Below, piece after piece: positions 1 through 58,072 of a stretch of DNA of 58,072 nucleotides (positions within the stretch are counted from its first letter, which is position 1; every line of letters starts with the position of its first letter). The notes beneath the pieces were generated by a model. That model searched no databases, was not told the origin of the DNA, and worked only from the letters and a program-made list of their open reading frames with translations. The stretch lies in assembly GCA_964524105.1 (NCBI GenBank), contig CAZGBX010000005.1, positions 3,772 through 61,843 on the forward strand, read 5' to 3'. The position numbers were made by a program, and so were the translations under genes. The DNA is from Candidatus Woesearchaeota archaeon (GTDB taxonomy: Archaea > Nanobdellota > Nanobdellia > SCGC-AAA011-G17 > GW2011-AR18).

Positions 1-117
1 GTAACAATAAAACTAATAATAATCTCTTCATAAAATTGAAAACCACAAAGGATATTTAAAACTTACTTTAAAAACATATATAAACTATAAAAGAAGAATA
101 TTACTTGAGGTGATTAT

Positions 118-1407
118 TTGAATCCATTCAGAGCTTATGACATTAGAGGAGAAGTACCATACGAAGTAAACTCAGAATTAGCATACAGGGTGGGTAAAGC
201 ATTCTGCAAGTTCCTAAAACCAAAAACTGTTATGGTAGGTTATGACACAAGAGACTCTTCACCAAGACTTTTCAAATCATTAGTAAAAGGAATTAGATCA
301 CAAGGTGTAAATGTAATTTCATTAGGTTTAGTTACAACACCAATGTTCTATTATGCATTAAACTCACACAAAGTAGATGGTGGGATAATAGTAACATCAT
401 CACATTCCCCACTTAACACAAACGGATTAAAAATCTGTGGGAAAAGAGCAGTCTCCATTCATATGGAAAATGGATTAAACAAAATAAAAGAACTAAGTGA
501 AAAAAGCATTAAAGAAAAAAAGAAAGGAAAGCTAAAAAAACACAGAACATTTAGAGAATACTACCAGTACATCAAACCACAAGCAATAAAGTCTAAGATT
601 AAAATTGGTGTTGATGGAGCTAACATGTCTGGAGTTTTAGATTATAAGATCTTAAAGAAACTCTACAAAACAAAAGGGATCCATGTTAACATTAGGGCAA
701 CTAAACCTTATTTCTCTCCAAACCCAATGATCACATCAAACTTAAAGAACATTAAAGAGTTTGTTAAAAAGAAAAAATTAGACCTAGGTTTATTCTTTGA
801 TGGGGACTGTGACAGAGTTTTATTCATTGACGAAAAGGGAAAAGCAATACCCGCAGACATAATGTCAGCATTACTTATTGACAAATACAAATATAAAAAA
901 GTTCTAAAGGACCAACAATCAAGCCAAATTATTGATGAAGTTTGTAAAAAACATAAAACCAAACTCCTAAAAACAAGGATTGGCCACTCATTAGTTGACT
1001 CCAAACTTAATGCAACAAAATCAGACTTCGCATCAGAAAGATCAGGACATTTCTACTTCAAAGACTTCTTTTACAAAGATAATGGGCTACTAACAGCAAT
1101 TAAAGTAATAAACATCCTAGACAAACCATTGTCACAAACAATCAAACCATATCAGAAGTATTTCCATTCAGGAGAAATTAATTTCAAATCCAAACATAAA
1201 CAAGAGATTTTCAAGAAAATAGAAAAAATGTACAAAAATCACAAAATAGACAGATTCGACGGACTAAAAGTAACTACAAAATCACATTGGATCTACATAA
1301 GAAAATCAAAAACTCAAAACTTACTAAGGGTTAACATCGAAGCAAACACAAAAACAGAACTTAAGAAAGTTAAATCAAAGATAACTAAACTAATTAAAAG
1401 TTATTAA
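118..1407 (+). CDS. Phosphoglucomutase/phosphomannomutase family (alpha-D-phosphohexomutase)
   Basis: 429-aa ORF. N-terminal FRAYDIRG, phosphoserine loop TSSHSP and Mg-binding FDGDCDR. TTG start 5 nt after GAGGTGA. Confidence 0.85.
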   Translation: MNPFRAYDIRGEVPYEVNSELAYRVGKAFCKFLKPKTVMVGYDTRDSSPRLFKSLVKGIRSQGVNVISLGLVTTPMFYYALNSHKVDGGIIVTSSHSPLNTNGLKICGKRAVSIHMENGLNKIKELSEKSIKEKKKGKLKKHRTFREYYQYIKPQAIKSKIKIGVDGANMSGVLDYKILKKLYKTKGIHVNIRATKPYFSPNPMITSNLKNIKEFVKKKKLDLGLFFDGDCDRVLFIDEKGKAIPADIMSALLIDKYKYKKVLKDQQSSQIIDEVCKKHKTKLLKTRIGHSLVDSKLNATKSDFASERSGHFYFKDFFYKDNGLLTAIKVINILDKPLSQTIKPYQKYFHSGEINFKSKHKQEIFKKIEKMYKNHKIDRFDGLKVTTKSHWIYIRKSKTQNLLRVNIEANTKTELKKVKSKITKLIKSY

Positions 1408-1492
1408 CAAAATCAAAAAAACTAACAAAAAAAGAGAAATGTTTATATATGAATTAAAACCATATTTAAAAATACAAAAGGGGTTATACTAA

Positions 1493-2149
1493 TTGGAAAT
1501 GAAACAAGAACTACAGGGGATATTTCTAGAAAATACAAAACTGCCAATTGTTTCTATCAACATTAAAGGTGAAGTAACTCTTTGGAGTAAAGGAGCTGAA
1601 AAATTATTTGGTTATTCAAGAGAAGAAGTAATAAACACTCAAAAAAACATCTTAACTAAAGATAATGAAAACGAACTTCCTTTAGTTCTCCAAGGCTGCA
1701 CTGAACAAGGAAACTTCATTTACAAACTTCAACAAGAACATAAGAAAGGTTATCCAATTAATGTCCAAATAAGCTCAACCCCAATAAAAGAAAATGGGGA
1801 ACTAACTGGCATCCTAGCTGTTATCCAAAGCTCATCTTCTATTAAAAAATCTATCATGCTTAACTCATCTGAAGCTCAAAAAGAGACTAAAAGGACATTC
1901 AAAGTCATTAGGAACACAATCCTATCACACTTAACAAAAAGTAAAATGACAATCAACCAAATCTCAAACGGCACAAGTATTAACTGGAAAACAGTAGAAA
2001 AACATCTTACATACTTAATTGGAAAGAAATTAGTTGAAGAAGTTTTCAGTTCAGAGTACGTTAGAATCTTTGAATTAACAGAAAAAGGCAAAGAATACAT
2101 CACCACATTACAAAAAGAAACTCTAAACGACTATTTCAAAGTAGAATAA
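1493..2149 (+). CDS. PAS-domain protein with C-terminal winged-helix DNA-binding domain
   Basis: N-terminal PAS-like segment (GEVTLWSKGAEKLFGYSREEVI). C-terminal wHTH-like segment (MTINQISNGTSINWKTVEKHLTYLIGKKLV). The start could instead be the ATG at 1499. Confidence 0.6.
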   Translation: MEMKQELQGIFLENTKLPIVSINIKGEVTLWSKGAEKLFGYSREEVINTQKNILTKDNENELPLVLQGCTEQGNFIYKLQQEHKKGYPINVQISSTPIKENGELTGILAVIQSSSSIKKSIMLNSSEAQKETKRTFKVIRNTILSHLTKSKMTINQISNGTSINWKTVEKHLTYLIGKKLVEEVFSSEYVRIFELTEKGKEYITTLQKETLNDYFKVE

Positions 2150-2209
2150 TTCTATACGAAAGTATTATAAACAACTTAATGCAAATGTTTACTAACAAGG
2201 GGTGAGAAT

Positions 2210-2674
2210 TTGCCAAAAACTAATACTTTCATTAAGGTTCCAGAAAATAAAGCTTTCAAATTCCAGAACGGTGATTCCGCAAACAGTGTTGGACAGTTAT
2301 ACAAGAACATTAGAGGAATGAAAGACAAAGAGTTCTCTAGGTATTGTAATGATCATAAGAACGAATTTTACAACTGGATATTCGATGTTATCCAAGATAT
2401 TGAACTTTCAAAAGAAATGTTAGGTTGTACTTCAAGAAAAGTCATGATTGACACAATGCGAAGTTACTTTGAAACAATAACTAAACCATCAACACCAAAA
2501 GTATTACAAAAGAAGAAAGGTAGACCAACAACACAAAGAATAACAAAAAAACCAGAGAGTATATTAAACAAAGTCTTAAACTTAAGACCAAAAAGAGAAT
2601 ACAAACAAGCTTCAGCATCACACAGAGACACAATACTAAAAGACTTAAAAGAGGTTTACAAAATTGGCAGGTAA
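2210..2674 (+). CDS. Hypothetical protein, overlaps and is probably co-translated with the MinD/ParA gene
   Basis: 154-aa ORF. TTG start 5 nt after AGGGGTGA. 11-nt overlap with the downstream ATPase gene. No family recognised with confidence. Confidence 0.5.
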   Translation: MPKTNTFIKVPENKAFKFQNGDSANSVGQLYKNIRGMKDKEFSRYCNDHKNEFYNWIFDVIQDIELSKEMLGCTSRKVMIDTMRSYFETITKPSTPKVLQKKKGRPTTQRITKKPESILNKVLNLRPKREYKQASASHRDTILKDLKEVYKIGR

Positions 2675-3473
2675 GATAATTGGAGTTATCTCTATCAAAG
2701 GGGGAGTAGGTAAAACTACTACAGTTTCTAACCTAGCTGCTGCTTTAACCCATGATTTTGGAAAGAAAGTCTTAGCTGTTGATGCTAACTTCACATCACC
2801 AAACTTAGGATTACATTTAGGATTAACCAACCCAAAACCAAACTTACACTCAGTCCTAGCTAACAAGTCTTTAGTTAAAGAAGCTATCTACCACCATGAC
2901 TATGGGTTTGACATATTACCAACATCATTAATCAATTATCAGATCAACCCATTCATGCTTAAAAGTAAGATTGGAAGCTTAAAGAAAAACTATGATTATA
3001 TCTTGATTGACTCATCTCCGAACTTAAACACAGAGATGCTTTCAACAATCCTAACTTCAGACGAGATTGTTGTTGTCTCAACACCAGACTACCCTACTTT
3101 ATCCTGTACATTAAAGGCAGTTAAAGTTGCTAAAGCTAAAAAAACAATAATCAAAGGAATTGTAATAAACAAAGTAAAAGACAAACACTACGAGTTAAAC
3201 GTTGAAGATATCGAGAAATCCACAGGAGTTCCAGTTATTGGAGTTATCAAAGACAACAATAGAGTAGTAGAATCATTATCCCATGTAACACCAGTATCAT
3301 TGTTTAGCCCAGTAAGTAACCCTTCTATTGGATTCAAAACTACTGCAGCAATAATCTCAGAATCATTTTATAAGAAACCCGGTGCAATTAAAAGAACATT
3401 TAACAACGTAAAAGAAAAAGTAGACAACGTAAAGAATCATAATTTTAGTTCTGGTTTATCATACCACAGGTAA
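2664..3473 (+). CDS. MinD/ParA-family P-loop ATPase
   Basis: Deviant Walker A ISIKGGVGKTTT, followed by VLAVDAN and LIDSSP motifs typical of MinD/ParA/Mrp. Confidence 0.85.
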   Translation: MAGKIIGVISIKGGVGKTTTVSNLAAALTHDFGKKVLAVDANFTSPNLGLHLGLTNPKPNLHSVLANKSLVKEAIYHHDYGFDILPTSLINYQINPFMLKSKIGSLKKNYDYILIDSSPNLNTEMLSTILTSDEIVVVSTPDYPTLSCTLKAVKVAKAKKTIIKGIVINKVKDKHYELNVEDIEKSTGVPVIGVIKDNNRVVESLSHVTPVSLFSPVSNPSIGFKTTAAIISESFYKKPGAIKRTFNNVKEKVDNVKNHNFSSGLSYHR

Positions 3474-3593
3474 AGCACAAAGTAATTATTATCCAATTAC
3501 AAAAAGATAGCACTATATTTATTTTAGTACAAATTAATTATAACAAAACATACAAATATATTTAAACAAAGTTCTTCATGAAAAACCAAGGAG

Positions 3594-3731
3594 GTGTTAA
3601 GAATTATTTGTGAGTGTTGCGGCGCAAAAAAAGAGTTAATGGTGGTTAATGATGAGGATGGCGAAAGGCTAAACTTATGTGAAAACTGTTACAACTTTTC
3701 AGCCCATAACTATGAATTACAAGCAAATTAG
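3594..3731 (+). CDS. Candidate 45-aa zinc-ribbon mini-protein (CxCC...CxxC)
   Basis: Manual translation gives VLRIICECCGAKKELMVVNDEDGERLNLCENCYNFSAHNYELQAN. TATTTAAA lies at 3559-3566 and AAGGAGGTG overlaps the GTG. Below the ORF-track length cutoff. Confidence 0.35.
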   Translation: MLRIICECCGAKKELMVVNDEDGERLNLCENCYNFSAHNYELQAN

Positions 3732-3782
3732 CTCTTTATAAAAACAAAAGAGTTCCCAATAGGGGACACCATTCTAAATTGT

Positions 3783-5276
3783 TCAGAACAACTTCCCAAA
3801 ATCTTTCAATTGTTTTCCAGAATATAACAATCCATGGAAGATCATTGTTAAATCATCAATCTTCACTCTAACTTGCTTTGAAGAATCCCTGTCTCTAATT
3901 GTCACACACTTATCCCTTAAAGAATCAAAATCATAAGCAATACAATAAGGCACTCCAACTTCATCTGCCCTAGCATACCTTCTACCAACTGAACCACTTT
4001 CATCCCAGATACAATTAAAGTGTTGTTTCAAAATTTCATGCACTTTCTTAGCATCTTTACTCAACTTCTTAACTAATGGATAAACCGCAATTTTGTAAGG
4101 TGCTAACTTAGGATGTAACTTTAGAACCACATTCCCTCTTTTCTTATCATCATTATAAGCATCAAACATAAACACTAAAAATGCCCTTCCAACACCTAAT
4201 GAAGGTTCAGCTACAACATGAGGGATAACTTTCTTTCCATTTTCATCCATTACAAACAGATTCTTCTTAGAATGCTTTATGTGCTGCTTTAAATCATAAT
4301 CTGCCCTATCGGCTATCCCTTGTAACTCTTTCCAACCATTAGGGAAATTATACTCTATATCCCAACAATCAGTAGAATAATGAGCAAGCTCTTTTGCATT
4401 GTGTTGCCTTAATCTAAACTTCTTTGGATTACATCCAAGATCAGTAAACCACAAGAAAGACTTCGCTAACCAATAAGCATGCCACTCTGACTTCATTATC
4501 TTCTTACTCAAGATCTGCTTTACTTTCATTGCTTTATGTGTCTTCATTCTAGCAGACCTTACTTGAATCTCAACATCTAAAACTTCCTTTATCCAAGAAC
4601 ACTTCTTCATCCTAGGATTAACAAAGTACTCAATCTCCATTTGCTCAAACTCTCTTGCTCTAAACAAGAAATTCCTTGGACTAATCTCATTTCTAAAAGC
4701 TTTTCCAGTCTGTGCGATTCCAAAAGGCAATTTCAATCTAGCATTATTAACTACAGATTGGAAATCAGAGAATATCACTTGAGCAGTTTCTCCCCTTAAG
4801 TAACCTTTTCCACCATCACCCAAAGTCACAGGAAACATTAAGTTAAAGTCACTACACTTGTTAAACTCACCCTTACACTTTGGACACTTTAATCTATTCT
4901 GAGTAACTAACATATTAACTTCATCAGAACTTACCCCATCATACTCTTTCTTCAGTTTATCTTCCAAGAAAGTATCTGCTCTAAGACTTTTCTTACATTT
5001 CTTACAATCTAACATTAAATCAGAAAAAGATGACAAATGCCCTGAAGCTTTCCAAATTCCTTCATGAGTAATTATTGCTCCATCAATCCCAACAACATCA
5101 TCTCTAAGTTGAACATGAGTCTTCCACCATTCTTTCTTAATATTATTTTTCAAGTCAACACCATTAGGTCCAAAATCAAACATTCCAGCTAGTCCACCAT
5201 ACAACTCTGATCCAGAATACACAAAACCTTTTTTCTTACAGAACGCAGCCATCTCATCAATGGTTATTTTCACCAT
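3783..5276 (-). CDS. glyS: Glycyl-tRNA synthetase (archaeal/eukaryal alpha2 type)
   Basis: Class II aaRS motifs, conserved GFVYSGSELYGG and the CKKCKK...CPKCKG insertion. The ORF runs to 5315, but the ATG at 5276 (MVKITIDE) lies 23 nt from the TATA box at 5299-5306. Confidence 0.93.
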   Translation of the reverse strand: MVKITIDEMAAFCKKKGFVYSGSELYGGLAGMFDFGPNGVDLKNNIKKEWWKTHVQLRDDVVGIDGAIITHEGIWKASGHLSSFSDLMLDCKKCKKSLRADTFLEDKLKKEYDGVSSDEVNMLVTQNRLKCPKCKGEFNKCSDFNLMFPVTLGDGGKGYLRGETAQVIFSDFQSVVNNARLKLPFGIAQTGKAFRNEISPRNFLFRAREFEQMEIEYFVNPRMKKCSWIKEVLDVEIQVRSARMKTHKAMKVKQILSKKIMKSEWHAYWLAKSFLWFTDLGCNPKKFRLRQHNAKELAHYSTDCWDIEYNFPNGWKELQGIADRADYDLKQHIKHSKKNLFVMDENGKKVIPHVVAEPSLGVGRAFLVFMFDAYNDDKKRGNVVLKLHPKLAPYKIAVYPLVKKLSKDAKKVHEILKQHFNCIWDESGSVGRRYARADEVGVPYCIAYDFDSLRDKCVTIRDRDSSKQVRVKIDDLTMIFHGLLYSGKQLKDFGKLF

Positions 5277-5298
5277 AACCTTATTCAAACCATCTCCC

Positions 5299-5306
5299 TT
5301 TATAAA
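5299..5306. promoter_or_regulatory. Shared palindromic TATA box (TTTATAAA) for divergent glyS and dph2
   Basis: The octamer is its own reverse complement. It lies 23 nt from the ATG at 5329 (+) and 23 nt from the ATG at 5276 (-). Confidence 0.5.
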
Positions 5307-5328
5307 TTTTCTCAAAATTCCTTGAAAT

Positions 5329-6306
5329 ATGGATTTCGACTTTCAAGATCAAAAAGTAATTTCAGAGATTGAAAAACTAAACGCTAAGAAAGTTCTAGTA
5401 CAATTACCAGAGGGGATTAAGAAAGAAGCTTTAAGAATTGTCCAAACTTTAGAAAAAACTGGAGCAGAGATTATAGTTTCTGGAGAAACCTGTTGGGGTG
5501 GTTGTGATGTTTCAATTAACGAAGCTAAAGAACTTAGTGTAGATTTGATAGTACACTATGGCCATGTTCCTTTCAGAGAATTTGACTTCAAGAACATCCT
5601 TTATATTCCCTGTTATGATAACACAGACTTAACACCCTTACTTAAGAAATCATTAGAAGACTTAAAAGAGTTTCAAAAAATAGCTTTAGTCTCATCCATA
5701 CAACACATTAAGAAACTAGAATCAACAAAGAAGTTCCTAGAAGAAAACAATAAAGAAGTTATAATCCCAAATAAGAAAGGGGTTTCACATTCAGGGGGTC
5801 ATGTCTTAGGTTGTGAATTCTCACTACTAAAAGAATTAGATTATGATGCAGTCCTAGTTTTAGGTAACAGGTTTCATTCTTTAGGTGCTTCTCTGGCCCA
5901 AGAAAAGAACGTTTACTTAGTTGACGTTTACAACAATGAGATTAAATTAATGAATGAACTAAGAGACATTATTATCAGACAAAGGTTTGCATCAATAGAA
6001 AAAGCAAAACAAGCTAAAAAAATAGGTATAATTTTAGGAACAAAACCAGGACAGAAGTTTGGTTCAGCAGAAATCCTTAAAAGACAACTAAAGGACAAAG
6101 AAGTTATTGTGTTAACAATGTCAGAGATTACCCCAGATAAGTTACTTTCATTCTATAATATCGAAGCGTTTATTGAATTAGCATGCCCAAGAATTGCAAT
6201 TGAAGATTACGAGAAGTACAGGAAACCAATCTTAACTTTCAAAGAAGCAATGGTATTAACAGGACATTATTCTTGGGAAGAATTACTTAAACAAGGTTTA
6301 CTTTGA
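5329..6306 (+). CDS. dph2: Diphthamide synthesis protein Dph2 (2-(3-amino-3-carboxypropyl)histidine synthase)
   Basis: 325 aa. N-terminal VLVQLPEGIKKEA...GETCWGGCD...IVHYGH matches the archaeal Dph2 layout. Confidence 0.85.
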   Translation: MDFDFQDQKVISEIEKLNAKKVLVQLPEGIKKEALRIVQTLEKTGAEIIVSGETCWGGCDVSINEAKELSVDLIVHYGHVPFREFDFKNILYIPCYDNTDLTPLLKKSLEDLKEFQKIALVSSIQHIKKLESTKKFLEENNKEVIIPNKKGVSHSGGHVLGCEFSLLKELDYDAVLVLGNRFHSLGASLAQEKNVYLVDVYNNEIKLMNELRDIIIRQRFASIEKAKQAKKIGIILGTKPGQKFGSAEILKRQLKDKEVIVLTMSEITPDKLLSFYNIEAFIELACPRIAIEDYEKYRKPILTFKEAMVLTGHYSWEELLKQGLL

Positions 6307-6831
6307 TTTCTTAACCTTCAATTTAGAAACAACAGCTTTCTCAGATATAATTGCAGAGTTCCCAGTGGGATCTTCAATAACCATTTTAACTTTCTCATCA
6401 CCAGACTCAATCTTCCTCATTCTTTTCAAAAGATTCTTTGCTTTCTTCCTTATCTTTGGATCTTCAGCATTATCTCTTTGTTGTTCCAAGATTTTCTTAA
6501 ATCTATTTAGTATCCCTTCCACATTAGTTACATATCCATTTGATGCTACTGCAGGCTCAACTGACATTCTCAAACTAGGAATCTTAACTGTTGCTTGAGA
6601 ACTTTTCACAATTCTAACTTTTAGATCATCAGATTTCTGAATTTCAAATTCAATCTTACAAGGCTCTTTGTTATCAACAGCTTCAACATCAGCTTGATGA
6701 TATCCACAACAACCACAATTAACAGAAAATATAAAACACTTTCCAAAGTAAGGAATTTCATGCTCATTCTCAATCATTGAGAGCTCCTTCTTCTTACACA
6801 TCGGACACTCTTGTTTTGTTAACTCTGCCAT
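6298..6831 (-). CDS. ZPR1-type zinc-finger protein
   Basis: CPMCKKK...EIPYFG...CGCCGY zinc-finger module followed by the ZPR1 beta domain. 177 aa, as in archaeal ZPR1 homologs. Confidence 0.8.
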   Translation of the reverse strand: MAELTKQECPMCKKKELSMIENEHEIPYFGKCFIFSVNCGCCGYHQADVEAVDNKEPCKIEFEIQKSDDLKVRIVKSSQATVKIPSLRMSVEPAVASNGYVTNVEGILNRFKKILEQQRDNAEDPKIRKKAKNLLKRMRKIESGDEKVKMVIEDPTGNSAIISEKAVVSKLKVKKSK

Positions 6832-6893
6832 ATAAAAAATAAAAACCCAGAAAGATATTTAAAGCTTATTAAAATAAAAAAAGAAAGTACAGC

Positions 6894-7979
6894 TTAAAGC
6901 TGCACTATTTCTCCATCTTTATAAGTATAGATTGTCTCCTTCCAACTTCTAGATATTTGATCTTCATCCATACTGATCGTACCAGACACCCCTTCAAAAC
7001 CTTGTAAAGACTTTAATCCATCTTTTGTACACTCAACATCTTCACATTGCTTCAAAGTTTCACCTAATACAGACATCGCATCATACCCAGCTGCAACAAA
7101 CAGCACGTTCTCAGGTTCTTTTCCATACTTCTTTTCATAAGCTTCAAGCATTTTAACATACTTTTCACTATCTCCTTCCCAAAAAGAAAAGATCAAACCT
7201 TCATACTCTCCAGCATAAGTTCTAAAACCTTCACTTGCAAAAGTATCAATTCCAAGTATAGTTGGCTCCAAACCCATTTCATGGATTTGTTTTACAATTA
7301 ACCCAGTCTCTTCCCAACCAAGTAAAACTACATGATCATATGAAGACACCTTAGTTAATGAAGTTCTGAAATCCTTAGTTGCAAAAGTAAACTCTTCGAA
7401 CTGAACTTCTCCATCATACCTTTCACTGAAAGCATCTTTAAGTAAAAGCATGAACGGATCTTCGATGTTCATTATTACAGCAACTTCTTCAACACCTTCC
7501 TCATCCAAGTAATCAGCTAAAGCATAAGCTATACTTTCATCATACAATCCTATAGCGAAAGCACTATCACTTAACCCAGCTAACTCCTCACTTGTATCAA
7601 GAGAGTCTAATAGTATAACCCCATCTTGTTCTGACCTCTCAGCTAAAGCTAAGAACCCACCATAAGTTACAGTCATTACATAATCCACACCTTGAACTTG
7701 AGTCAGTTGTTGATATTGTGCTATAGTTTGTTTATCATCCATCTGATCATCTTGAACTAAAAGCTCAATCTGCATTCCCTGAGCATTCAACTCATCCACT
7801 GCTAACTGGACACCCCTCAAATCCTCTTCTCCAATAATAGCAGAATCACCAGTCAAAGGACCGATAAATCCCACTCTCACTACGTCATCACTTGTTATCT
7901 CTGAAGTACCAAATACTACAATCAAAGCTATTACAGCTAAGATCACAATCAGTACTCCCGCAATCATTTTTCTTGTCAT
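6894..7979 (-). CDS. Membrane-anchored periplasmic-binding-protein type I (LivJ/LivK-like) solute-binding protein, very acidic
   Basis: VRVGFIGPLTGDSAIIGEEDLRGVQLAVDELN is typical of branched-chain amino-acid-type solute-binding proteins. N-terminal TM anchor MTRKMIAGVLIVILAVIALIVVFG. GGGGAG SD precedes the ATG at 7979; the ORF track extends to 8036. No ABC permease or ATPase gene is nearby. Confidence 0.8.
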   Translation of the reverse strand: MTRKMIAGVLIVILAVIALIVVFGTSEITSDDVVRVGFIGPLTGDSAIIGEEDLRGVQLAVDELNAQGMQIELLVQDDQMDDKQTIAQYQQLTQVQGVDYVMTVTYGGFLALAERSEQDGVILLDSLDTSEELAGLSDSAFAIGLYDESIAYALADYLDEEGVEEVAVIMNIEDPFMLLLKDAFSERYDGEVQFEEFTFATKDFRTSLTKVSSYDHVVLLGWEETGLIVKQIHEMGLEPTILGIDTFASEGFRTYAGEYEGLIFSFWEGDSEKYVKMLEAYEKKYGKEPENVLFVAAGYDAMSVLGETLKQCEDVECTKDGLKSLQGFEGVSGTISMDEDQISRSWKETIYTYKDGEIVQL

Positions 7980-8069
7980 TTTTATTTCTCCCCTTTCGTG
8001 GCCATAACCACAAATACTAATCCACCCTGACAACACTTAAACTTTTGTCGCACCCCACAGTACGAAAGG

Positions 8070-8077
8070 TTTATAAA
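8070..8077 (+). promoter_or_regulatory. TATA box (TTTATAAA) for the trmB-like gene
   Basis: Its 3' end is 23 nt upstream of the ATG at 8100. Confidence 0.45.
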
Positions 8078-8099
8078 AACAAGTACTAACCTAATAACT

Positions 8100-8819
8100 A
8101 TGGTCAAAGAAATGCTAAAGGAATTGGGACTTACAGATAACGAAGTAAGAATATATTTACTTTTATTAAAAGAAGGTACTATGAATCCTACTTCAATAGC
8201 AGAAAAACTAAGTCTACACAGAGGTTACACATATGATGCACTAGAAAGAATGCTAGACAAAGGAGTTATTAATTCAATATTACAAAACAACAAAAAACAT
8301 TACCAAGCAACAAGCCCTAAAAACTTAGTTGAAATCTTAAAATTAAAACTAGAAAACTTCAAGAGCATTGTCCCAGAACTTATGCAATTAAGTAAAAACA
8401 AAAAAGAACCAACCAAAGTTGAACTTCACAAAGGAAAAAGAGTTTACAGAACTTTACTAAAAGACATTATAGCAACAGTAGAAAAAAACGATAAAATCTT
8501 ATTAATCGGAGTTAATGAAAAAGAACTAATGACAGAAGTAGAACCAATCTACTTGAAACAATACTTAAACATGATTCCAACAAGAAACATAAAAGAAAAA
8601 ATAATACTAAAAAAAGGAATTCACAGATCAAACTTCAAGAATGTCCAATACAAAGAGATTGACGAAAAATACATTGGTAACACAGAACAATGTATCTATG
8701 GAAACAAAGTTGCTTTATTCATAACAGGAGAACCACATTATTTAGTCCTAATAGAAAACAAAGAAGTTGCAGAAACTTACAAGAAACAATTTCAATTACT
8801 ATGGAAGGTAGCTAATTAA
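8100..8819 (+). CDS. TrmB-family transcriptional regulator
   Basis: N-terminal LGLTDNEVRIYLLLLKEGTMNPTSIAEKLSLHRGYTYDALERMLDKGV is the TrmB wHTH signature. Confidence 0.8.
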   Translation: MVKEMLKELGLTDNEVRIYLLLLKEGTMNPTSIAEKLSLHRGYTYDALERMLDKGVINSILQNNKKHYQATSPKNLVEILKLKLENFKSIVPELMQLSKNKKEPTKVELHKGKRVYRTLLKDIIATVEKNDKILLIGVNEKELMTEVEPIYLKQYLNMIPTRNIKEKIILKKGIHRSNFKNVQYKEIDEKYIGNTEQCIYGNKVALFITGEPHYLVLIENKEVAETYKKQFQLLWKVAN

Positions 8820-8974
8820 AAACCACACCAAATCAACTTAGACCAGAAGTTAGTCTCTTTAGCATAACCGACCAAACCACTAGTCAGACAATCTTCCCAA
8901 AGAGGTAAAAAAGAAACTATCAATAATATTACTAAAACTACAATCAACCAGAACCACCATTTCTTCCAAATCAT
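8816..8974 (-). CDS. Candidate 52-aa single-pass membrane mini-protein downstream of sepF
   Basis: Manual translation gives MIWKKWWFWLIVVLVILLIVSFLPLWEDCLTSGLVGYAKETNFWSKLIWCGF. TTTAAATA lies ~22 nt upstream. Below the ORF-track cutoff. Confidence 0.35.
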   Translation of the reverse strand: MIWKKWWFWLIVVLVILLIVSFLPLWEDCLTSGLVGYAKETNFWSKLIWCGF

Positions 8975-9005
8975 AAAATAAAAATATAGAAACTAATATT
9001 TAAAA

Positions 9006-9395
9006 CTAATCCTCAAATCCAGGACCATCAGTCCTAAACACAGAAGCAAAAGAAGGACAAACTACAATCCAATCTTCACCAAACCCAGCAATGTCACCTT
9101 CAATAGCATCACAAGTTTTCTTTAATTTGTTAATAACTCTTTTCAACTCAACTAAATCCTTATCTTTAAGTGCCCGAATATTAATCAAGCCAACAGTGTA
9201 ACCTGCTCTCAAAGAATCTAGTACAGGTTTAATATCTGTAAAATCTTCAACAACAAAAGGTCTAATTTGTACTTTAGCCTTAGGCATCCTTGAGGATTCT
9301 GCATCTATTTCAATATAATCATCATCAAACTCATCTGGAACTGTTTGAGAAAACTTACCACCCAGACTTGCCCTAATCTTATCTAATGCACCCAT
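9006..9395 (-). CDS. sepF: Cell division protein SepF
   Basis: SepF/DUF552 core VQIRPFVVEDFTDIKPVLDSLRAGYTVGLINIRALKDKD...IEGDIAGFGEDWIVVCP. The ATG at 9395 (MGALDK) is ~25 nt from TTTAAATA (9421-9428). The ORF track extends to 9431. Confidence 0.8.
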   Translation of the reverse strand: MGALDKIRASLGGKFSQTVPDEFDDDYIEIDAESSRMPKAKVQIRPFVVEDFTDIKPVLDSLRAGYTVGLINIRALKDKDLVELKRVINKLKKTCDAIEGDIAGFGEDWIVVCPSFASVFRTDGPGFED

Positions 9396-9420
9396 AGTAC
9401 TATAATAAGTAGAAAGGTTG

Positions 9421-9428
9421 TATTTAAA
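9421..9428 (-). promoter_or_regulatory. TATA box (TTTAAATA on the minus strand) for sepF
   Basis: Lies inside the N-terminal extension of the long ORF, ~25 nt upstream of the internal ATG at 9395. Confidence 0.4.
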
Positions 9429-9563
9429 CATTTCTGTAATTTCAAGACATTCTTTGAAAATATTATCTTACAGTAACTATAAAACCAAACCTATTTAAAG
9501 AATTTCAAGAATCAATTCCAATAAGAAAGCGGTGACGGTTGTCACTTAACCGCTCGCGGGCGT

Positions 9564-9582
9564 TTTCCGAAAGGAAGCCTAA
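9564..9582 (+). other. tRNA-Cys intron 1 (19 nt, between positions 8 and 9)
   Basis: BHB motif. The 4-bp helix GGGC(9558-9561):GCCT(9577-9580) is flanked by the 3-nt bulges GTT (9562-9564) and AAG (9581-9583). The inner hairpin is TTCC-GAAA-GGAA. Cleavage after the second bulge nucleotide yields U8-G9. Confidence 0.7.
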
Positions 9583-9604
9583 GGCCAAGCGGCTAAGGCA
9601 AGAG

Positions 9605-9628
9605 ATTACGTTAATAGCGTAACTTGAA
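9605..9628 (+). other. tRNA-Cys intron 2 (24 nt, between positions 30 and 31)
   Basis: BHB motif. A perfect 4-bp helix CAAG(9599-9602):CTTG(9623-9626) is flanked by the bulges AGA (9603-9605) and AAG (9627-9629). The inner hairpin is TTACG-TTAATAG-CGTAA. Confidence 0.7.
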
Positions 9629-9973
9629 GCTGCAACCCTCTGACCCCAGGTTCGAGTCCTGGCGTCCGCTTTCTTTTTCAAACTTCCAAAGTTTCTTATC
9701 AAAATCTACAATAATACCACCAATCACAGAAACCCCTTCTTTTTGCAACAACTCAATCTTCTTAGAAGAACCTAAAGCAAACCCACCTAAAGAACCATCA
9801 GAATTAACAACCCTGTGACAAGGAACATAAGGTGCATAAGGATTCTTATTCAAAGCATTACCTACCGCCTGATAAGCTTTACAACCTAAAGCACTAGCAA
9901 TCTCTTTGTAAGTTGTAACATAACCTTCAGGAATTTCCCTTAACAAACCATAAACCAGATCATTAAACTTCAT
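9611..9973 (-). CDS. ogt: Methylated-DNA--protein-cysteine methyltransferase (MGMT/Ogt, C-terminal domain only)
   Basis: Active-site PCHRVV and helix-turn-wing TTYKEIASALG. The last ~20 codons run antisense through the 3' half of tRNA-Cys. Confidence 0.8.
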   Translation of the reverse strand: MKFNDLVYGLLREIPEGYVTTYKEIASALGCKAYQAVGNALNKNPYAPYVPCHRVVNSDGSLGGFALGSSKKIELLQKEGVSVIGGIIVDFDKKLWKFEKESGRQDSNLGSEGCSFKLRY

Positions 9974-10008
9974 TATACAAAAACTTATTAATCCAGGTTT
10001 ATCAAATC

Positions 10009-10437
10009 ATGTATATGACAGACTGTGTTTTCTGCAAGATGATTAAAGGAGAAATTAATATTAAAAAGATCTTCGAAGATGATAAAACTTTAGCATTCTT
10101 AGATATTAGTCCAGCATCACCTAAAGGAGGACATACATTAGTAATCCCAAAAAACCATTATGAATTAATCACAGACATCCCAGATGATGAACTAAAAGCA
10201 GTAATGTCAACTGTAAAGAAAGTGACTAAAGCATTACTTAATTACACAGAAGGAGTTAATGTTTTACAAAACAACAAACCAGCAGCAGGACAAGCTGTTT
10301 TCCACGCCCACTTCCATTTAATTCCAAGATTCAAGGGTGATGGCATAATAATTGAGAAATGGAGACCTAATGCTTACAAAGAAGGAGAGATGACTAAGGT
10401 ACAACAACAAATCAAAACTCTTTTAAAAGAATCCTGA
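10009..10437 (+). CDS. HIT-family (histidine triad) nucleotide hydrolase
   Basis: CVFCKMIKGE N-terminus and the histidine triad HAHFHLIPR. Confidence 0.9.
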   Translation: MYMTDCVFCKMIKGEINIKKIFEDDKTLAFLDISPASPKGGHTLVIPKNHYELITDIPDDELKAVMSTVKKVTKALLNYTEGVNVLQNNKPAAGQAVFHAHFHLIPRFKGDGIIIEKWRPNAYKEGEMTKVQQQIKTLLKES

Positions 10438-10451
10438 TACCTTTTTCTTAT

Positions 10452-10573
10452 GCCCATGTAGCATAGTTCGGCTATTGCGCCAGTCTCATAAGTTATGAGA
10501 ATTGAGACTTTTTAGTCAATGAAATAAAAACTAAGAAAGCTGGAGGTCGCGTGTTCAAATCACGCCATGGGCA
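10452..10573 (+). tRNA. tRNA with CAU anticodon (elongator Met or Ile2) carrying a 47-nt intron
   Basis: Acceptor GCCCATG/CATGGGC. Anticodon stem CCAGT/GCTGG. Loop CTCATA|intron|A. T arm GCGTG-TTCAAAT-CACGC. Discriminator A. It is not an initiator: it has G1:C72 and lacks the GGG/CCC anticodon stem. Confidence 0.85.
10491..10537 (+). other. tRNA-CAU intron at canonical position 37/38
   Basis: 47 nt lie between A37 (10490) and A38 (10538). The BHB is relaxed: helix CTCA:TAAG has one C-A mismatch, and the inner GTT:AAC pairs. Confidence 0.65.
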
Positions 10574-10577
10574 GTTT

Positions 10578-10850
10578 CTAATCTCTACTTCTAGTCCTTC
10601 TTCCAACTAAAGCAGTCACACCACCTGCAACAGCAGCAACCAAAGAAGCTTGAATTGCAGAATACTCTAACAAAACTCCACTAGCATCAGATCTACTCTC
10701 AACTGCTTCTCTATAAGCTTGAGCAACAGGTCCATAAAAATCAGTTCCAACCGCTTGCAAAGCAGCATCAATACCAACAGGTTCAACAGCCATTACAACA
10801 GCTAAAGCACCAATCCCAAACAATGTTGCATATTCTCTACCACTTGGCAT
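10578..10850 (-). CDS. Small Ala/Gly/Val-rich hydrophobic protein with Arg-rich C-terminus
   Basis: 90-aa ORF. TTTAAATA lies 22 nt upstream of the ATG at 10850. Weak similarity to the ORF at 39552-39785. Confidence 0.5.
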   Translation of the reverse strand: MPSGREYATLFGIGALAVVMAVEPVGIDAALQAVGTDFYGPVAQAYREAVESRSDASGVLLEYSAIQASLVAAVAGGVTALVGRRTRSRD

Positions 10851-11015
10851 AGTATATTAAATAAATTCCAATATTTAAATATTTTCACTAAGAATTTTCG
10901 AAAGATTTACAGTTTCAAAGTTAAAGATTAGAAATAACAAATAAACTAAGTCATGCTCCGACATATATTTTCAAAGGGAAAAATCATTATAAGTTAATAA
11001 ACAATTCCACAAAAC

Positions 11016-11324
11016 ATGTATGTTGCCAAATTGTATAGATCTGCATCTTCAGGGGAAGAGCGACTAGTTTGCAATGTTTATGATACTACAAGAGATGAAC
11101 CCCAAAGGATCGCAGTTGTTGGGGGTAACAACATTGAAGAATTAGTAGATGGGTGTATGGCTGATGAATCATTAAGATCTATTCTTCCTGATTCTGTGGA
11201 AACAATTAAAGGAATCACAAACCTAAAGAAAGGCGAAGGGCACCACAGGAATGAAACCCAGGTCCCTCTTGAAATACCGCAACTTTTAGAATTCAATAGT
11301 TTATATGCTGAAAGAATGAGATAA
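11016..11324 (+). CDS. Hypothetical protein (orphan)
   Basis: 102-aa ORF. ATTATAAG (10986-10993) ends 23 nt upstream of the ATG. The competing antisense ORF 11078-11365 looks like a shadow frame. Confidence 0.5.
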   Translation: MYVAKLYRSASSGEERLVCNVYDTTRDEPQRIAVVGGNNIEELVDGCMADESLRSILPDSVETIKGITNLKKGEGHHRNETQVPLEIPQLLEFNSLYAERMR

Positions 11325-11373
11325 AGACGCCCTTCTTCAAACAAATCTGTAAAATAAAACATCAACCTTGAAA

Positions 11374-12627
11374 CTACAGTTTAATCTCTTTTACCCCACC
11401 CATATAACCTTGTAAACAACCAGGAATCTTAATCGTCCCTTTAGCAGTTTGGTTATTCTCTAAGAGAGCAACTAACAATCTAGAAGTTGCAAGAGCAGTA
11501 TTATTCAATGTATGAGGAGAATAAATCTCTCCTGAACCTTGTACCCTAATACCTAACTTTTTAGATTGAAAATCAGTCAAGTTACTACAAGACATAGTTT
11601 CAAAGTATCCTTTCTTTCTAGGACTCCAAACTTCAACATCAGCATACCTTGACTTCCAATCTCCAACTTCAGAAGCTCCAAACTCAATAACTCTAAAAGG
11701 CAATCTTAACTTCTTCATTATTCCAACAGAATTAGACAATAACTCTTCATAGTATTTATTAGAATCTTTTGGATCACAAATTATAATCTGTTCAACTTTA
11801 TTAAACTGGTGAGTTCTAAACAATCCTTTCTCATCTATTCCATGAGACCCTATTTCTTTCCTAAAACACATTGAGTATCCAGCTAACCTAATTGGCAAAT
11901 CCTTTTCCCTTACAGTCTCCCCAATGTACATCCCAATCAAAGGGTGTTCTGAAGTTCCAATCAAGTACAAATCTTCACCTTCAATCTTGTACACATGTTC
12001 TTTAAAGAAATCCATATCAATCACAGCATCACAAACTTTTCTTCTAATCATTAAAGGAGGTTCAACATAAGTAAACTTCTTCTTAACTAAAAAATCAATT
12101 GCAAATTGTATCAAAGCTAAGTTTAGTCTTGCCAAATCACCTTTCAAATAATAAAACCCATTACCTGCAACTTTAGCTGAAGCATCACAATCTAAAACAT
12201 TTAATTTCTCTGCAATATCAGCATGGTTCAGAACTTTCTTCTTCTTAGGTTCACCCCATTTCAAAACAACTTTATCCCTTTTACCAACAGACTTATGTAA
12301 AAGGTTAGGTAAAATAGTTAAAGTCTTATCAATATTCTCTTTAATCTCTTTTAACCTATCATCTGTATCAGCAATCTTTTTTGGAATATCTTTTACTTCT
12401 CTAATTTTCCCCTTAATATCCTTCCCCTTTTTCCTTAATTTATTTATTTCAATAGTTAATTTATTCCTCTGTGACCTCAAATCTTGATTTTCCTTTAATA
12501 ACCCCAAATACTCTTTATCTAATTTCAATAACTCGTCTAGCTTAGCAACCTTTTCTTTTTGACCTTTCTTCTCAATATTCTTTTTAATCAAAGCATGATT
12601 CTCTCTGACGAATTTTAAGCTAAACAT
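11374..12627 (-). CDS. serS: Seryl-tRNA synthetase
   Basis: 417 aa with an N-terminal coiled-coil arm and a class II core (FRKEIGSHG, TLNNTALATSR). Confidence 0.95.
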   Translation of the reverse strand: MFSLKFVRENHALIKKNIEKKGQKEKVAKLDELLKLDKEYLGLLKENQDLRSQRNKLTIEINKLRKKGKDIKGKIREVKDIPKKIADTDDRLKEIKENIDKTLTILPNLLHKSVGKRDKVVLKWGEPKKKKVLNHADIAEKLNVLDCDASAKVAGNGFYYLKGDLARLNLALIQFAIDFLVKKKFTYVEPPLMIRRKVCDAVIDMDFFKEHVYKIEGEDLYLIGTSEHPLIGMYIGETVREKDLPIRLAGYSMCFRKEIGSHGIDEKGLFRTHQFNKVEQIIICDPKDSNKYYEELLSNSVGIMKKLRLPFRVIEFGASEVGDWKSRYADVEVWSPRKKGYFETMSCSNLTDFQSKKLGIRVQGSGEIYSPHTLNNTALATSRLLVALLENNQTAKGTIKIPGCLQGYMGGVKEIKL

Positions 12628-12649
12628 AACCTTATCTAAATGCGAGATA

Positions 12650-12657
12650 TTTATATA
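12650..12657. promoter_or_regulatory. Shared TATA box (TTTATATA) for divergent serS and cysS
   Basis: Lies 23 nt from the serS ATG (12627) and 23 nt from the in-frame cysS ATG at 12680. Confidence 0.5.
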
Positions 12658-12679
12658 GGTTTTGATCTCTAAAACTACT

Positions 12680-14038
12680 ATGTTAAAACTCTACAACACT
12701 TTAACAAGAAAAAAAGAGAATTTCAAGCCAATTAAAAAAACTGTAGGCATGTACACTTGTGGACCTACTGTCTACTGGTACCAACACATTGGAAACTTAA
12801 GATCATATATTTTTGCAGACTTACTAAAGAGAGTTTTACTATACAATAAATACAAAGTTAAACAAATAATAAACGTCACTGACGTAGGACATCTAACTTC
12901 TGACAGAGACACTGGAGAAGATAAGATGGAAAAAGCTGCAAAAAAAGAAAACAAAAAAGCAAAAGACATTGCTAACTTCTACCTTAAACTATTCAAAGAA
13001 GACTTCAAGAAACTAAACATTCTTCCTCCAGACAAATGGACAAAAGCAACACAGCACATCAAAGACCAAATACAACTAATTAAAACTCTAGAAAAAAAAG
13101 GGTTTACTTACCAAACTTCAGACGGAGTTTACTTTAACACTTCAAAAGTAAAAGACTATGGGAAATTAGCAAGACTAAAAAAACAAGATCTTAAAGCAGG
13201 GAAAAGAGTTTCATTAAAAGAGAAGAAAAATAAAACAGACTTTGCTTTATGGAAATTCTCAAAAAAGAAAGGATTAAGACAACAAGAATGGAAATCGCCG
13301 TGGGGGCTAGGTTTTCCGGGTTGGCACATTGAATGTTCTGCAATGTCAACTAAATACTTAGGAAAACAATTTGATATCCACACAGGTGGTAAAGAACACA
13401 TTCCAGTACACCACACAAATGAAATCGCACAATCAGAATCAGCTTTCAATAAAAAACCATGGGTCAAGTACTGGCTACACGGAGAATGGTTGATGTTCAA
13501 AGACGGAAAAATGTCTAAGAGCAAAGGCAAAATCTACACTTTAGAAGCATTAGAGAGAAAAGGCTTCCAACCTTTAGAGTATAGATATTTCGTGCTAAAC
13601 GCCCATTACAAAAAACCATTAAAGTTTGATTGGAAAGCATTAGAAAACAGTCGGAACGCTTATTCAAGATTAAAGAACATAATCTCTGAAACTAAGAACG
13701 ACAAAAAACTAAACAAGAAATACTTAAAACAATTTGAAAAAGCAATAAACAATAATTTAGACATGCCAAATGCAATTGCAGTAATGTGGAACTTACTAAG
13801 AGACAAAAAAGAAACAGGAAAAATAAACACAATAAAAGAAATGGATAAAGTTCTGGGATTAGACTTACTAAAAAAAGATTTAATACCTAAAGAGATCAAA
13901 GACTTAGTTAAAAAAAGAGAACAAGCAAGAAAAAACAAAGACTGGAAAAAATCAGATAAGTTAAGAGACAAAATAAAATCTAAAGGTTATGAAATTAAAG
14001 ATAAAGAAAAGAAAACAATAATCATGAAGCTTGCCTAA
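12680..14038 (+). CDS. cysS: Cysteinyl-tRNA synthetase
   Basis: Class I signatures HIGN and KMSKS, plus zinc-site CGPTVY. The ORF track starts at TTG 12662, but the ATG at 12680 fits the TATA spacing. Confidence 0.95.
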
Positions 14039-14735
14039 CAACACTACTATAAGGATCTATTCTTCTTGGCAAGTGAACCCTTTCCCCACAATCATTTAAC
14101 TTTGCCGCTAAACCACCCACATATCTCTCAACATCCCTTAATGCCTTTCTACCAATCTTCAAATCAAAATCATAAGGCACAATTATCTCATCACCTTCCC
14201 TAGTGTCTAAAGACCTACCGTCCCTAGGATCAAAAGTCCCTGAAAGAAAATGTGTGCCACCCAAATCATCCCTCTTATACAAAACCACCCAGACACGATC
14301 ATAAGTCAAACGAACATCTTCTTGACCAGTAAATTCAAGTACTTCAGCTAAATCTTCATCAGAAGGTTCTGGCTCTTCAGCTAAATCATTATCCATGGAA
14401 TCAGGAAAAGCACAAGACCAATCAAACCCACCACCAGAAACACCATAATCTCCGAGTGGCAAACCATGCTCTTGCCGTACAGCAGGGAAATCACCAGGTG
14501 GCAGATCATCTAAACTAAAAGAATCAGTACCATCATTTAACCGATCCACCTTTTCATTAAGTTCAGACATCCATGTCAAAGAAAAACCCCGCTCAAAAGG
14601 ATCATAGTTCCTTACAATACTAAGATCATTACATGGGGGAAAAGGGTCTTCTTCTTCACCCCTATCATAAGTCAAAAACCTAAATTTCCCTAAAAAACCA
14701 TCCCAATATATAGAAAGTACAATTCCTTCACCCAT
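14022..14735 (-). CDS. Acidic Asp/Gly/Pro/Arg-rich orphan protein co-transcribed with the thermosome
   Basis: 237-aa ORF beginning 11 nt after the thermosome stop. AAGGTGA SD lies 6 nt upstream of the ATG. No family recognised. Confidence 0.55.
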
Positions 14736-14746
14736 AAAAAATCACC

Positions 14747-16366
14747 TTACATCATTCCAGGATTCATACCGCCAGGCGGCATTGGCATATCTTTTTTACC
14801 AGCTAAAAGTATATCATCAATCCTTAATATAAGTTCTGCAACCTCTGATGCAGAGCGAATAGCTTGAGTTTTAATATTCAAAGGTTCTATAATCCCTTCT
14901 TTCTTAGCATCCATCACTTTTCCAGTAAAAACATTTAATCCAGATGTCTTTCCCCCCTTCTCATGACTAGCTTTTAACTCAGTTATAGAATCAATTGGAT
15001 CCAACCCAGCATTCTCAGCAAGAGTACGAGGAATAACTTCCATTGAATCAGCAAAAGCTAACACAGCTAACTGTTCCCTTCCACTTAAACTATTAGCAAA
15101 GGTTCTTAATTGATGTGCAACTTCAATCTCAACTGACCCTGCACCAGTAACAACCTTTCCAGTTTTAATCGCAGTTACTAATCCACCTAAAGCATCTTCC
15201 ATAGCCCTTTCAATCTCATCAACAACATGCTCAGTTCCACCCCTAACTAATAATGTAACAGCTTTTGGATTTTTACAACCTGTAACATAAGTCATCTCTT
15301 CATCCCCAACTTTCTTTTCTTCAACTAAAGAAGCAGCACCCAAATCTTTTGAAGACATATCATCTAAGTTAGAAATAACAGACCCACCTGTAGCCCTTGA
15401 CAATTTCTCCATATCAGACTTCTTAATTCTTCTACAAGCAAAAACTCCAGCCTTAGCTAAATAATGTTGAGCTAAATCATCAATACCTTTTTGGCAAAGT
15501 AAAACATTACATTTTGTAGCTTTAACTTTTTCTACCATCTCTTTAATCATCTTTTCTTCCATTTCAATAAAAGCACCCATTTGACTTGGATCAGTAATTT
15601 GTATTTTAGCATCAGTCTCAGTATTCCTAATTTCAAGTTCAACATCTAACAATAGAACTTTCGCATTTTCTACCTTTCTTGGCATTGCAGCATTAACTCT
15701 TTCTTTATCTAAAATAATTCCCTGAACTAATTCAGAATTCTCAATCCCAGAACCAGTTTTTTTCTCAACTTTAACATTATCTAAATCAACATAAGAATTA
15801 TCTGCAACTTGAGTTACAGCACTAGAACATAAATCAGCTAATACTTCCTTAGCCATCTCAGCTTTCTTTCCAGTCATTGCAGTTATTGCAAGTTGTTTTA
15901 GAACATCTTTATCAGTTACTTTCACATCAGTTGATAAAGAATTAACAATTTCAATTGATTTTTCTGCAGCTAATGAATATCCTTTAGTAATTACAGTTGG
16001 ATGCACATCTTTATCTAACAAAGCTTCAGCGTTTTTTAACAATTCACCTGCGAAAACAACAGCAGTTGTTGTTCCATCTCCAACCTCATCTTCTTGAGTT
16101 TTAGCAACTTCAACAATCATTTTTGCAGCAGGGTGCTCGATCTGCATCTCTTTTAATATCGTAACCCCATCATTAGTTACAACAATATCACCCATAGAAT
16201 CAACTAGCATTTTATCCATGCCCTTTGGACCCAAAGTAGTTCTTACTGTTTCAGCCACCAATTTTGCAGCCATAATATTATTCCTTTGTGCATCCTTGCC
16301 CTGTGTTCTCTTAGAATCCTGGTTTATGATATATACTGGTTGTTGATCACTCATTAAAATCCCCAT
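14747..16366 (-). CDS. ths: Thermosome subunit (group II chaperonin)
   Basis: [31 protein letters not shown], and a C-terminal GGMPGM-like tail ([10 protein letters not shown]). Confidence 0.95.
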
Positions 16367-16397
16367 AAAACGGTATCAAAGAAAATCTTATAAAGCT

Positions 16398-16838
16398 TTA
16401 GGCGTCAGAAGCCTTGTACTTTTCACCCAATTCATAAAGGAAAGTGGGATCTACAGATATCCCAGCCCCATCTACATGATTAACCCTAAGAACTAAATTG
16501 TCAGTCGTTCTGTCCCTATCAATCCTAGCTACCCCCACCATGCCTGAAAGTTGGGGCTTATCATCCACATCATACCACAACCTTTCACCCCGAAACTCTA
16601 AGGGATTTCCACTCAATAAACGGAACCACACTGCATAAGGTTGAGGATCACTCCATAGAGTTCCATTTTGAGTTAACCAAAAAGCCACAGCCTCATGTAC
16701 TTCAGACCTCTCATCAAGAGCACTATTAAATCCAGCAAGGAGATCCCCAGTAAATTCCCTAAGGCCACCACGATCCAAGTATCTTAAAGGAAAAACAGCT
16801 TCACAAGTCCTAAAACTTCTATCAGGTATCAGAGGCAT
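16398..16838 (-). CDS. Arg/Trp/Asp-rich orphan protein immediately upstream of the thermosome
   Basis: 146-149 aa. The ATG at 16838 (MPLIPD) lies 20-22 nt from TTTTTATATT. The ORF ends 31 nt before the thermosome start. No family recognised. Confidence 0.55.
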   Translation of the reverse strand: MPLIPDRSFRTCEAVFPLRYLDRGGLREFTGDLLAGFNSALDERSEVHEAVAFWLTQNGTLWSDPQPYAVWFRLLSGNPLEFRGERLWYDVDDKPQLSGMVGVARIDRDRTTDNLVLRVNHVDGAGISVDPTFLYELGEKYKASDA

Positions 16839-16920
16839 AAAATACAAAACTAAGTAATAATATAAAAAGATTTAGAAACTAAACTTTATAAACCAAAACT
16901 AATCTAATTTCTATTAAAAG

Positions 16921-18672
16921 ATGGCATTCGGATTAGCTAACCCATTAGGAATTCTAGCATTAGCATTCTTAATCCCATTAATCATAATATACTTAATCAG
17001 ACCACAACCGAAAAAACTAGAGATTCCATCTTTAATGTTTTTAAACAAACACTACAAAAAAGCAAAACAACACTCGTTCTTAAGAAAACTTCTAAAAGAC
17101 CCATTATTCTTCTTACAATTATTAGTTCTCATTTTTTTAATCCTAAGTTTATGGCAACCATGGATAGACACAAAAAGTACAATTTCAACTGATCACACCA
17201 TTATCGTACTAGACGTCTCAGCAAGTATGCAAGTAGAAGACAGATTTGAACTTGCAAAAAAACAAGCACTAAAAAGTTTAGGTGGAAAGAACACAATAAT
17301 CTTAGCACAAACTACACCCTTAATTGCACTACAAGAATCCCCAAAATCAGAATCGAAAAGATTCATCAAATCAGCAAAAGCAACTGACGGTTCAACAGAC
17401 TTAGGTAACGCAATCATTCTAGCTTCAGAGTTTGCAAAAGACGAAGCTAAAGTTGTCATAATCTCTGACTTCATTCACACCCAAGGTATTTCACCTCTAA
17501 CAGCGAAATCAGTTCTAGAATCAAAAGACATCCCAGTAGAATTCATAAACGTTGGAAAGAATTCAGAAAACAACGTTGCAATTATTGATGCTAATATTGA
17601 CTACGAAAAAACAACATTATACATTAAGAACTATAATTCCAAAGACGAAAGAATAAAACTAAAAATTAATAATATCCAAGAAGAAATTAGCTTACCAGCA
17701 AAAACCACTGAAACTTACTCATTCAAAACTCCAAAAGGAACCACTAAGATAGAACTACAACATGAAGATGATTTACTAACAGACAACATAGCTTACATCT
17801 CAAACCCAGTAGATGATAAGATAAAAGTTAACTTAATTACTAACTCAAACTCAAGATACTTAAAATCAGCACTAGAATCTATTGAAGGTGTTGAACTTAC
17901 AGTCTCAGAACCACCAATAATAAAAGATGGAGATTTCGACGTCTACATCTTCGCAGGCATTGCACCAAGTAAAATGGTAAGGGGTGCAACAGATAAGATA
18001 CTAAAGAAAGTGGAATCAGGGGAAGCCTCAGCAATAATACACTCACAAAAAACAATCAAACAACTAAGCTACGGACACCTAAACCCAGTTAAAGTAGATA
18101 ACTTAATTCAAACCCAAGCATTAGTAGAACCAACTTTAATCAACACACTAACTAAAGACATTGAATTTGGAGAAACAAGAAGTTACTTTTCTGTAGAAAA
18201 TAGAAACAGAGTAAAAACCATTGCATCAGCAGATTCTACCCCAATAGTCTCAGAAATAAACTTTGGTGGAGGACATTTAGTATACTTTGGAATCATAGAA
18301 GAAGAATCAGAGTTTAAACTATCACCATCATACCCAATCTTCTGGACGAGACTATTAAAGATGGTTTCAAACAAAAGAGACATTACAGACTCAAACCTAA
18401 AGACAGGAACAACTCTAAGCTTAAAGAAAGATGTTGTATTAGATAAAATCCAAACTTACAAACTAGGTAAGAGTACAATAGCAGCAAACTTATTCAGTGA
18501 CAGAGAATCAGACTTAAACATTGAGAAACTACAAGGAACAAAAATAAAAGAGTTCGAAGTAGGAAAAACTCAAAAGAGACACAAACAAAACTTAGAGAAA
18601 TATTTAATCATAATAGCATTCCTATTATTCATAGGAGAATTCATCTATTCAAAAATGAGAGGAGAAATATAA
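16921..18672 (+). CDS. BatA-like membrane protein with vWA domain
   Basis: N-terminal FGLANPLGILALAFLIPLIIIYL (aerotolerance-regulator N-terminal type). MIDAS motif VLDVSASM. C-terminal TM segment. Confidence 0.8.
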   Translation: MAFGLANPLGILALAFLIPLIIIYLIRPQPKKLEIPSLMFLNKHYKKAKQHSFLRKLLKDPLFFLQLLVLIFLILSLWQPWIDTKSTISTDHTIIVLDVSASMQVEDRFELAKKQALKSLGGKNTIILAQTTPLIALQESPKSESKRFIKSAKATDGSTDLGNAIILASEFAKDEAKVVIISDFIHTQGISPLTAKSVLESKDIPVEFINVGKNSENNVAIIDANIDYEKTTLYIKNYNSKDERIKLKINNIQEEISLPAKTTETYSFKTPKGTTKIELQHEDDLLTDNIAYISNPVDDKIKVNLITNSNSRYLKSALESIEGVELTVSEPPIIKDGDFDVYIFAGIAPSKMVRGATDKILKKVESGEASAIIHSQKTIKQLSYGHLNPVKVDNLIQTQALVEPTLINTLTKDIEFGETRSYFSVENRNRVKTIASADSTPIVSEINFGGGHLVYFGIIEEESEFKLSPSYPIFWTRLLKMVSNKRDITDSNLKTGTTLSLKKDVVLDKIQTYKLGKSTIAANLFSDRESDLNIEKLQGTKIKEFEVGKTQKRHKQNLEKYLIIIAFLLFIGEFIYSKMRGEI

Positions 18673-18673
18673 A

Positions 18674-21109
18674 TTGGGAATAATAATTAATAGCCTAAAC
18701 TTTGTGTACGAACACCTAGAAAACCCTAAGATGCTATACCTTCTAATCCCATTAATACTTCTACTACTCTGGTCATTAAGAAAAGACTTCATAAAAGTAG
18801 ATAAAAAAGTTACAATAAACCATAAAGTAATTTTAATCACAAGACTACTAACATTACTATTTTTAGTTATTGCAGTTGCAGCACCCTACGTTAACGAAAC
18901 AAACTATATCTCTGGAAACCCAAGAGTTAAGATACTATTAGACGAATCAGACTCATTCACATTATTCAACAAAGAAGAAGTTGAAACCTTCATAGAAAAA
19001 GTAGAAAAGAAAGTTTCAGTTGAGACACAAACTATAGCATTCAAAGACTCTTCACCATTAGGAGACGGAGTTTTAAACAACCTCAAAGAATATGAAAACC
19101 TATTACTAATTACTGATGGCCATTCTAACTTTGGAACAGAACTTCAAGAAGTTGCAGTTTACGCAGATTCAATTAACGCAACATTAAGTTCATTAAAACT
19201 AGAACCAATAAAGTACGACGCATCAATTTCAGTTGACGGACCATCAAAAACAACAGCAAATGTAGAAAACACATTCACAGTAAACTTAGACCAATCAAAT
19301 AACCCAAGAGACTTAAACGTTAAAATCTCAGTTGACGAAGAAGTAATCTTCAACCAACCAACTCAAGAACCTTTCACATTCACTAAAACATTTTCACATG
19401 GTTACCATAGAATCACAGCAGAACTTTTAGGACAAGAAGATGAATTCAAAGAAAACAATAAATTCTACAAGATGATTAAGGTAGTACCAAAACCAAAAGT
19501 TCTACTATACTCAGAAAAAACAACTGACTTACAAACTTTGCTTTCACCAATGTACGAACTAGAAGCAACAGAATCTTTACCATCAAACTTAGACAAGTAC
19601 AACTCAATCATAATAAACGACATCTCAGCAACAACAATGAAACCACACATCCCAGAGTTAACTAATTTTGTAGCAGAAGGAAACGGGATGGTAGTTGTCG
19701 GGGGACCAAACTCTTACGACATGGCAGACTACAAAGGCTCAATGTTTGAACAAATGCTACCAGTTTACGTTGCTCAAGCAGGAAAGAAACAAGGCAACAT
19801 AAATATTGTTGTAGTAATAGATATTTCAAGAAGTACAGGTAAAGACTTTGGAGAAGATAAAGTTGTAGATGTAGAAAAAGCACTTACACTAGACATCCTA
19901 AAAGGAATACACTCAATAAACCAAGTTGGAATAGTTGCATTCAACACAGAATCTTATGTTGTTGGAGATATGAAACCTTTAGTAGAACACACTGACTTAA
20001 TAGAAAAAGTTTCTAAACTAAAAGATATTGGAGGAACAAGAATATTCCAAGGTATGCTTAAAGGGATAGAAATGCTAGAAGGCCAAGCAGGATCAAAGAA
20101 CATGATTGTAATAACAGACGGTAGAACACAAGGTTATCAAGAAACAATAGTTGCAACTAACGAAGCTAGAGAAAAAGGAATAAAAACTTACACAGTTGGA
20201 GTTGGACACAGAACAAACGATGACTTACTAGAACTTATGGCAGAACTAGGTAACGGGGCTTATTTCCAACCAGAACAAAAAGAAGGATTAGAAATATTGT
20301 TTGGAGACCCCAACAGGAAAAAAGGAGAGAACAGAAATCCAGGCATGTCAGTTATTAATTCCAACCATTTCATTACTAAAGACTTAGACTTAAAAGCAAC
20401 AATTTTCGGTTATAACACAGTAGTTCCAAAAACCTCAGCTAAACTACTAGTTTCAACAGACACTGGAGACCCGTTAGTCACAACATGGAGATATGGATTA
20501 GGTAGAGTAACAAGTTTCACTACAGACGACGGTGGTTTATTCGCACCAGAAACATTAAACCAAAAGAACTCTAAGATCTGGTCAAGGGTTACAAACTGGG
20601 CAGTTGGAGACCCAGAAAGAAAACAAGATTCATTCATTAACATTGAAGATGCTAGACTAAACGAACCTGCAATAATAAACATCAGATCAAGTAAACTACC
20701 CTCTTCAGAAGAAGTTTCATTCACAAAACTAGAAGATGACACATTTGAAGGTAGTTTTGTTGCAAAAGAGATTGGATTCCATGAAAAGTTTGGTGCTAAG
20801 TATGCAGTTAATGATAGAAAAGAATTAGACAGGATTGGCTTCAATGAAGAAGTTCTTCAAGATACAGCAGACTTATCAGATTCTAAAATGTTCACTCAAG
20901 ATCAAGTTGATGAAGTAGTTAAGTTTGTTAAAGCAAAATCTAAAAGACAAGTGTTTGGCAAACAATCTAAAGCATGGATCTTTGTTTTGTTAGCAGTTAT
21001 ATGCTTCTTAACAGAAATCTGTTTCAGAAGAGTTACTAGAAACAAAGCATTATACACAGAAGTTAAATCAAGATTTGATAAAGTAAAGGATAGATTCAAG
21101 AAAGATTAG
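18674..21109 (+). CDS. Large membrane protein with BatA-like N-terminus, GATase1-like module and vWA domain(s)
   Basis: ENPKMLYLLIPLILLL N-terminus. DESDS and VVIDISRSTG MIDAS motifs, with ...GGTRI...VITDG. C-terminal TM segment. TTG start 1 nt after the upstream stop. Confidence 0.8.
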   Translation: MGIIINSLNFVYEHLENPKMLYLLIPLILLLLWSLRKDFIKVDKKVTINHKVILITRLLTLLFLVIAVAAPYVNETNYISGNPRVKILLDESDSFTLFNKEEVETFIEKVEKKVSVETQTIAFKDSSPLGDGVLNNLKEYENLLLITDGHSNFGTELQEVAVYADSINATLSSLKLEPIKYDASISVDGPSKTTANVENTFTVNLDQSNNPRDLNVKISVDEEVIFNQPTQEPFTFTKTFSHGYHRITAELLGQEDEFKENNKFYKMIKVVPKPKVLLYSEKTTDLQTLLSPMYELEATESLPSNLDKYNSIIINDISATTMKPHIPELTNFVAEGNGMVVVGGPNSYDMADYKGSMFEQMLPVYVAQAGKKQGNINIVVVIDISRSTGKDFGEDKVVDVEKALTLDILKGIHSINQVGIVAFNTESYVVGDMKPLVEHTDLIEKVSKLKDIGGTRIFQGMLKGIEMLEGQAGSKNMIVITDGRTQGYQETIVATNEAREKGIKTYTVGVGHRTNDDLLELMAELGNGAYFQPEQKEGLEILFGDPNRKKGENRNPGMSVINSNHFITKDLDLKATIFGYNTVVPKTSAKLLVSTDTGDPLVTTWRYGLGRVTSFTTDDGGLFAPETLNQKNSKIWSRVTNWAVGDPERKQDSFINIEDARLNEPAIINIRSSKLPSSEEVSFTKLEDDTFEGSFVAKEIGFHEKFGAKYAVNDRKELDRIGFNEEVLQDTADLSDSKMFTQDQVDEVVKFVKAKSKRQVFGKQSKAWIFVLLAVICFLTEICFRRVTRNKALYTEVKSRFDKVKDRFKKD

Positions 21110-21492
21110 AAATTCCTATCCAAAAAAACTAACATCTCTTCATTCCCAGCAGCAACAAAACACTTCTTAGCCATCTCTTTATCATTATCAGAAATAAACC
21201 TCATCCCCAACTCAGTTAATAATTCTAAATTCTTAGTTGATCTTAAAGCATGAAAAGCCCAAACTAAGTGCCCATTTTTCAAACAAGACTCCCCAATCTG
21301 AACTAATCTATTAACATTCCCAGTCAAAGTAAACAACTTAATACTCTCAACTACGAAATTATCTTTAAACATCTTCCAACCCTCATCTTCCAAGCTAGAG
21401 ATCATCTCAGGGTTAAGCATAGAAATATCAGGATTAGGAGAATTAACCAGTTCTCTAACAACCATAGCAAAACTCATAAACTGAATAACCAA
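21106..21492 (-). CDS. Hypothetical helical protein
   Basis: 128-aa ORF convergent with the vWA gene (4-nt overlap). Possibly TPR-like helices, with no firm motif. Confidence 0.4.
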   Translation of the reverse strand: MVIQFMSFAMVVRELVNSPNPDISMLNPEMISSLEDEGWKMFKDNFVVESIKLFTLTGNVNRLVQIGESCLKNGHLVWAFHALRSTKNLELLTELGMRFISDNDKEMAKKCFVAAGNEEMLVFLDRNF

Positions 21493-21527
21493 AAATCATT
21501 TAAATAGATTATTGAATTATTACATAC

Positions 21528-21947
21528 ATGTCATTTATAGACCAAAACGCTAATTTCGGATTAGTAGTACTAATTTCAGTCCTAGCAGTAGGAATAGTTG
21601 CAAGTACAATCTTCTTCAACTCAAAATTCAACGATGTTAACGATCAACTAGACACAAAACTAGGAGAACTAGATAACACAAAATCTAACCTAGAAAAAGC
21701 AAAAGAAAACTTAGAAGAAACCCAAGAAGATTTAGAATTAACTTCTATCCAAGGAGAAGACTTAGCAGATCAATATGAAGATATAAACGCCAGAAACAAA
21801 AGACTCCAGAAAGAGAAAAAAGACCTAGAAGAAAGAGTATCAAGATTACAATCAGATCTAGAAGAAAGAGAAGCAGAAGTAAGATCATTACAAAAAACAA
21901 TTGAAGATAAAGAAGAAAAAATAGCTAGACTTGAACAACAAGAATGA
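21528..21947 (+). CDS. N-terminally anchored coiled-coil protein
   Basis: TM segment FGLVVLISVLAVGIVASTIFF followed by heptad-rich E/K/L sequence. Confidence 0.6.
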   Translation: MSFIDQNANFGLVVLISVLAVGIVASTIFFNSKFNDVNDQLDTKLGELDNTKSNLEKAKENLEETQEDLELTSIQGEDLADQYEDINARNKRLQKEKKDLEERVSRLQSDLEEREAEVRSLQKTIEDKEEKIARLEQQE

Positions 21948-22723
21948 AAAAGATAACTGAAGCTCTTAAAGAATTAAAACTAACCTGGAACATTATCCAA
22001 GGTTCAGAACAGATCGTAGAAGGTATGCTAGTAATTACAATTGCTTTAGCTTTCATTATTTTCATAGGAATAAGTTGGGTTTACTCACTAATACCATTCC
22101 TAATCTACGTAGGTTACAAAACATACCAATACATCAAAGGCAACTTATTCAAATCAATAGAAGAAAAAACTCCAAACCTTAAAGAAAAACTAAGAACAGC
22201 TGCAGAATTCAAAGACAAAGAAACCCAAATGGTTAAAGAACTTAATGAAGATGTAGTAAAAGAAATAAAGAAAGTTAAATCCTCTTTCTTAGTAGACTAT
22301 AAAACAGTAGCTTACAGACTACTAGGACTAATCTGCTTATCTTTCATGGTAATTATCTTCTCAACTATGAACATCAACTTAGGTGGTGTTGAAGGAATCT
22401 CATACAGCATAAACCAAATAAAATTCATTAACGAAGAAAAGATGGACATCCCAGATATTGCAATTGCTTCAGAAGAAGGAGACCTAGATATCTACGGTGA
22501 CGCATCAGTTGCAGAACTAGGATTAGAAAAGCAAGAATTAGAGGTAAACGCCCTAGATTCAGAGATTGACTTAAACAAAATAGGTGGAGTAGAGAAAAAG
22601 ACATTCGCCCCACAATCTATTCCAAAAGAAATATATACTACTTACGACGTTTCCTATAATGAAAGGATTCCTAAAGAGAATCAAAAGATAGTCAAGAACT
22701 ATTTTGAAAAAATAACAAGATAA
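21944..22723 (+). CDS. Membrane protein of the MoxR/vWA cluster
   Basis: ATGA overlap with the upstream gene. Two to three TM segments. Ends 1 nt before the MoxR gene. Confidence 0.6.
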   Translation: MKKITEALKELKLTWNIIQGSEQIVEGMLVITIALAFIIFIGISWVYSLIPFLIYVGYKTYQYIKGNLFKSIEEKTPNLKEKLRTAAEFKDKETQMVKELNEDVVKEIKKVKSSFLVDYKTVAYRLLGLICLSFMVIIFSTMNINLGGVEGISYSINQIKFINEEKMDIPDIAIASEEGDLDIYGDASVAELGLEKQELEVNALDSEIDLNKIGGVEKKTFAPQSIPKEIYTTYDVSYNERIPKENQKIVKNYFEKITR

Positions 22724-22724
22724 A

Positions 22725-23660
22725 ATGGCATCAATGGAAGAGGTACAAAAGAGATTTAAGATCATGTTTGACGAGCTAGCTAAAGTAGTAATTGGTCAAG
22801 ATGAAGTCCTAAAACAAGTCATGGTTTCCATATTATGTAACTCTCACGCATTACTAGAAAGTTATCCCGGTTTAGCAAAGACATTATCTATTAGAACAAT
22901 TTCTAACATCATGGACATGCAATTTTCTAGAGTCCAAGGAACCCCAGATTTACTACCATCTGATGTTACAGGAACTTACATTATTGAAGAACACAAAGGA
23001 GAAAAAAGATTCAAGTTCCAAGAAGGTCCTTTGTTTGGTAACTTAGTTTTAGTTGACGAGATTAACAGAGCAACTCCAAAAACTCAATCTGCTTTCTTAG
23101 AAGCGATGCAAGAGAAACAAGTTACAGTTGGAGAGAAATCCTATACATTACCTTCACCATTCTTTGTTTTAGCAACACAAAACCCAATTGAACAAGAAGG
23201 AACTTATCAATTACCTGAAGCCCAAACAGACAGATTCTTAATGAAAATAAAAATTGATTATCCTTCATTCCAAGAAGAACTAAAAATAGTTGATAAATAC
23301 GCTGAAAACGATAAACTACCATCTTTAAGAAAAGTCTTTAACAAAGATTCTATTGGATTCCTACAAGAATTAACAAGACAAATGCCAATTGCAAGGGACT
23401 TGAAAGCTTACGCAGTAAAGATTGTAACTAATACAAGAACTAAAAAGGATTTAATTGAGTACGGAGCATCACCTAGAGCATCTATAGGTCTAATCTTGGC
23501 AGCAAAAGCTAAAGCTTTACTAGAAGGAAGAAAATATGTAAGTAAGAAAGATATTGACGCTATGGCATTCCCAGTTCTAAGACACAGAATAATTCTTAAC
23601 TTCGAAGCTCAAAGAAACAACTTAACTGAAGACGATGTTATCAAGAAGTTGTTAAAGTAA
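22725..23660 (+). CDS. MoxR-like AAA+ ATPase
   Basis: AAA_3 pattern: LLESYPGLAKT (Walker A), LVLVDEINRA (Walker B), FFVLATQNPIEQEGTYQLPEAQTDRF. Confidence 0.9.
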   Translation: MASMEEVQKRFKIMFDELAKVVIGQDEVLKQVMVSILCNSHALLESYPGLAKTLSIRTISNIMDMQFSRVQGTPDLLPSDVTGTYIIEEHKGEKRFKFQEGPLFGNLVLVDEINRATPKTQSAFLEAMQEKQVTVGEKSYTLPSPFFVLATQNPIEQEGTYQLPEAQTDRFLMKIKIDYPSFQEELKIVDKYAENDKLPSLRKVFNKDSIGFLQELTRQMPIARDLKAYAVKIVTNTRTKKDLIEYGASPRASIGLILAAKAKALLEGRKYVSKKDIDAMAFPVLRHRIILNFEAQRNNLTEDDVIKKLLK

Positions 23661-24452
23661 ATAAGCCCTTTTAGCATCATCAATAACAGAAAGATCAATA
23701 TCATAAATCAAACACTCTTCTCGCCTGGGTTTTATATGTGCAACCACACCATACAAAGGTAAAGCAATTTGAGTATGTCCTGCCAAATAATCTTCACAAT
23801 TCTCAATTTTTTCATTCACAAAATTCCCCGCAGCATTAACAAAAATAAAAGCAACACAATTCTCAAAAGCTCTTGCTTGTACCAAAGCATCAATAACCCT
23901 TGCATCAGAATTAACTCTATACTTTTTCATTTCATCCAGATATGATTTAGATTTCCAACTCCAAAAAGCAGGACAAAAAACAATCTTTGCTCCAACCATT
24001 TCTTTTGTAATTTCAGGATAAAGTAGATCCCTACATATCTGAACACCGACCTTCCCAAATTCAGTTTCAAACACAAAAGAACTTTCTCCACAGATCAAAT
24101 CACGAACCTCTTCAGTCCTTGGAACTATCTTTCTTTTTATATACGAACCAATAATTTCCCCTTGACGATTAAAAGCATAAGAAACATTGATTAATCTATC
24201 CCCTTTTCTCTCATGAATACTCCCCATAATAGCATAAATCGAATACTTCTCAGAAAGAAAAGCAAACTTTTCCTTTGCTAAAACAGGAATTTTATCATTA
24301 AAAGTATCACAATCCTCCGGACCAGTAAGAAAACATTCAGGAAAACAAATAAAATCACAACCTGCTGCTAGCTCAAACCACTTATCAACATTCTCAAGAT
24401 TCTGAAGTGGATTATTCAAAACTTCACACTGAACAGCAAATATCTTGACCAT
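23652..24452 (-). CDS. Carbon-nitrogen hydrolase (nitrilase superfamily)
   Basis: Glu-Lys-Cys catalytic pattern: ICFPECF, YIKRK, VGVQICRDL. Confidence 0.85.
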   Translation of the reverse strand: MVKIFAVQCEVLNNPLQNLENVDKWFELAAGCDFICFPECFLTGPEDCDTFNDKIPVLAKEKFAFLSEKYSIYAIMGSIHERKGDRLINVSYAFNRQGEIIGSYIKRKIVPRTEEVRDLICGESSFVFETEFGKVGVQICRDLLYPEITKEMVGAKIVFCPAFWSWKSKSYLDEMKKYRVNSDARVIDALVQARAFENCVAFIFVNAAGNFVNEKIENCEDYLAGHTQIALPLYGVVAHIKPRREECLIYDIDLSVIDDAKRAYLL

Positions 24453-24587
24453 AAATAAGATTCACAAAGTAAACTTCTTAAAACCATACGAATAAAAAAT
24501 AAATATCACAACAATCCTTAAATATGAAACGCTTTAAAAATAATTTATTCCAAGAAAACTTATAAACTTTTTTCAATTGATCAATTT

Positions 24588-24806
24588 ATGCCATTTAACC
24601 ACAATGCCATAGATCAACTGCTAGAAGAAACAGACCTAACCATTGAGACCTTAGCACAAGAATTAGGAATTACTAGAACTAACCTTCAAACAAGTATGAA
24701 AAACTGGAGGGGAGAAGGCAACCCCACAGTAAGAAGAATCGATGAACTATATTGTATTGCACAAAGATATGGCTCTAGCGTAGAATTCTACGAAAAACCG
24801 AGATGA
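24588..24806 (+). CDS. Small helix-turn-helix protein
   Basis: 72 aa. LTIETLAQELGITRTNLQTSM is HTH-like. A TATA box lies 22 nt upstream of the ATG. Confidence 0.5.
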   Translation: MPFNHNAIDQLLEETDLTIETLAQELGITRTNLQTSMKNWRGEGNPTVRRIDELYCIAQRYGSSVEFYEKPR

Positions 24807-24859
24807 AACTAAAAATCGCCACCATAATCCTTATAAATTACTCATAAAATAATAAACAT

Positions 24860-25711
24860 ATGACAATCCCTACAGACTTTCTACACGAACTAGATAGATT
24901 CAGTTTAATAATTAACAAAAGAGTAACATCAAACTTCGTAGGACAAAAGAAAGCACATGCAGTAGGGAGAGGTTTAACCTTCTCAGATTACGGAAGATAC
25001 ACTTTCGGAGACGACTTCAGAACAATAGACTGGAGAGTATACGCAAGAACAGACAAACTATTCATAAAAAGATATGAAGAAGAAAGAAACCTAACAGTAA
25101 ACGTAATAGTTGACTTCTCAGCAAGTATGAAGTTCGGAAGTAAAATAAAAAAATCAGATTACGCTTCAATGATTGCTTTAGGGTTCTGTCATGTTGCACT
25201 AAAAAACAATGAAAGGTTCGTCTTATCAACATTCGCAGACAGACTAGCAAGGTTCAAACCAAAAAGGGGAGCAAAACAACTAGCAGCAATCCACCAATAC
25301 CTAAACAATAAGAAACCAAAAGGAACAACTAAATTCGAAGAATCATTACAAAAACATAAAGAATTAATCAAATCAAGATCAATGATTATCATAATCTCAG
25401 ACTTCTTCTATGACATTGAAGAAATAAGAAACATCCTTTTAAGATTCAAGAACAACAAAGTAAAACTAATCCAAGTTCTAGATGACCAAGAGAAAAACTT
25501 CAACTTACAAGGTAATTACGAATTCATAGACCTAGAAACAGAAGACTCAATGAAAACTTACGTTGACCCATTAGTTAAAAAACAATACTTCCAGAAACTT
25601 CAAAACCATAATCACTTGATCAAACAAGCATGTGACGCAACTAAAGCAGACTTCTACCCAGTACATACGGGCCAAGACATTTTTGAAGTCTTTTACGAGA
25701 TACTAAGATAA
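24860..25711 (+). CDS. DUF58 protein (vWA-like partner of MoxR)
   Basis: GDDFRTIDWRVYARTDKLFIKRYEEERNLTVNVIVDFSASM is the DUF58 signature. Confidence 0.85.
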   Translation: MTIPTDFLHELDRFSLIINKRVTSNFVGQKKAHAVGRGLTFSDYGRYTFGDDFRTIDWRVYARTDKLFIKRYEEERNLTVNVIVDFSASMKFGSKIKKSDYASMIALGFCHVALKNNERFVLSTFADRLARFKPKRGAKQLAAIHQYLNNKKPKGTTKFEESLQKHKELIKSRSMIIIISDFFYDIEEIRNILLRFKNNKVKLIQVLDDQEKNFNLQGNYEFIDLETEDSMKTYVDPLVKKQYFQKLQNHNHLIKQACDATKADFYPVHTGQDIFEVFYEILR

Positions 25712-25712
25712 A

Positions 25713-26645
25713 ATGCCAATCAATCCAGGAATAGACTTCAAACTAGCAGAGGACGAGTATCAGAAAGCTAGTACAGACCCTGAAAAACTTAAAGCTTTAG
25801 AACACATGTACGCAACATGTCCAAAACATAAAGGGTCCAGTTCTATCCTAAAAGAGATCAAAACCAAGATCTCCAAACTAAGAGAAAAGATACATAAGAC
25901 AAGAAAACAAAAATCAAAAGGTTATTCTTATTATATTAAGAAAGAAGGTGCAGCACAAGTAGTTCTAGTCGGAGTTACTAACTCAGGTAAATCTTACTTA
26001 ATAAACAAACTAACTAATTTCAAAACTGAAGAAGCAGATTATAGATACACAACAAAAGAACCACAGATTGGAATCTTAGAACATCATGGAGTTAAGATCC
26101 AAATGATAGAATTCCCACCAATATTTCCAGGATGCTCAGATAGAGAAAAATATCCTACTTACTTTGGAGCAATAAGAAACGCAAACTTGATTATTGTAGT
26201 TCTAAACGGAACAAAAGCAATTGGCAAACAACTAGAATTAATAGAAGATGAATTCCACCACAGTTTCATTAACTTAGGCGGAACAGAAAAAGGAAACCAA
26301 AGAGTAGTTGGAATAAAAACTTTAGTCACAGTAAACAAAGGTCAAAGAAAACCAAGAACCAAATTCCCTATTTTCAAGATAGGAAGAATCAGATCAGAAA
26401 TCTGGAAGAACTTAAACATGATATACGTTTACTCTAAATCTCCAGGAAAAGAAAAAGATTATCCACCTGTAGCATTACCAAAAGGGTCCACAGTCAAAAA
26501 CCTTGCATCAGAAGTCCACAAAGATTTCATAAGAAGATTTAGATTTGGCAGAGTCTGGGGAAAATCAGCAAAGCACCCTGGAGCTAGGGTGGGTTTAGAA
26601 CATAAATTAAAAGAACAAGATATTATTGAGTTGCATCTGAAGTAA
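25713..26645 (+). CDS. DRG-type Obg-family GTPase with C-terminal TGS domain
   Basis: G1 motif GVTNSGKS. C-terminal TGS-like KGSTVKNLASEVHKDFIRRF...DIIELH. Confidence 0.85.
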   Translation: MPINPGIDFKLAEDEYQKASTDPEKLKALEHMYATCPKHKGSSSILKEIKTKISKLREKIHKTRKQKSKGYSYYIKKEGAAQVVLVGVTNSGKSYLINKLTNFKTEEADYRYTTKEPQIGILEHHGVKIQMIEFPPIFPGCSDREKYPTYFGAIRNANLIIVVLNGTKAIGKQLELIEDEFHHSFINLGGTEKGNQRVVGIKTLVTVNKGQRKPRTKFPIFKIGRIRSEIWKNLNMIYVYSKSPGKEKDYPPVALPKGSTVKNLASEVHKDFIRRFRFGRVWGKSAKHPGARVGLEHKLKEQDIIELHLK

Positions 26646-26653
26646 AAGAAGAA

Positions 26654-26728
26654 TTACTTCTTCTTTTTCTTCTTAGTTTTAGCACCTTTCTTAGTAACAG
26701 TTTTTTTCTTAGCTTTCTTCTTTGGCAT
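26654..26728 (-). CDS. Candidate 24-aa poly-lysine mini-protein
   Basis: Manual translation gives MPKKKAKKKTVTKKGAKTKKKKKK. A strong SD, AGGGGGGTG, lies 5 nt upstream of the ATG. Confidence 0.3.
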   Translation of the reverse strand: MPKKKAKKKTVTKKGAKTKKKKKK

Positions 26729-26829
26729 AATGACACCCCCCTAAAGTAAACGGTTTTAATGTTAAAGTTCCTTAAATACTTTTCTAATAATCACAACAAA
26801 TTTAAACAAAAAGATTAAAACTTTATATC

Positions 26830-27567
26830 ATGGACAAAAAAGCCTGGAACAAAGCAGCCAAAGATTACTTCAGCACAGTCCATGTCAGCCCATTCTCAAA
26901 AGGAGTAATCAACCCTTTACTAGATGATATAAAGAAACTAAACAAAGACAAAAAAGTAATAGATCTAGGTTGCGGCACAGGAAACCTAATACCTTACATC
27001 AAACACTTCAAAGAAATCCACGCTGTAGACTTCTCCCCAATCATGATAGAGAAAGCAAAATCAAAACACAAAAAAGTAAACTTCAAAGTAAAAGACTTAA
27101 GAAACCTAGAAGGATACTACAATCAATTCAACTTAGCATTCGCAATTAACTCAATCTTAGGACCTTCAATCCTAGACTCAGAACTAATGTTCAAAGAATC
27201 ATATAAAGTACTAAAAAACAACTCAACCTTAATAGCAATTCTTCCTTCCATGGACTCAGAGATTTACAGAGCAACACTAACCTTCCACGACGAACTAAAA
27301 AGAGTTAAAAATGAAAATATCGCAATAAAAAGAACACATAAAGAAATGACATCAAAAGAGTACGACTTCATGCTAGGATTATACAAACACAAAGGAGACA
27401 AACAAAAACACTTCTATAAAGTTGAATTAGAGTATTACTTAAAAAAAGCAGGCTTCAAGAGCATAAAGTTTAAAAAAGTCCTCTATCCTTGGCGAACTTG
27501 GGAAGCTAAAAAGTCCTTACACAAAGAAGACAAACTTTGGGACTGGCTAGTTTACGCTAAGAAATGA
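26830..27567 (+). CDS. Class I SAM-dependent methyltransferase
   Basis: Motif I VIDLGCGTGNL and post-I AVDFSPIMIEKA. Confidence 0.85.
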   Translation: MDKKAWNKAAKDYFSTVHVSPFSKGVINPLLDDIKKLNKDKKVIDLGCGTGNLIPYIKHFKEIHAVDFSPIMIEKAKSKHKKVNFKVKDLRNLEGYYNQFNLAFAINSILGPSILDSELMFKESYKVLKNNSTLIAILPSMDSEIYRATLTFHDELKRVKNENIAIKRTHKEMTSKEYDFMLGLYKHKGDKQKHFYKVELEYYLKKAGFKSIKFKKVLYPWRTWEAKKSLHKEDKLWDWLVYAKK

Positions 27568-28889
27568 GAAAACTTAAACCAGAAGCTACATTAGGAGACT
27601 CTTTTCACCTACTAGGTCATAGATTAGACAGGTGGAGGGCCTTAAGTGCAGGTGATATAGAAGAAGCAATAAGAGTTACAGACGAAATTCTCGGCATGCC
27701 TTTAACACAAGAAGCTAGAAGGGAAAATCACATTATAAGAGAAAGATACGAAGCTCAACAAGGCACAGAAACAACATTAAGCGCATTAGGAAGAACAGTA
27801 GCACAACTAGACCCAGAAGAAAGAGCACAAGTTCTAAGAGACTTTGAAAGAGACATCCATTTCACATCCAGAAGATTACAAATTGCACTATTAGAAGCAA
27901 AAGGAGATCCAAGAGTAAAAGGAGAATTAAGAAGTCTAGCAGAAGAAATACTAGAAGACCCTTGCGGCCCACCAAGAGAAATAGAAGGATCAAAGAACAC
28001 AGTAAGAGTTTACAATGACAGAAGAACAAACGAAGCTTTAGTTGTAAAAGAATCAGAAGATCAAGCATCATTCTTAGCAGAGTTTGAAGCAGCAGAAATA
28101 TTAATTGCAATTCAAAAAGAACTAAAGAGATGGCAACCAAAATTTAAAGTTTGTACACCAATTTTAGTAAGAGAAGAAGATGGAAAATACATCTACGTAA
28201 TTGAACATTCAGGTTGTGACACACTTGCAGAAGCAAAAGGAGAATTAGTACCATTCAATTATCAAGATGTTGCAAGAGTAACAGCAGCACTCCACCATTT
28301 ATTCCCAAGAGAAAAACTAAGAGGAGAAGAAAGAACACTAGAAGACACATTAGAATCAAGGCTACATATTAAAGTAAAAGACTTAGTTCTATCAAACCTA
28401 GATCCATTAGAAAGAGCAATCTTAGAAACAGAACTTAGTTACAACAAAGACGGGCACCCATGGAACTATGGAATAACAAGACACGGAGATGTAATTGTCT
28501 TCGACACAGAAAACAACATGCCAAGAAGAAGAGCTTATGACTGGGCAAACTTAACTAATCATAATAGAATACTTACAGAAGAACAAAAAGACGCTGTCTT
28601 CCAAGAAGTAGTCAGAACAAGAAAAGAATTTGGGGAACTAAATAAACCAGAACATAAACTAGCATACTACAACGCAGTATGTGCAAGAACACTAGAACTT
28701 TATGGAATTCTAAGAGCAAGGAAACAAATTCAACACGCAAAAGACATGGTTTTAAACTCCATAGAAGCAGTTGCAAGAATAGAAATAGAATTCCCCATGT
28801 ACTTCAAAGACCATAGAAAACAATACACACACTTAAGAGAAGGTTTCCAAACTTTACTTACCATGATTGATAGCGATTGTGCTAGCTAA
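27564..28889 (+). CDS. Arg/Glu-rich protein with C-terminal APH/protein-kinase-like fold (putative)
   Basis: ATGA overlap with the methyltransferase gene. DGHPWNYGITRHGDVIVFDTEN resembles the HxDxxxxN...D catalytic and Mg loops of aminoglycoside/choline kinase-like enzymes. Confidence 0.5.
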   Translation: MRKLKPEATLGDSFHLLGHRLDRWRALSAGDIEEAIRVTDEILGMPLTQEARRENHIIRERYEAQQGTETTLSALGRTVAQLDPEERAQVLRDFERDIHFTSRRLQIALLEAKGDPRVKGELRSLAEEILEDPCGPPREIEGSKNTVRVYNDRRTNEALVVKESEDQASFLAEFEAAEILIAIQKELKRWQPKFKVCTPILVREEDGKYIYVIEHSGCDTLAEAKGELVPFNYQDVARVTAALHHLFPREKLRGEERTLEDTLESRLHIKVKDLVLSNLDPLERAILETELSYNKDGHPWNYGITRHGDVIVFDTENNMPRRRAYDWANLTNHNRILTEEQKDAVFQEVVRTRKEFGELNKPEHKLAYYNAVCARTLELYGILRARKQIQHAKDMVLNSIEAVARIEIEFPMYFKDHRKQYTHLREGFQTLLTMIDSDCAS

Positions 28890-29747
28890 GAACTCCCTAA
28901 CTCTATCCAAAATACCTTTCAAACAAAACATTTCTTCACTCAAATTACAACTAGAAACATGATTCCTCAACTCAAGTATCAAAGTATCCAACTCAACTAA
29001 ACTCTTAACATCGAACTTATAGAACAGGGAGTAATACTCTTTAAAAATAAAATTCGTCTTTTCTAACAAACTTAAGAAATTTTCATCCACTTTTTTACCA
29101 TTCAAAATCTCACACAAGTCCCTATACTGGTCACACACTTTCTCCAAGTTCCAGATTATCACATAATAAAAACAAGTTTTCCTATAATCCTTATGCCCCT
29201 TCTTATTCAATATCCTTTCACAAAAGTTAGTCAATTGATTGTTAGTTTGCTCCAAAGAGATCAAATCATCCAAAACAGCATCACCATTCTTTATCTTCTC
29301 AACTAAAGACTCACCTAAAGAGATTGTAACTAAAAAAGATCTCCTAAGAGTCATATCAAACTCAGACTCCAAATCATTTGACACAGACTTCAACACTACT
29401 TTCTTAGAAGTTTGCTGCATAATCACAAAACCCATCAAAATATCCTTAATCATCTGTTGCAAAACCTTCAAATCTTCAGGATCCTCATAAAGAATTTCAA
29501 TTTCATCATAACCAAATTTGTGCAAAGCAGAAAGTGTCCATTTCAAAGATTGTTTATCAAGATCAGCCACATCAATAGTAACCTTATCCAATTCAACAGC
29601 ATTCCCCACCTTAATCACTATCTCTCTTCCACGTTCCTCAAGCTCTAGCTCATCACCTTTGTTAATCCCATACTTCTTTACCCAAGCCAAAGGTAAAGAA
29701 ACTACAGAAGTCTTCCCAGCTAACTGAATAACCTTTCTTATCATCAA
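28854..29747 (-). CDS. AbrB/SpoVT-domain plus PhoU-like regulator
   Basis: N-terminal VIQLAGKTSVVSLPLAWVKKYGINKGDELELEE is a swapped-hairpin AbrB-type domain, followed by a helical PhoU-like region. Confidence 0.75.
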   Translation of the reverse strand: MMIRKVIQLAGKTSVVSLPLAWVKKYGINKGDELELEERGREIVIKVGNAVELDKVTIDVADLDKQSLKWTLSALHKFGYDEIEILYEDPEDLKVLQQMIKDILMGFVIMQQTSKKVVLKSVSNDLESEFDMTLRRSFLVTISLGESLVEKIKNGDAVLDDLISLEQTNNQLTNFCERILNKKGHKDYRKTCFYYVIIWNLEKVCDQYRDLCEILNGKKVDENFLSLLEKTNFIFKEYYSLFYKFDVKSLVELDTLILELRNHVSSCNLSEEMFCLKGILDRVREFLASTIAINHGK

Positions 29748-29861
29748 CTTAAAAATCTAAAACCATTTATTTAAGGATTTATATAATTATAAGCCACCAT
29801 ATAAAACATAAGAACAAAATATATACTAAAAAACACACATTTATTCTATTGAGGTGATTTA

Positions 29862-30326
29862 ATGATATCAAAAAAAGAAGCATTATTTCTAGCAGAACTA
29901 AGAAAAAACTCAAGGACAAGTTTAAAATCAATAAGTAAAAAAACAGGAACACCAATTTCAACACTACACGACAAACTAAAAAGATATGAAAAAGACATAA
30001 TTACCAAACACACATCTTTAGTAGACTTTAAGAAAATTGGTTACAAAGCAATAGCAAAAGTAATTACAAAAGTAGAAACAACAGACAGAGACAGACTAAA
30101 AGAATTTCTAGAAAGACACTCACACGTAAACAGTTTATTCAAAATAAACAATGGATACGACTTCATGTTTGAGATTATCTTCGAAGATCTGGATAAAGCA
30201 GAAGAATTCATAGAGAAACTAACTCAAAACTTCGAAATTAGAGAGAACCAAGTACATTACATCTTAGACCAAGTCAAAGTAGAGAACTTCCTCTCAAACG
30301 GAAACTACATCAACCTGACACAGTAG
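29862..30326 (+). CDS. Lrp/AsnC-family transcriptional regulator
   Basis: HTH LRKNSRTSLKSISKKTGTPISTLHDKLKRYEKD plus a RAM-like C-terminal domain. GAGGTGA SD. Confidence 0.85.
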   Translation: MISKKEALFLAELRKNSRTSLKSISKKTGTPISTLHDKLKRYEKDIITKHTSLVDFKKIGYKAIAKVITKVETTDRDRLKEFLERHSHVNSLFKINNGYDFMFEIIFEDLDKAEEFIEKLTQNFEIRENQVHYILDQVKVENFLSNGNYINLTQ

Positions 30327-30357
30327 ATTTAAATATTAATAGTACAAAAATAAACAT

Positions 30358-30753
30358 ATGAAGAAGTTACTAATCTTACTATTAATCATCCCAGTTGTAC
30401 TTGCACAAACATGTGAGAAAGATAATGGTTGTTCCTTAGAATGTCCATTTGGAGACCCAGATTGCTCATGTCAAATGCAAGAAGGTTTTACCTGTGAAGA
30501 AACTCAATTCTGCCCAGCAACAAACCTAAAGAACTGGGACAATGAAGTCTGCTGCACAGAAAGCTGCTTAACATCAGAAGAACTTCCAGAAAAGGAAAAC
30601 ACTCAAACCTTAAAGACAATAGAAAACCCTAAAGAATTTGAAACAACTTCAATAGAAGAAAAAACATCAAACTTAGGATTCTTAGCATTCCTACTATCAC
30701 TAATCATAGTGGGAATAATTATTAAAAGTGCAGTTAAAATTAAATTACGCTAA
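30358..30753 (+). CDS. Cys-rich secreted protein with C-terminal membrane anchor
   Basis: Signal peptide MKKLLILLLIIPVVLAQ. 13 Cys residues within ~60 aa, including a CC pair. C-terminal TM segment LGFLAFLLSLIIVGIII. Confidence 0.6.
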   Translation: MKKLLILLLIIPVVLAQTCEKDNGCSLECPFGDPDCSCQMQEGFTCEETQFCPATNLKNWDNEVCCTESCLTSEELPEKENTQTLKTIENPKEFETTSIEEKTSNLGFLAFLLSLIIVGIIIKSAVKIKLR

Positions 30754-31297
30754 TCACAAACTTCGGCCTAAAGAATTCTGACCCTAATGTAGCTTGAACA
30801 TGGAACTTATTATCAACTAAAGAATTTATGAAAGGCCTATGTTCATCCACATGAACCTTAGCCATTCCCCCTAACTGCAAAACAAACTCATTCAGAACTT
30901 CAATCTTCTCAAACCTAACTTCTGTCTCTTCAACTTGCCCATCTTTATGTATCAACTTCAGGTTTTCACCAGGACCATCACAAACAACTTCTTTAACCCC
31001 TGAAATCTTAGTAAGAGCCCAAACTTTCTCCTTTATTTCCCTTTTAGATTTAGTTTTGATATCAGTTAATCTCTTAAGAATCTCTTCTTTTCTCCTCATC
31101 AACTCTTCCTTGGCCATCTTATCATGATCTGGTGATTTCTTAACTTTAGTTGCAGAAATAACTAAAGCATCAACAAAGTTTCTCAAAAAAACAGCTTTAG
31201 CCTCATACTCATGAGGTTTAGAATTTACAACATGGACTATATGTTTTAACTTATCTTTATCACTTACTGTAAAATCATCTTTAATAAAGGATATCAT
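30740..31297 (-). CDS. N-terminal domain of a FlaI/GspE-type secretion ATPase, lacking the ATPase domain
   Basis: VKEVVCDGPGENLKLIHKDG...VRFE...LNEFV..LGG...HRPFINSLVDNKFHVQATLGSEF..PKFVI aligns with the FlaI N-terminal domain. The ORF stops where the Walker A domain should begin. Confidence 0.6.
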   Translation of the reverse strand: MISFIKDDFTVSDKDKLKHIVHVVNSKPHEYEAKAVFLRNFVDALVISATKVKKSPDHDKMAKEELMRRKEEILKRLTDIKTKSKREIKEKVWALTKISGVKEVVCDGPGENLKLIHKDGQVEETEVRFEKIEVLNEFVLQLGGMAKVHVDEHRPFINSLVDNKFHVQATLGSEFFRPKFVISVI

Positions 31298-31593
31298 AGT
31301 TCATACTCAGAGAGTTTACTTTCTTGCAATCCAGTCCCTAACCTTGACTTCCCTCTAACATACTTCTCTAAAAGGATCAGCCCTTTAGCTATTGACTTGT
31401 TTTGTTCAAGTAAAGCATCCAATCTTTGTGACAACTCTGCGATTTTAACTTCTGCACTTTCAGCCTCAGCCACATGCTTAGAAGCTTCTTCAAACAGCTC
31501 AACTAAGTGATCAATCCTCATAACCAATTTATTTACAGAATTCACAAGCTCTTTATTACTTCCAGAACTCACCTTCTTTTTAGCTGCTGCCAT
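31294..31593 (-). CDS. Small coiled-coil protein
   Basis: 99 aa with a heptad pattern. ATGA overlap with the downstream ATPase N-terminal-domain gene. Confidence 0.5.
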   Translation of the reverse strand: MAAAKKKVSSGSNKELVNSVNKLVMRIDHLVELFEEASKHVAEAESAEVKIAELSQRLDALLEQNKSIAKGLILLEKYVRGKSRLGTGLQESKLSEYEL

Positions 31594-31656
31594 ACAAAGG
31601 AATAGAATTCTCTAGTATAAAAACTTTATTATTGGGTCCAACCACTCAGCAAAACA

Positions 31657-31664
31657 TTTATAAT
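31657..31664 (+). promoter_or_regulatory. TATA box (TTTATAAT) for cca
   Basis: Its 3' end is 23 nt upstream of the ATG at 31687. Confidence 0.4.
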
Positions 31665-31686
31665 CATAGAATCTAAAACTCTAGAT

Positions 31687-32850
31687 ATGAAAGAAGTCTT
31701 AAAGTCCATAAAACCATCTGAAAAAGAAGAAAAAAAACTAAAATCCAAACTAGACAAATTTCTTTCAAAACTAAAAGACTGTAAAGAGGAAATCTTCATT
31801 GGCGGTTCATATGCAAAAGGCACTTGGCTCTCAGGAAACCATGATATTGACTTATTTGTTCAATTCAAACAAGACGTTGACATCTCAAACAGACTAGAAA
31901 AGATCCTCAAAAATTCATTTAGAAAAGTTTCAAGACTTCACGGTTCAAGAGATTACTACCAAATTAAGTTCAAAGGAATCTTATTTGAAATTGTACCAGT
32001 AGCTAAGATAAAAAAAGCAGAAGAAGCAAATAATACAACAGACGTCTCACCTTTACACGTAGAATGGGTTAAAAAGAACACAACTAAAAAACTATGTGAT
32101 GAAATAAGGTTAGCAAAACAATTCTGTAAAGCACAAGGAGTTTATGGAGCAGAGACTTACATTAAAGGATTCTCAGGCCACGCATTAGAAATTCTAACAA
32201 TTAAATTAGGCTCATTCAAGAAACTATTAAAGAGCAACTTCAAAGAGGGAAAACAAATTGGAAAAGGAAAAATAAACAAAGACAAACTCTCACCTTTAAT
32301 CTTAATTGATCCTTCAGATAACACAAGAAACGCGGCTGCAGCACTATCAATAGAAAAGTTCAACAAATTCAAAGAAGCAGCTAAACAATACTTAAAGAAA
32401 CCATCTAAAGAGTTCTTCAAAGAAAAGGGGATAACAAAGAAAGACATAAAAGACAAAGATATAATCATCACAGCTTACCCATTAAAAGGAAAAAGAGATA
32501 ATATTGGAACTAAACTTCTCAAAGCTTATGAATTAACCTCAAAAGTTCTAAAAGAGTTCAAGGTAGAAGATTCAGGTTGGCACTGGGAAGAAAGAAAACC
32601 TGCCCTATTCTGGTTTAACTTAAAAGAAAAAGAACTAAAAAAGTTCAAGATCCATCCAGGTCCACCTTTAACAAAGATAAAACATGTAAAAGAATTCAAA
32701 AACAAACACAAGTTCACATTCACAAAAAACAATAAACTTTACGCTAAAGTAGAAAGAGAATTTACAACACCTAAAGCATTACTAAAATACTTACTAAAAC
32801 AAAAAGACATAAAGAAAAGAGTAAGGAAAATAAAATTATCCAAGTCCTAG
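31687..32850 (+). CDS. cca: CCA-adding enzyme (archaeal class I tRNA nucleotidyltransferase)
   Basis: GGSYAKGTWLSGNHDIDLFV catalytic motif, followed by RLAKQFCKAQGVYGAE. Confidence 0.9.
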   Translation: MKEVLKSIKPSEKEEKKLKSKLDKFLSKLKDCKEEIFIGGSYAKGTWLSGNHDIDLFVQFKQDVDISNRLEKILKNSFRKVSRLHGSRDYYQIKFKGILFEIVPVAKIKKAEEANNTTDVSPLHVEWVKKNTTKKLCDEIRLAKQFCKAQGVYGAETYIKGFSGHALEILTIKLGSFKKLLKSNFKEGKQIGKGKINKDKLSPLILIDPSDNTRNAAAALSIEKFNKFKEAAKQYLKKPSKEFFKEKGITKKDIKDKDIIITAYPLKGKRDNIGTKLLKAYELTSKVLKEFKVEDSGWHWEERKPALFWFNLKEKELKKFKIHPGPPLTKIKHVKEFKNKHKFTFTKNNKLYAKVEREFTTPKALLKYLLKQKDIKKRVRKIKLSKS

Positions 32851-34557
32851 ATCTTGTAACTCTTCAATAATCTTAATATTATTCTTTCTCTGCCCAACTA
32901 AAATATTCTTAGACTTAACTAACTTAGATAACATCTCAGACATGTTTTCTCCAGATATTACCCTAGGAACAATCACATAATCAGCACCCAAATCATAAAG
33001 ATCTAATACATCTTGAGCACGATTAGTAGTTAAAATTACAATTATTTTTGGATTAATTTGTTTAGCATAACTTAAGATGAACTGATTTACAGACAAATCA
33101 GGAATAGTAGATATAAGAATCTTAACATTCTTCAACTTCAAACTATCTAAAACTGCACGAGAAGTAGAGTCACCATAAGTACAAGCAAGCTTTCTTTTAA
33201 CTAAGTTCTTAATCACTTCAGGATTATTATCCAATACACGAACATCTTGCTTCAACCTTCTTAAAGTATCAATGAAAATAGTCCCCATCTTTCCACAACC
33301 AATTAGAACAGTATACTTCTTCCCAGCATTACTCTTATACTCTAACCTATCCCTTTTCACAACAGACAACTTCTCAAACCACTCTAAGAAATTCTGTCCA
33401 AGACCATAAATTCCATGGGCGTGTTGCACAAAATAAGATGTCACAATCACAGATATTGCCATCATCAAAACAACTAAAGAAAATATAGGGCCGGTTATAT
33501 CACCAATCATCAAACCACCTGTAACTAAAATTAGAGAGAACTCACTTATCTGCGCTAAATAAATTCCACTCATAAAAGACACTTGTGAAGAATAACCAAA
33601 AAATACACCCAACAAGAATATCAAGATTGGTTTCAAAACTAAGATCAAAATCAAAAAGATCCCTAACAACTCCCAGAAACTACCTAACCCAGTAAATACT
33701 AACTGAATTCCTAAAGTAACAAAGAATATTGTGGCAAAAAAATCTTTTATTGGTTCAACCCTTCCTTTAATATCAACAACATAAGGTAATGAAGCCATAG
33801 AAACACCAGCAATAAAAGCTCCAATAGCAATTGAGAAGTCCATCAAGCTAGCGATCAAAGCAAACAAGAAACACACTGTAACCGAAGCCAAAAACAAAAA
33901 CTCTTTTGATTTAGCAGCAAAACTAAACAATCTAGGGAATAAATACCAAGACCCTACAACTGCCAGCAATAATAAGACTAAAATCTTAATCGCAACAGGT
34001 AAAAGAATAAGCCAAGAGAAACCATCATTAGCCTTAAGCAACATAGCCAATGCAATCATAGCAACTAAATCCTGCACAAGTAAAAAACCCAAAATAATTC
34101 TACCGTGTAAAGTGTCAATCTCAGTCCTATCAGATAAAAACTTAACAACAACCATTGTAGATGAAAACGCAATAGCCACTCCTAAATACATTGCAATCAA
34201 ATGTTCAAACCCAATTGAAGTTGCAACGAAATAACCTAAAAAGAAAACTAAAACAACCTGTAAAAAACCACCTATAACCGAAATCAATCCTACCTCCCTT
34301 AATTTCTTAATATCAATCTCTAACCCTACAACGAATAGTAAGAAAGCAATACCAATCTCACTCAGAGACTTTACTAATTCTAAATCATTAATCCACCCTA
34401 ATACTAAAGGACCTAACAAAACACCTGTAATAATATAAGCTAAAATTAATGGTTGTCTAAACAACCTAGCAAAAAAAGCAAACAAGGTTGCAAGAATAAT
34501 AACTATACCAATCTGGAACATAACATGCGTTGATGGATTACTAATAAACTCTAACAA
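32836..34557 (-). CDS. CPA2 (Kef-type) monovalent cation:proton antiporter with C-terminal RCK/TrkA-N domain
   Basis: About 12 TM segments of the Na+/H+ exchanger type, followed by LIGCGKMG, a Rossmann-fold RCK domain. Confidence 0.9.
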   Translation of the reverse strand: MLEFISNPSTHVMFQIGIVIILATLFAFFARLFRQPLILAYIITGVLLGPLVLGWINDLELVKSLSEIGIAFLLFVVGLEIDIKKLREVGLISVIGGFLQVVLVFFLGYFVATSIGFEHLIAMYLGVAIAFSSTMVVVKFLSDRTEIDTLHGRIILGFLLVQDLVAMIALAMLLKANDGFSWLILLPVAIKILVLLLLAVVGSWYLFPRLFSFAAKSKEFLFLASVTVCFLFALIASLMDFSIAIGAFIAGVSMASLPYVVDIKGRVEPIKDFFATIFFVTLGIQLVFTGLGSFWELLGIFLILILVLKPILIFLLGVFFGYSSQVSFMSGIYLAQISEFSLILVTGGLMIGDITGPIFSLVVLMMAISVIVTSYFVQHAHGIYGLGQNFLEWFEKLSVVKRDRLEYKSNAGKKYTVLIGCGKMGTIFIDTLRRLKQDVRVLDNNPEVIKNLVKRKLACTYGDSTSRAVLDSLKLKNVKILISTIPDLSVNQFILSYAKQINPKIIVILTTNRAQDVLDLYDLGADYVIVPRVISGENMSEMLSKLVKSKNILVGQRKNNIKIIEELQDLGLG

Positions 34558-34613
34558 TATTTCAACCTCTTTTTAATTAATTCTAGAATTTAGCATATAT
34601 AAAGATTACTAAA

Positions 34614-34916
34614 TCACTTCTTTTTATTTATAGTAACTTCAATTGTACTAACCCTTATTTGCTTTCCTTCTCTGTTTTCAAAGTCTTCACTATCAGTCTT
34701 AATATCACCAACAATCACTGCATCATTTAAAAATCTTTTAGTTGCAACTTCAACAACATCCACAGCCCTAGAAATAAACTTCCCCCTTGCTTTTACAACC
34801 ACCTTATCTGCACCTTGTGTAGTAAATTGCATAACCACCCCAGTAACATAATTCATAAAGGGCTTAGAACCAATAAACACGTCATGCGAATCCATCTTAC
34901 GTACATCTCTCGTCAT
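34614..34916 (-). CDS. albA: DNA/RNA-binding protein Alba
   Basis: IGSKPFMNYVTGVVMQF...VVVKARGKFISRAVDVVEV...RVSTIEVTI. Confidence 0.9.
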   Translation of the reverse strand: MTRDVRKMDSHDVFIGSKPFMNYVTGVVMQFTTQGADKVVVKARGKFISRAVDVVEVATKRFLNDAVIVGDIKTDSEDFENREGKQIRVSTIEVTINKKK

Positions 34917-34946
34917 TTTTGTCCTCCTTTAGTCAAATAAAGACAA

Positions 34947-35138
34947 TTATTCTTTGTAGTTTTTCTTAAGTTTTGTAATGTGTCCAGCAATCAAATTTCT
35001 CAATCTCTTTGTAGGGACATGAGCAAGCTCAGCCACTAGCTTCTTATTAACTTGAAAATCGTTCTTAAATTTATCAGAATTCTGTTTAAATAGCTTATTT
35101 CCTACCCTTTTCACAGATGTAATCTTAATTCTTCCCAT
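34947..35138 (-). CDS. rps17e: 30S ribosomal protein S17e
   Basis: MGRIKITSVKRVGNKL...FQVNKKLV...KRLRNLIAGHITKL. Confidence 0.9.
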   Translation of the reverse strand: MGRIKITSVKRVGNKLFKQNSDKFKNDFQVNKKLVAELAHVPTKRLRNLIAGHITKLKKNYKE

Positions 35139-35164
35139 TATATTATAGGATAAATAGAGAATAT

Positions 35165-36220
35165 TTAAACCTTTTGAATAACATAGATTCTTCGTCTAAC
35201 CTTAGCCCTTAAAGTGAAATAATCAATAGGACCGTTAATTATTGTGAATCCTGCCTTAAAACACATAGCCTCAAAATTAAACCCAACTTCCTTATTTGGA
35301 TATACCCTAATCTTAGGCACCACAATAACTGCTTTACCTTTAACCTTCAGAGACTTACTTATCTGATCAAGAATATCATAATAATGGTTTCTTAAATCCT
35401 TAGAAATCTTCTTTGCTTCTTCAAAAATAGGCAACTTCTTCAAGTAAGGCCCCATGTAAGGTTCAGTTACAACAAGATCAACTTTTCTAGGATGATACTT
35501 CCCCAAGACATTATACTTTCCAACTTTAAACTTAGAATTCAACCAGTCAAGGTTCTTCATAACATTCTTCTTTTCTCTAGAAATCCCAATAACTGAATAA
35601 CCCATAAGCAAACCCTCTTGTAATATAGAACCTAACCTACAATAAGGATCTAAAAGTACCCCTTTCTTAACACCACTTAAATTAATTAAAATCTTAGCAA
35701 ACCTCAAAGAAGTGTCTTCAACAGGATTAGTGTAAGGTCTTTTATCATCCCTTTGAACCAACTGTAAAGGATCAGAAACAAACTTAGTTTTCGCCACATA
35801 ATCCCTGAACAAAATAAACTCTACACCATCATTCAAACATTTACTTAACTGTGTGGGACTAAGCTCTTTTCTATACTGCGCCTTAAACTTATTATCCTTA
35901 AACCACATTTTCAAATACTTAATTACAAAACCAGAATACTTAGACTCAAAACTTTGTACAGAATACCAAGGTTTATTTGAAGACTTATTAAAAATAACAT
36001 CATGATCAAGAGCATACTCAACTTCATCTAAGTCAACAGCTTGAGTTAAAACTTCAGCAATCTTAACTACTCCACCTAATTTTTCAATGGATTTTACTTT
36101 AGGACACTCAGCTAGAACTATCCCTTTCCCCTTATCAATAATTTCAAACTTATCAAAATAAGCTTCAAGCTCCTTTATAGAAAGGTCTTCATCCCTTCCC
36201 AAAACAAACAAATATTTCAT
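35165..36220 (-). CDS. Trm11/Trm-G10-like RNA N2-guanine methyltransferase (putative)
   Basis: N-terminal THUMP-like region. LLDPYCRLGSILQEG (SAM motif I-like) and VVTEPYMGP, a degenerate DPPY motif. Confidence 0.6.
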   Translation of the reverse strand: MKYLFVLGRDEDLSIKELEAYFDKFEIIDKGKGIVLAECPKVKSIEKLGGVVKIAEVLTQAVDLDEVEYALDHDVIFNKSSNKPWYSVQSFESKYSGFVIKYLKMWFKDNKFKAQYRKELSPTQLSKCLNDGVEFILFRDYVAKTKFVSDPLQLVQRDDKRPYTNPVEDTSLRFAKILINLSGVKKGVLLDPYCRLGSILQEGLLMGYSVIGISREKKNVMKNLDWLNSKFKVGKYNVLGKYHPRKVDLVVTEPYMGPYLKKLPIFEEAKKISKDLRNHYYDILDQISKSLKVKGKAVIVVPKIRVYPNKEVGFNFEAMCFKAGFTIINGPIDYFTLRAKVRRRIYVIQKV

Positions 36221-36255
36221 AAAATCAAGTCATAGAATTAAGTTTATATAACTAT

Positions 36256-37200
36256 TCATTTCAACTTCTTAAATATAACAGAACCTGCGTATTTCCCGTT
36301 CAATAACTCCTCAGTCTTCTTACTCACCCCACCTGTAGACAAAAGCATACAAGCCATATTCTTCCTTTGTGACTCAACAAAAGCTAATGCAAGATCATTC
36401 TCAGTTATTGATTTCTTATCTTTAGCATAAGCAAACAAAGTGAAATCTCCAATATTAGAAGGAACAGACACAATAAAAGCAAACTCTTTATTTTTCTTAA
36501 TCAAAGTCTGATCGATAATCTCAACCCCATTATTCTCAAAGTACCTAACAACTTTTTTATAAAAATTCCCTTCAAGTTTTGGTTTGGGAACTTCAACATA
36601 AGCACTAAGATCTTTTTTCTTTACGGGTTCAACTACAGCTTCTTCTTCAAACTCTTCTTCTACTAACTCATACTCTGGTCCTTCAACAATTTCAGGTTCT
36701 TCTTCAACTTCTTCCACAGTTTCAACTTCAGATTCACCAACCCAATTCTCAGTTATCAAATCCTTTGCAGTACTATCTTCAACCAAATAAAACTTCCAAA
36801 ACCCTTCTTGCCCACTTGAGGTCTCAACTAAAATCCCCATTGCAAAGTCAGGTAAATTCCTCAAAGCAACCCTACACCAAGGTTCAAGTTCAGTATCTTT
36901 TAGTACAGAATGCTCTTTAAGCAAATCGTAAGCTTCTTTCTCTTTCGATTTCAAATGAGAATAAACCAAGTCCCCTATCTTATCTTCCTGCCCCTTAATG
37001 AAATATAACCTAGAACTCCCAACACTCTTATGCGTCATCTGTATCTTCTTAGAATTTAACAATTCAGAAAGTACAGCAGAAGCAACATAACTCTCATTCT
37101 CAATATACTTAGCTACCTGAGTTGGCACTACAGGCCCCTGAACTTTCATAAAATTATAAACCCTCTCTCTCAACTCTGACATAGTCAAAACTAATAGCAA
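36256..37200 (-). CDS. Winged-helix protein with acidic linker, function unknown
   Basis: N-terminal wH-like VYNFMKVQGPVVPTQVAKYI...LSELLNSKKI. A poly-Glu/Val linker follows, then a C-terminal alpha/beta domain. Confidence 0.5.
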   Translation of the reverse strand: MLLVLTMSELRERVYNFMKVQGPVVPTQVAKYIENESYVASAVLSELLNSKKIQMTHKSVGSSRLYFIKGQEDKIGDLVYSHLKSKEKEAYDLLKEHSVLKDTELEPWCRVALRNLPDFAMGILVETSSGQEGFWKFYLVEDSTAKDLITENWVGESEVETVEEVEEEPEIVEGPEYELVEEEFEEEAVVEPVKKKDLSAYVEVPKPKLEGNFYKKVVRYFENNGVEIIDQTLIKKNKEFAFIVSVPSNIGDFTLFAYAKDKKSITENDLALAFVESQRKNMACMLLSTGGVSKKTEELLNGKYAGSVIFKKLK

Positions 37201-37231
37201 ATTCCTTTAAAAGAATTATTAAGATAGAAAA

Positions 37232-37771
37232 CTAAGGTCTTTTCCAAGCAACTTCATAATAAGTCACTTCTCCCTCAGCATCTGCAATACCCAACAATAG
37301 CCTCTTTCTTGTAGAATGAGCCACCCTATTCTTAGCAGCAAACTCAAACCAAGTTAAAGAATTCCCTTCTGAGACTGGAAAAACAACCCACTTAGCATGA
37401 TCATCACCAGGCTTAACACCCCTATCATAAACTCTAAAATCAGCTCCAAACTTCAGTGCAGTCTTAACAATGTACCCCCTTCTCCTCAAATCAGAGAAAA
37501 CTAAATACCTTGTCCAAAAGTTCTTCTCAACCCTGGAAGCTTTCTTAACATAATCATTAAAACTTAACTTTTTTCCCCTTCCATCTACAACCACAAACCT
37601 TTTTCTCTCTAACAAATGCAAGGCTTCTAACAAAGCATACTGAAACTTCTTTCCTCTGATAGGTTCTCCAAACCTTGTCTTATCATAGAGCTCTCTAGTA
37701 ATATCATTGGAATCTCCTAACACTTGACTACCTACAAACCTTACTTCTGTAGTCTCTTCTTTCTTTACCAT
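37232..37771 (-). CDS. endA: tRNA-splicing endonuclease (single-unit, alpha-type size)
   Basis: 179 aa. YLVFSDLRRRGYIVKTALKFGADFRVYDRG...HAKWVVFPV catalytic domain. Confidence 0.9.
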   Translation of the reverse strand: MVKKEETTEVRFVGSQVLGDSNDITRELYDKTRFGEPIRGKKFQYALLEALHLLERKRFVVVDGRGKKLSFNDYVKKASRVEKNFWTRYLVFSDLRRRGYIVKTALKFGADFRVYDRGVKPGDDHAKWVVFPVSEGNSLTWFEFAAKNRVAHSTRKRLLLGIADAEGEVTYYEVAWKRP

Positions 37772-37793
37772 AGTTTCAAACTACATACAAAAG

Positions 37794-37801
37794 TATTTAA
37801 A
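37794..37801. promoter_or_regulatory. Shared TATA box (TATTTAAA / TTTAAATA) for divergent endA and rnz
   Basis: Lies 23 nt from the endA ATG (37771) and 23 nt from the rnz ATG (37824). Confidence 0.5.
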
Positions 37802-37823
37802 ATATCCTCTATAATATATATTC

Positions 37824-38711
37824 ATGTTTTCAATAACATTTTTAGGAACAGCATGTATGGCACCGACTAAAAGTCGGAATGTCTCAAGCATTTTACTTAA
37901 TTACAAGTCTGATGCTATTCTAATTGATTGTGGTGAAGGTACTCAAAGACAGATCAAGGTTGCTAAACTAAAACCTAATAAAATTAGTAAAGTTTTGATT
38001 ACTCACTGGCACGGAGATCACGTTTTAGGTTTAGGGGGATTAATTAGGACATTAGGGTCCAACGCTTATTCAAAAGACTTGGAAATTTACGGCCCAAAAG
38101 GAAGTAAGAAATATTTTAAAAACTTGATGAACTCTTGTATCTTTCATGAAAAAATTACAACTAAAGTTAAAGAGTTAAAGAAAGGAATTTTCTTTGAGAA
38201 CGATAAGTACAAACTAGAATGTATCTCCTTGAAACATTCATCCCCTTGTCTAGGGTTTTCCTTCACTGAAAAAGATAAAAGAAAAATCAAAGTTAATTAC
38301 ACTAAGAAGTTTGGTTTAACTCAACACCCTTTACTTGGAGACTTACAAAAAGGAAAAGACATTACTTACGAAGGAAAGAAAATCAAAGTAAAAGACGCTA
38401 CAGAGTTAATCAAAGGAAAGAAAATCACTTTTATTATAGACACCACAGAATGTAAAGAAGCTATTACATTAGCCAAGGACTCAGACTTACTAATTTGCGA
38501 AGCAAGTTTCATTGAAAAAGAAAAAGATCAAGCAAAGAAATCAAAACACCTTACAGTAAAACAAGCAGTAAATATTGCAAAGAAAGCTAAAGTAAAAGAA
38601 CTAATCTTAACACACGTTTCTCAAAGATACAAAACAGATAAAGAGTTACTAAAAGAAGCTAACTTCAAGAAAGTTAAAGTTGCAAAAGACTTTATGAAAA
38701 TAGAATTCTAA
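37824..38711 (+). CDS. rnz: Ribonuclease Z (tRNA 3' endonuclease)
   Basis: Metallo-beta-lactamase motif ITHWHGDH. N-terminal FLGTACMAPTKSRN. C-terminal LTHVSQRY. Confidence 0.9.
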   Translation: MFSITFLGTACMAPTKSRNVSSILLNYKSDAILIDCGEGTQRQIKVAKLKPNKISKVLITHWHGDHVLGLGGLIRTLGSNAYSKDLEIYGPKGSKKYFKNLMNSCIFHEKITTKVKELKKGIFFENDKYKLECISLKHSSPCLGFSFTEKDKRKIKVNYTKKFGLTQHPLLGDLQKGKDITYEGKKIKVKDATELIKGKKITFIIDTTECKEAITLAKDSDLLICEASFIEKEKDQAKKSKHLTVKQAVNIAKKAKVKELILTHVSQRYKTDKELLKEANFKKVKVAKDFMKIEF

Positions 38712-39517
38712 CGTTTGTAAGCAAACATCAAGTACAACATAACTAACACCTCAGCAATTGCAGTAACAATCACACCAAGAATTACCCCAATCAAGAACAA
38801 AGTTGGAACACCAGTCAATGACAATGAACCAAAGATCTCTGTAACTAATCTCCCAGCTATACCAATTACTGCAGTCATAAGCAGAGTAAGTACTACATGC
38901 CATTTATTCTTAACAAAGAAGTTCCAAGACAACTTCAGAGTATCTACCACACCTTTCTCCTTAACAACTAAGATAGGCATCATAAATGCCACCCCAAGAC
39001 CTAAAGCAATCAACCCCACAAACGCAATTAAGAAACCTAGGACCATCAAAGCTATATTCTGAATAGCTATCCCAATAAATGCTAAGATCAAAAGCGCAAT
39101 AGCAATTAAAAACATTAAAATCAAAATCCCAACTAATCTCCAAAAGTATTTTCCAGAAGATAAAAAATAATCCCACAAACCTTTCTTGAGTTTCTTACTA
39201 TACACAGCATCCCTACACATTACTGCTTTCATTGCTGCCAACCAAGTACTAATAACTAACAAAACAAAAACTCCAATTAAAATAGTAGAAACAAATTGCA
39301 CCAAATTATCTTCAAAGTATTCTGTAAAGTAACTTACCATTGCTTCTTCATTGCCACCAATAAGAATCATAGATCCTGCAATTCCAAAAAGAACTAATAC
39401 AAAAATAATACCTAATGCACCTTTAATTAATCCTGGCACAGCCAAAGTCCAGTTCTTCTTAAACAAATTAAAAGAATCAACTAATTTTTGTGCATAATCA
39501 AATTTCTTCTTTGCCAT
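38708..39517 (-). CDS. Polytopic membrane protein, function unknown
   Basis: 269 aa with ~6 TM segments. 4-nt convergent overlap with rnz. Confidence 0.6.
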   Translation of the reverse strand: MAKKKFDYAQKLVDSFNLFKKNWTLAVPGLIKGALGIIFVLVLFGIAGSMILIGGNEEAMVSYFTEYFEDNLVQFVSTILIGVFVLLVISTWLAAMKAVMCRDAVYSKKLKKGLWDYFLSSGKYFWRLVGILILMFLIAIALLILAFIGIAIQNIALMVLGFLIAFVGLIALGLGVAFMMPILVVKEKGVVDTLKLSWNFFVKNKWHVVLTLLMTAVIGIAGRLVTEIFGSLSLTGVPTLFLIGVILGVIVTAIAEVLVMLYLMFAYKR

Positions 39518-39551
39518 TCAAGAATTAAGAAATATCCAGAGTATTTAAAGT

Positions 39552-39785
39552 TTATTCCTCTGCTTCTACTAACCTTCTTCTACGCTCATCACGAAAAGCT
39601 TCTATGTCTTTGTAAAGTATAAAAGCAGCTACAGCACTTGTAACCAAAACACCAGGATTATCTAATCCCCCCACAAAATTATCATAAAAAACTCCTGGCT
39701 CTCTAGTTGCCCCGGTAGCTGCAAAAACCATATCCATTCCAGTATACAAAGCTAAATATCGCCCAACATCTCCTAAACTTACCAT
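39552..39785 (-). CDS. Small hydrophobic protein with Arg-rich C-terminus, co-transcribed with tfb
   Basis: The ATG at 39785 lies 1 nt after the tfb stop, with GAGGA upstream. The 77-aa product MVSLGDVGRYLALYTG... is weakly similar to the ORF at 10578-10850. The ORF track extends to 39833. Confidence 0.5.
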   Translation of the reverse strand: MVSLGDVGRYLALYTGMDMVFAATGATREPGVFYDNFVGGLDNPGVLVTSAVAAFILYKDIEAFRDERRRRLVEAEE

Positions 39786-39786
39786 T

Positions 39787-40707
39787 TTATTCCTCATCCA
39801 CCAACTTCTTCTTAATCTTATCTTTAAGGTCAAGTTCTTTTAACAATTCCTTATACCTATTTCTGATTGTAACTTCAGTAACACCTGCAACATCCGCAAC
39901 TTCTCTTTGTGTTCTTTTCTCATTATTCATAAGAGCAGCAACATACAATGAAGCAGCAGCAATTCCAGTTGGTCCTCTACCAGAAGTTAACTCAGCGTCT
40001 CTAGCTTTTTGTAAAATATCAACAGCCTTAGATTGTGTCTCAGCACTTAACTTCAAAGCACTAACAAACCTTGGCAAATAATCAACAGGATTAGATGGTA
40101 AAATTCTAATTCCTAATTCTCTTGTAATAAATCTATATGTTCTTCCAACTTCTTTCTTATCAATTCCAGAAGCTTCAGAAAGTTCATCTAATGTTCTTGG
40201 TACCTCATGTCTTCTACAAGAAGCATATAATGCACCTGCAACAACAGACTCCATACTTCTACCCCTTACAAGTCCTTTTTGTACAGCCATAGTATAAATT
40301 CTAGCAGCTTCTTCTTCAACAGACTTAGGTAATTTCAAATATGAACTAACTCTTTTAAGTTCAGCTAAAGCTAATTTAAGATTTCTTTCAATTGCAGTAG
40401 AAATTCTATGTTGCCATTTCCTTAACCTAAAGAATTTATTCTTTCCTTTTGATCCTAACTGGTATAAGTCACCTTTAGCACCAACATCAGTAGATAATCC
40501 TTGATCATACTTAGTATAAGTCATTGGAGCACCTGTTCTTCGCTTCTTAGAAGCATCAGAATCATCAAACTCTCTCCATTCTTGACCAAAGTCAATCATT
40601 TTCTCTTCAATAACTAAACCACAGTCTCTACAAACAGCCTCACCTTTATCTTTTTGAACATGTAAATTAGAACCGCCACACTCAGGGCATTTTCTCATCT
40701 GTCTCAT
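39787..40707 (-). CDS. tfb: Transcription initiation factor IIB (TFB)
   Basis: Zn ribbon CPECGG...CRDCG followed by two cyclin-fold repeats. The long ORF begins at GTG 40731; the ATGs at 40707 or 40698 are more plausible starts. Confidence 0.95.
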   Translation of the reverse strand: MRQMRKCPECGGSNLHVQKDKGEAVCRDCGLVIEEKMIDFGQEWREFDDSDASKKRRTGAPMTYTKYDQGLSTDVGAKGDLYQLGSKGKNKFFRLRKWQHRISTAIERNLKLALAELKRVSSYLKLPKSVEEEAARIYTMAVQKGLVRGRSMESVVAGALYASCRRHEVPRTLDELSEASGIDKKEVGRTYRFITRELGIRILPSNPVDYLPRFVSALKLSAETQSKAVDILQKARDAELTSGRGPTGIAAASLYVAALMNNEKRTQREVADVAGVTEVTIRNRYKELLKELDLKDKIKKKLVDEE

Positions 40708-40848
40708 TTTGTAACCACCAGCCAGCCTCACAAAAAAGCTTATATATGGTTAACCAACTTTCTTTATAAAGGTTGTGATTACAAGAATTAAGCCGTAATT
40801 ATACGAGATTCTAATAGAATCATCTAAGAATTCCATAATGGAAAGGCC

Positions 40849-41016
40849 TTAACGCTTAGATTGCCAAGCAAACTTCTTAATCTTAGCTGTCTTGCCAAAC
40901 CCACAAGAAGCACAAATTGACTTAATTTTATGGTAACTAGTCTTTCCACACCGTCTACAAGGTATACAGTTTCTCTTCCCCGACTTCTTACCCATAGAGG
41001 GTGTTCCTTTTACCAT
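40849..41016 (-). CDS. rpl37e: 50S ribosomal protein L37e
   Basis: Manual translation gives [55 protein letters not shown], a C4 zinc ribbon. Lies immediately downstream of LSm, as in other archaea. Below the ORF-track cutoff. Confidence 0.85.
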
Positions 41017-41018
41017 TT

Positions 41019-41246
41019 TTAATCAACAGCAATAAACAGAATCGTATCGCCCCTAATAAATGTAGTTCCTAATTTTCTCTTCAGTTCACCTTCAACTTTT
41101 TCTTCGCATTCTTCAAGAACAGTATTAATATGTATGTCAAAAGACTTTAACTTACCAACATATTGCCTTCCGTTCTTTAGCTCTACAAGCACGTTTTTAC
41201 CCCGTACTGCATTCAAAGTATCTAGTGGTCTTAATGGTTCTGCCAT
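41019..41246 (-). CDS. Sm-like archaeal protein (LSm/SmAP)
   Basis: Sm1/Sm2 motifs: [28 protein letters not shown]...[10 protein letters not shown]. Confidence 0.9.
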
Positions 41247-41268
41247 GAAATTTCAACTAATCACGATA

Positions 41269-41276
41269 TTATTTAA
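41269..41276 (-). promoter_or_regulatory. TATA box (TTAAATAA on the minus strand) for the LSm-L37e operon
   Basis: Its 3' end is 23 nt upstream of the ATG at 41246. Confidence 0.4.
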
Positions 41277-41346
41277 GCTTTACTGAACTAATAGAACACA
41301 GATAACTCACCAAAAAACTTATAAAACAAACCTTCACCCTAATCCC

Positions 41347-41724
41347 ATGGCAAGATCACAAGAAAGATCCAGAAGAAAACCTTCAGGTGGAAGGTATAAA
41401 AGATTAACTAAAGTTCTAAAACAACTAGCTGGAATCCCAACTTTAACTAAGATTGAAAAGCTAAGAATCAAAGAAAAAAAAGCACATGGTGGAAATACAA
41501 AGAAATGCTTACTTGGAGCTAACATTATCAACGTCCAAGACCCTAAAACAAAGAAGTTTAAGAAAGCAGAAGCAATCAAAGTTCTAGAAAACCCTGCTAA
41601 TAGACACTACGTAAGAAGAAACATTCTAACTAAAGGAACAATAGTTGAAACTTCACTAGGTAAAGTTAAGATTACATCAAGACCTGGACAAGAAGGATCC
41701 ATGAATGGAATCATTATCAAATAA
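41347..41724 (+). CDS. rps8e: 30S ribosomal protein S8e
   Basis: RSRRKPSGGRYK...ENPANRHYVRRNILTKGTIVET..GKVKITSRPGQEG. Confidence 0.9.
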   Translation: MARSQERSRRKPSGGRYKRLTKVLKQLAGIPTLTKIEKLRIKEKKAHGGNTKKCLLGANIINVQDPKTKKFKKAEAIKVLENPANRHYVRRNILTKGTIVETSLGKVKITSRPGQEGSMNGIIIK

Positions 41725-41835
41725 TTTCTAATTTTCAAAAACAACAAAATAAAGCCACCCTTTAAAAGTATACACTAGTGATAAGCACAAGGTTTATATA
41801 TTACTGTATACCACTATAATACAGGGAGCTAGAAA

Positions 41836-42057
41836 ATGTCTAAATTAGAAAAAACAATAAAAAAAATTGAAATGATATTAAAAATAGAAAACACAGGATT
41901 AACAATTCAAGAACTAGCAGAAAAAACTGGTGTATCAAGAATTACAGCAGCCTTAGCTTTACAACAACTTGTAGGTGGAAAAAAAGTCCACGCAAGAAGC
42001 ATAGGAAACTGTAAACTTCATTACTGGGAGAAAAGAAAGAAACCCAGGAAACACTAA
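41836..42057 (+). CDS. Small winged-helix DNA-binding protein
   Basis: 73 aa. LTIQELAEKTGVSRITAALALQQLVGGKKV. TTTATATA at 41793-41800. Confidence 0.55.
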   Translation: MSKLEKTIKKIEMILKIENTGLTIQELAEKTGVSRITAALALQQLVGGKKVHARSIGNCKLHYWEKRKKPRKH

Positions 42058-42113
42058 GTTAGGTCTATGTAAAATTAGATGTATTTAATTGGCCTAGCAG
42101 GAGCTATAAAAAA

Positions 42114-42365
42114 ATGAAAATACTTGCAATAGGTGTTATATTCATACTAGTAGGCCTTGCTTACGCCTCAGTTTTTGAAGTAAATGGACATATCATAAGA
42201 GATTATATAGTGATAGAAAAGGGGATAGACTACGAAGATACAGAGGCTTCAATCATCCACAGCTGTAACCTAAGTAACGGAAAATGTCTAAAAGTAAAAT
42301 GCATAGAAAACAGAAAAGACCCAGAGAGAGAGACATCCCTTGTTAAGTGTACTAGACTGAGGTAA
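42114..42365 (+). CDS. Small N-terminally anchored or secreted protein
   Basis: 83 aa with hydrophobic N-terminus MKILAIGVIFILVGLAYA and four Cys residues. Confidence 0.45.
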   Translation: MKILAIGVIFILVGLAYASVFEVNGHIIRDYIVIEKGIDYEDTEASIIHSCNLSNGKCLKVKCIENRKDPERETSLVKCTRLR

Positions 42366-42424
42366 GGCCAGCTAGTATAATCAAAAAATATAAAAAGGTC
42401 CGCCCTGGCTTATGTTTTATATAA

Positions 42425-42508
42425 GTGGGAGTGCCGGAGCGGTCAAACGGGCTGGGCTTAGGACCCAGTGGCTTAGTGCCTACGCAGGTTCGAACCCTGT
42501 CTCCCACA
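42425..42508 (+). tRNA. tRNA-Leu(UAG), class II, no intron
   Basis: Acceptor GTGGGAG/CTCCCAC. D arm CCG-GAGCGGTCAAA-CGG. Anticodon arm CTGGG-CTTAGGA-CCCAG. Long variable arm. T arm GCAGG-TTCGAAC-CCTGT. Discriminator A. Confidence 0.9.
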
Positions 42509-42512
42509 AGTT

Positions 42513-43238
42513 CTACTTCAACACTTTAAACAACTTCATTCTAAGAAGATTAGTTAAAACAACAAAAACTAAAGAAAGAATTATTAGAATAATCAAAGAA
42601 ACACTTAGAACAATAAACACATAGATCAAACCAACTAATAACACTAATAAAAAGGAACAAATCAAAAACAATACAAACCAATGCCAAGTCCTCCTTAACT
42701 TATTCAAACCATGAACAAAAACATTTCTTAAATTATAACTTCTACAAAAAGCCACAAAATTAAAGTACAAAACAATTGAAACTAAAACAGAAACTAAAAG
42801 TAAAATCCAACCATTCACCCACCCAACACCAAAAGAGAAGTAAGATAAGAAATCTAAAAAAGCTAAAACAAAAATTAAGAAAGCAAAAGCATTAACTAGG
42901 TTCAACAAAGCAATCCTTTTCCAACTAACATTTCTTAATTCTTTCCAAGCTAAACCTTCAAAAATTAAAAACAATAAATAAATACCTAAAGGCAAAACAA
43001 TCATGTACAAACCTAAAGCATAATAAGATAACCTTGAAGCACTATCAATTACAGCAGTATTAACTTCAGCAGTTAAGTTACTAGCAATTAATTCTTGTTG
43101 TATTTGATTAAGTTCAGGAAGATAACTTTTCAAATCCACTAACATCTTTTCTGCAGTAATTCGAACAACATAAACTAATCCAACTAACAAACCAATTAAA
43201 ACAATTCCAAACAGATTAAGTCTAATATGCTTTTTCAT
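42513..43238 (-). CDS. Polytopic membrane protein, last gene of the giant-protein operon
   Basis: 241 aa with ~6 TM segments. ATGA overlap with the 1609-aa gene. Confidence 0.7.
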   Translation of the reverse strand: MKKHIRLNLFGIVLIGLLVGLVYVVRITAEKMLVDLKSYLPELNQIQQELIASNLTAEVNTAVIDSASRLSYYALGLYMIVLPLGIYLLFLIFEGLAWKELRNVSWKRIALLNLVNAFAFLIFVLAFLDFLSYFSFGVGWVNGWILLLVSVLVSIVLYFNFVAFCRSYNLRNVFVHGLNKLRRTWHWFVLFLICSFLLVLLVGLIYVFIVLSVSLIILIILSLVFVVLTNLLRMKLFKVLK

Positions 43239-46200
43239 TGTATCATTTTAATGTAAACAGGATTTCTATCAGCCCCATGAATTGCAGGATCTCCAAAATC
43301 AGAATAGATTTCATAAATCCCATGAGGAGTATCATAACTAAAAGTCTCCATAGGTTCAACATCCACCCTTTGATGAATCCATGGCAATCCAGGTTGAACT
43401 TTAATACGTGTAAAAACAAGCATATTTGCACCTACATTATTACCAGAATAAAGAAGATAATCCCCTGGGTCAGCAGCACCCCAATTATTAACATGGCCTA
43501 CAAAACTAACAACACCAGCCAATTTAACAGCATCCCCAACCTCCATTTGAAACTCACGTAAATCAGGGTCACCATCATCAAAACCTTCAGGTGCAAAATC
43601 CATCTCTTCAACATCAGCACCTGTATCCGCAGGTGGAACAACAGGTTCAGGAGCACTAGCAAAATCTCTTAAAGGTATCCTCCCTTCACTAGGAGGTCTT
43701 CCACTTAACCAAGCCAAAGAAATACGTCCAAGAGTTACATGATCCACCGTCACAGGAACATAATTTACTCTATTACCCAAATAATGTTGTTGAGTAAAGT
43801 CCTTATTACCAAATTCTCTTGTAATAAACCTAACAGCGTTTTCAGTTGGTAAAGCAGCAGCACCAGTCCTTCCTGGAGGCAAGACCAACAAGTTCAATTC
43901 ATACCCAAAATTCTTACTAACTAACTTATCCCATACTAATTGTGTTGCACCATAATAATCAGAATCTGAAAAAGTTATCTTATGTGGATTAATCCTATTT
44001 AAATCACCACTTTGAGCAGCCCACCAAAGAACAGCACCACCAGCACTATGTCCAGTCATAGAAATAAAAGAACTCTGATCTTGAATCATTCCAAATTTCT
44101 GAGCAAGAATAACCTTTACTTCACTCTGTAATTCAAGAAGATCTATTCCTTCATCATCATTCTTCCGAAGTAATGTTTTTTGCCTCGAAAGGGCCCTCCT
44201 AGGTTCTTTATTAGTTCCAGCAGACCAAGGAAGCTCAGGGAAAACTAAAACAAAATTTCTATTTTGATTATTAACCATATACTCTATTTGAGGAGCTAAC
44301 CTTTCTTCCATATCAACATCAAACCCGTAAATCCCATGGAAAAAGTACATAATTTCAAAAGGTTGATTCAAATTAGTTTCTTGAGGAACAAAAATAATTG
44401 TTTCTCTCCCTTCCGCAGGCATATTAAAGTTATCACCAGGCCCATTAGATTCCAATTTACCAATCCAAGTCCTCCCTGTAACACCCTTAGAATCTAAAGC
44501 GCTAAGCCATTTCACTTTAGTAGCTTCCAAAGCATTACCCTCAGCAACAATAATCCAAGGTTCAGAATCTCCTCCAGTTAATATTGAAGTTGGATCTGGT
44601 CCACCAGTAGAGCCAGGACCAGGATCAGTACCATCATCCACATCAAAAACATAGTCAGCATCTGCATCATCAAAAGGACCACTAGTAGAAGTTCCAGAAA
44701 GACCACCTTCAAATTCACTAACATGAACTTCTTGTTCTTCACCAAGATTCACAACAAAACTATTCCCAAAAGACCTTGCCCTAAAACTCCTAAACGTAAC
44801 TTGATCACCATCTCTTTCAAGAACAATTTTATATATTTTATTTTCAGCAACACCTAATTCTTGTTTAGTTCCAGAAACTAACTTCTCATCATCAACTCTA
44901 AAAGCATAAAACTTATACACTTCACTTTCATAAGTCAATAATATATACCATCCATCATCATCAATCTCTCCAAATTTAACATCACCAATTTTCTTAAACC
45001 TTGTACTATAAGTTTTTTCATCATCAACGTTTCCTAAGTTCTCAGGAATACTAAATATAAAATCTCCTGAACCAGCAGGCTTATCAACTTCAATAACCCA
45101 AGCATCTTTCTTCCTTATACATTTTCCTTCACGACCAAAAGCTTTATTGAAGAATTTATCTGACTTAATAGGTTTCCAAACACAACTATTACCAATCTTC
45201 CCACTAATATAATCACAAGCGCTCCTAGAACAAGTTTTTCCACCTGACTGACAAGAACTACAAGTCACAGCTTCTTTAACTCCAAACGCCCCAGGTTTAG
45301 TAATATCCCACTTATCTAACTCAACAGGATACTTAACTACATCATCACCAAACCCGTGATTAAAATCCCTATTCACATTCCCATAAACACACCTACCTAA
45401 CCCAAGAGACTTCTTCCAATCAGAACCACCAAACACATAATGCCAATATTCACCAAGCCAATTTATCCAACCATGATCACACATCATCCTCCTATACTTA
45501 TTTTGCTCATCAATATCAGTCTTCACTTTCCCCAATTTTTTAGCAGGTTGAACATCAATCGCATAACCTTGTGGATGTAAACAATGTTTGTAACTCTTAA
45601 GATCTTCAATCTTATCTTTATACTTACTACCTTCTGTAGTTTTCAACCAAGATTTAACTGCAGTCAGCCTTGCACTCTTAGAAGAATTTGATAATCCTGG
45701 AGTTGAAGAGATATATGCAGAAACCTTCCTTCTAATACTTCCACGAGAAACACTAAATTTAGGTCCACAAGCAGTATCCCCACCACCAAGGTAACGCATA
45801 AATGCTCTTGATTGAGTTTTCTCACTTCTTCCAGCACTAATAACCTTCAAAGAACCATAACCATTAACCTCAAGATTATCAATAAAATCTTTGTCAATCT
45901 TCATACTATCTAACTTAGCTTTAACATGCGGCAACATACAACACTTCCCCTTATAAGTACTACACCGAATATACTTATTTCCTTTAAAGTTAACAAAGTT
46001 TCCAGGGAACCCTTTACAATCTCCACTAGTTTGAATATTATCAAAGTCAGGTTCTTCAAACTCAATAGGAGAAGTCACTGGCTCACCATCCTCATCATAC
46101 TCTTGTTCAGGTTCAGGCTCAGGTTCTCTTTCAATAGGCACTCTCCTAATTGTCTTCTCTTCAATCAAACTCACAGTACCTTCATGTATCCTTCTAAGTT

Positions 46201-48064
46201 CAGCTAACTTCTTATACATCCTAGCCTGTTCTAAAAGAGCCTCATTAGAAATTGCCCCATCAAAAGTTCTTTTATTAACGTCATCATAAGTTAATCCAGT
46301 TGGAGGGTCTCTAAGTTCAACTAACTGCCTAATAATATCTTCTGCACCTGGTAGATCTTCAAGTGTTCTTCTTGGTGCTTTCTCATCAGTACTTTCACCA
46401 ACAAAAGTACAATAATAACTTTGTTGATAACAACATTTAGTTCCTTGTGACATACACTCCTGATCACTCATTATACTTCCACCTTGTACAAAAGTTCTTA
46501 TTTGATCTTCAGAAAATCCCTTATAAAACCTACACTCATAATTTGGTGCAAAGTTATCACAAATATTTTTTATTTTTCCAACTGAAAAAACATTCACACT
46601 CCCACCCATAATATCCTGTTCCTGTTTTAATTCAAACCTATAACCACCAACAGTTTTAACATCACCAATACTACCCAAGTAAATTGGTTTCACACCAGAA
46701 ACACGACCAAGATTATCAACTTGAAATAAACTAAAAGACTTCTTCCCACTTTCTTCTACAAGGGCAACATAATCACCAGGAGATTTCATTCCATTCAACC
46801 AACCTGTAAAAGTTTCAACATTACTTATTTCTTCATCAACAAAACATCTCTTCCCACGACCATTCAAACTAAGAACAATAAAATCCCCTAAACTTAATTC
46901 AAGAAGATCATCACCCACATTATAATACCCTACATCAGAAGGTTCAATCCCACTACAAAACTCATCAGTACCCCCACCAGGCAAAACAACAACAGTAGCA
47001 ACACCAGTCCCAGTGGGAGTAGCTCCAGAAGAAGGAGCTAAATCACCAGGCAAAACCAAACCCCTTGCATCAGCATATTTCTTCCCAAACTTTTTCATAT
47101 ATTTTTTACTTTGTCTAGCAACACCCTTAGCAATAATCTCTCCTTTCTCACGAGAAACAACAACCATATTTTCCTCATACCTCACATCCCCGGATCCTTC
47201 TAAACTAGTTAAAGTTGCGTCAAAATCAGTAGAGTAAAACATCTCCCTAATTGCCTTTTCAGTCATATACGTCCTCATGTCAGGGTCGTCATGAGACATA
47301 GAACGTATGTTAATCAATTTCTTATTCTCCAAATCAATCTCAAAACTATAATGTAAAATCTGTCCATTCTTAAGTTGAATATCAATATTTGTTACAGAAC
47401 CATCAGCAAAAATACTAGCAGGAGGTTTAACCATACCCAACTCAGGAATAATTTGGTCTTCCATTTCACTCATCAAAAAATTAGTCCAATCTTTTACATT
47501 TAACCCCACACCAACATCCCCACCACTCCCAAAACTCAGAGCACCAGGAGCACTCACTTGCTGTGTAGGGGTCTTGTCTGGTGGTGAAGGAGCAACATCA
47601 GAAGGTTCCGTTTCATCATCAACACTAAAAACATAGTCAGCATCAGAATCCTCTAAAGGACCACCCCAATCACCATCACTTTGATCTGAAGGATCATCTG
47701 GATCAACAGGACCAGAGCTTTCTGTATAACTACAATGGTCCCAATCTGGACAATAAGCAACTACAGCTTTATTTTCAAGAGAAAAATCAAACCTGACACC
47801 ATGCAAACGATACTTTTTAAACTCATTCACCCCAACATCATCATTTAACCTAAAACACTTCTTCGCAAAATAATCACTAGCCCTCAATAAAGCTTCATCC
47901 TCCTGCACAGTAACTGGCATATCCTCATCAAAAGTCACAGCAGCAATACACCCATAACTTCCTTCCATCCGCTGGGCAAATTCAACTAAACTCTCACCAA
48001 CAACCACATTACTAACTAAAAGAATCATACAAAAAATTAAAACCAATTTTATTTTCAAGGACAT
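43235..48064 (-). CDS. Giant (1609 aa) secreted multidomain protein with VanY/M15-like peptidase and alpha/beta-hydrolase motifs
   Basis: Signal peptide MSLKIKLVLIFCMILLVSNVVVG. SAGRSxxxQ, HPQGYAID and EYWH motifs at aa 743-875. FFHG and GHSAGG at aa 1241-1342. Cys-rich modules, and a repeated DADYVFxVDD linker. Confidence 0.85.
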   Translation of the reverse strand: MSLKIKLVLIFCMILLVSNVVVGESLVEFAQRMEGSYGCIAAVTFDEDMPVTVQEDEALLRASDYFAKKCFRLNDDVGVNEFKKYRLHGVRFDFSLENKAVVAYCPDWDHCSYTESSGPVDPDDPSDQSDGDWGGPLEDSDADYVFSVDDETEPSDVAPSPPDKTPTQQVSAPGALSFGSGGDVGVGLNVKDWTNFLMSEMEDQIIPELGMVKPPASIFADGSVTNIDIQLKNGQILHYSFEIDLENKKLINIRSMSHDDPDMRTYMTEKAIREMFYSTDFDATLTSLEGSGDVRYEENMVVVSREKGEIIAKGVARQSKKYMKKFGKKYADARGLVLPGDLAPSSGATPTGTGVATVVVLPGGGTDEFCSGIEPSDVGYYNVGDDLLELSLGDFIVLSLNGRGKRCFVDEEISNVETFTGWLNGMKSPGDYVALVEESGKKSFSLFQVDNLGRVSGVKPIYLGSIGDVKTVGGYRFELKQEQDIMGGSVNVFSVGKIKNICDNFAPNYECRFYKGFSEDQIRTFVQGGSIMSDQECMSQGTKCCYQQSYYCTFVGESTDEKAPRRTLEDLPGAEDIIRQLVELRDPPTGLTYDDVNKRTFDGAISNEALLEQARMYKKLAELRRIHEGTVSLIEEKTIRRVPIEREPEPEPEQEYDEDGEPVTSPIEFEEPDFDNIQTSGDCKGFPGNFVNFKGNKYIRCSTYKGKCCMLPHVKAKLDSMKIDKDFIDNLEVNGYGSLKVISAGRSEKTQSRAFMRYLGGGDTACGPKFSVSRGSIRRKVSAYISSTPGLSNSSKSARLTAVKSWLKTTEGSKYKDKIEDLKSYKHCLHPQGYAIDVQPAKKLGKVKTDIDEQNKYRRMMCDHGWINWLGEYWHYVFGGSDWKKSLGLGRCVYGNVNRDFNHGFGDDVVKYPVELDKWDITKPGAFGVKEAVTCSSCQSGGKTCSRSACDYISGKIGNSCVWKPIKSDKFFNKAFGREGKCIRKKDAWVIEVDKPAGSGDFIFSIPENLGNVDDEKTYSTRFKKIGDVKFGEIDDDGWYILLTYESEVYKFYAFRVDDEKLVSGTKQELGVAENKIYKIVLERDGDQVTFRSFRARSFGNSFVVNLGEEQEVHVSEFEGGLSGTSTSGPFDDADADYVFDVDDGTDPGPGSTGGPDPTSILTGGDSEPWIIVAEGNALEATKVKWLSALDSKGVTGRTWIGKLESNGPGDNFNMPAEGRETIIFVPQETNLNQPFEIMYFFHGIYGFDVDMEERLAPQIEYMVNNQNRNFVLVFPELPWSAGTNKEPRRALSRQKTLLRKNDDEGIDLLELQSEVKVILAQKFGMIQDQSSFISMTGHSAGGAVLWWAAQSGDLNRINPHKITFSDSDYYGATQLVWDKLVSKNFGYELNLLVLPPGRTGAAALPTENAVRFITREFGNKDFTQQHYLGNRVNYVPVTVDHVTLGRISLAWLSGRPPSEGRIPLRDFASAPEPVVPPADTGADVEEMDFAPEGFDDGDPDLREFQMEVGDAVKLAGVVSFVGHVNNWGAADPGDYLLYSGNNVGANMLVFTRIKVQPGLPWIHQRVDVEPMETFSYDTPHGIYEIYSDFGDPAIHGADRNPVYIKMIQ

Positions 48065-49401
48065 TGTTCAGTTCCTATTGTCAAAGTACCAACAGCCTTA
48101 GCATCAGGACCATTCATCCAAGCATAAGGCGCAATACCTTCACTATCTAAATCATCACGCCTTGCAAAGTTAATCCTACATCCTGTTTGTTGCGCAGCAG
48201 TACTTTCATCTCCAAGTTCAAGCAAGAACCTAATAACAGATAACGCATTCTTTCTCACTTCAACATCATCAAGACTATCTAATCCAACAGCAGGTGAAGC
48301 ACCAACAGCCATCTCATAACCTTTATGTGACCATGAAGGCTGACTTACAACACCCGGATAAGTATTACCAAGGACAGGATCACCAAGAGCCAATCTATTC
48401 TTAGCAATACCAAGTATTGTTCCTTTCTCTTCTTTAGTTGTGTCAGGCGTAGTTTCAAATCCTAACATCTGTGTTAAATGTTCAACATTATTATTATTCA
48501 ACCCAAATTTAGCAATAACATTCCTAACTTGATCAGGTGTAACATCAGCAGGATTGTTTCTAACTAAAACATCTAAGTCTTCACGACTAATTGGAACCCT
48601 TTCCTCTTCAATAACCCTATTAACAATTTGAACTCCTCTTGCCTCACCGTGTGTACTAGCATACTCATTAATCATTTGTTCTAATCTTTGCAACAAAGCC
48701 CTTTTCCTATCATTCAATCCAAACAAAGCTTTCCTAGCTTTAGCAACTTCTATTGTATCTAACTTATCTTTAGCTTTCTCAAACAAACTCTTCTCAATAT
48801 CATCACTAACTTCAAGATCATTAACCCTCACAGACTTCCTTTGTATCCAACAACTTCCAAGTTCACCACCACACTCTCCAACTTTAGCCCACTCATTAAC
48901 AGGACCAGGAACAATTGGATTACAAACCCTAACTAAACCTGTTGAAAAAGCACCATACTTTTCAGGGAAAGGTAAAGTAGCAGAACCAACACTCAGAGAA
49001 CTATACCTATCATTAGTAATACACTCTTCAGCAGAACCAATATCTTGTGTAACTTGATTCCTTACAGCCAAATCAGTTAACTCATTAAAAGCAAAAGACG
49101 AAGTTACTTTTCCAAACCCACATTGAGGATCATGTCCAGTTATATGTATACAAATCTCATTATAACCTTCACGAGCAGCAGTTTGTACAGTTTGTTGAAC
49201 ATACTTTCCCTTCTCAACATTCAAGTATTGTCTCCCATCACTATTTGGATTAGTTGCAACAAATAAAGGTGGTAATCCTAACTGATCATTCTTCAAATAA
49301 ACAGTAAATTTCAAAGGTTCTTTATGTACACCACCTAACTGTTGCGGACTACCTAACAAACTTTCACTTGAAGGATAACCAGTCCCGGCATAAATATGAT
49401 A
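48055..49401 (-). CDS. Secreted or anchored ~448-aa protein of the giant-protein operon (start uncertain)
   Basis: The ATG at 49401 gives MFKVLGLILIYHIYAGTG, which is signal-like. The ORF is open to 49476 and overlaps the upstream gene. Its stop overlaps the next start (ATGTCCTTGA). Confidence 0.65.
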   Translation of the reverse strand, partial: YHIYAGTGYPSSESLLGSPQQLGGVHKEPLKFTVYLKNDQLGLPPLFVATNPNSDGRQYLNVEKGKYVQQTVQTAAREGYNEICIHITGHDPQCGFGKVTSSFAFNELTDLAVRNQVTQDIGSAEECITNDRYSSLSVGSATLPFPEKYGAFSTGLVRVCNPIVPGPVNEWAKVGECGGELGSCWIQRKSVRVNDLEVSDDIEKSLFEKAKDKLDTIEVAKARKALFGLNDRKRALLQRLEQMINEYASTHGEARGVQIVNRVIEEERVPISREDLDVLVRNNPADVTPDQVRNVIAKFGLNNNNVEHLTQMLGFETTPDTTKEEKGTILGIAKNRLALGDPVLGNTYPGVVSQPSWSHKGYEMAVGASPAVGLDSLDDVEVRKNALSVIRFLLELGDESTAAQQTGCRINFARRDDLDSEGIAPYAWMNGPDAKAVGTLTIGTEQCP

Positions 49402-52400
49402 GATCAGTATTAAACCCAACACCTTGAACATTAAACGGAATGTCTCCGACCTCTTCAACATAAGGTGCAGTATCAAAGAACGCTGTATACTGCGGTGGAT
49501 TCTCTGGTTCAGATAACTGATCTAATATGTCACCAAAACTAGGGGGCTTACCATACACAGACATTCTACAAATCTGCGAACCAATCTCTTCTGTAGACTG
49601 CCCTTTGTAAGCTGCTAAAAACGTGTTACTATATTCAGTTGTAAAGTAATTAAATGATTCTCCAACATTATTCATACTAGATTGGAAAGTTAAATACTCA
49701 ACCCCACCTTCAGGTTCACCAAACGCATTATCAGATAACCAATCAATTATTCCACCACGAATTTGTAAAATATGTATTGCTTCTCTCCAAACCATCTCAC
49801 ACATTCCTACAGACCTAATGTAATCACAAACCCCAATATCACCTTCTCCAGCTAAAGAAGTTTCTAAACAATCAACATAACCTTGTAATACACTTTGTAA
49901 GTTTTTCAAACCAGCAGATATTCCTGTTAAACAAACAGGCACCATTACCCCTTGCTTATGGTTAGGTAAACAAAGTAAAGTTGACCCAACAATTCCAGAC
50001 TGAATAACATTATCAACTTTAACTCTTCCACCTAAAGTACATCTTGAAGAAGGACACATAACAGGATCACAAGCATTAAACAACAACTTACAATCTGAAG
50101 GATCCATTACATCAGCACAAGACGGTGCAAACCGATCAGTTAAGATATTCACTTGTTCCATACTACAAACAATATCCCTTCCTAAAGTCACAGTATTATC
50201 TAACCCACCTAAAACCTCTCCTTCTTTAGAACAACGCCTAGCAGAATTAATCTTATCATCATAATATCCTTTCTTTGGATGGTACCTTATTGCATCCCAA
50301 GTATAAACTGACTTATCATCTCCCCCACCACCACAATCAATAACTCCATTCATTCCAACATTCATAACTCTATACTTATCAACAGAACCTGAATTAAACC
50401 TGTTCAGCACTTCAACATATTCCCCATTTCCAGTAGGATAACATACTGCCTTCCCTGAAGTATCATACTGTGCAAAGATTCCCTTGTTCCCAGTATCAGA
50501 AGAAACCTGTGCAGTATAATCATTAGAAGTTACTCTTCCACCTTCACCAGACACAGCGGTCTTATACAAAGTAACACCCGGCCTTGGAACCTTAACAACA
50601 ATAGGATTTCCATCTACAACAACATTCTTATTATCAAGTTCCCCAGCTTTAGCATAAATCTGTTCATTCCGTTCAGTAACAGCAGGAGTGTTTGACATTT
50701 GTCTTAATCTTCTATTAGCCGCCCGGGCATCAGTAGGTGGACCTTCAACACTAATTCCAACACTCCTTTCTAATTTGGCAAAGTCTCCATCTTCTCGCAC
50801 AAGACCCATCCCAAGCTCAGTCACAGGCACAAGATCATAAGTTGCAGGAGGTCCAACCTCAGGAGTAACAAAACCAACTGGCTTATCTGCAATTCCATCT
50901 TTGAAAACCACAGAATTCAAAGTTCTAAACTTAACTCCGTAATCATCTTCAACTTCATACTCATCTTTACTTTGTATGGCAGTCAAGTAAGCATCAACAG
51001 CAGCTTTCTGATCACCACCAAAAGTCGCACGATTCTCATTATAATATTTCACAGCATTATCATAATGTTGTATTCTCACATGGTACTGCAAAGGATCAAA
51101 CTTACTTTTAACAAACTTATAATACTCATCATCCTCACCTAAAGAATCTTTTAACAAATCAATACGCCTTGCTGTCCTACACTCATCAACATTTCCATTA
51201 GCTTTCAAATACTTAGCACAATCATGATTACTTGATTTCAACTTCTCAACAGTTCCATACTTTCCAAACTCATTATCAACATTTTCAATAATCTCTTGTT
51301 CAGACTTAACCCTGTTTTTAATATCATCCATGTTCTCCTCAGACAAGTAACACTCATCATAAGTTTGATAAGCACCCCGCCTACCAACTTGAGTTTTACA
51401 CTTCTCTTTAGCATACTCCATTACAGAACGCCTTGCTAAGTTCCTACCTGGACCACCCAAGAAAGAATTCTTAACAGTCAAAGTTACAAAAGTAAGTATA
51501 CAAGTCCTCTTCCAAAACTTAATTATCTTATCTAATCTATCAAGCACACCCTGCATGTCCCCGATAATTTCCTTTGTCTTAGCAATCTGACTTTCCATTT
51601 GTTCAGGTGTAAACTCAAACAACCTTGGATCAACAGGAATATGCACTTTGAAATTAGAATGTGCTATTGCATTATCACTTCCAGGAATAACAGAAACATA
51701 AGCTTCATTCTTAACATCAATATCCTCAACAAAAACACTTACTTCATAAGCTTGTTTTTTCTCCCGTATTATGTTCATAGTATTTTCACTCTTATACTCA
51801 AGTATTTTCTCTTCACTTAACAAGAAAGTCTGTGAATTAGAAAACCCAGACAAATAATTTTTAGGATCAAATTCTTTTCCATCAAAATGATATTTCCTCA
51901 AAGTAACAGAACCTGGAGTTATCTTGTAAACTCTCCACTGATAATTCTTTCCTTCTTCAGAGAAAAAAGAATGTTTATCAACAACTTCATAAGCACTACC
52001 CAAATCCACAACACCATTCAAGTTAACAGTTCTTGAAGGACCACGATTAACTTTCAAAGAAACAAATCCCTTATCTTTATCTTCCAAAACCCTAACTTCT
52101 CTCAAGTTCATGTGCATACTTTCATCATTCAAGTATAAACTTCCACCAGAAGAAACAACTTGTCCCCTTAACCGAGTCATAAGTGCAGGGTCTGCAGCCC
52201 CCATTGCTTCTAACTTCTTGGCATAAAAGAAAGCAAGATCCTTCAAATCTTTTTTATAAGAAACACACCTTGGGTCACCTGGAGCAGGTGAGTCAGCGGG
52301 CATACAACCAGCAAAAGTAATCTGCCCATTCTCATAAAGATCAACAATCTGTTCAAGTGCATAGCCCACCTCAGTTCCACCAGTAGAAATATAAGTTTGG

Positions 52401-53746
52401 AACAACCTTAAAGCCCTACAACCAAAACTTGGATCACCAACAACAACAGCCGGACAATACTTCCCTTCTAAAACATCAACTTCATCTTGACTAAGTTCTG
52501 TAGGAGTAATAGTAACAGTTTCCTCACCCAACTTCAAAAAATCTTTCGTCACAACTTTCTTAGTCCCACCATTCCTTAAAATCACAGTATGAGTAACTTT
52601 CTTAACTTCATTATCAGCATAACCAGCAACTAAAGCTTGTGTTTCATCATCCAATTCAAAAATCTCACCAGCCCTAGCTTTACCAATACTAGTTGGTGGA
52701 GAAATATCAACAGAAGAAACAATCCAATTAGAACCATAATATAACTTCTTCCCACGATTAACTTTCACTTGACTACTAACACCCTTTTGTGTAACATCAA
52801 ACACAGCCATATCATCGGGAGTCACAATATCATTTAATCTTACTCTAAACTGATCTCTAAAAGGATCACCAGTATCACCCAAAGATAAAACAGGACTATA
52901 ATCACCTGGAGTTAATCTAAACGTTGGCCTTACACCCTGATCTAACCTTCCAGAACCAGGCATAACTCTCCCTTGTGAAGAGGGCATATAAGTTTGCAAA
53001 GTTGGATAAATTGTCCCATAATGTCTATCATAAACTGCTATTGTAGCAGAACCATCACTAACATCAATTGCATTCACATAACCACGCCCAGAAAAGAACG
53101 GATTTTGTTCATAAGCATTAGCACTTAAGAATCCACTTTCATCCATTTGTTTTACTAAAAGATCTTGTCTAGTCATTCCAAAAACATTTCCAACATCAAA
53201 ATCAAATCTTATCTCAGCATTCATATCTAAAGTTATAACATTGTTAGTAACATTCTCTAACAAAGCTTTTCCTTTAGCATCTAACCTTTTCAAATCAACA
53301 ATCAAGTAACCTAAATCCCCCATAGAATAATCTTCCCTTTTTAATGGAATATAATAAGGATTCCTTACAACAAAATCAGAACTTCCGTTCATAGTAACTG
53401 TCATCTGTTTAATTGGTGGAAAAGTTCCAACCCCTGTAACAGAACCAGTACTAACTTTAGTACTAGAAATCCTTCCAGCCAAAGTATCTAAACTTTCACC
53501 ACGTAAAGAAACAAACACAGGCACACCCTCCTGTTCTAAATGAGATTGCCTAATCATCTTAGGCTCGTAATCATCAACATTAACAACAATCAATTCCCCA
53601 ACATCAGTTGGCTCACCACCAAACAATCCAGACTCCATAAAACCTTTTGCTTCATCTCGCTCATAAGGCTGCTCATACTGTGCAACAACAATTGGCATAC
53701 TGATTATCAAAACCATACAAATTATAGTCAAAAATTTCTTCATCAT
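49364..53746 (-). CDS. Giant (1460 aa) secreted protein with Cys-rich C-terminal region, no recognised family
   Basis: Signal peptide MMKKFLTIICMVLIISMPIVVAQ. About 20 Cys residues are concentrated at 49780-50340. ATGA overlap with the upstream gene. Confidence 0.85.
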   Translation of the reverse strand: MMKKFLTIICMVLIISMPIVVAQYEQPYERDEAKGFMESGLFGGEPTDVGELIVVNVDDYEPKMIRQSHLEQEGVPVFVSLRGESLDTLAGRISSTKVSTGSVTGVGTFPPIKQMTVTMNGSSDFVVRNPYYIPLKREDYSMGDLGYLIVDLKRLDAKGKALLENVTNNVITLDMNAEIRFDFDVGNVFGMTRQDLLVKQMDESGFLSANAYEQNPFFSGRGYVNAIDVSDGSATIAVYDRHYGTIYPTLQTYMPSSQGRVMPGSGRLDQGVRPTFRLTPGDYSPVLSLGDTGDPFRDQFRVRLNDIVTPDDMAVFDVTQKGVSSQVKVNRGKKLYYGSNWIVSSVDISPPTSIGKARAGEIFELDDETQALVAGYADNEVKKVTHTVILRNGGTKKVVTKDFLKLGEETVTITPTELSQDEVDVLEGKYCPAVVVGDPSFGCRALRLFQTYISTGGTEVGYALEQIVDLYENGQITFAGCMPADSPAPGDPRCVSYKKDLKDLAFFYAKKLEAMGAADPALMTRLRGQVVSSGGSLYLNDESMHMNLREVRVLEDKDKGFVSLKVNRGPSRTVNLNGVVDLGSAYEVVDKHSFFSEEGKNYQWRVYKITPGSVTLRKYHFDGKEFDPKNYLSGFSNSQTFLLSEEKILEYKSENTMNIIREKKQAYEVSVFVEDIDVKNEAYVSVIPGSDNAIAHSNFKVHIPVDPRLFEFTPEQMESQIAKTKEIIGDMQGVLDRLDKIIKFWKRTCILTFVTLTVKNSFLGGPGRNLARRSVMEYAKEKCKTQVGRRGAYQTYDECYLSEENMDDIKNRVKSEQEIIENVDNEFGKYGTVEKLKSSNHDCAKYLKANGNVDECRTARRIDLLKDSLGEDDEYYKFVKSKFDPLQYHVRIQHYDNAVKYYNENRATFGGDQKAAVDAYLTAIQSKDEYEVEDDYGVKFRTLNSVVFKDGIADKPVGFVTPEVGPPATYDLVPVTELGMGLVREDGDFAKLERSVGISVEGPPTDARAANRRLRQMSNTPAVTERNEQIYAKAGELDNKNVVVDGNPIVVKVPRPGVTLYKTAVSGEGGRVTSNDYTAQVSSDTGNKGIFAQYDTSGKAVCYPTGNGEYVEVLNRFNSGSVDKYRVMNVGMNGVIDCGGGGDDKSVYTWDAIRYHPKKGYYDDKINSARRCSKEGEVLGGLDNTVTLGRDIVCSMEQVNILTDRFAPSCADVMDPSDCKLLFNACDPVMCPSSRCTLGGRVKVDNVIQSGIVGSTLLCLPNHKQGVMVPVCLTGISAGLKNLQSVLQGYVDCLETSLAGEGDIGVCDYIRSVGMCEMVWREAIHILQIRGGIIDWLSDNAFGEPEGGVEYLTFQSSMNNVGESFNYFTTEYSNTFLAAYKGQSTEEIGSQICRMSVYGKPPSFGDILDQLSEPENPPQYTAFFDTAPYVEEVGDIPFNVQGVGFNTDLSYLCRDWLSFK

Positions 53747-55734
53747 ATTACTGGATACTTAAACGCCGGATCTTTATCATTCTCTTCTACTGCAAGAGAT
53801 AAAGCCATCATACCTTCTAAATCTCCAGGGACAGGATTAACCATTGTATAAACAGTCAAATCATTTCCTGAAGCTAAGTCACTTTGCTCAAGATCAAACT
53901 CAAAGTCAACCCCACCTTTCAAAGCATAATCTAATTCAAACGATTCCATTTCAACTTCAAAACACTTTTCAGTTTCTCTCCCAAAGAACCCTAACACACC
54001 ACCAGAATTTACATCAACACAATTCTTTATTGTTTCTTTTGGAGTTGTAACAGGCCAAGTTGATTCCCCAACCACATAAGACGACACAGTATAGTGCCCT
54101 TCAACTAAGTCAATCACCATATCATCTGGAAAAGATGCACGACCAACAAACCCATTATCATTAACAAAATCAAAAGTTACTTGCTCATCATCATAAGGTT
54201 GCCTAACCTCACCTGAATTCTTATCAATAACTAACATCTTCACATCTTTTGTATAAATTTTATCTAATACAACATCCACACTTGTCAACTCACCAGTATT
54301 AGTTGAAACATCATAAGTCTTTCCCCTATAAAACCCTTCTTTTTCAGCCTCAATAATCCCATTCACACAACCTGGAACTCTAGCAACTAACCCACCATTA
54401 GTACTGTCACCTAAGTCACACCTTGCAGGGTAACATTTGTAATACACAGTAGCACCATTTAATGATTTATAATTTCCAGACGCATCATAATACTTAACTC
54501 CAACATCTAAATCAGCTTGTGGATTATCACAAATAATATTCTCACCTGTATCTTCAAGTAAAGGTTCAAAACTATTCTTTCTAGGTTGATTATTATCAAT
54601 TATTACTTCAGTTACAAAGTTGAAAACATAACCAGTATTTTTATCCTTCAAAGTTACTAAGACAGGATATTTAATATCATAAATAAAATGATGACTTGAC
54701 AAACAAAAGAAAGAAGATAACACACTAGTCATAAAACCACTTGTCCCCTTACTCATAGAATCACCTTGTAACACATCACCTTTTGAAGGTTCAACTTCAA
54801 CATAAGTTGGCCACGATGGTGAATACATAAAACTCACAGATAAATCATCATCAGAATCATCTAAAGCCTCAACTTCAAAGTAATCTTGAACATTAGTGTA
54901 AGATGTACCTTTAACCCTTAAAGAAGCAACATTACTTTGTAAGATCTCTTTAAACCTTGCAATGACTTCAGTCTTTGACCATACTTTCTCATAACATTCC
55001 ATATCAATTCCTGAATAAGGAACTTCTTCATCATAAGCAATTAACATTTCAATTGTTTTCTTCTCTAAGAACAGACCTTCATTTTCAGCTTCCATAATTT
55101 CAACCGCATTATCATACAACCTTCCTAAAGGAACTTCTGACCTACCAAGATGATTCTCTAAAAGGAACTCAACATCTTTTATTTTAACATTCACAGGATA
55201 ATCAACAATCACATCCACAGTTTCATCCAAGATACTAACTTTAATATCAATGTCAGTTGTTTCAGAAGTAAACCTATACTTATTCATATCATTTAACATA
55301 AGTAAACACTGATCAAAATTATCAACAACATAATCACCTAATTGTTTTTCCATATCTCTTTTCAAAGGAACATTAGTAACTTGTTCCCCAGTTGGCCTTT
55401 CCCTAAACCAAACTGGTACAGCCAAACCAGGAAGTATTTCTAAATTACTAGACAAAGGAACAAAAATATTAGTCAAAAACTTTTCTTCTGGAGCTTCAAT
55501 ATAACCACCTGAAATCCCCAACTTATCAACACCCTGCCTAGTCAAATCATTAACACAAGAATCCAAAACTTGAGCAACAGGTTTTACTTCTTCAGGCAGT
55601 CTAGAATGTAAATCTAATTGCGAATCTAAGTCTCCAGAAACAAACCAAAACTTATAAGCTAAAAGACCAGCAACAATAACAAGAATCACTATTCCAATAA
55701 CTACAAAAGTTGTTACTTGCCCCCTCTTTTCCAT
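53743..55734 (-). CDS. 663-aa surface protein with prepilin-like (class III) signal peptide, first gene of the operon
   Basis: MEKRGQVTTFVVIGIVILVIVAGLL has a charged KRG, then Q, then a hydrophobic stretch. The protein is acidic and beta-rich, with a possible CarboxypepD_reg-like module. TATA box 23 nt upstream. Confidence 0.8.
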   Translation of the reverse strand: MEKRGQVTTFVVIGIVILVIVAGLLAYKFWFVSGDLDSQLDLHSRLPEEVKPVAQVLDSCVNDLTRQGVDKLGISGGYIEAPEEKFLTNIFVPLSSNLEILPGLAVPVWFRERPTGEQVTNVPLKRDMEKQLGDYVVDNFDQCLLMLNDMNKYRFTSETTDIDIKVSILDETVDVIVDYPVNVKIKDVEFLLENHLGRSEVPLGRLYDNAVEIMEAENEGLFLEKKTIEMLIAYDEEVPYSGIDMECYEKVWSKTEVIARFKEILQSNVASLRVKGTSYTNVQDYFEVEALDDSDDDLSVSFMYSPSWPTYVEVEPSKGDVLQGDSMSKGTSGFMTSVLSSFFCLSSHHFIYDIKYPVLVTLKDKNTGYVFNFVTEVIIDNNQPRKNSFEPLLEDTGENIICDNPQADLDVGVKYYDASGNYKSLNGATVYYKCYPARCDLGDSTNGGLVARVPGCVNGIIEAEKEGFYRGKTYDVSTNTGELTSVDVVLDKIYTKDVKMLVIDKNSGEVRQPYDDEQVTFDFVNDNGFVGRASFPDDMVIDLVEGHYTVSSYVVGESTWPVTTPKETIKNCVDVNSGGVLGFFGRETEKCFEVEMESFELDYALKGGVDFEFDLEQSDLASGNDLTVYTMVNPVPGDLEGMMALSLAVEENDKDPAFKYPVI

Positions 55735-55756
55735 AACAAAAAATCTAATTTTACCA

Positions 55757-55764
55757 TATATAAA
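55757..55764 (-). promoter_or_regulatory. TATA box (TTTATATA on the minus strand) of the giant-protein operon
   Basis: Its 3' end is 23 nt upstream of the ATG at 55734, which implies a leaderless transcript. Confidence 0.5.
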
Positions 55765-55832
55765 TGTATCTGTTGAAATTCAAAAAATAATCTAAACCAA
55801 ACAAATAAAAACTCAAACAAAACACAAAAACC

Positions 55833-56894
55833 ATGTCAAAGGTAGCAGTTCTAAAAACAACACCAAATACAGTAATTAAAGATTATTCTAAGTTAATGGA
55901 TTTAGCAGACTACAAAAAATTCATTAAAAAATCAAAAGAAACAATCTTAAAATTAAACCTATCATGGAGTTTATACTACCCAGCATGTTCAACAGAACCA
56001 TGGCAACTAGAAGGAGTAGTAAAAAAACTAAAAGATGACAATTACAAAAATATTCATCCAGTAGAAAACAAGACAGTAGTTACTGACCCAGTAAAAGGTT
56101 GTAAACTAAACAAGTGGGAAGGAGTAATAAAAAAATACAACTTAAAATACACACCACTCCCAGATGTTAAATGGGTAGACTACAAACCCAAAAAACCACT
56201 CCTAGCACTAAACAAAATCTTTGATGACCGCCACCAAATCCCAGAAATGTTCATAGGTAAAAACGTAATCCACTTCCCAACAATAAAAACTCATGGGCAC
56301 ACAACAATGACTGGCGCAATGAAAAACGCATTCGGAGGTTTAATTACAGAGAAAAGACACCATTGCCATAAAAAAATCCATGAAGTTCTAGTTGATTTAT
56401 TAACAATTCAAAAAGAAATCCATCCAGGAATGTTTGCTGTTATGGACGGTACAGTTTGTGGTGATGTTGGTGGTCCAAGAACAATGGAACCTAAAATAAA
56501 AAATATTATCCTAGCTTCTGGAGACCAAGTTGCAATCGATGCAATCTCTGCTAAACTAATGGGTTACGACCCTTTAAAGATTAAATTCATTAAACTAGCA
56601 CATGATAAAGGATTAGGATGCGGAGACGTTGACCAAATTGACATTAAAGGAATTGACATTAAAAACATTAACTTCAATTTCAAAACAAAGAAAAGCCCAG
56701 TAATCTTCTTTGATCAATTATTCAGGAACCATATAAAACCAATAGAAAAAATTCTTTTCCACTCACCTTTATTTAAATTCTGTGTATTCGGTTCAGAGTA
56801 TTACCACGACTACTTCTGGTACAACACAGTTGGAAAAAGAAGAATAAACAAGTTCATGAAAACAGAATGGGGTGAACTATTCCAAAAATACTAA
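55833..56894 (+). CDS. DUF362-domain protein
   Basis: MSKVAVLKT... N-terminus, and the FPTIKTHGHTTMTGAMKNAFGG and VMDGTV motifs typical of DUF362. Confidence 0.75.
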   Translation: MSKVAVLKTTPNTVIKDYSKLMDLADYKKFIKKSKETILKLNLSWSLYYPACSTEPWQLEGVVKKLKDDNYKNIHPVENKTVVTDPVKGCKLNKWEGVIKKYNLKYTPLPDVKWVDYKPKKPLLALNKIFDDRHQIPEMFIGKNVIHFPTIKTHGHTTMTGAMKNAFGGLITEKRHHCHKKIHEVLVDLLTIQKEIHPGMFAVMDGTVCGDVGGPRTMEPKIKNIILASGDQVAIDAISAKLMGYDPLKIKFIKLAHDKGLGCGDVDQIDIKGIDIKNINFNFKTKKSPVIFFDQLFRNHIKPIEKILFHSPLFKFCVFGSEYYHDYFWYNTVGKRRINKFMKTEWGELFQKY

Positions 56895-58072
56895 TCACTT
56901 AGTTGCCTTAATCTCAATCACGTCCCGATGTTTCAACTCATGATCCTTTCCAACAGGTACTCTCTTTTTAACATCAATAGCTTTAACAAAATTCTTTCCA
57001 AAATCAGTATGTAACTTATAAGCAAAGTCCAAAGCAGTTGAACCATTTGGCATTAAAAAACAATCAGCAAGTATTCTCCCATTTGAATCTTCCATCTTCC
57101 CTAAACCACCAGGAAATATTGCAATATAATCTAACAAATCAAAACAAGCTATATTCAAAGCATTTTGAACCCCCGTTGAACCAAACCTATCTAAAACATT
57201 TTTTTTAATATATTCTAATCCTTTTTCTTGATCAGGCAACAATTCTTTATTGACACTAAAATTATCTGTTCCAGGAACATAACCAATAAACTCAGCTTTG
57301 TCAGCCCCCCTTAAAGTTAATTCAGAAATTGCAGAACAAGGCATAACAATATAATCTGGATATTTCCCTTTCAACCGTTCTAAATTATTCTGTGCACCTT
57401 CAACATCAATCTTATTAGCAACAATCATCATTGGTTTAGAAAACTTCCTTAAAGAAGAGGCAAATTTTCTTAGTTCAGCTTCGCTCCAAGTAGATAAGTC
57501 CTTACTAAAATCTTTTAACACAGTTTTAGCAATATCTTCAGTAACTCTTAAACCAGATAATTGTGCAGCCACAGCTTTATGAAGATCTAAAGATTCCATC
57601 TTACAAGTCCTCACAAACTTATCCCAACCTTTCTTTATAATTCCTAAGTACCACATATCAAGCTCGTTTTCTAAAAACTCAACATCATTAAGTGGATCAT
57701 AACTTAAAGGTTCAACAGCTTCACCATTTTCATTTACAGAACCAGAAATATCAATTATATGCATAAGTGCATGAGCTTGATTAAGATCATCTAAAAATTG
57801 ATTCCCCCTACCTTTACCTTCATGCGCACCTGGAACTAATCCTGCAACATCAATCAATTCAACAGGAACAAACCTTTTATGATTAACACAATAACCTTCC
57901 CTTGGAGTACACTGTGTACCTAACTCCTTATCCACGCAATCAACTTTAACAAAACCAACTGCACGATTAGGTTTAATTGTAGTAAAAGGATAGTTTGCAA
58001 TTTCAATATTCATTAAAGTTGCAGCTTTAAAAAAAGTTGATTTTCCACTACTAGGGCCTCCAACTAAACCGA
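56895..58072 (-). CDS. Obg-family (YchF/Ygr210-like) GTPase with C-terminal TGS domain, 5' end outside the window
   Basis: The frame stays open past 58013: ..GLVGGPSSGKSTFFKAATL (G1), then NYPFTTIKPN (G2) and DVAGLVPGA (G3). C-terminal TGS-like ...HELKHRDVIEIKA. Confidence 0.85.
   Translation of the reverse strand, partial: GLVGGPSSGKSTFFKAATLMNIEIANYPFTTIKPNRAVGFVKVDCVDKELGTQCTPREGYCVNHKRFVPVELIDVAGLVPGAHEGKGRGNQFLDDLNQAHALMHIIDISGSVNENGEAVEPLSYDPLNDVEFLENELDMWYLGIIKKGWDKFVRTCKMESLDLHKAVAAQLSGLRVTEDIAKTVLKDFSKDLSTWSEAELRKFASSLRKFSKPMMIVANKIDVEGAQNNLERLKGKYPDYIVMPCSAISELTLRGADKAEFIGYVPGTDNFSVNKELLPDQEKGLEYIKKNVLDRFGSTGVQNALNIACFDLLDYIAIFPGGLGKMEDSNGRILADCFLMPNGSTALDFAYKLHTDFGKNFVKAIDVKKRVPVGKDHELKHRDVIEIKATK

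Follow-up and report, generated by a model that had tools for sequence, protein, structure and literature searches.

A tRNA-Cys(GCA) gene with bulge-helix-bulge introns at positions 8/9 and 30/31 and a candidate helper leader in a Woesearchaeota-type archaeon

Gene layout and bulge-helix-bulge motifs

On sequence grounds, the segment 9556-9670(+) of the window, the whole 58,072-nt stretch of DNA analysed here, is a real but disguised tRNA-Cys(GCA) gene carrying two short introns, in a Woesearchaeota-type DPANN archaeon. The motifs quoted in a preliminary description of this segment agree with the letters of the window exactly, motif by motif. A TATA-like box that would serve as promoter lies upstream, and a T-rich trailer, probably the transcription stop, follows the last exon:

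9492..9499, + strand: TATA-like box TATTTAAA, read directly, 57-64 nt upstream of tRNA nt 1
9528..9555, + strand: structured 5' leader with a hairpin of its own (AGCGG 9528-32/CCGCT 9550-54 and TGAC 9533-36/GTCA 9541-44)
9556..9563, + strand: exon 1, tRNA nt 1-8 (GCGGGCG + U8)
9564..9582, + strand: intron 1, 19 nt, position 8/9, hairpin TTCC-GAAA-GGAA, its 3' GCCT pairing with acceptor nt 3-6
9583..9604, + strand: exon 2, tRNA nt 9-30 (G9, D arm, A26 and the 5' anticodon-stem strand to G30)
9605..9628, + strand: intron 2, 24 nt, position 30/31, hairpin TTACG(TT)-AAT-(AG)CGTAA, its 3' CTTG pairing with nt 25-28 (CAAG)
9629..9670, + strand: exon 3, tRNA nt 31-73 (G31, loop CUGCAAC, T arm and the 3' acceptor strand)
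9671..9678, + strand: T-rich trailer TTCTTTTT, read directly, with similar T-runs in relatives

Deletion of 9564-9582 (19 nt) and 9605-9628 (24 nt), the segments earlier predicted to be lost when each bulge is cut behind its second nucleotide, leaves a 72-nt molecule that ARAGORN calls as tRNA-Cys(GCA) and draws as a cloverleaf with standard arms, a GCA anticodon and U73. The unspliced segment, in contrast, yields no tRNA call by ARAGORN or by the Rfam tRNA model. Exon 3 has a 4-nt variable loop and the discriminator U73 and does not encode CCA. U73 is an identity element for cysteinyl-tRNA synthetase (CysRS), and it is present in every tRNA-Cys family member compared. A strict bulge-helix-bulge (BHB) parser combined with ARAGORN finds just one solution for the window and places its junctions behind nt 8 and nt 30. 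When intron 1 alone was removed, ARAGORN reported a 'tRNA-Ile(AAT)', reading the intron-2 hairpin as the anticodon arm and leaving a huge variable region, a call that the orthologs contradict.

Four further assemblies, obtained from different samples, carry the locus with 100% identity, so it is no assembly artefact. The exact 41-nt 3'-exon sequence gave 0 matches in the genome contig collection, the adjacent MGMT protein, used for synteny, retrieved bacterial relatives only, and exact-protein look-ups of HIT and SepF returned no match.

Both motifs found by the strict parser have the 3-4-3 geometry, with opposite 3-nt bulges and a 4-bp central helix free of mismatches. In the first, BHB1, the helix GGGC(9558-61):GCCT(9577-80) is flanked by bulges GTT(9562-64) and AAG(9581-83) and closed by the hairpin TTCC-GAAA-GGAA; in the second, BHB2, the helix CAAG(9599-9602):CTTG(9623-26) is flanked by AGA(9603-05) and AAG(9627-29), and its hairpin TTACG..CGTAA can be extended to 7 bp. 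The inner helix thus comprises 4 bp in BHB1 and 5-7 bp in BHB2, and the contiguous outer helix 2 bp in each. Loose BHB-like motifs are common (18 in 150 nt, with a 2-bp inner helix and spans of up to 80 nt allowed), so that a motif by itself is weak evidence, and the counting of motifs as stand-alone evidence was dropped. When the exons were kept fixed and the introns shuffled, with cuts at the exact junctions and 4 bp or more in the inner helix required, a strict BHB appeared in 11 of 200,000 trials for intron 1 and in 25 of 200,000 for intron 2. Bulges, flanking helices, joinable exons, compensatory change in relatives and an endonuclease in the same genome were found for both introns.

The central helix at 8/9 takes up acceptor nt 3-6 and therefore competes with the acceptor stem; at 30/31, nt 25-28 are used. 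Full-length thermodynamic folding gives a predicted structure from which BHB1 is absent: the minimum free energy (MFE) fold of the complete precursor (-51.3 kcal/mol) has the acceptor stem in its place, and the best fold with both BHBs reaches -45.8 kcal/mol.

Related genes and covariation

Related tRNA-Cys genes devoid of either insert (n=42) allow the splice junctions to be defined from aligned sequences, independently of the BHB motifs. The spliced window product is 93-94% identical to the intron-less tRNA-Cys of four related Woesearchaeota (L044, L035, L050 and L047), and in a MAFFT alignment to the intron-less orthologs the gaps fall exactly at 8/9 and 30/31. Nor is the two-intron gene unique to the window, since the same or a partial architecture occurs in at least 11 other Woesearchaeota/Nanoarchaeota assemblies. 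With the strict-BHB parser and ARAGORN, both junctions were recovered in L064 and L098, as in the window, the 8/9 junction only in L075 and the 30/31 junction only in L045. Other relatives carry tRNA-Cys introns at 37/38 or about 59/60, a T-loop intron is found in the Woesearchaeota relatives L033, L037, L049 and L054, and relaxed first introns occur in L101 and L104. One metagenome scan added only three further genes, all of the L075 type. Intron-bearing and intron-less tRNA-Cys genes are interleaved among close relatives.

The central helices vary in sequence among these genes, the first occurring as GGGC:GCCT, GGAG:CTCC, GGAG:CTCT and GGGA:TCCT, and the second as CAAG:CTTG, CGAT:ATCG and CGGT:ACCG. 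Intron 1 covaries with acceptor nt 5 and 6 in L064, L098 and L075, and three of the four pairs of the second central helix show compensatory changes in L064 and L098. Changes on both sides affect 5/8 central-helix pairs, in a small sample of 4-5 sequences per helix. On A1, 100% of the central-helix cells pair, against 23-53% with the partner slid, and the covariation score of the central helices was reached by 0/500 shuffles. Compensatory changes preserve the architecture in other species, which points to selection on splicing. The gene, its junctions, its motifs and their covariation are thereby established in silico: splicing of the letters, the intron-less orthologs and the covariation of both central helices all agree with the earlier assignment of a tRNA-Cys(GCA) with BHB introns at 8/9 and 30/31. 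The search for a second tRNA-Cys suggested at that stage was carried out within the 58-kb window, which contains no other tRNA-Cys-like T arm.

The 5' leader, the splicing endonuclease and alternative readings

With the TATA-like box 57-64 nt ahead of nt 1, the 5' leader would be some 30-40 nt long. Judged by eye, the distance from the box to nt 1 is ~28-37 nt in intron-less relatives versus ~40-70 nt in genes with an 8/9 intron, and every gene with an 8/9-type intron has a longer 5' leader. In the window, the leader segment 9545-9554 (CTTA-A-CCGCT) is antisense to the D-loop/D-stem nucleotides 9588-9597. In MFE folds of partial transcripts, 9545-48 pairs with 9594-97 and 9550-54 with 9588-92, beside G1C2:G10C11 and BHB1, so that leader:D-arm pairing adds 9 bp to the outer helix of BHB1. 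This leader-assisted BHB1 is the MFE structure for window transcripts ending at 9600, 9630, 9645 and 9662, with a leader helix contribution of about -12 kcal/mol in the growing transcripts. In these predicted folds most of the outer helix of BHB1 seems to come from the 5' leader, which the preliminary description overlooked.

Across the family, the upstream 25 nt contain a CTTAG-like motif in 11/12 genes with an 8/9-type intron and in 0/39 without one; the window carries the variant CTTAA. The motif stands at a fixed 4-6 nt from nt 1, and its extensions always continue the complementarity to GCGGCTAAGGC, while the surrounding leader hairpins differ. Leader x D-arm duplexes reach -12.6 kcal/mol in the intron genes versus -7.2 in those without (p about 1e-4). 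In the window itself the energy of this duplex was matched by 715/2000 shuffles, no better than chance, and the proposed role of the leader therefore rests on family conservation and not on the window alone. Pairing of the leader CTTAG with the 3' splice region CCTAAGG was also considered, but is inconsistent across the family, unlike the complementarity to the D arm. Acceptor-like words far upstream (GCGAGG, GCGGAG) were discarded as an alternative exon 1, as no valid tRNA results from any splice geometry; with their likeness to AAGCGG they may rather mimic the D loop and pair, within the leader hairpin, with the anti-D segment.

Four protein genes with roles in tRNA processing or charging are present in the window, as established in silico:

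12680..14038, + strand: cysteinyl-tRNA synthetase (Pfam tRNA-synt_1e, 1.9e-91, plus CysS_C)
31687..32850, + strand: CCA-adding enzyme (Pfam tRNA_NucTransf2, CAA_C and NTP_transf_2)
37232..37771, - strand: EndA, tRNA-splicing endonuclease, 179 aa (Pfam N- and C-terminal domains PF02778 and PF01974)
37824..38711, + strand: RNase Z-like metallo-beta-lactamase (Pfam Lactamase_B_2, Lactamase_B and Lactamase_B_4)

CysRS, the consumer of tRNA-Cys, is encoded 3 kb from the tRNA gene. The CCA-adding enzyme is needed because the tRNA-Cys gene encodes no CCA. The RNase Z-like gene, with a role in 3' trailer removal, is divergently adjacent to endA, and no RtcB gene was found among the window ORFs scanned.

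EndA at 37232-37771 (the strand of the ORF reported earlier is here corrected to minus) is the enzyme that would be expected, from its sequence, to cut both BHBs. Its description as a short single-unit type can be kept and made more precise: the protein has 179 aa and two domains, resembles the M. jannaschii enzyme and lacks the N. equitans loop, and no EndA paralog was found within the 58-kb window. The accompanying remark that such enzymes take strict substrates agrees with the two strict tRNA-Cys motifs, but the central helix of a neighbouring tRNA-Met intron contains a C.A mismatch, and 'strict substrates only' is therefore not established. The closest solved structures are N. equitans alpha (3IEY_A, 1.3e-33) followed by M. 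jannaschii alpha4 (1A79). Y115, H125 and K156 are invariant in 14 family members, none of which has an insertion before the catalytic His. Residues 32-179 align to 1A79 with a single 1-residue gap, whereas against N. equitans alpha a 6-residue gap falls at the latter's residues 90-98, and the acidic loop (D164, E166) is kept where N. equitans alpha is shortened. As a single subunit of ~180 aa with both domains and the Tyr/His/Lys triad, EndA shows sequence features of the alpha4 type. With loop positions taken from PMC3488258 and PMC5829648, it lacks the CSL/L1, ASL/L2 and N. equitans (L3) loops, L1 and L2 being judged only from the near gap-free 1A79 alignment.

We consider it highly probable that 9556-9670(+) is a functional tRNA-Cys(GCA) with BHB introns at 8/9 and 30/31, a leader-assisted first BHB and a precursor spliced by EndA. 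Chance or an assembly artefact as the origin of both motifs, for which the abundance of loose BHB-like motifs in the window might speak, is already refuted by the shuffle controls (11 and 25 of 200,000), by covariation and by the identical sequence in four other assemblies, and with homologous introns in other species it retains practically no probability. It is also very improbable that the locus is a decaying pseudogene, a tRNA-Cys broken by two insertions that are not removed while a working copy resides elsewhere. The view covers only 58 kb of the genome, and the unspliced gene goes unrecognised by ARAGORN and the Rfam tRNA model; however, the exons show no damage and match functional-looking orthologs almost completely, exact BHBs lie at the exact junctions of both inserts, and other species keep the architecture with compensatory changes. 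In addition, the window holds no other T arm of the tRNA-Cys kind, and CysRS is encoded 3 kb away.

A somewhat unlikely reading accepts the gene and its introns but denies that the leader motif forms the outer helix of BHB1, regarding it as a promoter-proximal or processing signal, as part of an independent hairpin or as a relic carried along with the intron. Consistent with this idea are the chance-level duplex energy in the window, the folding of the isolated leader into a hairpin that covers the CTTAG-like motif in most family members, and the lack of the leader:D helix from the MFE structure in 5/11 relatives; moreover, the D arm was fixed by the search pattern in the collected set, so that its invariance is by construction and the leader:D helix lies outside the reach of covariation. 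Against it stand the confinement of the motif to genes with an 8/9-type intron (11/12 vs 0/39), its fixed spacing from nt 1 and the constant match of its extensions to the D-arm sequence despite differing leader hairpins, and without the leader the outer helix of the first BHB would have just 2 bp. The role of EndA itself could be read otherwise, with the protein as the catalytic alpha subunit of an N. equitans-like (alpha-beta)2 enzyme whose beta subunit is encoded elsewhere, a broad range and a merely incidental strictness of the motifs. We hold this to be distinctly unlikely. The best structural match to N. equitans alpha, ahead of M. jannaschii alpha4, the mismatched helix in the tRNA-Met intron and the relaxed first introns of L101 and L104 would fit such an enzyme, but the window EndA retains its N-terminal domain and its acidic loop, aligns to M. 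jannaschii almost without gaps, has no counterpart of the lysine-rich loop at residues 90-98 of N. equitans alpha (PMC3488258) and has no paralog in the window; furthermore, alpha4-type EndAs are described in several DPANN lineages in the main paper of Kaneta et al. 2018 (PMC5829648).

Proposed processing and its place among known systems

We infer a route of cleavage and ligation in which the leader acts as a helper and the steps follow a set order. The precursor would be transcribed with a leader of ~30-40 nt, and in the growing transcript 9545-9554 would pair with the D-loop/D-stem 9588-9597, so that G1C2:G10C11, by itself a helix of 2 bp, would grow into a long outer helix. With GGGC:GCCT, the GUU and AAG bulges and UUCC-GAAA-GGAA, this helix would complete a full helix-bulge-helix-bulge-helix substrate, while for intron 2 CAAG:CUUG, a hairpin of 5-7 bp and the AGA and AAG bulges would make up a separate motif. 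The 179-aa EndA would cleave each bulge behind its second nucleotide, leaving the exons to be joined by an RtcB-type ligase. After loss of intron 1, and as soon as the 3' acceptor strand can pair, the acceptor and D stems could form and the leader refold on itself, after which RNase P, RNase Z and the CCA-adding enzyme would finish the 72-nt tRNA for charging by CysRS.

The two-intron tRNA-Cys is a further case of an already known class of archaeal intron-disrupted tRNA genes, and it occurs in relatives too. In the texts of PMC4090602 and PMC4033280, Thermoproteales tRNA genes contain up to three protein-spliced BHB introns at non-canonical positions, including 30/31 and even 3/4; position 8/9 is absent from the intron-position list in the text of PMC4090602. 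The window gene resembles the multiple-intron genes described there in its non-canonical BHB introns, overlooked by standard finders. According to the same texts, however, Thermoproteales possess an (alpha-beta)2 EndA with a Crenarchaea-specific loop and many relaxed motifs (HBh' or hBH), whereas the window combines two strict 3-4-3 motifs with an M. jannaschii-like EndA that lacks loops of this kind. Canonical 37/38 introns cut by M. jannaschii-type alpha4 EndA share the strict 3-4-3 geometry and the cuts after the second bulge nucleotide, and that enzyme has the same length and the same Y115/H125/K156 triad as the window EndA; the window introns differ in lying at 8/9 and 30/31.

Among DPANN archaea, the pre-tRNA-Cys of ARMAN-2 (Ca. 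Micrarchaeum) has a T-loop intron cut by an epsilon2 EndA (PMC3488258, PMC3239211). It likewise represents a DPANN tRNA-Cys with a non-canonical intron, and a T-loop intron is found in some Woesearchaeota relatives as well, but its EndA is a three-unit enzyme with the ASL loop, its motif is relaxed and its intron position is another one. The main paper of Kaneta et al. 2018 (PMC5829648), which surveyed one Woesearchaeota and one Pacearchaeota genome, reports DPANN alpha4-type EndAs together with raised tRNA gene disruption, links that disruption to the L3 loop in DPANN EndAs, and presents incomplete DPANN tRNA sets as suggestive of undetected disrupted genes; specific tRNA-Cys intron positions were not found in it. 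Unlike the loop-bearing DPANN EndAs of that paper, neither the window EndA nor any of 13 relatives carries extra residues where the N. equitans loop is inserted. Regarding the leader, the closest likeness is with the split tRNAs of Nanoarchaeum equitans (Randau et al., 2005, as cited in PMC5829648), in which the BHB is offered to EndA by a long helper helix built from flanking sequence outside the tRNA. By that account two transcripts pair there in trans via complementary flanks, whereas the helper proposed here is a cis 5' leader that would pair with an exon (the D arm) and be displaced later. No description of an 8/9 leader segment antisense to the D arm was found in the literature searched.

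The locus couples non-canonical intron positions with a loop-free EndA resembling the narrow-specificity alpha4 type, and suggests that strict motifs and a 5' leader recruited as outer helix are how such an enzyme could serve these positions. We put forward, as a plausible but tentative reading, that a lineage whose M. jannaschii-like alpha4 EndA is free of every loop regarded as necessary for non-canonical introns nevertheless keeps introns at several non-canonical positions through the strict hBHBh' substrates of the genes themselves, with a conserved stretch of the 5' leader, antisense to the D arm, standing in as the missing outer helix at 8/9. The co-evolution model of EndA and tRNA genes can be tested in vitro here with one small protein and one ~150-nt transcript, and the interleaved intron-bearing and intron-less tRNA-Cys genes of close relatives are a small set of cases in which gain and loss of introns can be studied. 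As ARAGORN and the Rfam tRNA model both miss the gene, automated annotation would report 'no tRNA-Cys', and an absence of this kind could feed wrong inferences on the host dependence of DPANN archaea. If the tentative reading is true, the leader would be a cis-acting helper and a folding switch that forces splicing before maturation of the 5' end, and thus a new class of accessory element for tRNA introns, and intron position would be separated from motif relaxedness in the model of EndA/tRNA co-evolution.

The tRNA-Cys locus and its surroundings

The sequence that the preliminary description quoted for 9556-9670(+) matches the window exactly, with an acceptor stem of seven base pairs including one G.U (GCGGGCG, 9556-62, with CGTCCGC, 9663-69), the T arm CCAGG-TTCGAGT-CCTGG and the discriminator U73. 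Unspliced, the locus receives no ARAGORN call, a tRNA-Leu being the sole match in the whole window. At the Rfam gathering threshold it is also without a match, the genes found being the tRNA-Leu and, at 10452-10573, a tRNA with an intron, and permissive mode yields a partial tRNA match of 13 bits and nothing more. Removal of 9564-9582 and 9605-9628 leaves a clean 72-nt tRNA-Cys(GCA) in ARAGORN, with a G+C content of 68% compared with about 33% for the genome; both inserts are A+T-rich.

A permissive scan for bulge-helix-bulge (BHB) motifs returns many in any 150-nt stretch of this sequence, and such a motif therefore proves little by itself. In a control that shuffled the introns and left the exons unchanged, strict 3-4-3 BHBs that cut the exact junctions and had 4 bp or more in the inner helix arose in 11 of 200,000 shuffles for intron 1 and in 25 of 200,000 for intron 2. 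In addition, the 231-nt locus is identical in four assemblies, each from other samples, which rules out an assembly artefact. The case beyond chance rests on three independent lines, namely homology, the motif at the junctions and the independent assemblies, and these support the earlier reading of a tRNA-Cys(GCA) with introns at 8/9 and 30/31. Judged from sequence, 9556-9670(+) is very probably a functional two-intron gene.

Features of the window around the tRNA-Cys gene
9611-9973, minus strand: MGMT/Ogt-like ORF, 120 aa
10452-10573, plus strand: second intron-containing tRNA, anticodon CAT (Met or Ile2)
11374-12627: SerRS
12680-14038: CysRS
31687-32850: CCA-adding enzyme
37232-37771, minus strand: EndA, the tRNA-splicing endonuclease, 179 aa, with both EndA Pfam domains
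adjoining endA: RNase Z
39787-40707: TFB
43235-48064 and 49364-53746, minus strand: two giant ORFs, 1609 and 1460 aa

The window thus encodes CysRS, which consumes tRNA-Cys, and most of the enzymes that process it, among them the CCA-adding enzyme, RNase Z and EndA; the window ORFs scanned included no RtcB. The tRNA(CAT), missed by ARAGORN and scoring 52 bits in Rfam, is interrupted at the canonical 37/38 position by an intron of 47 nt (10491-10537). The final 20 or so codons of the MGMT/Ogt-like ORF lie antisense to the tRNA-Cys gene, across exon 3 and the last part of intron 2. Its homologs match only to about residue 101, where the tRNA gene ends, so that the tail resembles a read-on to the first stop. 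Close relatives of this ORF in the genome collection are all bacterial, which suggests acquisition by horizontal transfer. The ORFs next to the giant ones, 53743-55734 and 42513-43238, match nothing in Pfam.

Introns among related tRNA-Cys genes

A search with a gapped exon pattern yielded 43 tRNA-Cys genes, most of them in Woesearchaeota/Nanoarchaeota MAGs, and all but one (42/43) are insert-free at both 8/9 and 30/31. The spliced window tRNA is 93-94% identical to four of the related loci (L044, L035, L050, L047), and MAFFT places the alignment gaps precisely at T8|G9 and G30|G31. A second pattern, requiring a non-T base before G9 and the D arm, brought in nine more archaeal genes in which an insert separates the D arm from the 5' acceptor strand; three others came from a metagenome scan. 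Several MAGs labelled 'uncultured Methanosarcinales' (L014, L015, L018, L021 and others) have tRNA-Cys genes and A+T-rich flanks resembling the Woesearchaeota set, and their taxonomic labels may be unreliable.

Junctions assigned by the strict BHB parser and ARAGORN (L numbers: related tRNA-Cys loci in other assemblies)
Window, L064, L098: after nt 8 and 30
L075: after nt 8
L108, L111, L113: 8/9 motif same as L075
L045: after nt 30

Other combinations occur. L102 (2272-2444(-)) seemingly has three introns, at 9/10, 30/31 and 37/38, and a 5' intron accompanies a long canonical 37/38 intron in L057:221-379(+), L059:6223-6357(-) and L104:107-248(-). The strict motif puts the first cut one nucleotide further along, at 9/10, in L057, L059 and L102; L101 shares their junction sequence (one nt shorter), and the parser found no strict motif at its first junction. 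Four genes without an insert at 8/9 or 30/31 (L033, L037, L049, L054) instead have a T-loop intron of about 28-50 nt right after GGTTCGA(G), at about 58/59-59/60. Since the nearest neighbours of intron-bearing genes are intron-less, at 93-95% identity and in two different sequence groups, tRNA-Cys introns have been gained or lost repeatedly among these relatives.

By sequence comparison, the central helices of both BHBs evidently vary in a compensated fashion. The first is GGGC:GCCT in the window, GGAG:CTCC in L064, GGAG:CTCT in L098 and GGGA:TCCT in the L075 group; the second is CAAG:CTTG in the window and L045, CGAT:ATCG in L064, CGGT:ACCG in L098 and CAAT:GTTG in L102. In alignment A1, a small sample of 4-5 sequences per helix, 100% of cells pair as against 23-53% with the partner slid by 1-3 columns, 5 of the 8 central pairs show changes on both sides, and the observed covariation score was reached by none of 500 shuffles. 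Independently, the second central helix, including three compensatory pairs, emerges when RNAalifold is applied to the three genes with two introns.

The leader and the predicted folding of intron 1

The first BHB has G1C2:G10C11 as its only contiguous outer helix and competes with the acceptor stem, because acceptor nt 3-6 form one strand of its central helix. The predicted minimum free energy (MFE) fold of the complete precursor is acceptor-paired (-51.3 kcal/mol); the best fold with both BHBs reaches -45.8 kcal/mol.

The preliminary description overlooked the 5' leader and its putative role. A conserved word lies 4-6 nt upstream of nt 1 in all 12 genes with an 8/9-type intron (CTTAG in 11, CTTAA in the window) and in none of the 39 genes without one; by eye, a TATA-like box lies about 40-70 nt upstream in the former, compared with about 28-37 nt otherwise. 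Together with its flanks, the word is reverse-complementary to the D-loop/D-stem sequence GCGGCTAAGGC. For the window transcript to nt 25, the MFE structure pairs 9545-48 with 9594-97 and 9550-54 with 9588-92, and this predicted leader:D pairing runs nearly continuously into G1C2:G10C11 and then the exact BHB. Transcripts that end at 9600, 9630, 9645 or 9662 still have the leader-assisted conformer as their MFE, and it loses that rank only once the 3' acceptor strand is added; the leader helix contributes a predicted -12 kcal/mol or so. Family-wide, the leader x D-arm duplex averages -12.6 kcal/mol in intron genes versus -7.2 kcal/mol (p about 1e-4).

We rate the helper role separately from the two-intron reading, because 36% of shuffles match the window's duplex energy, 5 of 11 relatives lack the leader:D helix in their MFE, a hairpin of the leader alone often covers the anti-D motif, and the search pattern fixed the D arm in the gene set, placing the leader:D helix outside the covariation count. 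On these predicted folds, we give slightly better than even chances that the leader would act as a helper for intron 1.

Besides the anti-D segment, a D-loop-like word (AAGCGG, AAGCGAG or AAGCAG) occurs 28-50 nt upstream in the leaders of the window (9528-9555), L057, L059, L064, L075, L098, L101, L102, L104, L108, L111 and L113. This word and the anti-D segment often form a leader hairpin together, which may be a switch that frees the D arm after splicing.

The endonuclease and known archaeal systems

The solved structures closest to the window EndA are the N. equitans catalytic alpha (3IEY_A, 1.3e-33) and the M. jannaschii alpha4 enzyme (1A79, 4.4e-30). Unlike N. equitans alpha, it has retained an acidic loop (D164, E166) as well as the N-terminal domain, and it is 6 residues shorter exactly at the lysine-rich specific loop of that protein (residues 90-98; PMC3488258), termed L3 by Kaneta et al. 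(PMC5829648). The alignment with M. jannaschii EndA spans residues 32-179 and needs just one gap, of 1 residue. These features are common to all 13 Woesearchaeota homologs in the alignment, which differ only in N-terminal extensions; Y115, H125 and K156 are invariant. EndA homologs carry the annotations Woesearchaeota, Nanoarchaeota or Nanoarchaeia. No EndA paralog was found in the 58-kb window. The gene and an RNase Z-like gene on the plus strand are divergently adjacent (37232-38711), a pair also present on an independent contig (L114).

The earlier description of EndA as a short single-unit type stands as far as the window can tell, whereas its inference of strict substrates only is weakened, since the BHB central helix of the tRNA(CAT) intron (CTCA:TAAG) has one C.A mismatch and the first introns of L101 and L104 are relaxed.

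Thermoproteales and some other archaea are well-known hosts of protein-spliced BHB introns at non-canonical sites, with as many as three in one gene, and 30/31 is among the listed positions (PMC4090602). Kaneta et al. (2018) surveyed one Woesearchaeota and one Pacearchaeota genome, reported DPANN alpha4-type EndAs along with an elevated level of tRNA gene disruption, and took incomplete tRNA sets as pointing to undetected disrupted genes (PMC5829648). tRNAscan-SE 2.0 looks for such introns, with BHB models trained on Crenarchaeota/Euryarchaeota and Thaumarchaeota (PMC8450103). In the text of the literature searched, we found neither an intron at tRNA position 8/9, nor a leader element tied to one, nor a pairing of non-canonical positions with an EndA that has no N. 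equitans-type loop. Given the non-canonical BHB introns and DPANN tRNA disruption already reported, the two-intron tRNA-Cys belongs to a known class of archaeal BHB tRNA introns. Its recognition in the preliminary description was correct and useful, and adds a testable mechanistic twist within that class.

What the first reader, a model, noticed from the sequence alone, without database searches (positions are those of the whole stretch)
42513..55764. Leaderless five-gene operon of giant, acidic, Cys-rich exported proteins plus a polytopic membrane protein: candidate cell-surface or host-interaction apparatus
What the sequence shows:
- Five consecutive minus-strand ORFs of 663, 1460, ~450, 1609 and 241 aa occupy 13.2 kb, about 23% of the window.
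- They are translationally coupled. ATGA overlaps occur at 53743-53746 and 43235-43238. An ATGTCCTTGA overlap occurs at 48055-48064. A long overlap occurs at 49364-49476.
- One TATA box (55757-55764) sits exactly 23 nt upstream of the first ATG.
- Gene 1 starts with a prepilin-like KRGQ plus hydrophobic signal. Genes 2 and 4 have classic Sec signal peptides. Gene 5 has ~6 TM segments.
- The exported proteins are Asp/Glu/Gly-rich and Lys-poor, in sharp contrast to the Lys-rich housekeeping proteins around them. They contain clustered cysteines.

I recognise catalytic motifs only in the 1609-aa protein. The 663-aa, 1460-aa and ~450-aa proteins match no family I know.

Inference: this is a dedicated envelope or host-contact machine of a DPANN-type episymbiont, combining adhesion with envelope-degrading activities and a membrane partner.
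Basis: partly seen in the sequence, partly recalled or inferred. Interest (0 to 1): 0.85.

Follow-up and report, generated by a model that had tools for sequence, protein, structure and literature searches.

The report
Archaeal surface operon carrying bacterial-wall-cutting enzymes
A tiny DPANN (Woesearchaeota) archaeon, which has no bacterial-type cell wall of its own, carries a conserved operon for a pilin-like anchored protein, a giant cysteine-stabilised exported scaffold and swappable enzymes that in relatives are bacterial cell-wall (murein) hydrolases, suggesting these uncultured archaea attach to, feed on or attack bacteria.

Summary
The ORFs, overlaps, TATA box, acidic Lys-poor composition and membrane protein are real. 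However, it is four genes, not five: the 1460-aa and 473-aa ORFs are one ~1,900-aa gene broken by a +1 frameshift near 49,400.

The window is from a Woesearchaeota (DPANN) archaeon. Gene A (class III/prepilin-like signal, β-sandwich stalk domains) and giant gene B form a conserved, translationally coupled pair found in at least 214 species genomes. The B core defines about 900 clusters. Neither has any Pfam, PDB or viral relative.

After a conserved ~1,680-aa core, B tails differ completely between genomes. So do the separate "C-slot" proteins, which share a Cys-rich adaptor. Together they carry SLT, M15, M23, Amidase_2/3, glucosaminidase, GDSL lipase, phosphoesterase and PT-HINT domains. D, a 6–7-TM protein, follows in half of the loci.

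In this window the enzyme assignments are weaker: a VanX-like M15 match at E = 0.003, and a Ser-Asp-His hydrolase at motif level only.

The giant family was already noted in the literature (fam00969, "large murein-like lytic transglycosylase proteins"). The operon, the adaptor, the cargo shuffling and a strong N-glycosylation-sequon depletion were not found described. Best reading: a surface-displayed murein-degrading apparatus aimed at bacteria.

The parts
55757..55764 (-). TATA box TTTATATA; the promoter of a leaderless transcript
   Evidence: Read. There are 22 nt to the ATG, and it is the only 8/8 match on this strand in the operon. The same box lies 21-23 nt from the ATG in 34 of 42 related loci.
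53743..55734 (-). Gene A, 663 aa. It has a class III (prepilin-like) signal, then alpha/beta domains, then beta-sandwich stalk domains. It founds a family with no Pfam annotation.
   Evidence: The family has >100 clusters and >=214 species genomes. The AF2 model has pLDDT 88.8. Foldseek gives only domain-level hits to pilus adhesin/stalk proteins. There are 8 invariant Cys.
55660..55734 (-). Class III signal-like N-terminus of A: MEKRG|QVTTF followed by a hydrophobic helix
   Evidence: The family consensus is KRGQVTxFIIxGIVI. The motif is present in 49 of 63 members. The model shows a long N-terminal helix at residues 5-44.
48055..53746 (-). Gene B, one gene of ~1,897 aa interrupted by a +1 frameshift. 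It is a giant exported scaffold with an N-terminal signal peptide, a conserved core (residues 1 to ~1680) and a variable tail.
   Evidence: Colinear tblastn of the intact homologues P0002 and P0003 across both ORFs. The B family has 899 representative clusters.
49395..49410 (-). Frameshift junction inside gene B. Homology ends at ...GFNTD in frame 1 and resumes at IYHIYAGTG in frame 2.
   Evidence: There is no homopolymer run. Other loci have splits at different positions (L024, L042), so this is not a conserved recoding site.
48709..50578 (-). Most conserved Cys-rich core of B (repaired residues 1057-1680), spanning the frameshift
   Evidence: It is 33-39% identical even to distant B proteins. 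The modelled region has 16 invariant Cys. The AF2 model (pLDDT 69.5) has no PDB or BFVD analogue.
48058..48708 (-). Variable C-terminal tail of B (217 aa), function unverified. It resembles a SleB-type hydrolase by eye only.
   Evidence: It matches only the L001 tail. There is no Pfam or PDB hit.
43235..48064 (-). Gene C, 1609 aa. It is an exported multi-module 'cargo' protein in the variable slot between B and D.
   Evidence: The slot is occupied by 350-1109-aa proteins in relatives. Only parts are shared with the L001 protein.
46085..46597 (-). Cys-rich adaptor module of C (residues 490-660)
   Evidence: It is found at the N-termini of C-slot proteins in L001, L007, L009-L013, L015 and L052, and in some B tails (L002, L007, L037, P0118, P0126).
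45365..45967 (-). VanX/M15-like (LAS) metallopeptidase candidate in C, with R746..Q751, H830-x6-D837 and E872-x2-H875
   Evidence: The motifs are invariant in 4 sequences. The profile hits VanX 1r44 at E = 0.0031 over the EWWHY segment. The homologue P0121 has a sub-threshold Pfam Peptidase_M15 hit. hhalign against M15_4 was not significant.
43685..44527 (-). Alpha/beta-hydrolase-like candidate in C: H1243-G (oxyanion), G-H-S1340-A-G-G, D1367/D1369 and H1442
   Evidence: The motifs are conserved with the tail of the B-family protein P0112 at 42% identity. The only database support is a weak hit to a PHB-depolymerase-family esterase, E = 0.54. The profile search found nothing.
42513..43238 (-). 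Gene D, 241 aa. It is a polytopic membrane protein: an N-terminal TM, a ~50-aa helical loop, then 5 TM segments.
   Evidence: The family has 23 aligned members with low conservation. D lies downstream of B in 23 of 46 evaluable loci. It has no PDB relative.
42425..42508 (+). Convergent tRNA-Leu gene marking the 3' boundary of the operon

Best explanation
This is a vertically inherited cell-surface module of Woese-/Pacearchaeota, transcribed as a leaderless operon from one strong TATA box.

Components:
- A is inserted through a class III (prepilin-type) signal. It remains anchored by its N-terminal helix, either in the membrane or in a short pilus-like fibre, and presents disulfide-stabilised alpha/beta and beta-sandwich stalk domains.
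- B is a Sec-exported giant scaffold of about 1,900 aa whose conserved, 16-Cys core is the constant part.
- B's C-terminal tail is a swappable enzyme cargo.
- C is additional cargo on a separate polypeptide that carries the same Cys-rich adaptor found in some B tails.
- D is a polytopic membrane partner present in about half of the lineages.

Across the family the cargo is overwhelmingly murein-specific: lytic transglycosylases, MurNAc-L-Ala amidases, M23 and M15 peptidases and a glucosaminidase. Lipases and phosphoesterases also occur. The archaeon has no murein of its own, so the target is the bacterial cell wall. The module would display wall-cutting enzymes at the archaeal surface to attach to, breach or digest bacteria, whether as episymbiosis, predation or scavenging of wall material.

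Shown: the gene structure, conservation, synteny, domain content of relatives, signal motifs and composition.

Inferred: that A, B, C and D assemble physically, that the enzymes are active, that the target cells are alive, and that this window's own cargo (a VanX-like peptidase, a Ser hydrolase and an unknown B tail) acts on bacterial envelopes.
For: - A-B adjacency, usually with an ATGA overlap, holds in essentially all of 84 loci with enough sequence.
- The A family is found in >=214 species genomes, all labelled Woese-, Pace- or Nanoarchaeota except one contig (L068) that was binned in a Gammaproteobacteria MAG.
- The B core has 899 clusters, 825 of them at E <= 1e-30.
- The core is conserved while the tails are unrelated.
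- Pfam census of 69 tails and C-slot proteins: SLT 18, M15_4 4, M23 3, Amidase_2 2, Amidase_3 1, Glucosaminidase 1, 3D 1, Phage_lysozyme2 1, SH3_3 1, GDSL lipases 2, Metallophos 1, Exo_endo_phos 1, PT-HINT 1.
- The window's C modules recur as B tails elsewhere (P0120 and P0121; P0112), and a shared adaptor module exists.
- The VanX-like profile hit has E = 0.0031.
- The class III motif and long N-terminal helix are present in A.
- Adhesin/stalk-type folds appear in A.
- Invariant cysteines and 3-4-fold sequon depletion are specific to A, B and C, consistent with export.
- The promoter geometry is conserved.
- The S8e/TFIIB neighbourhood is conserved, and there are no viral, plasmid or PHROG relatives.
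- The literature independently proposed wall binding and degradation for the giant family (PMC8204110, PMC9723730).
Against: - No Pfam domain is detected in any of the window's own proteins.
- The window's M15 assignment is marginal. The Ser-hydrolase and SleB-like assignments are unverified.
- B is frameshifted here, so this copy may be defective or an assembly error.
- D is absent or undetected in half of the loci.
- No prepilin peptidase or pilus ATPase lies in the window.
- No structural analogue was found to suggest how the B core works.
- There are no expression, localisation or host data.
- Murein hydrolases could serve to scavenge dead-cell wall material and not to contact living cells.
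Confidence: 0.6

Rival explanations
1. A and B form the organism's regular two-component surface layer, organised like Sulfolobales SlaB (the membrane stalk) and SlaA (the large canopy). The hydrolase domains are decorations on a primarily structural envelope, so the module is housekeeping and not a dedicated host-contact device.
For: - The pair is near-universal, co-translated, and sits next to ribosomal-protein and TFIIB genes.
- It has a strong canonical promoter.
- The proteins are acidic and exported.
- A has a membrane-anchoring helix plus beta-sandwich stalk domains.
- The B core is conserved regardless of which enzyme tail it carries.
Against: - There is no structural match of A or B to any solved S-layer protein.
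- N-glycosylation sequons are strongly depleted, whereas classical archaeal S-layer glycoproteins are rich in them.
- Many invariant cysteines are atypical for S-layer proteins.
- This reading does not by itself explain why the tails are murein-specific. It is also not exclusive of the best explanation.
Confidence: 0.2
2. The module is a polymorphic-toxin or bacteriolysin weapon. B and C are released into the medium to kill competing bacteria, as shown for halophilic archaeal peptidoglycan hydrolases. Tails are swapped in an arms race, and there is no role in adhesion or symbiosis.
For: - B has a constant N-terminal region and hypervariable C-terminal enzyme domains.
- One member has PT-HINT followed by a further C-terminal domain, and a Fic gene lies next door.
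- Secreted archaeal peptidoglycan hydrolases are known to kill bacteria (PMC12352652).
Against: - PT-HINT occurs in only 1 of 51 tails.
- No co-varying immunity gene is present. D is conserved irrespective of the tail, and none would be needed against murein hydrolases.
- A core of ~1,700 aa plus an anchored partner is a large investment for a diffusible lysin.
- The module is chromosomal, syntenic and vertically inherited, not cassette-like.
Confidence: 0.15
3. The module is a remnant of a virus or mobile element, for example a tail tape-measure or virion-associated lysin module integrated beside a tRNA gene.
For: - A tRNA-Leu gene abuts the 3' end.
- Phage tape-measure proteins are long and can carry SLT or M23 domains (general knowledge).
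- GC content is slightly higher than in the flanks.
Against: - There are no PHROG hits apart from one weak family of unknown function.
- There is no match in 50,697 phage or 72,556 plasmid records.
- No A relative occurs in IMG/VR contigs.
- There is no BFVD structural match.
- The same housekeeping neighbourhood recurs in distant genomes.
- No integrase or capsid genes are present.
Confidence: 0.02

Closest known systems
[quoted passage not shown] 2021, PMC8204110; noted earlier by Rinke 2013 and Castelle 2015; also Vigneron 2022, PMC9723730)
   Same: - The lineage restriction and giant size (up to ~3,000 aa) are the same.
- Both are predicted to be extracellular.
- SLT domains occur in many members.
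- The proposed role, binding and degrading bacterial walls, is the same.
- Gene B is very probably a member.
   Different: - Those papers describe a single protein family recognised by its SLT domain.
- Here the constant feature is a ~1,680-aa Cys-rich core without any known domain. SLT is only one of many interchangeable tails.
- The window's B has no detectable SLT.
- The partner genes A, C (with its adaptor) and D, and the operon itself, were not described in the papers I could search.
Bacterial polymorphic toxin systems (Zhang, Aravind et al. 2012, PMC3482391)
   Same: - A conserved N-terminal trafficking or presentation region carries recombining C-terminal enzymatic domains.
- One family member carries a PT-HINT pre-toxin domain.
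   Different: - The cargo is mostly murein hydrolases and not nucleases or deaminases.
- There is no cognate immunity gene.
- No known secretion-system marker is present.
- The host is archaeal, and the chromosomal locus is stable.
SPEARE giant proteins of Nanohaloarchaeota (Hamm et al. 2019, PMC6642349)
   Same: Both are giant multi-domain surface proteins of a DPANN archaeon that combine adhesion-type and degradative domains, and both are proposed to mediate host contact.
   Different: - No sequence relationship was detected.
- SPEARE proteins carry protease and restriction-endonuclease domains and target an archaeal host.
- This module is a multi-gene operon whose cargo targets bacterial murein.
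Archaeal class III signal-peptide proteins with large functional domains (the Sulfolobus bindosome; 'functionalized' type IV filament systems, bioRxiv 10.64898/2026.04.22.720090)
   Same: Protein A has the [KR]G|Q motif plus a hydrophobic N-terminal helix followed by a large extracellular domain. This is the format of pilin-like anchored functional proteins.
   Different: - A is not a solute-binding protein.
- No filament ATPase, platform protein or peptidase gene lies nearby.
- A is coupled to a Sec-exported giant partner.
Secreted archaeal peptidoglycan hydrolases that kill bacteria (Woldo/Danwoldo, PMC12352652)
   Same: These are archaeal, exported, murein-specific catalytic domains acquired from bacteria. 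That paper notes such hydrolases are prominent in Nanoarchaeota.
   Different: - Those are small modular lysins: a catalytic domain plus a peptidoglycan-binding domain.
- Here the catalytic domains are appended to a giant lineage-specific scaffold within a conserved operon.
VanX/VanY-type M15 (LAS) zinc peptidases
   Same: C residues 700-900 have the R..Q, H-x6-D and E-x-x-H motifs. A profile hits VanX (1r44) over the catalytic EWWHY segment.
   Different: - The E-value is only 0.003.
- The Pfam models do not reach threshold.
- A ~50-aa insertion lies between the motifs.
- The fold was not modelled.

Membership tests
Woese-/Pacearchaeota giant murein-transglycosylase-domain family (fam00969) | Restricted to Woesearchaeota and Pacearchaeota | tested here: met
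   All 80 fetched loci come from Woese-, Pace- or Nanoarchaeota MAGs, apart from one 8-kb contig that was binned in a gammaproteobacterial MAG.
Woese-/Pacearchaeota giant murein-transglycosylase-domain family (fam00969) | Very large (up to ~3,000 aa) exported protein | tested here: met
   Repaired B is ~1,897 aa with an N-terminal hydrophobic signal. Family members range from 1,383 to 3,741 aa.
Woese-/Pacearchaeota giant murein-transglycosylase-domain family (fam00969) | Contains a murein lytic transglycosylase (SLT) domain | tested here: not met
   The window's B has no SLT or any other Pfam domain. SLT is present in 18 of 69 relatives' tails and C-slot proteins, and in P0003, P0112 and P0120.
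Woese-/Pacearchaeota giant murein-transglycosylase-domain family (fam00969) | Sequence membership in the published family | not testable with these tools
   The fam00969 sequences and HMM are not at hand. Membership is inferred from the matching description.
Polymorphic toxin systems | Conserved N-terminal region with variable C-terminal enzymatic domains | tested here: met
Polymorphic toxin systems | Pre-toxin domain (such as PT-HINT) preceding the toxin | tested here: not met
   It is absent from the window and present in only 1 of 51 tails (L003).
Polymorphic toxin systems | Cognate immunity gene immediately downstream that co-varies with the toxin | tested here: not met
   The downstream gene D is one conserved family whatever the tail, and it is absent in half of the loci.
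Type IV pilin-like / class III signal peptide proteins (protein A) | [KR][GA]|[Q..] cleavage motif followed by a hydrophobic N-terminal helix | tested here: met
   A has MEKRG|QVTTFVVIGIVILVIV. The motif is present in 49 of 63 members and Q6 is >=90% conserved. The model shows a helix at residues 5-44.
Type IV pilin-like / class III signal peptide proteins (protein A) | Prepilin peptidase and filament ATPase or platform genes in the locus | tested here: not met
   None was found among the Pfam-annotated window genes. The rest of the genome is not available.
Type IV pilin-like / class III signal peptide proteins (protein A) | Processing by the peptidase and incorporation into a filament | not testable with these tools
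   This needs biochemistry or cryo-EM.
Peptidase M15 (VanX/VanY, LAS fold), C residues 700-900 | Zn-ligand and catalytic motifs H-x6-D and E-x-x-H, plus an upstream R/Q | tested here: met
   R746, Q751, H830, D837, E872 and H875 are invariant in the 4-sequence alignment.
Peptidase M15 (VanX/VanY, LAS fold), C residues 700-900 | Statistically significant match to a family model or structure | tested here: inconclusive
   The PDB profile hit to VanX 1r44 has E = 0.0031. Pfam Peptidase_M15 scores 17.2 bits in homologue P0121, below the cut-off of 27. hhalign against verified M15_4 domains gives probability 1.3%.
Alpha/beta hydrolase, C residues 1180-1460 | HG oxyanion motif, G-x-S-x-G nucleophile elbow, then Asp, then His in that order | tested here: met
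   H1243-G, G-H-S1340-A-G-G, D1367/D1369 and H1442 are conserved with P0112.
Alpha/beta hydrolase, C residues 1180-1460 | Significant sequence or structure match | tested here: not met
   The best hit is PHB-depolymerase-family esterase 8daj at E = 0.54. The profile search gives nothing relevant. Pfam gives nothing.
Two-component archaeal S-layer (SlaA/SlaB type) | Large outer protein plus a membrane-anchored stalk protein encoded together | tested here: met
   This holds as an organisational analogy only.
Two-component archaeal S-layer (SlaA/SlaB type) | Structural or sequence similarity to known S-layer proteins; heavy N-glycosylation | tested here: not met
   There are no Foldseek hits to S-layer proteins. 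Sequons are depleted to 0.24-0.35 of expectation.
Phage tape-measure or virion-associated lysin | Relatives in phage genomes or phage protein families | tested here: not met

The most novel reading that the evidence does not exclude
A, B, C and D constitute a previously undescribed archaeal cell-surface machine.
- A pilin-type anchored stalk (A) and a membrane platform (D) hold a giant disulfide-locked scaffold (B) of novel fold.
- Interchangeable murein-cutting enzymes are fused to that scaffold or docked onto it through a dedicated Cys-rich adaptor.
- With this machine Woese-/Pacearchaeota open the sacculus of living bacteria to establish cross-domain (archaeon-on-bacterium) episymbiosis or predation.
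- The tail repertoire would then encode host range.
Probability: 0.3. Interest if true: 0.85.

Novelty: new variant of a known kind. Interest (0 to 1): 0.62.

Why it matters
Woesearchaeota and Pacearchaeota are among the most abundant and diverse uncultured archaea. Their hosts are unknown, and whether any DPANN archaeon lives on bacteria is an open question.

This analysis turns a vague literature note ("large murein-like transglycosylase proteins") into a defined four-part operon:
- It occurs in at least 214 species.
- It has a constant scaffold and a catalogue of swappable murein hydrolases covering every bond class of peptidoglycan.

That gives concrete reagents for testing the question:
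- Tails can be used for activity assays on defined peptidoglycan chemotypes.
- The domains of A and B can serve as baits to fish for host cells.
- A conserved promoter and transcript are available to look for in metatranscriptomes.

It also gives a possible genomic read-out of host range. In addition, the B core and protein A are large, confidently bounded families with no structural analogue. The family-wide avoidance of N-glycosylation sequons is an unexplained feature of these exported proteins.

Tried and rejected
- Pfam and NCBIfam on all five ORFs gave nothing above threshold. PHROGs gave only one weak family of unknown function.
- phmmer of full-length C against the PDB gave nothing.
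- The word-indexed homologue search with full-length B1 returned only 2 relatives, because the candidate list saturates for long queries. With C residues 640-1460 it returned nothing at all, not even the L001 homologue. That search was wasted.
- hhalign of the C M15-like region against Pfam-verified M15_4 domains from relatives aligned only the H..G.AID motif, probability 1.3%. The 2-sequence PDB profile gave nothing. Only after adding P0120 and P0121 did VanX appear.
- The idea that the window's B tail is a SleB/CwlJ-type hydrolase, a resemblance seen by eye around '...AKNR...', found no support in a PDB profile search or in Pfam.
- The alpha/beta-hydrolase profile search gave no relevant hit.
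- Foldseek of the B model against the PDB and BFVD gave no match at E < 0.05.
- The D-family profile against the PDB gave only chance hits.
- Virus or mobile-element origin is rejected.
- Programmed frameshifting in B is rejected as unsupported. The shift is +1, there is no conserved slippery site, and splits in other loci fall at other positions.
- One align_proteins call with 81 giant sequences failed and was repeated with 36.

Full report
**1. What is in the sequence**

The five minus-strand ORFs exist at the stated coordinates. The gene junctions are a 4-nt overlap at 53743-53746, a 10-nt overlap at 48055-48064 and a 4-nt overlap at 43235-43238. The window is archaeal, with TFIIB, ribosomal protein S8e and an archaeal CCA-adding enzyme, and has about 34% G+C.

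A perfect archaeal TATA box, TTTATATA, lies at 55757-55764. Twenty-two nucleotides separate it from the ATG of the first gene. With the usual -26/-27 placement of archaeal TATA boxes (established knowledge), transcription would start at or next to the ATG, giving a leaderless mRNA. It is the only 8/8 match on that strand in the operon, and no comparable box sits at that spacing before the other genes.

The geometry is conserved. In 59 related loci, 42 have a >=7/8 box upstream of the orthologous gene, and 34 of those lie 21-23 nt from the ATG.

The exported proteins contain 5.7-6.5% Lys against 11.5% in the window's other proteins, and have net charges of -56 to -69. Cysteine is only mildly enriched, at 1.5-1.7% against 1.06%.

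**2. Four genes, not five**

Two intact homologues of the 1460-aa ORF, P0002 (1880 aa, 52% identity) and P0003 (2010 aa, 30%), align colinearly through the 1460-aa ORF in one frame. They then continue without a gap in homology into the 473-aa ORF in the next frame. The switch falls between "...GFNTD" and "IYHIYAGTG", at about window 49400-49405.

The "long overlap" is therefore a +1 frameshift inside one gene of about 1,897 aa. There is no homopolymer run or slippery site. A few other loci have B split at different positions (L024 and L042). The likeliest causes are an assembly error or a lineage-specific lesion, not programmed recoding. I call the genes A (663 aa), B (repaired ~1,897 aa), C (1609 aa) and D (241 aa).

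**3. No curated family, but large uncharacterised families**

Pfam, NCBIfam and PHROGs give nothing above threshold for any of the proteins.

- **Protein A** has more than 100 relatives of uniform length (~610-715 aa). All are unannotated, and those that carry a name are from Woesearchaeota or Nanoarchaeota. A single peptide pattern found relatives in 214 species-representative genomes of Woese-, Pace- and Nanoarchaeota. The closest is a Rifle groundwater Woesearchaeota MAG at 64% identity.
- **The most conserved 399 aa of B**, searched exhaustively, match 899 representative clusters. Of these, 825 have E <= 1e-30, in proteins of about 1,400-3,741 aa. This is a large, sharply bounded family.

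**4. Synteny**

In 84 fetched loci, A is followed directly by B wherever enough sequence is present, usually with the same 4-nt overlap. B ranges from 1,383 to more than 3,300 aa.

A D-like protein with 6-8 TM segments and 241-274 aa follows in 23 of 46 evaluable loci. It comes either directly after B or after an intervening exported protein of 350-1,109 aa, which I call the C slot. The window's clade (L001, L007, L009-L013, L015, L052) has the A-B-C-D arrangement.

The module repeatedly sits next to S8e and TFIIB: S8e in 22 of 84 loci, and in 15 of 37 large ones. No relative exists in phage, plasmid or IMG/VR collections. This is a vertically inherited chromosomal module.

**5. Protein A**

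The family consensus begins KRGQVTxFIIxGIVI. Gln6 is >=90% conserved, and 49 of 63 members fit a class III (prepilin-type) signal pattern.

An AlphaFold model built with 63 sequences is confident (pLDDT 88.8). It shows:
- a long N-terminal helix at residues 5-44;
- alpha/beta domains up to about residue 400;
- beta-sandwich domains from residues 400 to 660.

Foldseek finds only domain-level similarity, with TM <= 0.15, to stalk and adhesin proteins of Gram-positive pili: B. anthracis TIE (E = 1e-6), a streptococcal ancillary pilin, and SpaC. Eight cysteines are invariant. No prepilin peptidase or filament ATPase gene is in the window.

**6. Protein B**

Pairwise comparison shows a conserved region from residue 1 to about 1680. 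The best-conserved part is 1057-1680, which spans the frameshift. After it, the sequences of different genomes are unrelated.

A model of residues 640-1680 (36 sequences, pLDDT 69.5) shows four successive parts:
- a long helical region;
- a beta-rich domain;
- a helical Cys-rich core;
- a second beta-rich domain that runs across the frameshift junction.

Sixteen cysteines are invariant. There is no match in the PDB or BFVD at E < 0.05.

**7. The variable parts are murein hydrolases**

I scanned 51 B tails, 16 C-slot proteins and the window's own tail and C against Pfam. Counts out of 69:

| Domain | Members |
|---|---|
| SLT | 18 |
| Peptidase_M15_4 | 4 |
| Peptidase_M23 | 3 |
| Amidase_2 | 2 |
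| Lipase_GDSL_2 | 2 |
| Amidase_3 | 1 |
| Glucosaminidase | 1 |
| 3D | 1 |
| Phage_lysozyme2 | 1 |
| SH3_3 | 1 |
| DUF2272 | 1 |
| Metallophos | 1 |
| Exo_endo_phos | 1 |
| PT-HINT | 1 |

One neighbouring gene is Fic. Per-protein scans give Amidase_2 in L009 and L013, SLT plus M15_4 in L011, SLT in L046, M23 plus SLT in L052, Exo_endo_phos in L001, SLT in L002, and PT-HINT in L003. All of these exceed the Pfam cut-offs.

These enzymes cut the glycan strand, the MurNAc-L-Ala amide bond and D-amino-acid-containing peptide bonds of bacterial murein (established biochemistry of these families). None of these bonds exists in archaeal envelopes or pseudomurein.

**8. Cargo is shuffled between B tails and C-slot proteins**

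An iterated search shows that C residues 490-660 form a Cys-rich module. It is present at the N-termini of all C-slot proteins of the clade and in some B tails (L002, L007, L037, P0118, P0126).

The window's C segment 660-900 recurs as the C-terminal tail of the B-family proteins P0120 and P0121. Segment 1180-1460 recurs as the tail of P0112. P0120 and P0112 also carry SLT. So the same enzyme modules occur either fused to B or on a separate adaptor-bearing polypeptide. That the adaptor docks onto B is my inference.

**9. The window's own enzymes**

*C residues 700-900.* This segment has R746...Q751, H830-x6-D837 and E872-x2-H875, invariant across four sequences. A four-sequence profile hits VanX D-Ala-D-Ala dipeptidase (1r44) at E = 0.0031 over the catalytic EWWHY segment. 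P0121 gives a sub-threshold Pfam Peptidase_M15 hit at the same place. Shallower tests failed. I rate an M15/LAS peptidase as moderately supported.

*C residues 1180-1460.* This segment has HG, G-H-S-A-G-G, Asp and His in the canonical alpha/beta-hydrolase order, conserved with P0112. The only database hit is weak, E = 0.54 to a PHB-depolymerase-family esterase.

*The B tail.* The 217-aa tail matches only its L001 counterpart and has no assignable function.

**10. Protein D**

D has an N-terminal TM segment, a helical loop of about 50 aa, and five more TM segments. Sequence conservation is low and there are no catalytic-looking invariants. It has no PDB relative. Because it is one family regardless of the tail, it is not a cognate immunity protein.

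**11. An unexpected feature**

N-x-S/T sequons are nearly absent from A, B and C: 0, 2 and 1 observed, against 3.9, 11.6 and 8.0 expected from shuffles. This holds family-wide:

| Set | Observed / expected |
|---|---|
| A family | 0.35 |
| B family (510 observed vs 2,123 expected) | 0.24 |
| C-slot proteins | 0.24 |
| Window's other proteins | 0.69 |
| D family | 0.81 |

This fits proteins that cross the membrane and are under selection to stay unglycosylated. It is the opposite of classical archaeal S-layer glycoproteins.

**12. Literature**

Castelle et al. [quoted passage not shown] They proposed attachment to bacterial cell walls. Vigneron et al. 2022 (PMC9723730) and a 2024 study of oxygen-deficient zones (PMC10936187) repeat the observation. 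A 2025 study shows that secreted archaeal peptidoglycan hydrolases kill bacteria and notes their prominence in Nanoarchaeota (PMC12352652).

In the searchable library I found no description of any of the following:
- the A-B(-C)-D operon;
- the class III-signal partner;
- the adaptor module;
- the domain-free conserved core;
- the breadth of swappable cargo;
- the sequon depletion.

**13. Verdict**

Most likely (confidence 0.6), this is a surface-displayed murein-degrading module aimed at bacteria. An S-layer-type structural role (0.2) and a released bacteriolysin or polymorphic-toxin role (0.15) remain open and are partly compatible with the best explanation. A viral or mobile origin is effectively excluded.

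The novelty lies in the module architecture, not in the existence of the giant proteins, so I rate it a new variant of a known kind, with interest 0.62.

Noticed in passing
window 42513-55734 (proteins A, B, C); also the A, B and C-slot families in loci L001-L084 and P0110-P0257: N-x-S/T glycosylation sequons are depleted 3-4-fold in the exported proteins. The observed/expected ratio is 0.24-0.35, against 0.69 for the window's other proteins and 0.81 for membrane protein D. This is the opposite of typical archaeal surface glycoproteins and is unexplained.
   Followed up: partly
window 16921-25711: A Bat/MoxR-type cluster is present: a BatA-VWA protein (583 aa, with DUF7407 and DUF7408), a second VWA protein (811 aa), DUF7502, a MoxR AAA_3 ATPase and DUF58. 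A nitrilase-family gene lies on the opposite strand. The two VWA proteins are the only other window proteins with strong sequon depletion (0 observed vs 4.2 expected; 2 vs 6.5).
   Followed up: partly
window 10452-10573 (+): Rfam finds a tRNA spanning 122 nt (52.3 bits) that ARAGORN did not report. It is probably an intron-containing archaeal tRNA gene.
   Followed up: no
L068 (CAYWKL010000040.1, 8,154 bp): A contig carrying a typical A-B pair is deposited in a MAG labelled 'uncultured Gammaproteobacteria bacterium'. This is almost certainly mis-binning, conceivably caused by coverage co-variation with a bacterial partner.
   Followed up: no
L003 11838-21283: In a distant member the B protein is 2,761 aa. 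It has an SLT-like segment by eye (below the Pfam reporting limit), a PT-HINT pre-toxin domain and a further C-terminal domain. A separate Fic-domain gene and a PIN gene follow. This is a polymorphic-toxin-like elaboration of the same scaffold.
   Followed up: partly
window 47567-47680 and 44585-44701 (C residues 129-166 and 1122-1160): Protein C contains an internal acidic repeat, '...D(S/A)DADYVF(S/D)VDD(E/G)T(E/D)P...'. One copy lies near the N-terminus and one lies just before the hydrolase-like domain. It may be a linker or a processing or recognition motif.
   Followed up: no
L024, L042 (and possibly L046, L073): The B gene is also split into two ORFs in a few other MAGs, at positions different from the window's frameshift. 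This suggests that these giant genes are prone to assembly errors or decay.
   Followed up: partly
window 38708-39517 (-): A 269-aa membrane protein gives a sub-threshold match to DUF7544 (E = 7e-6, 25.9 bits against a cut-off of 27). It is a second uncharacterised polytopic membrane protein near the operon.
   Followed up: no
window 44001-54000: G+C is slightly higher inside the operon (0.36-0.38) than in most of the window (0.30-0.35). This is consistent with the Lys-poor, Gly/Asp/Glu-rich composition and need not indicate foreign origin.
   Followed up: no
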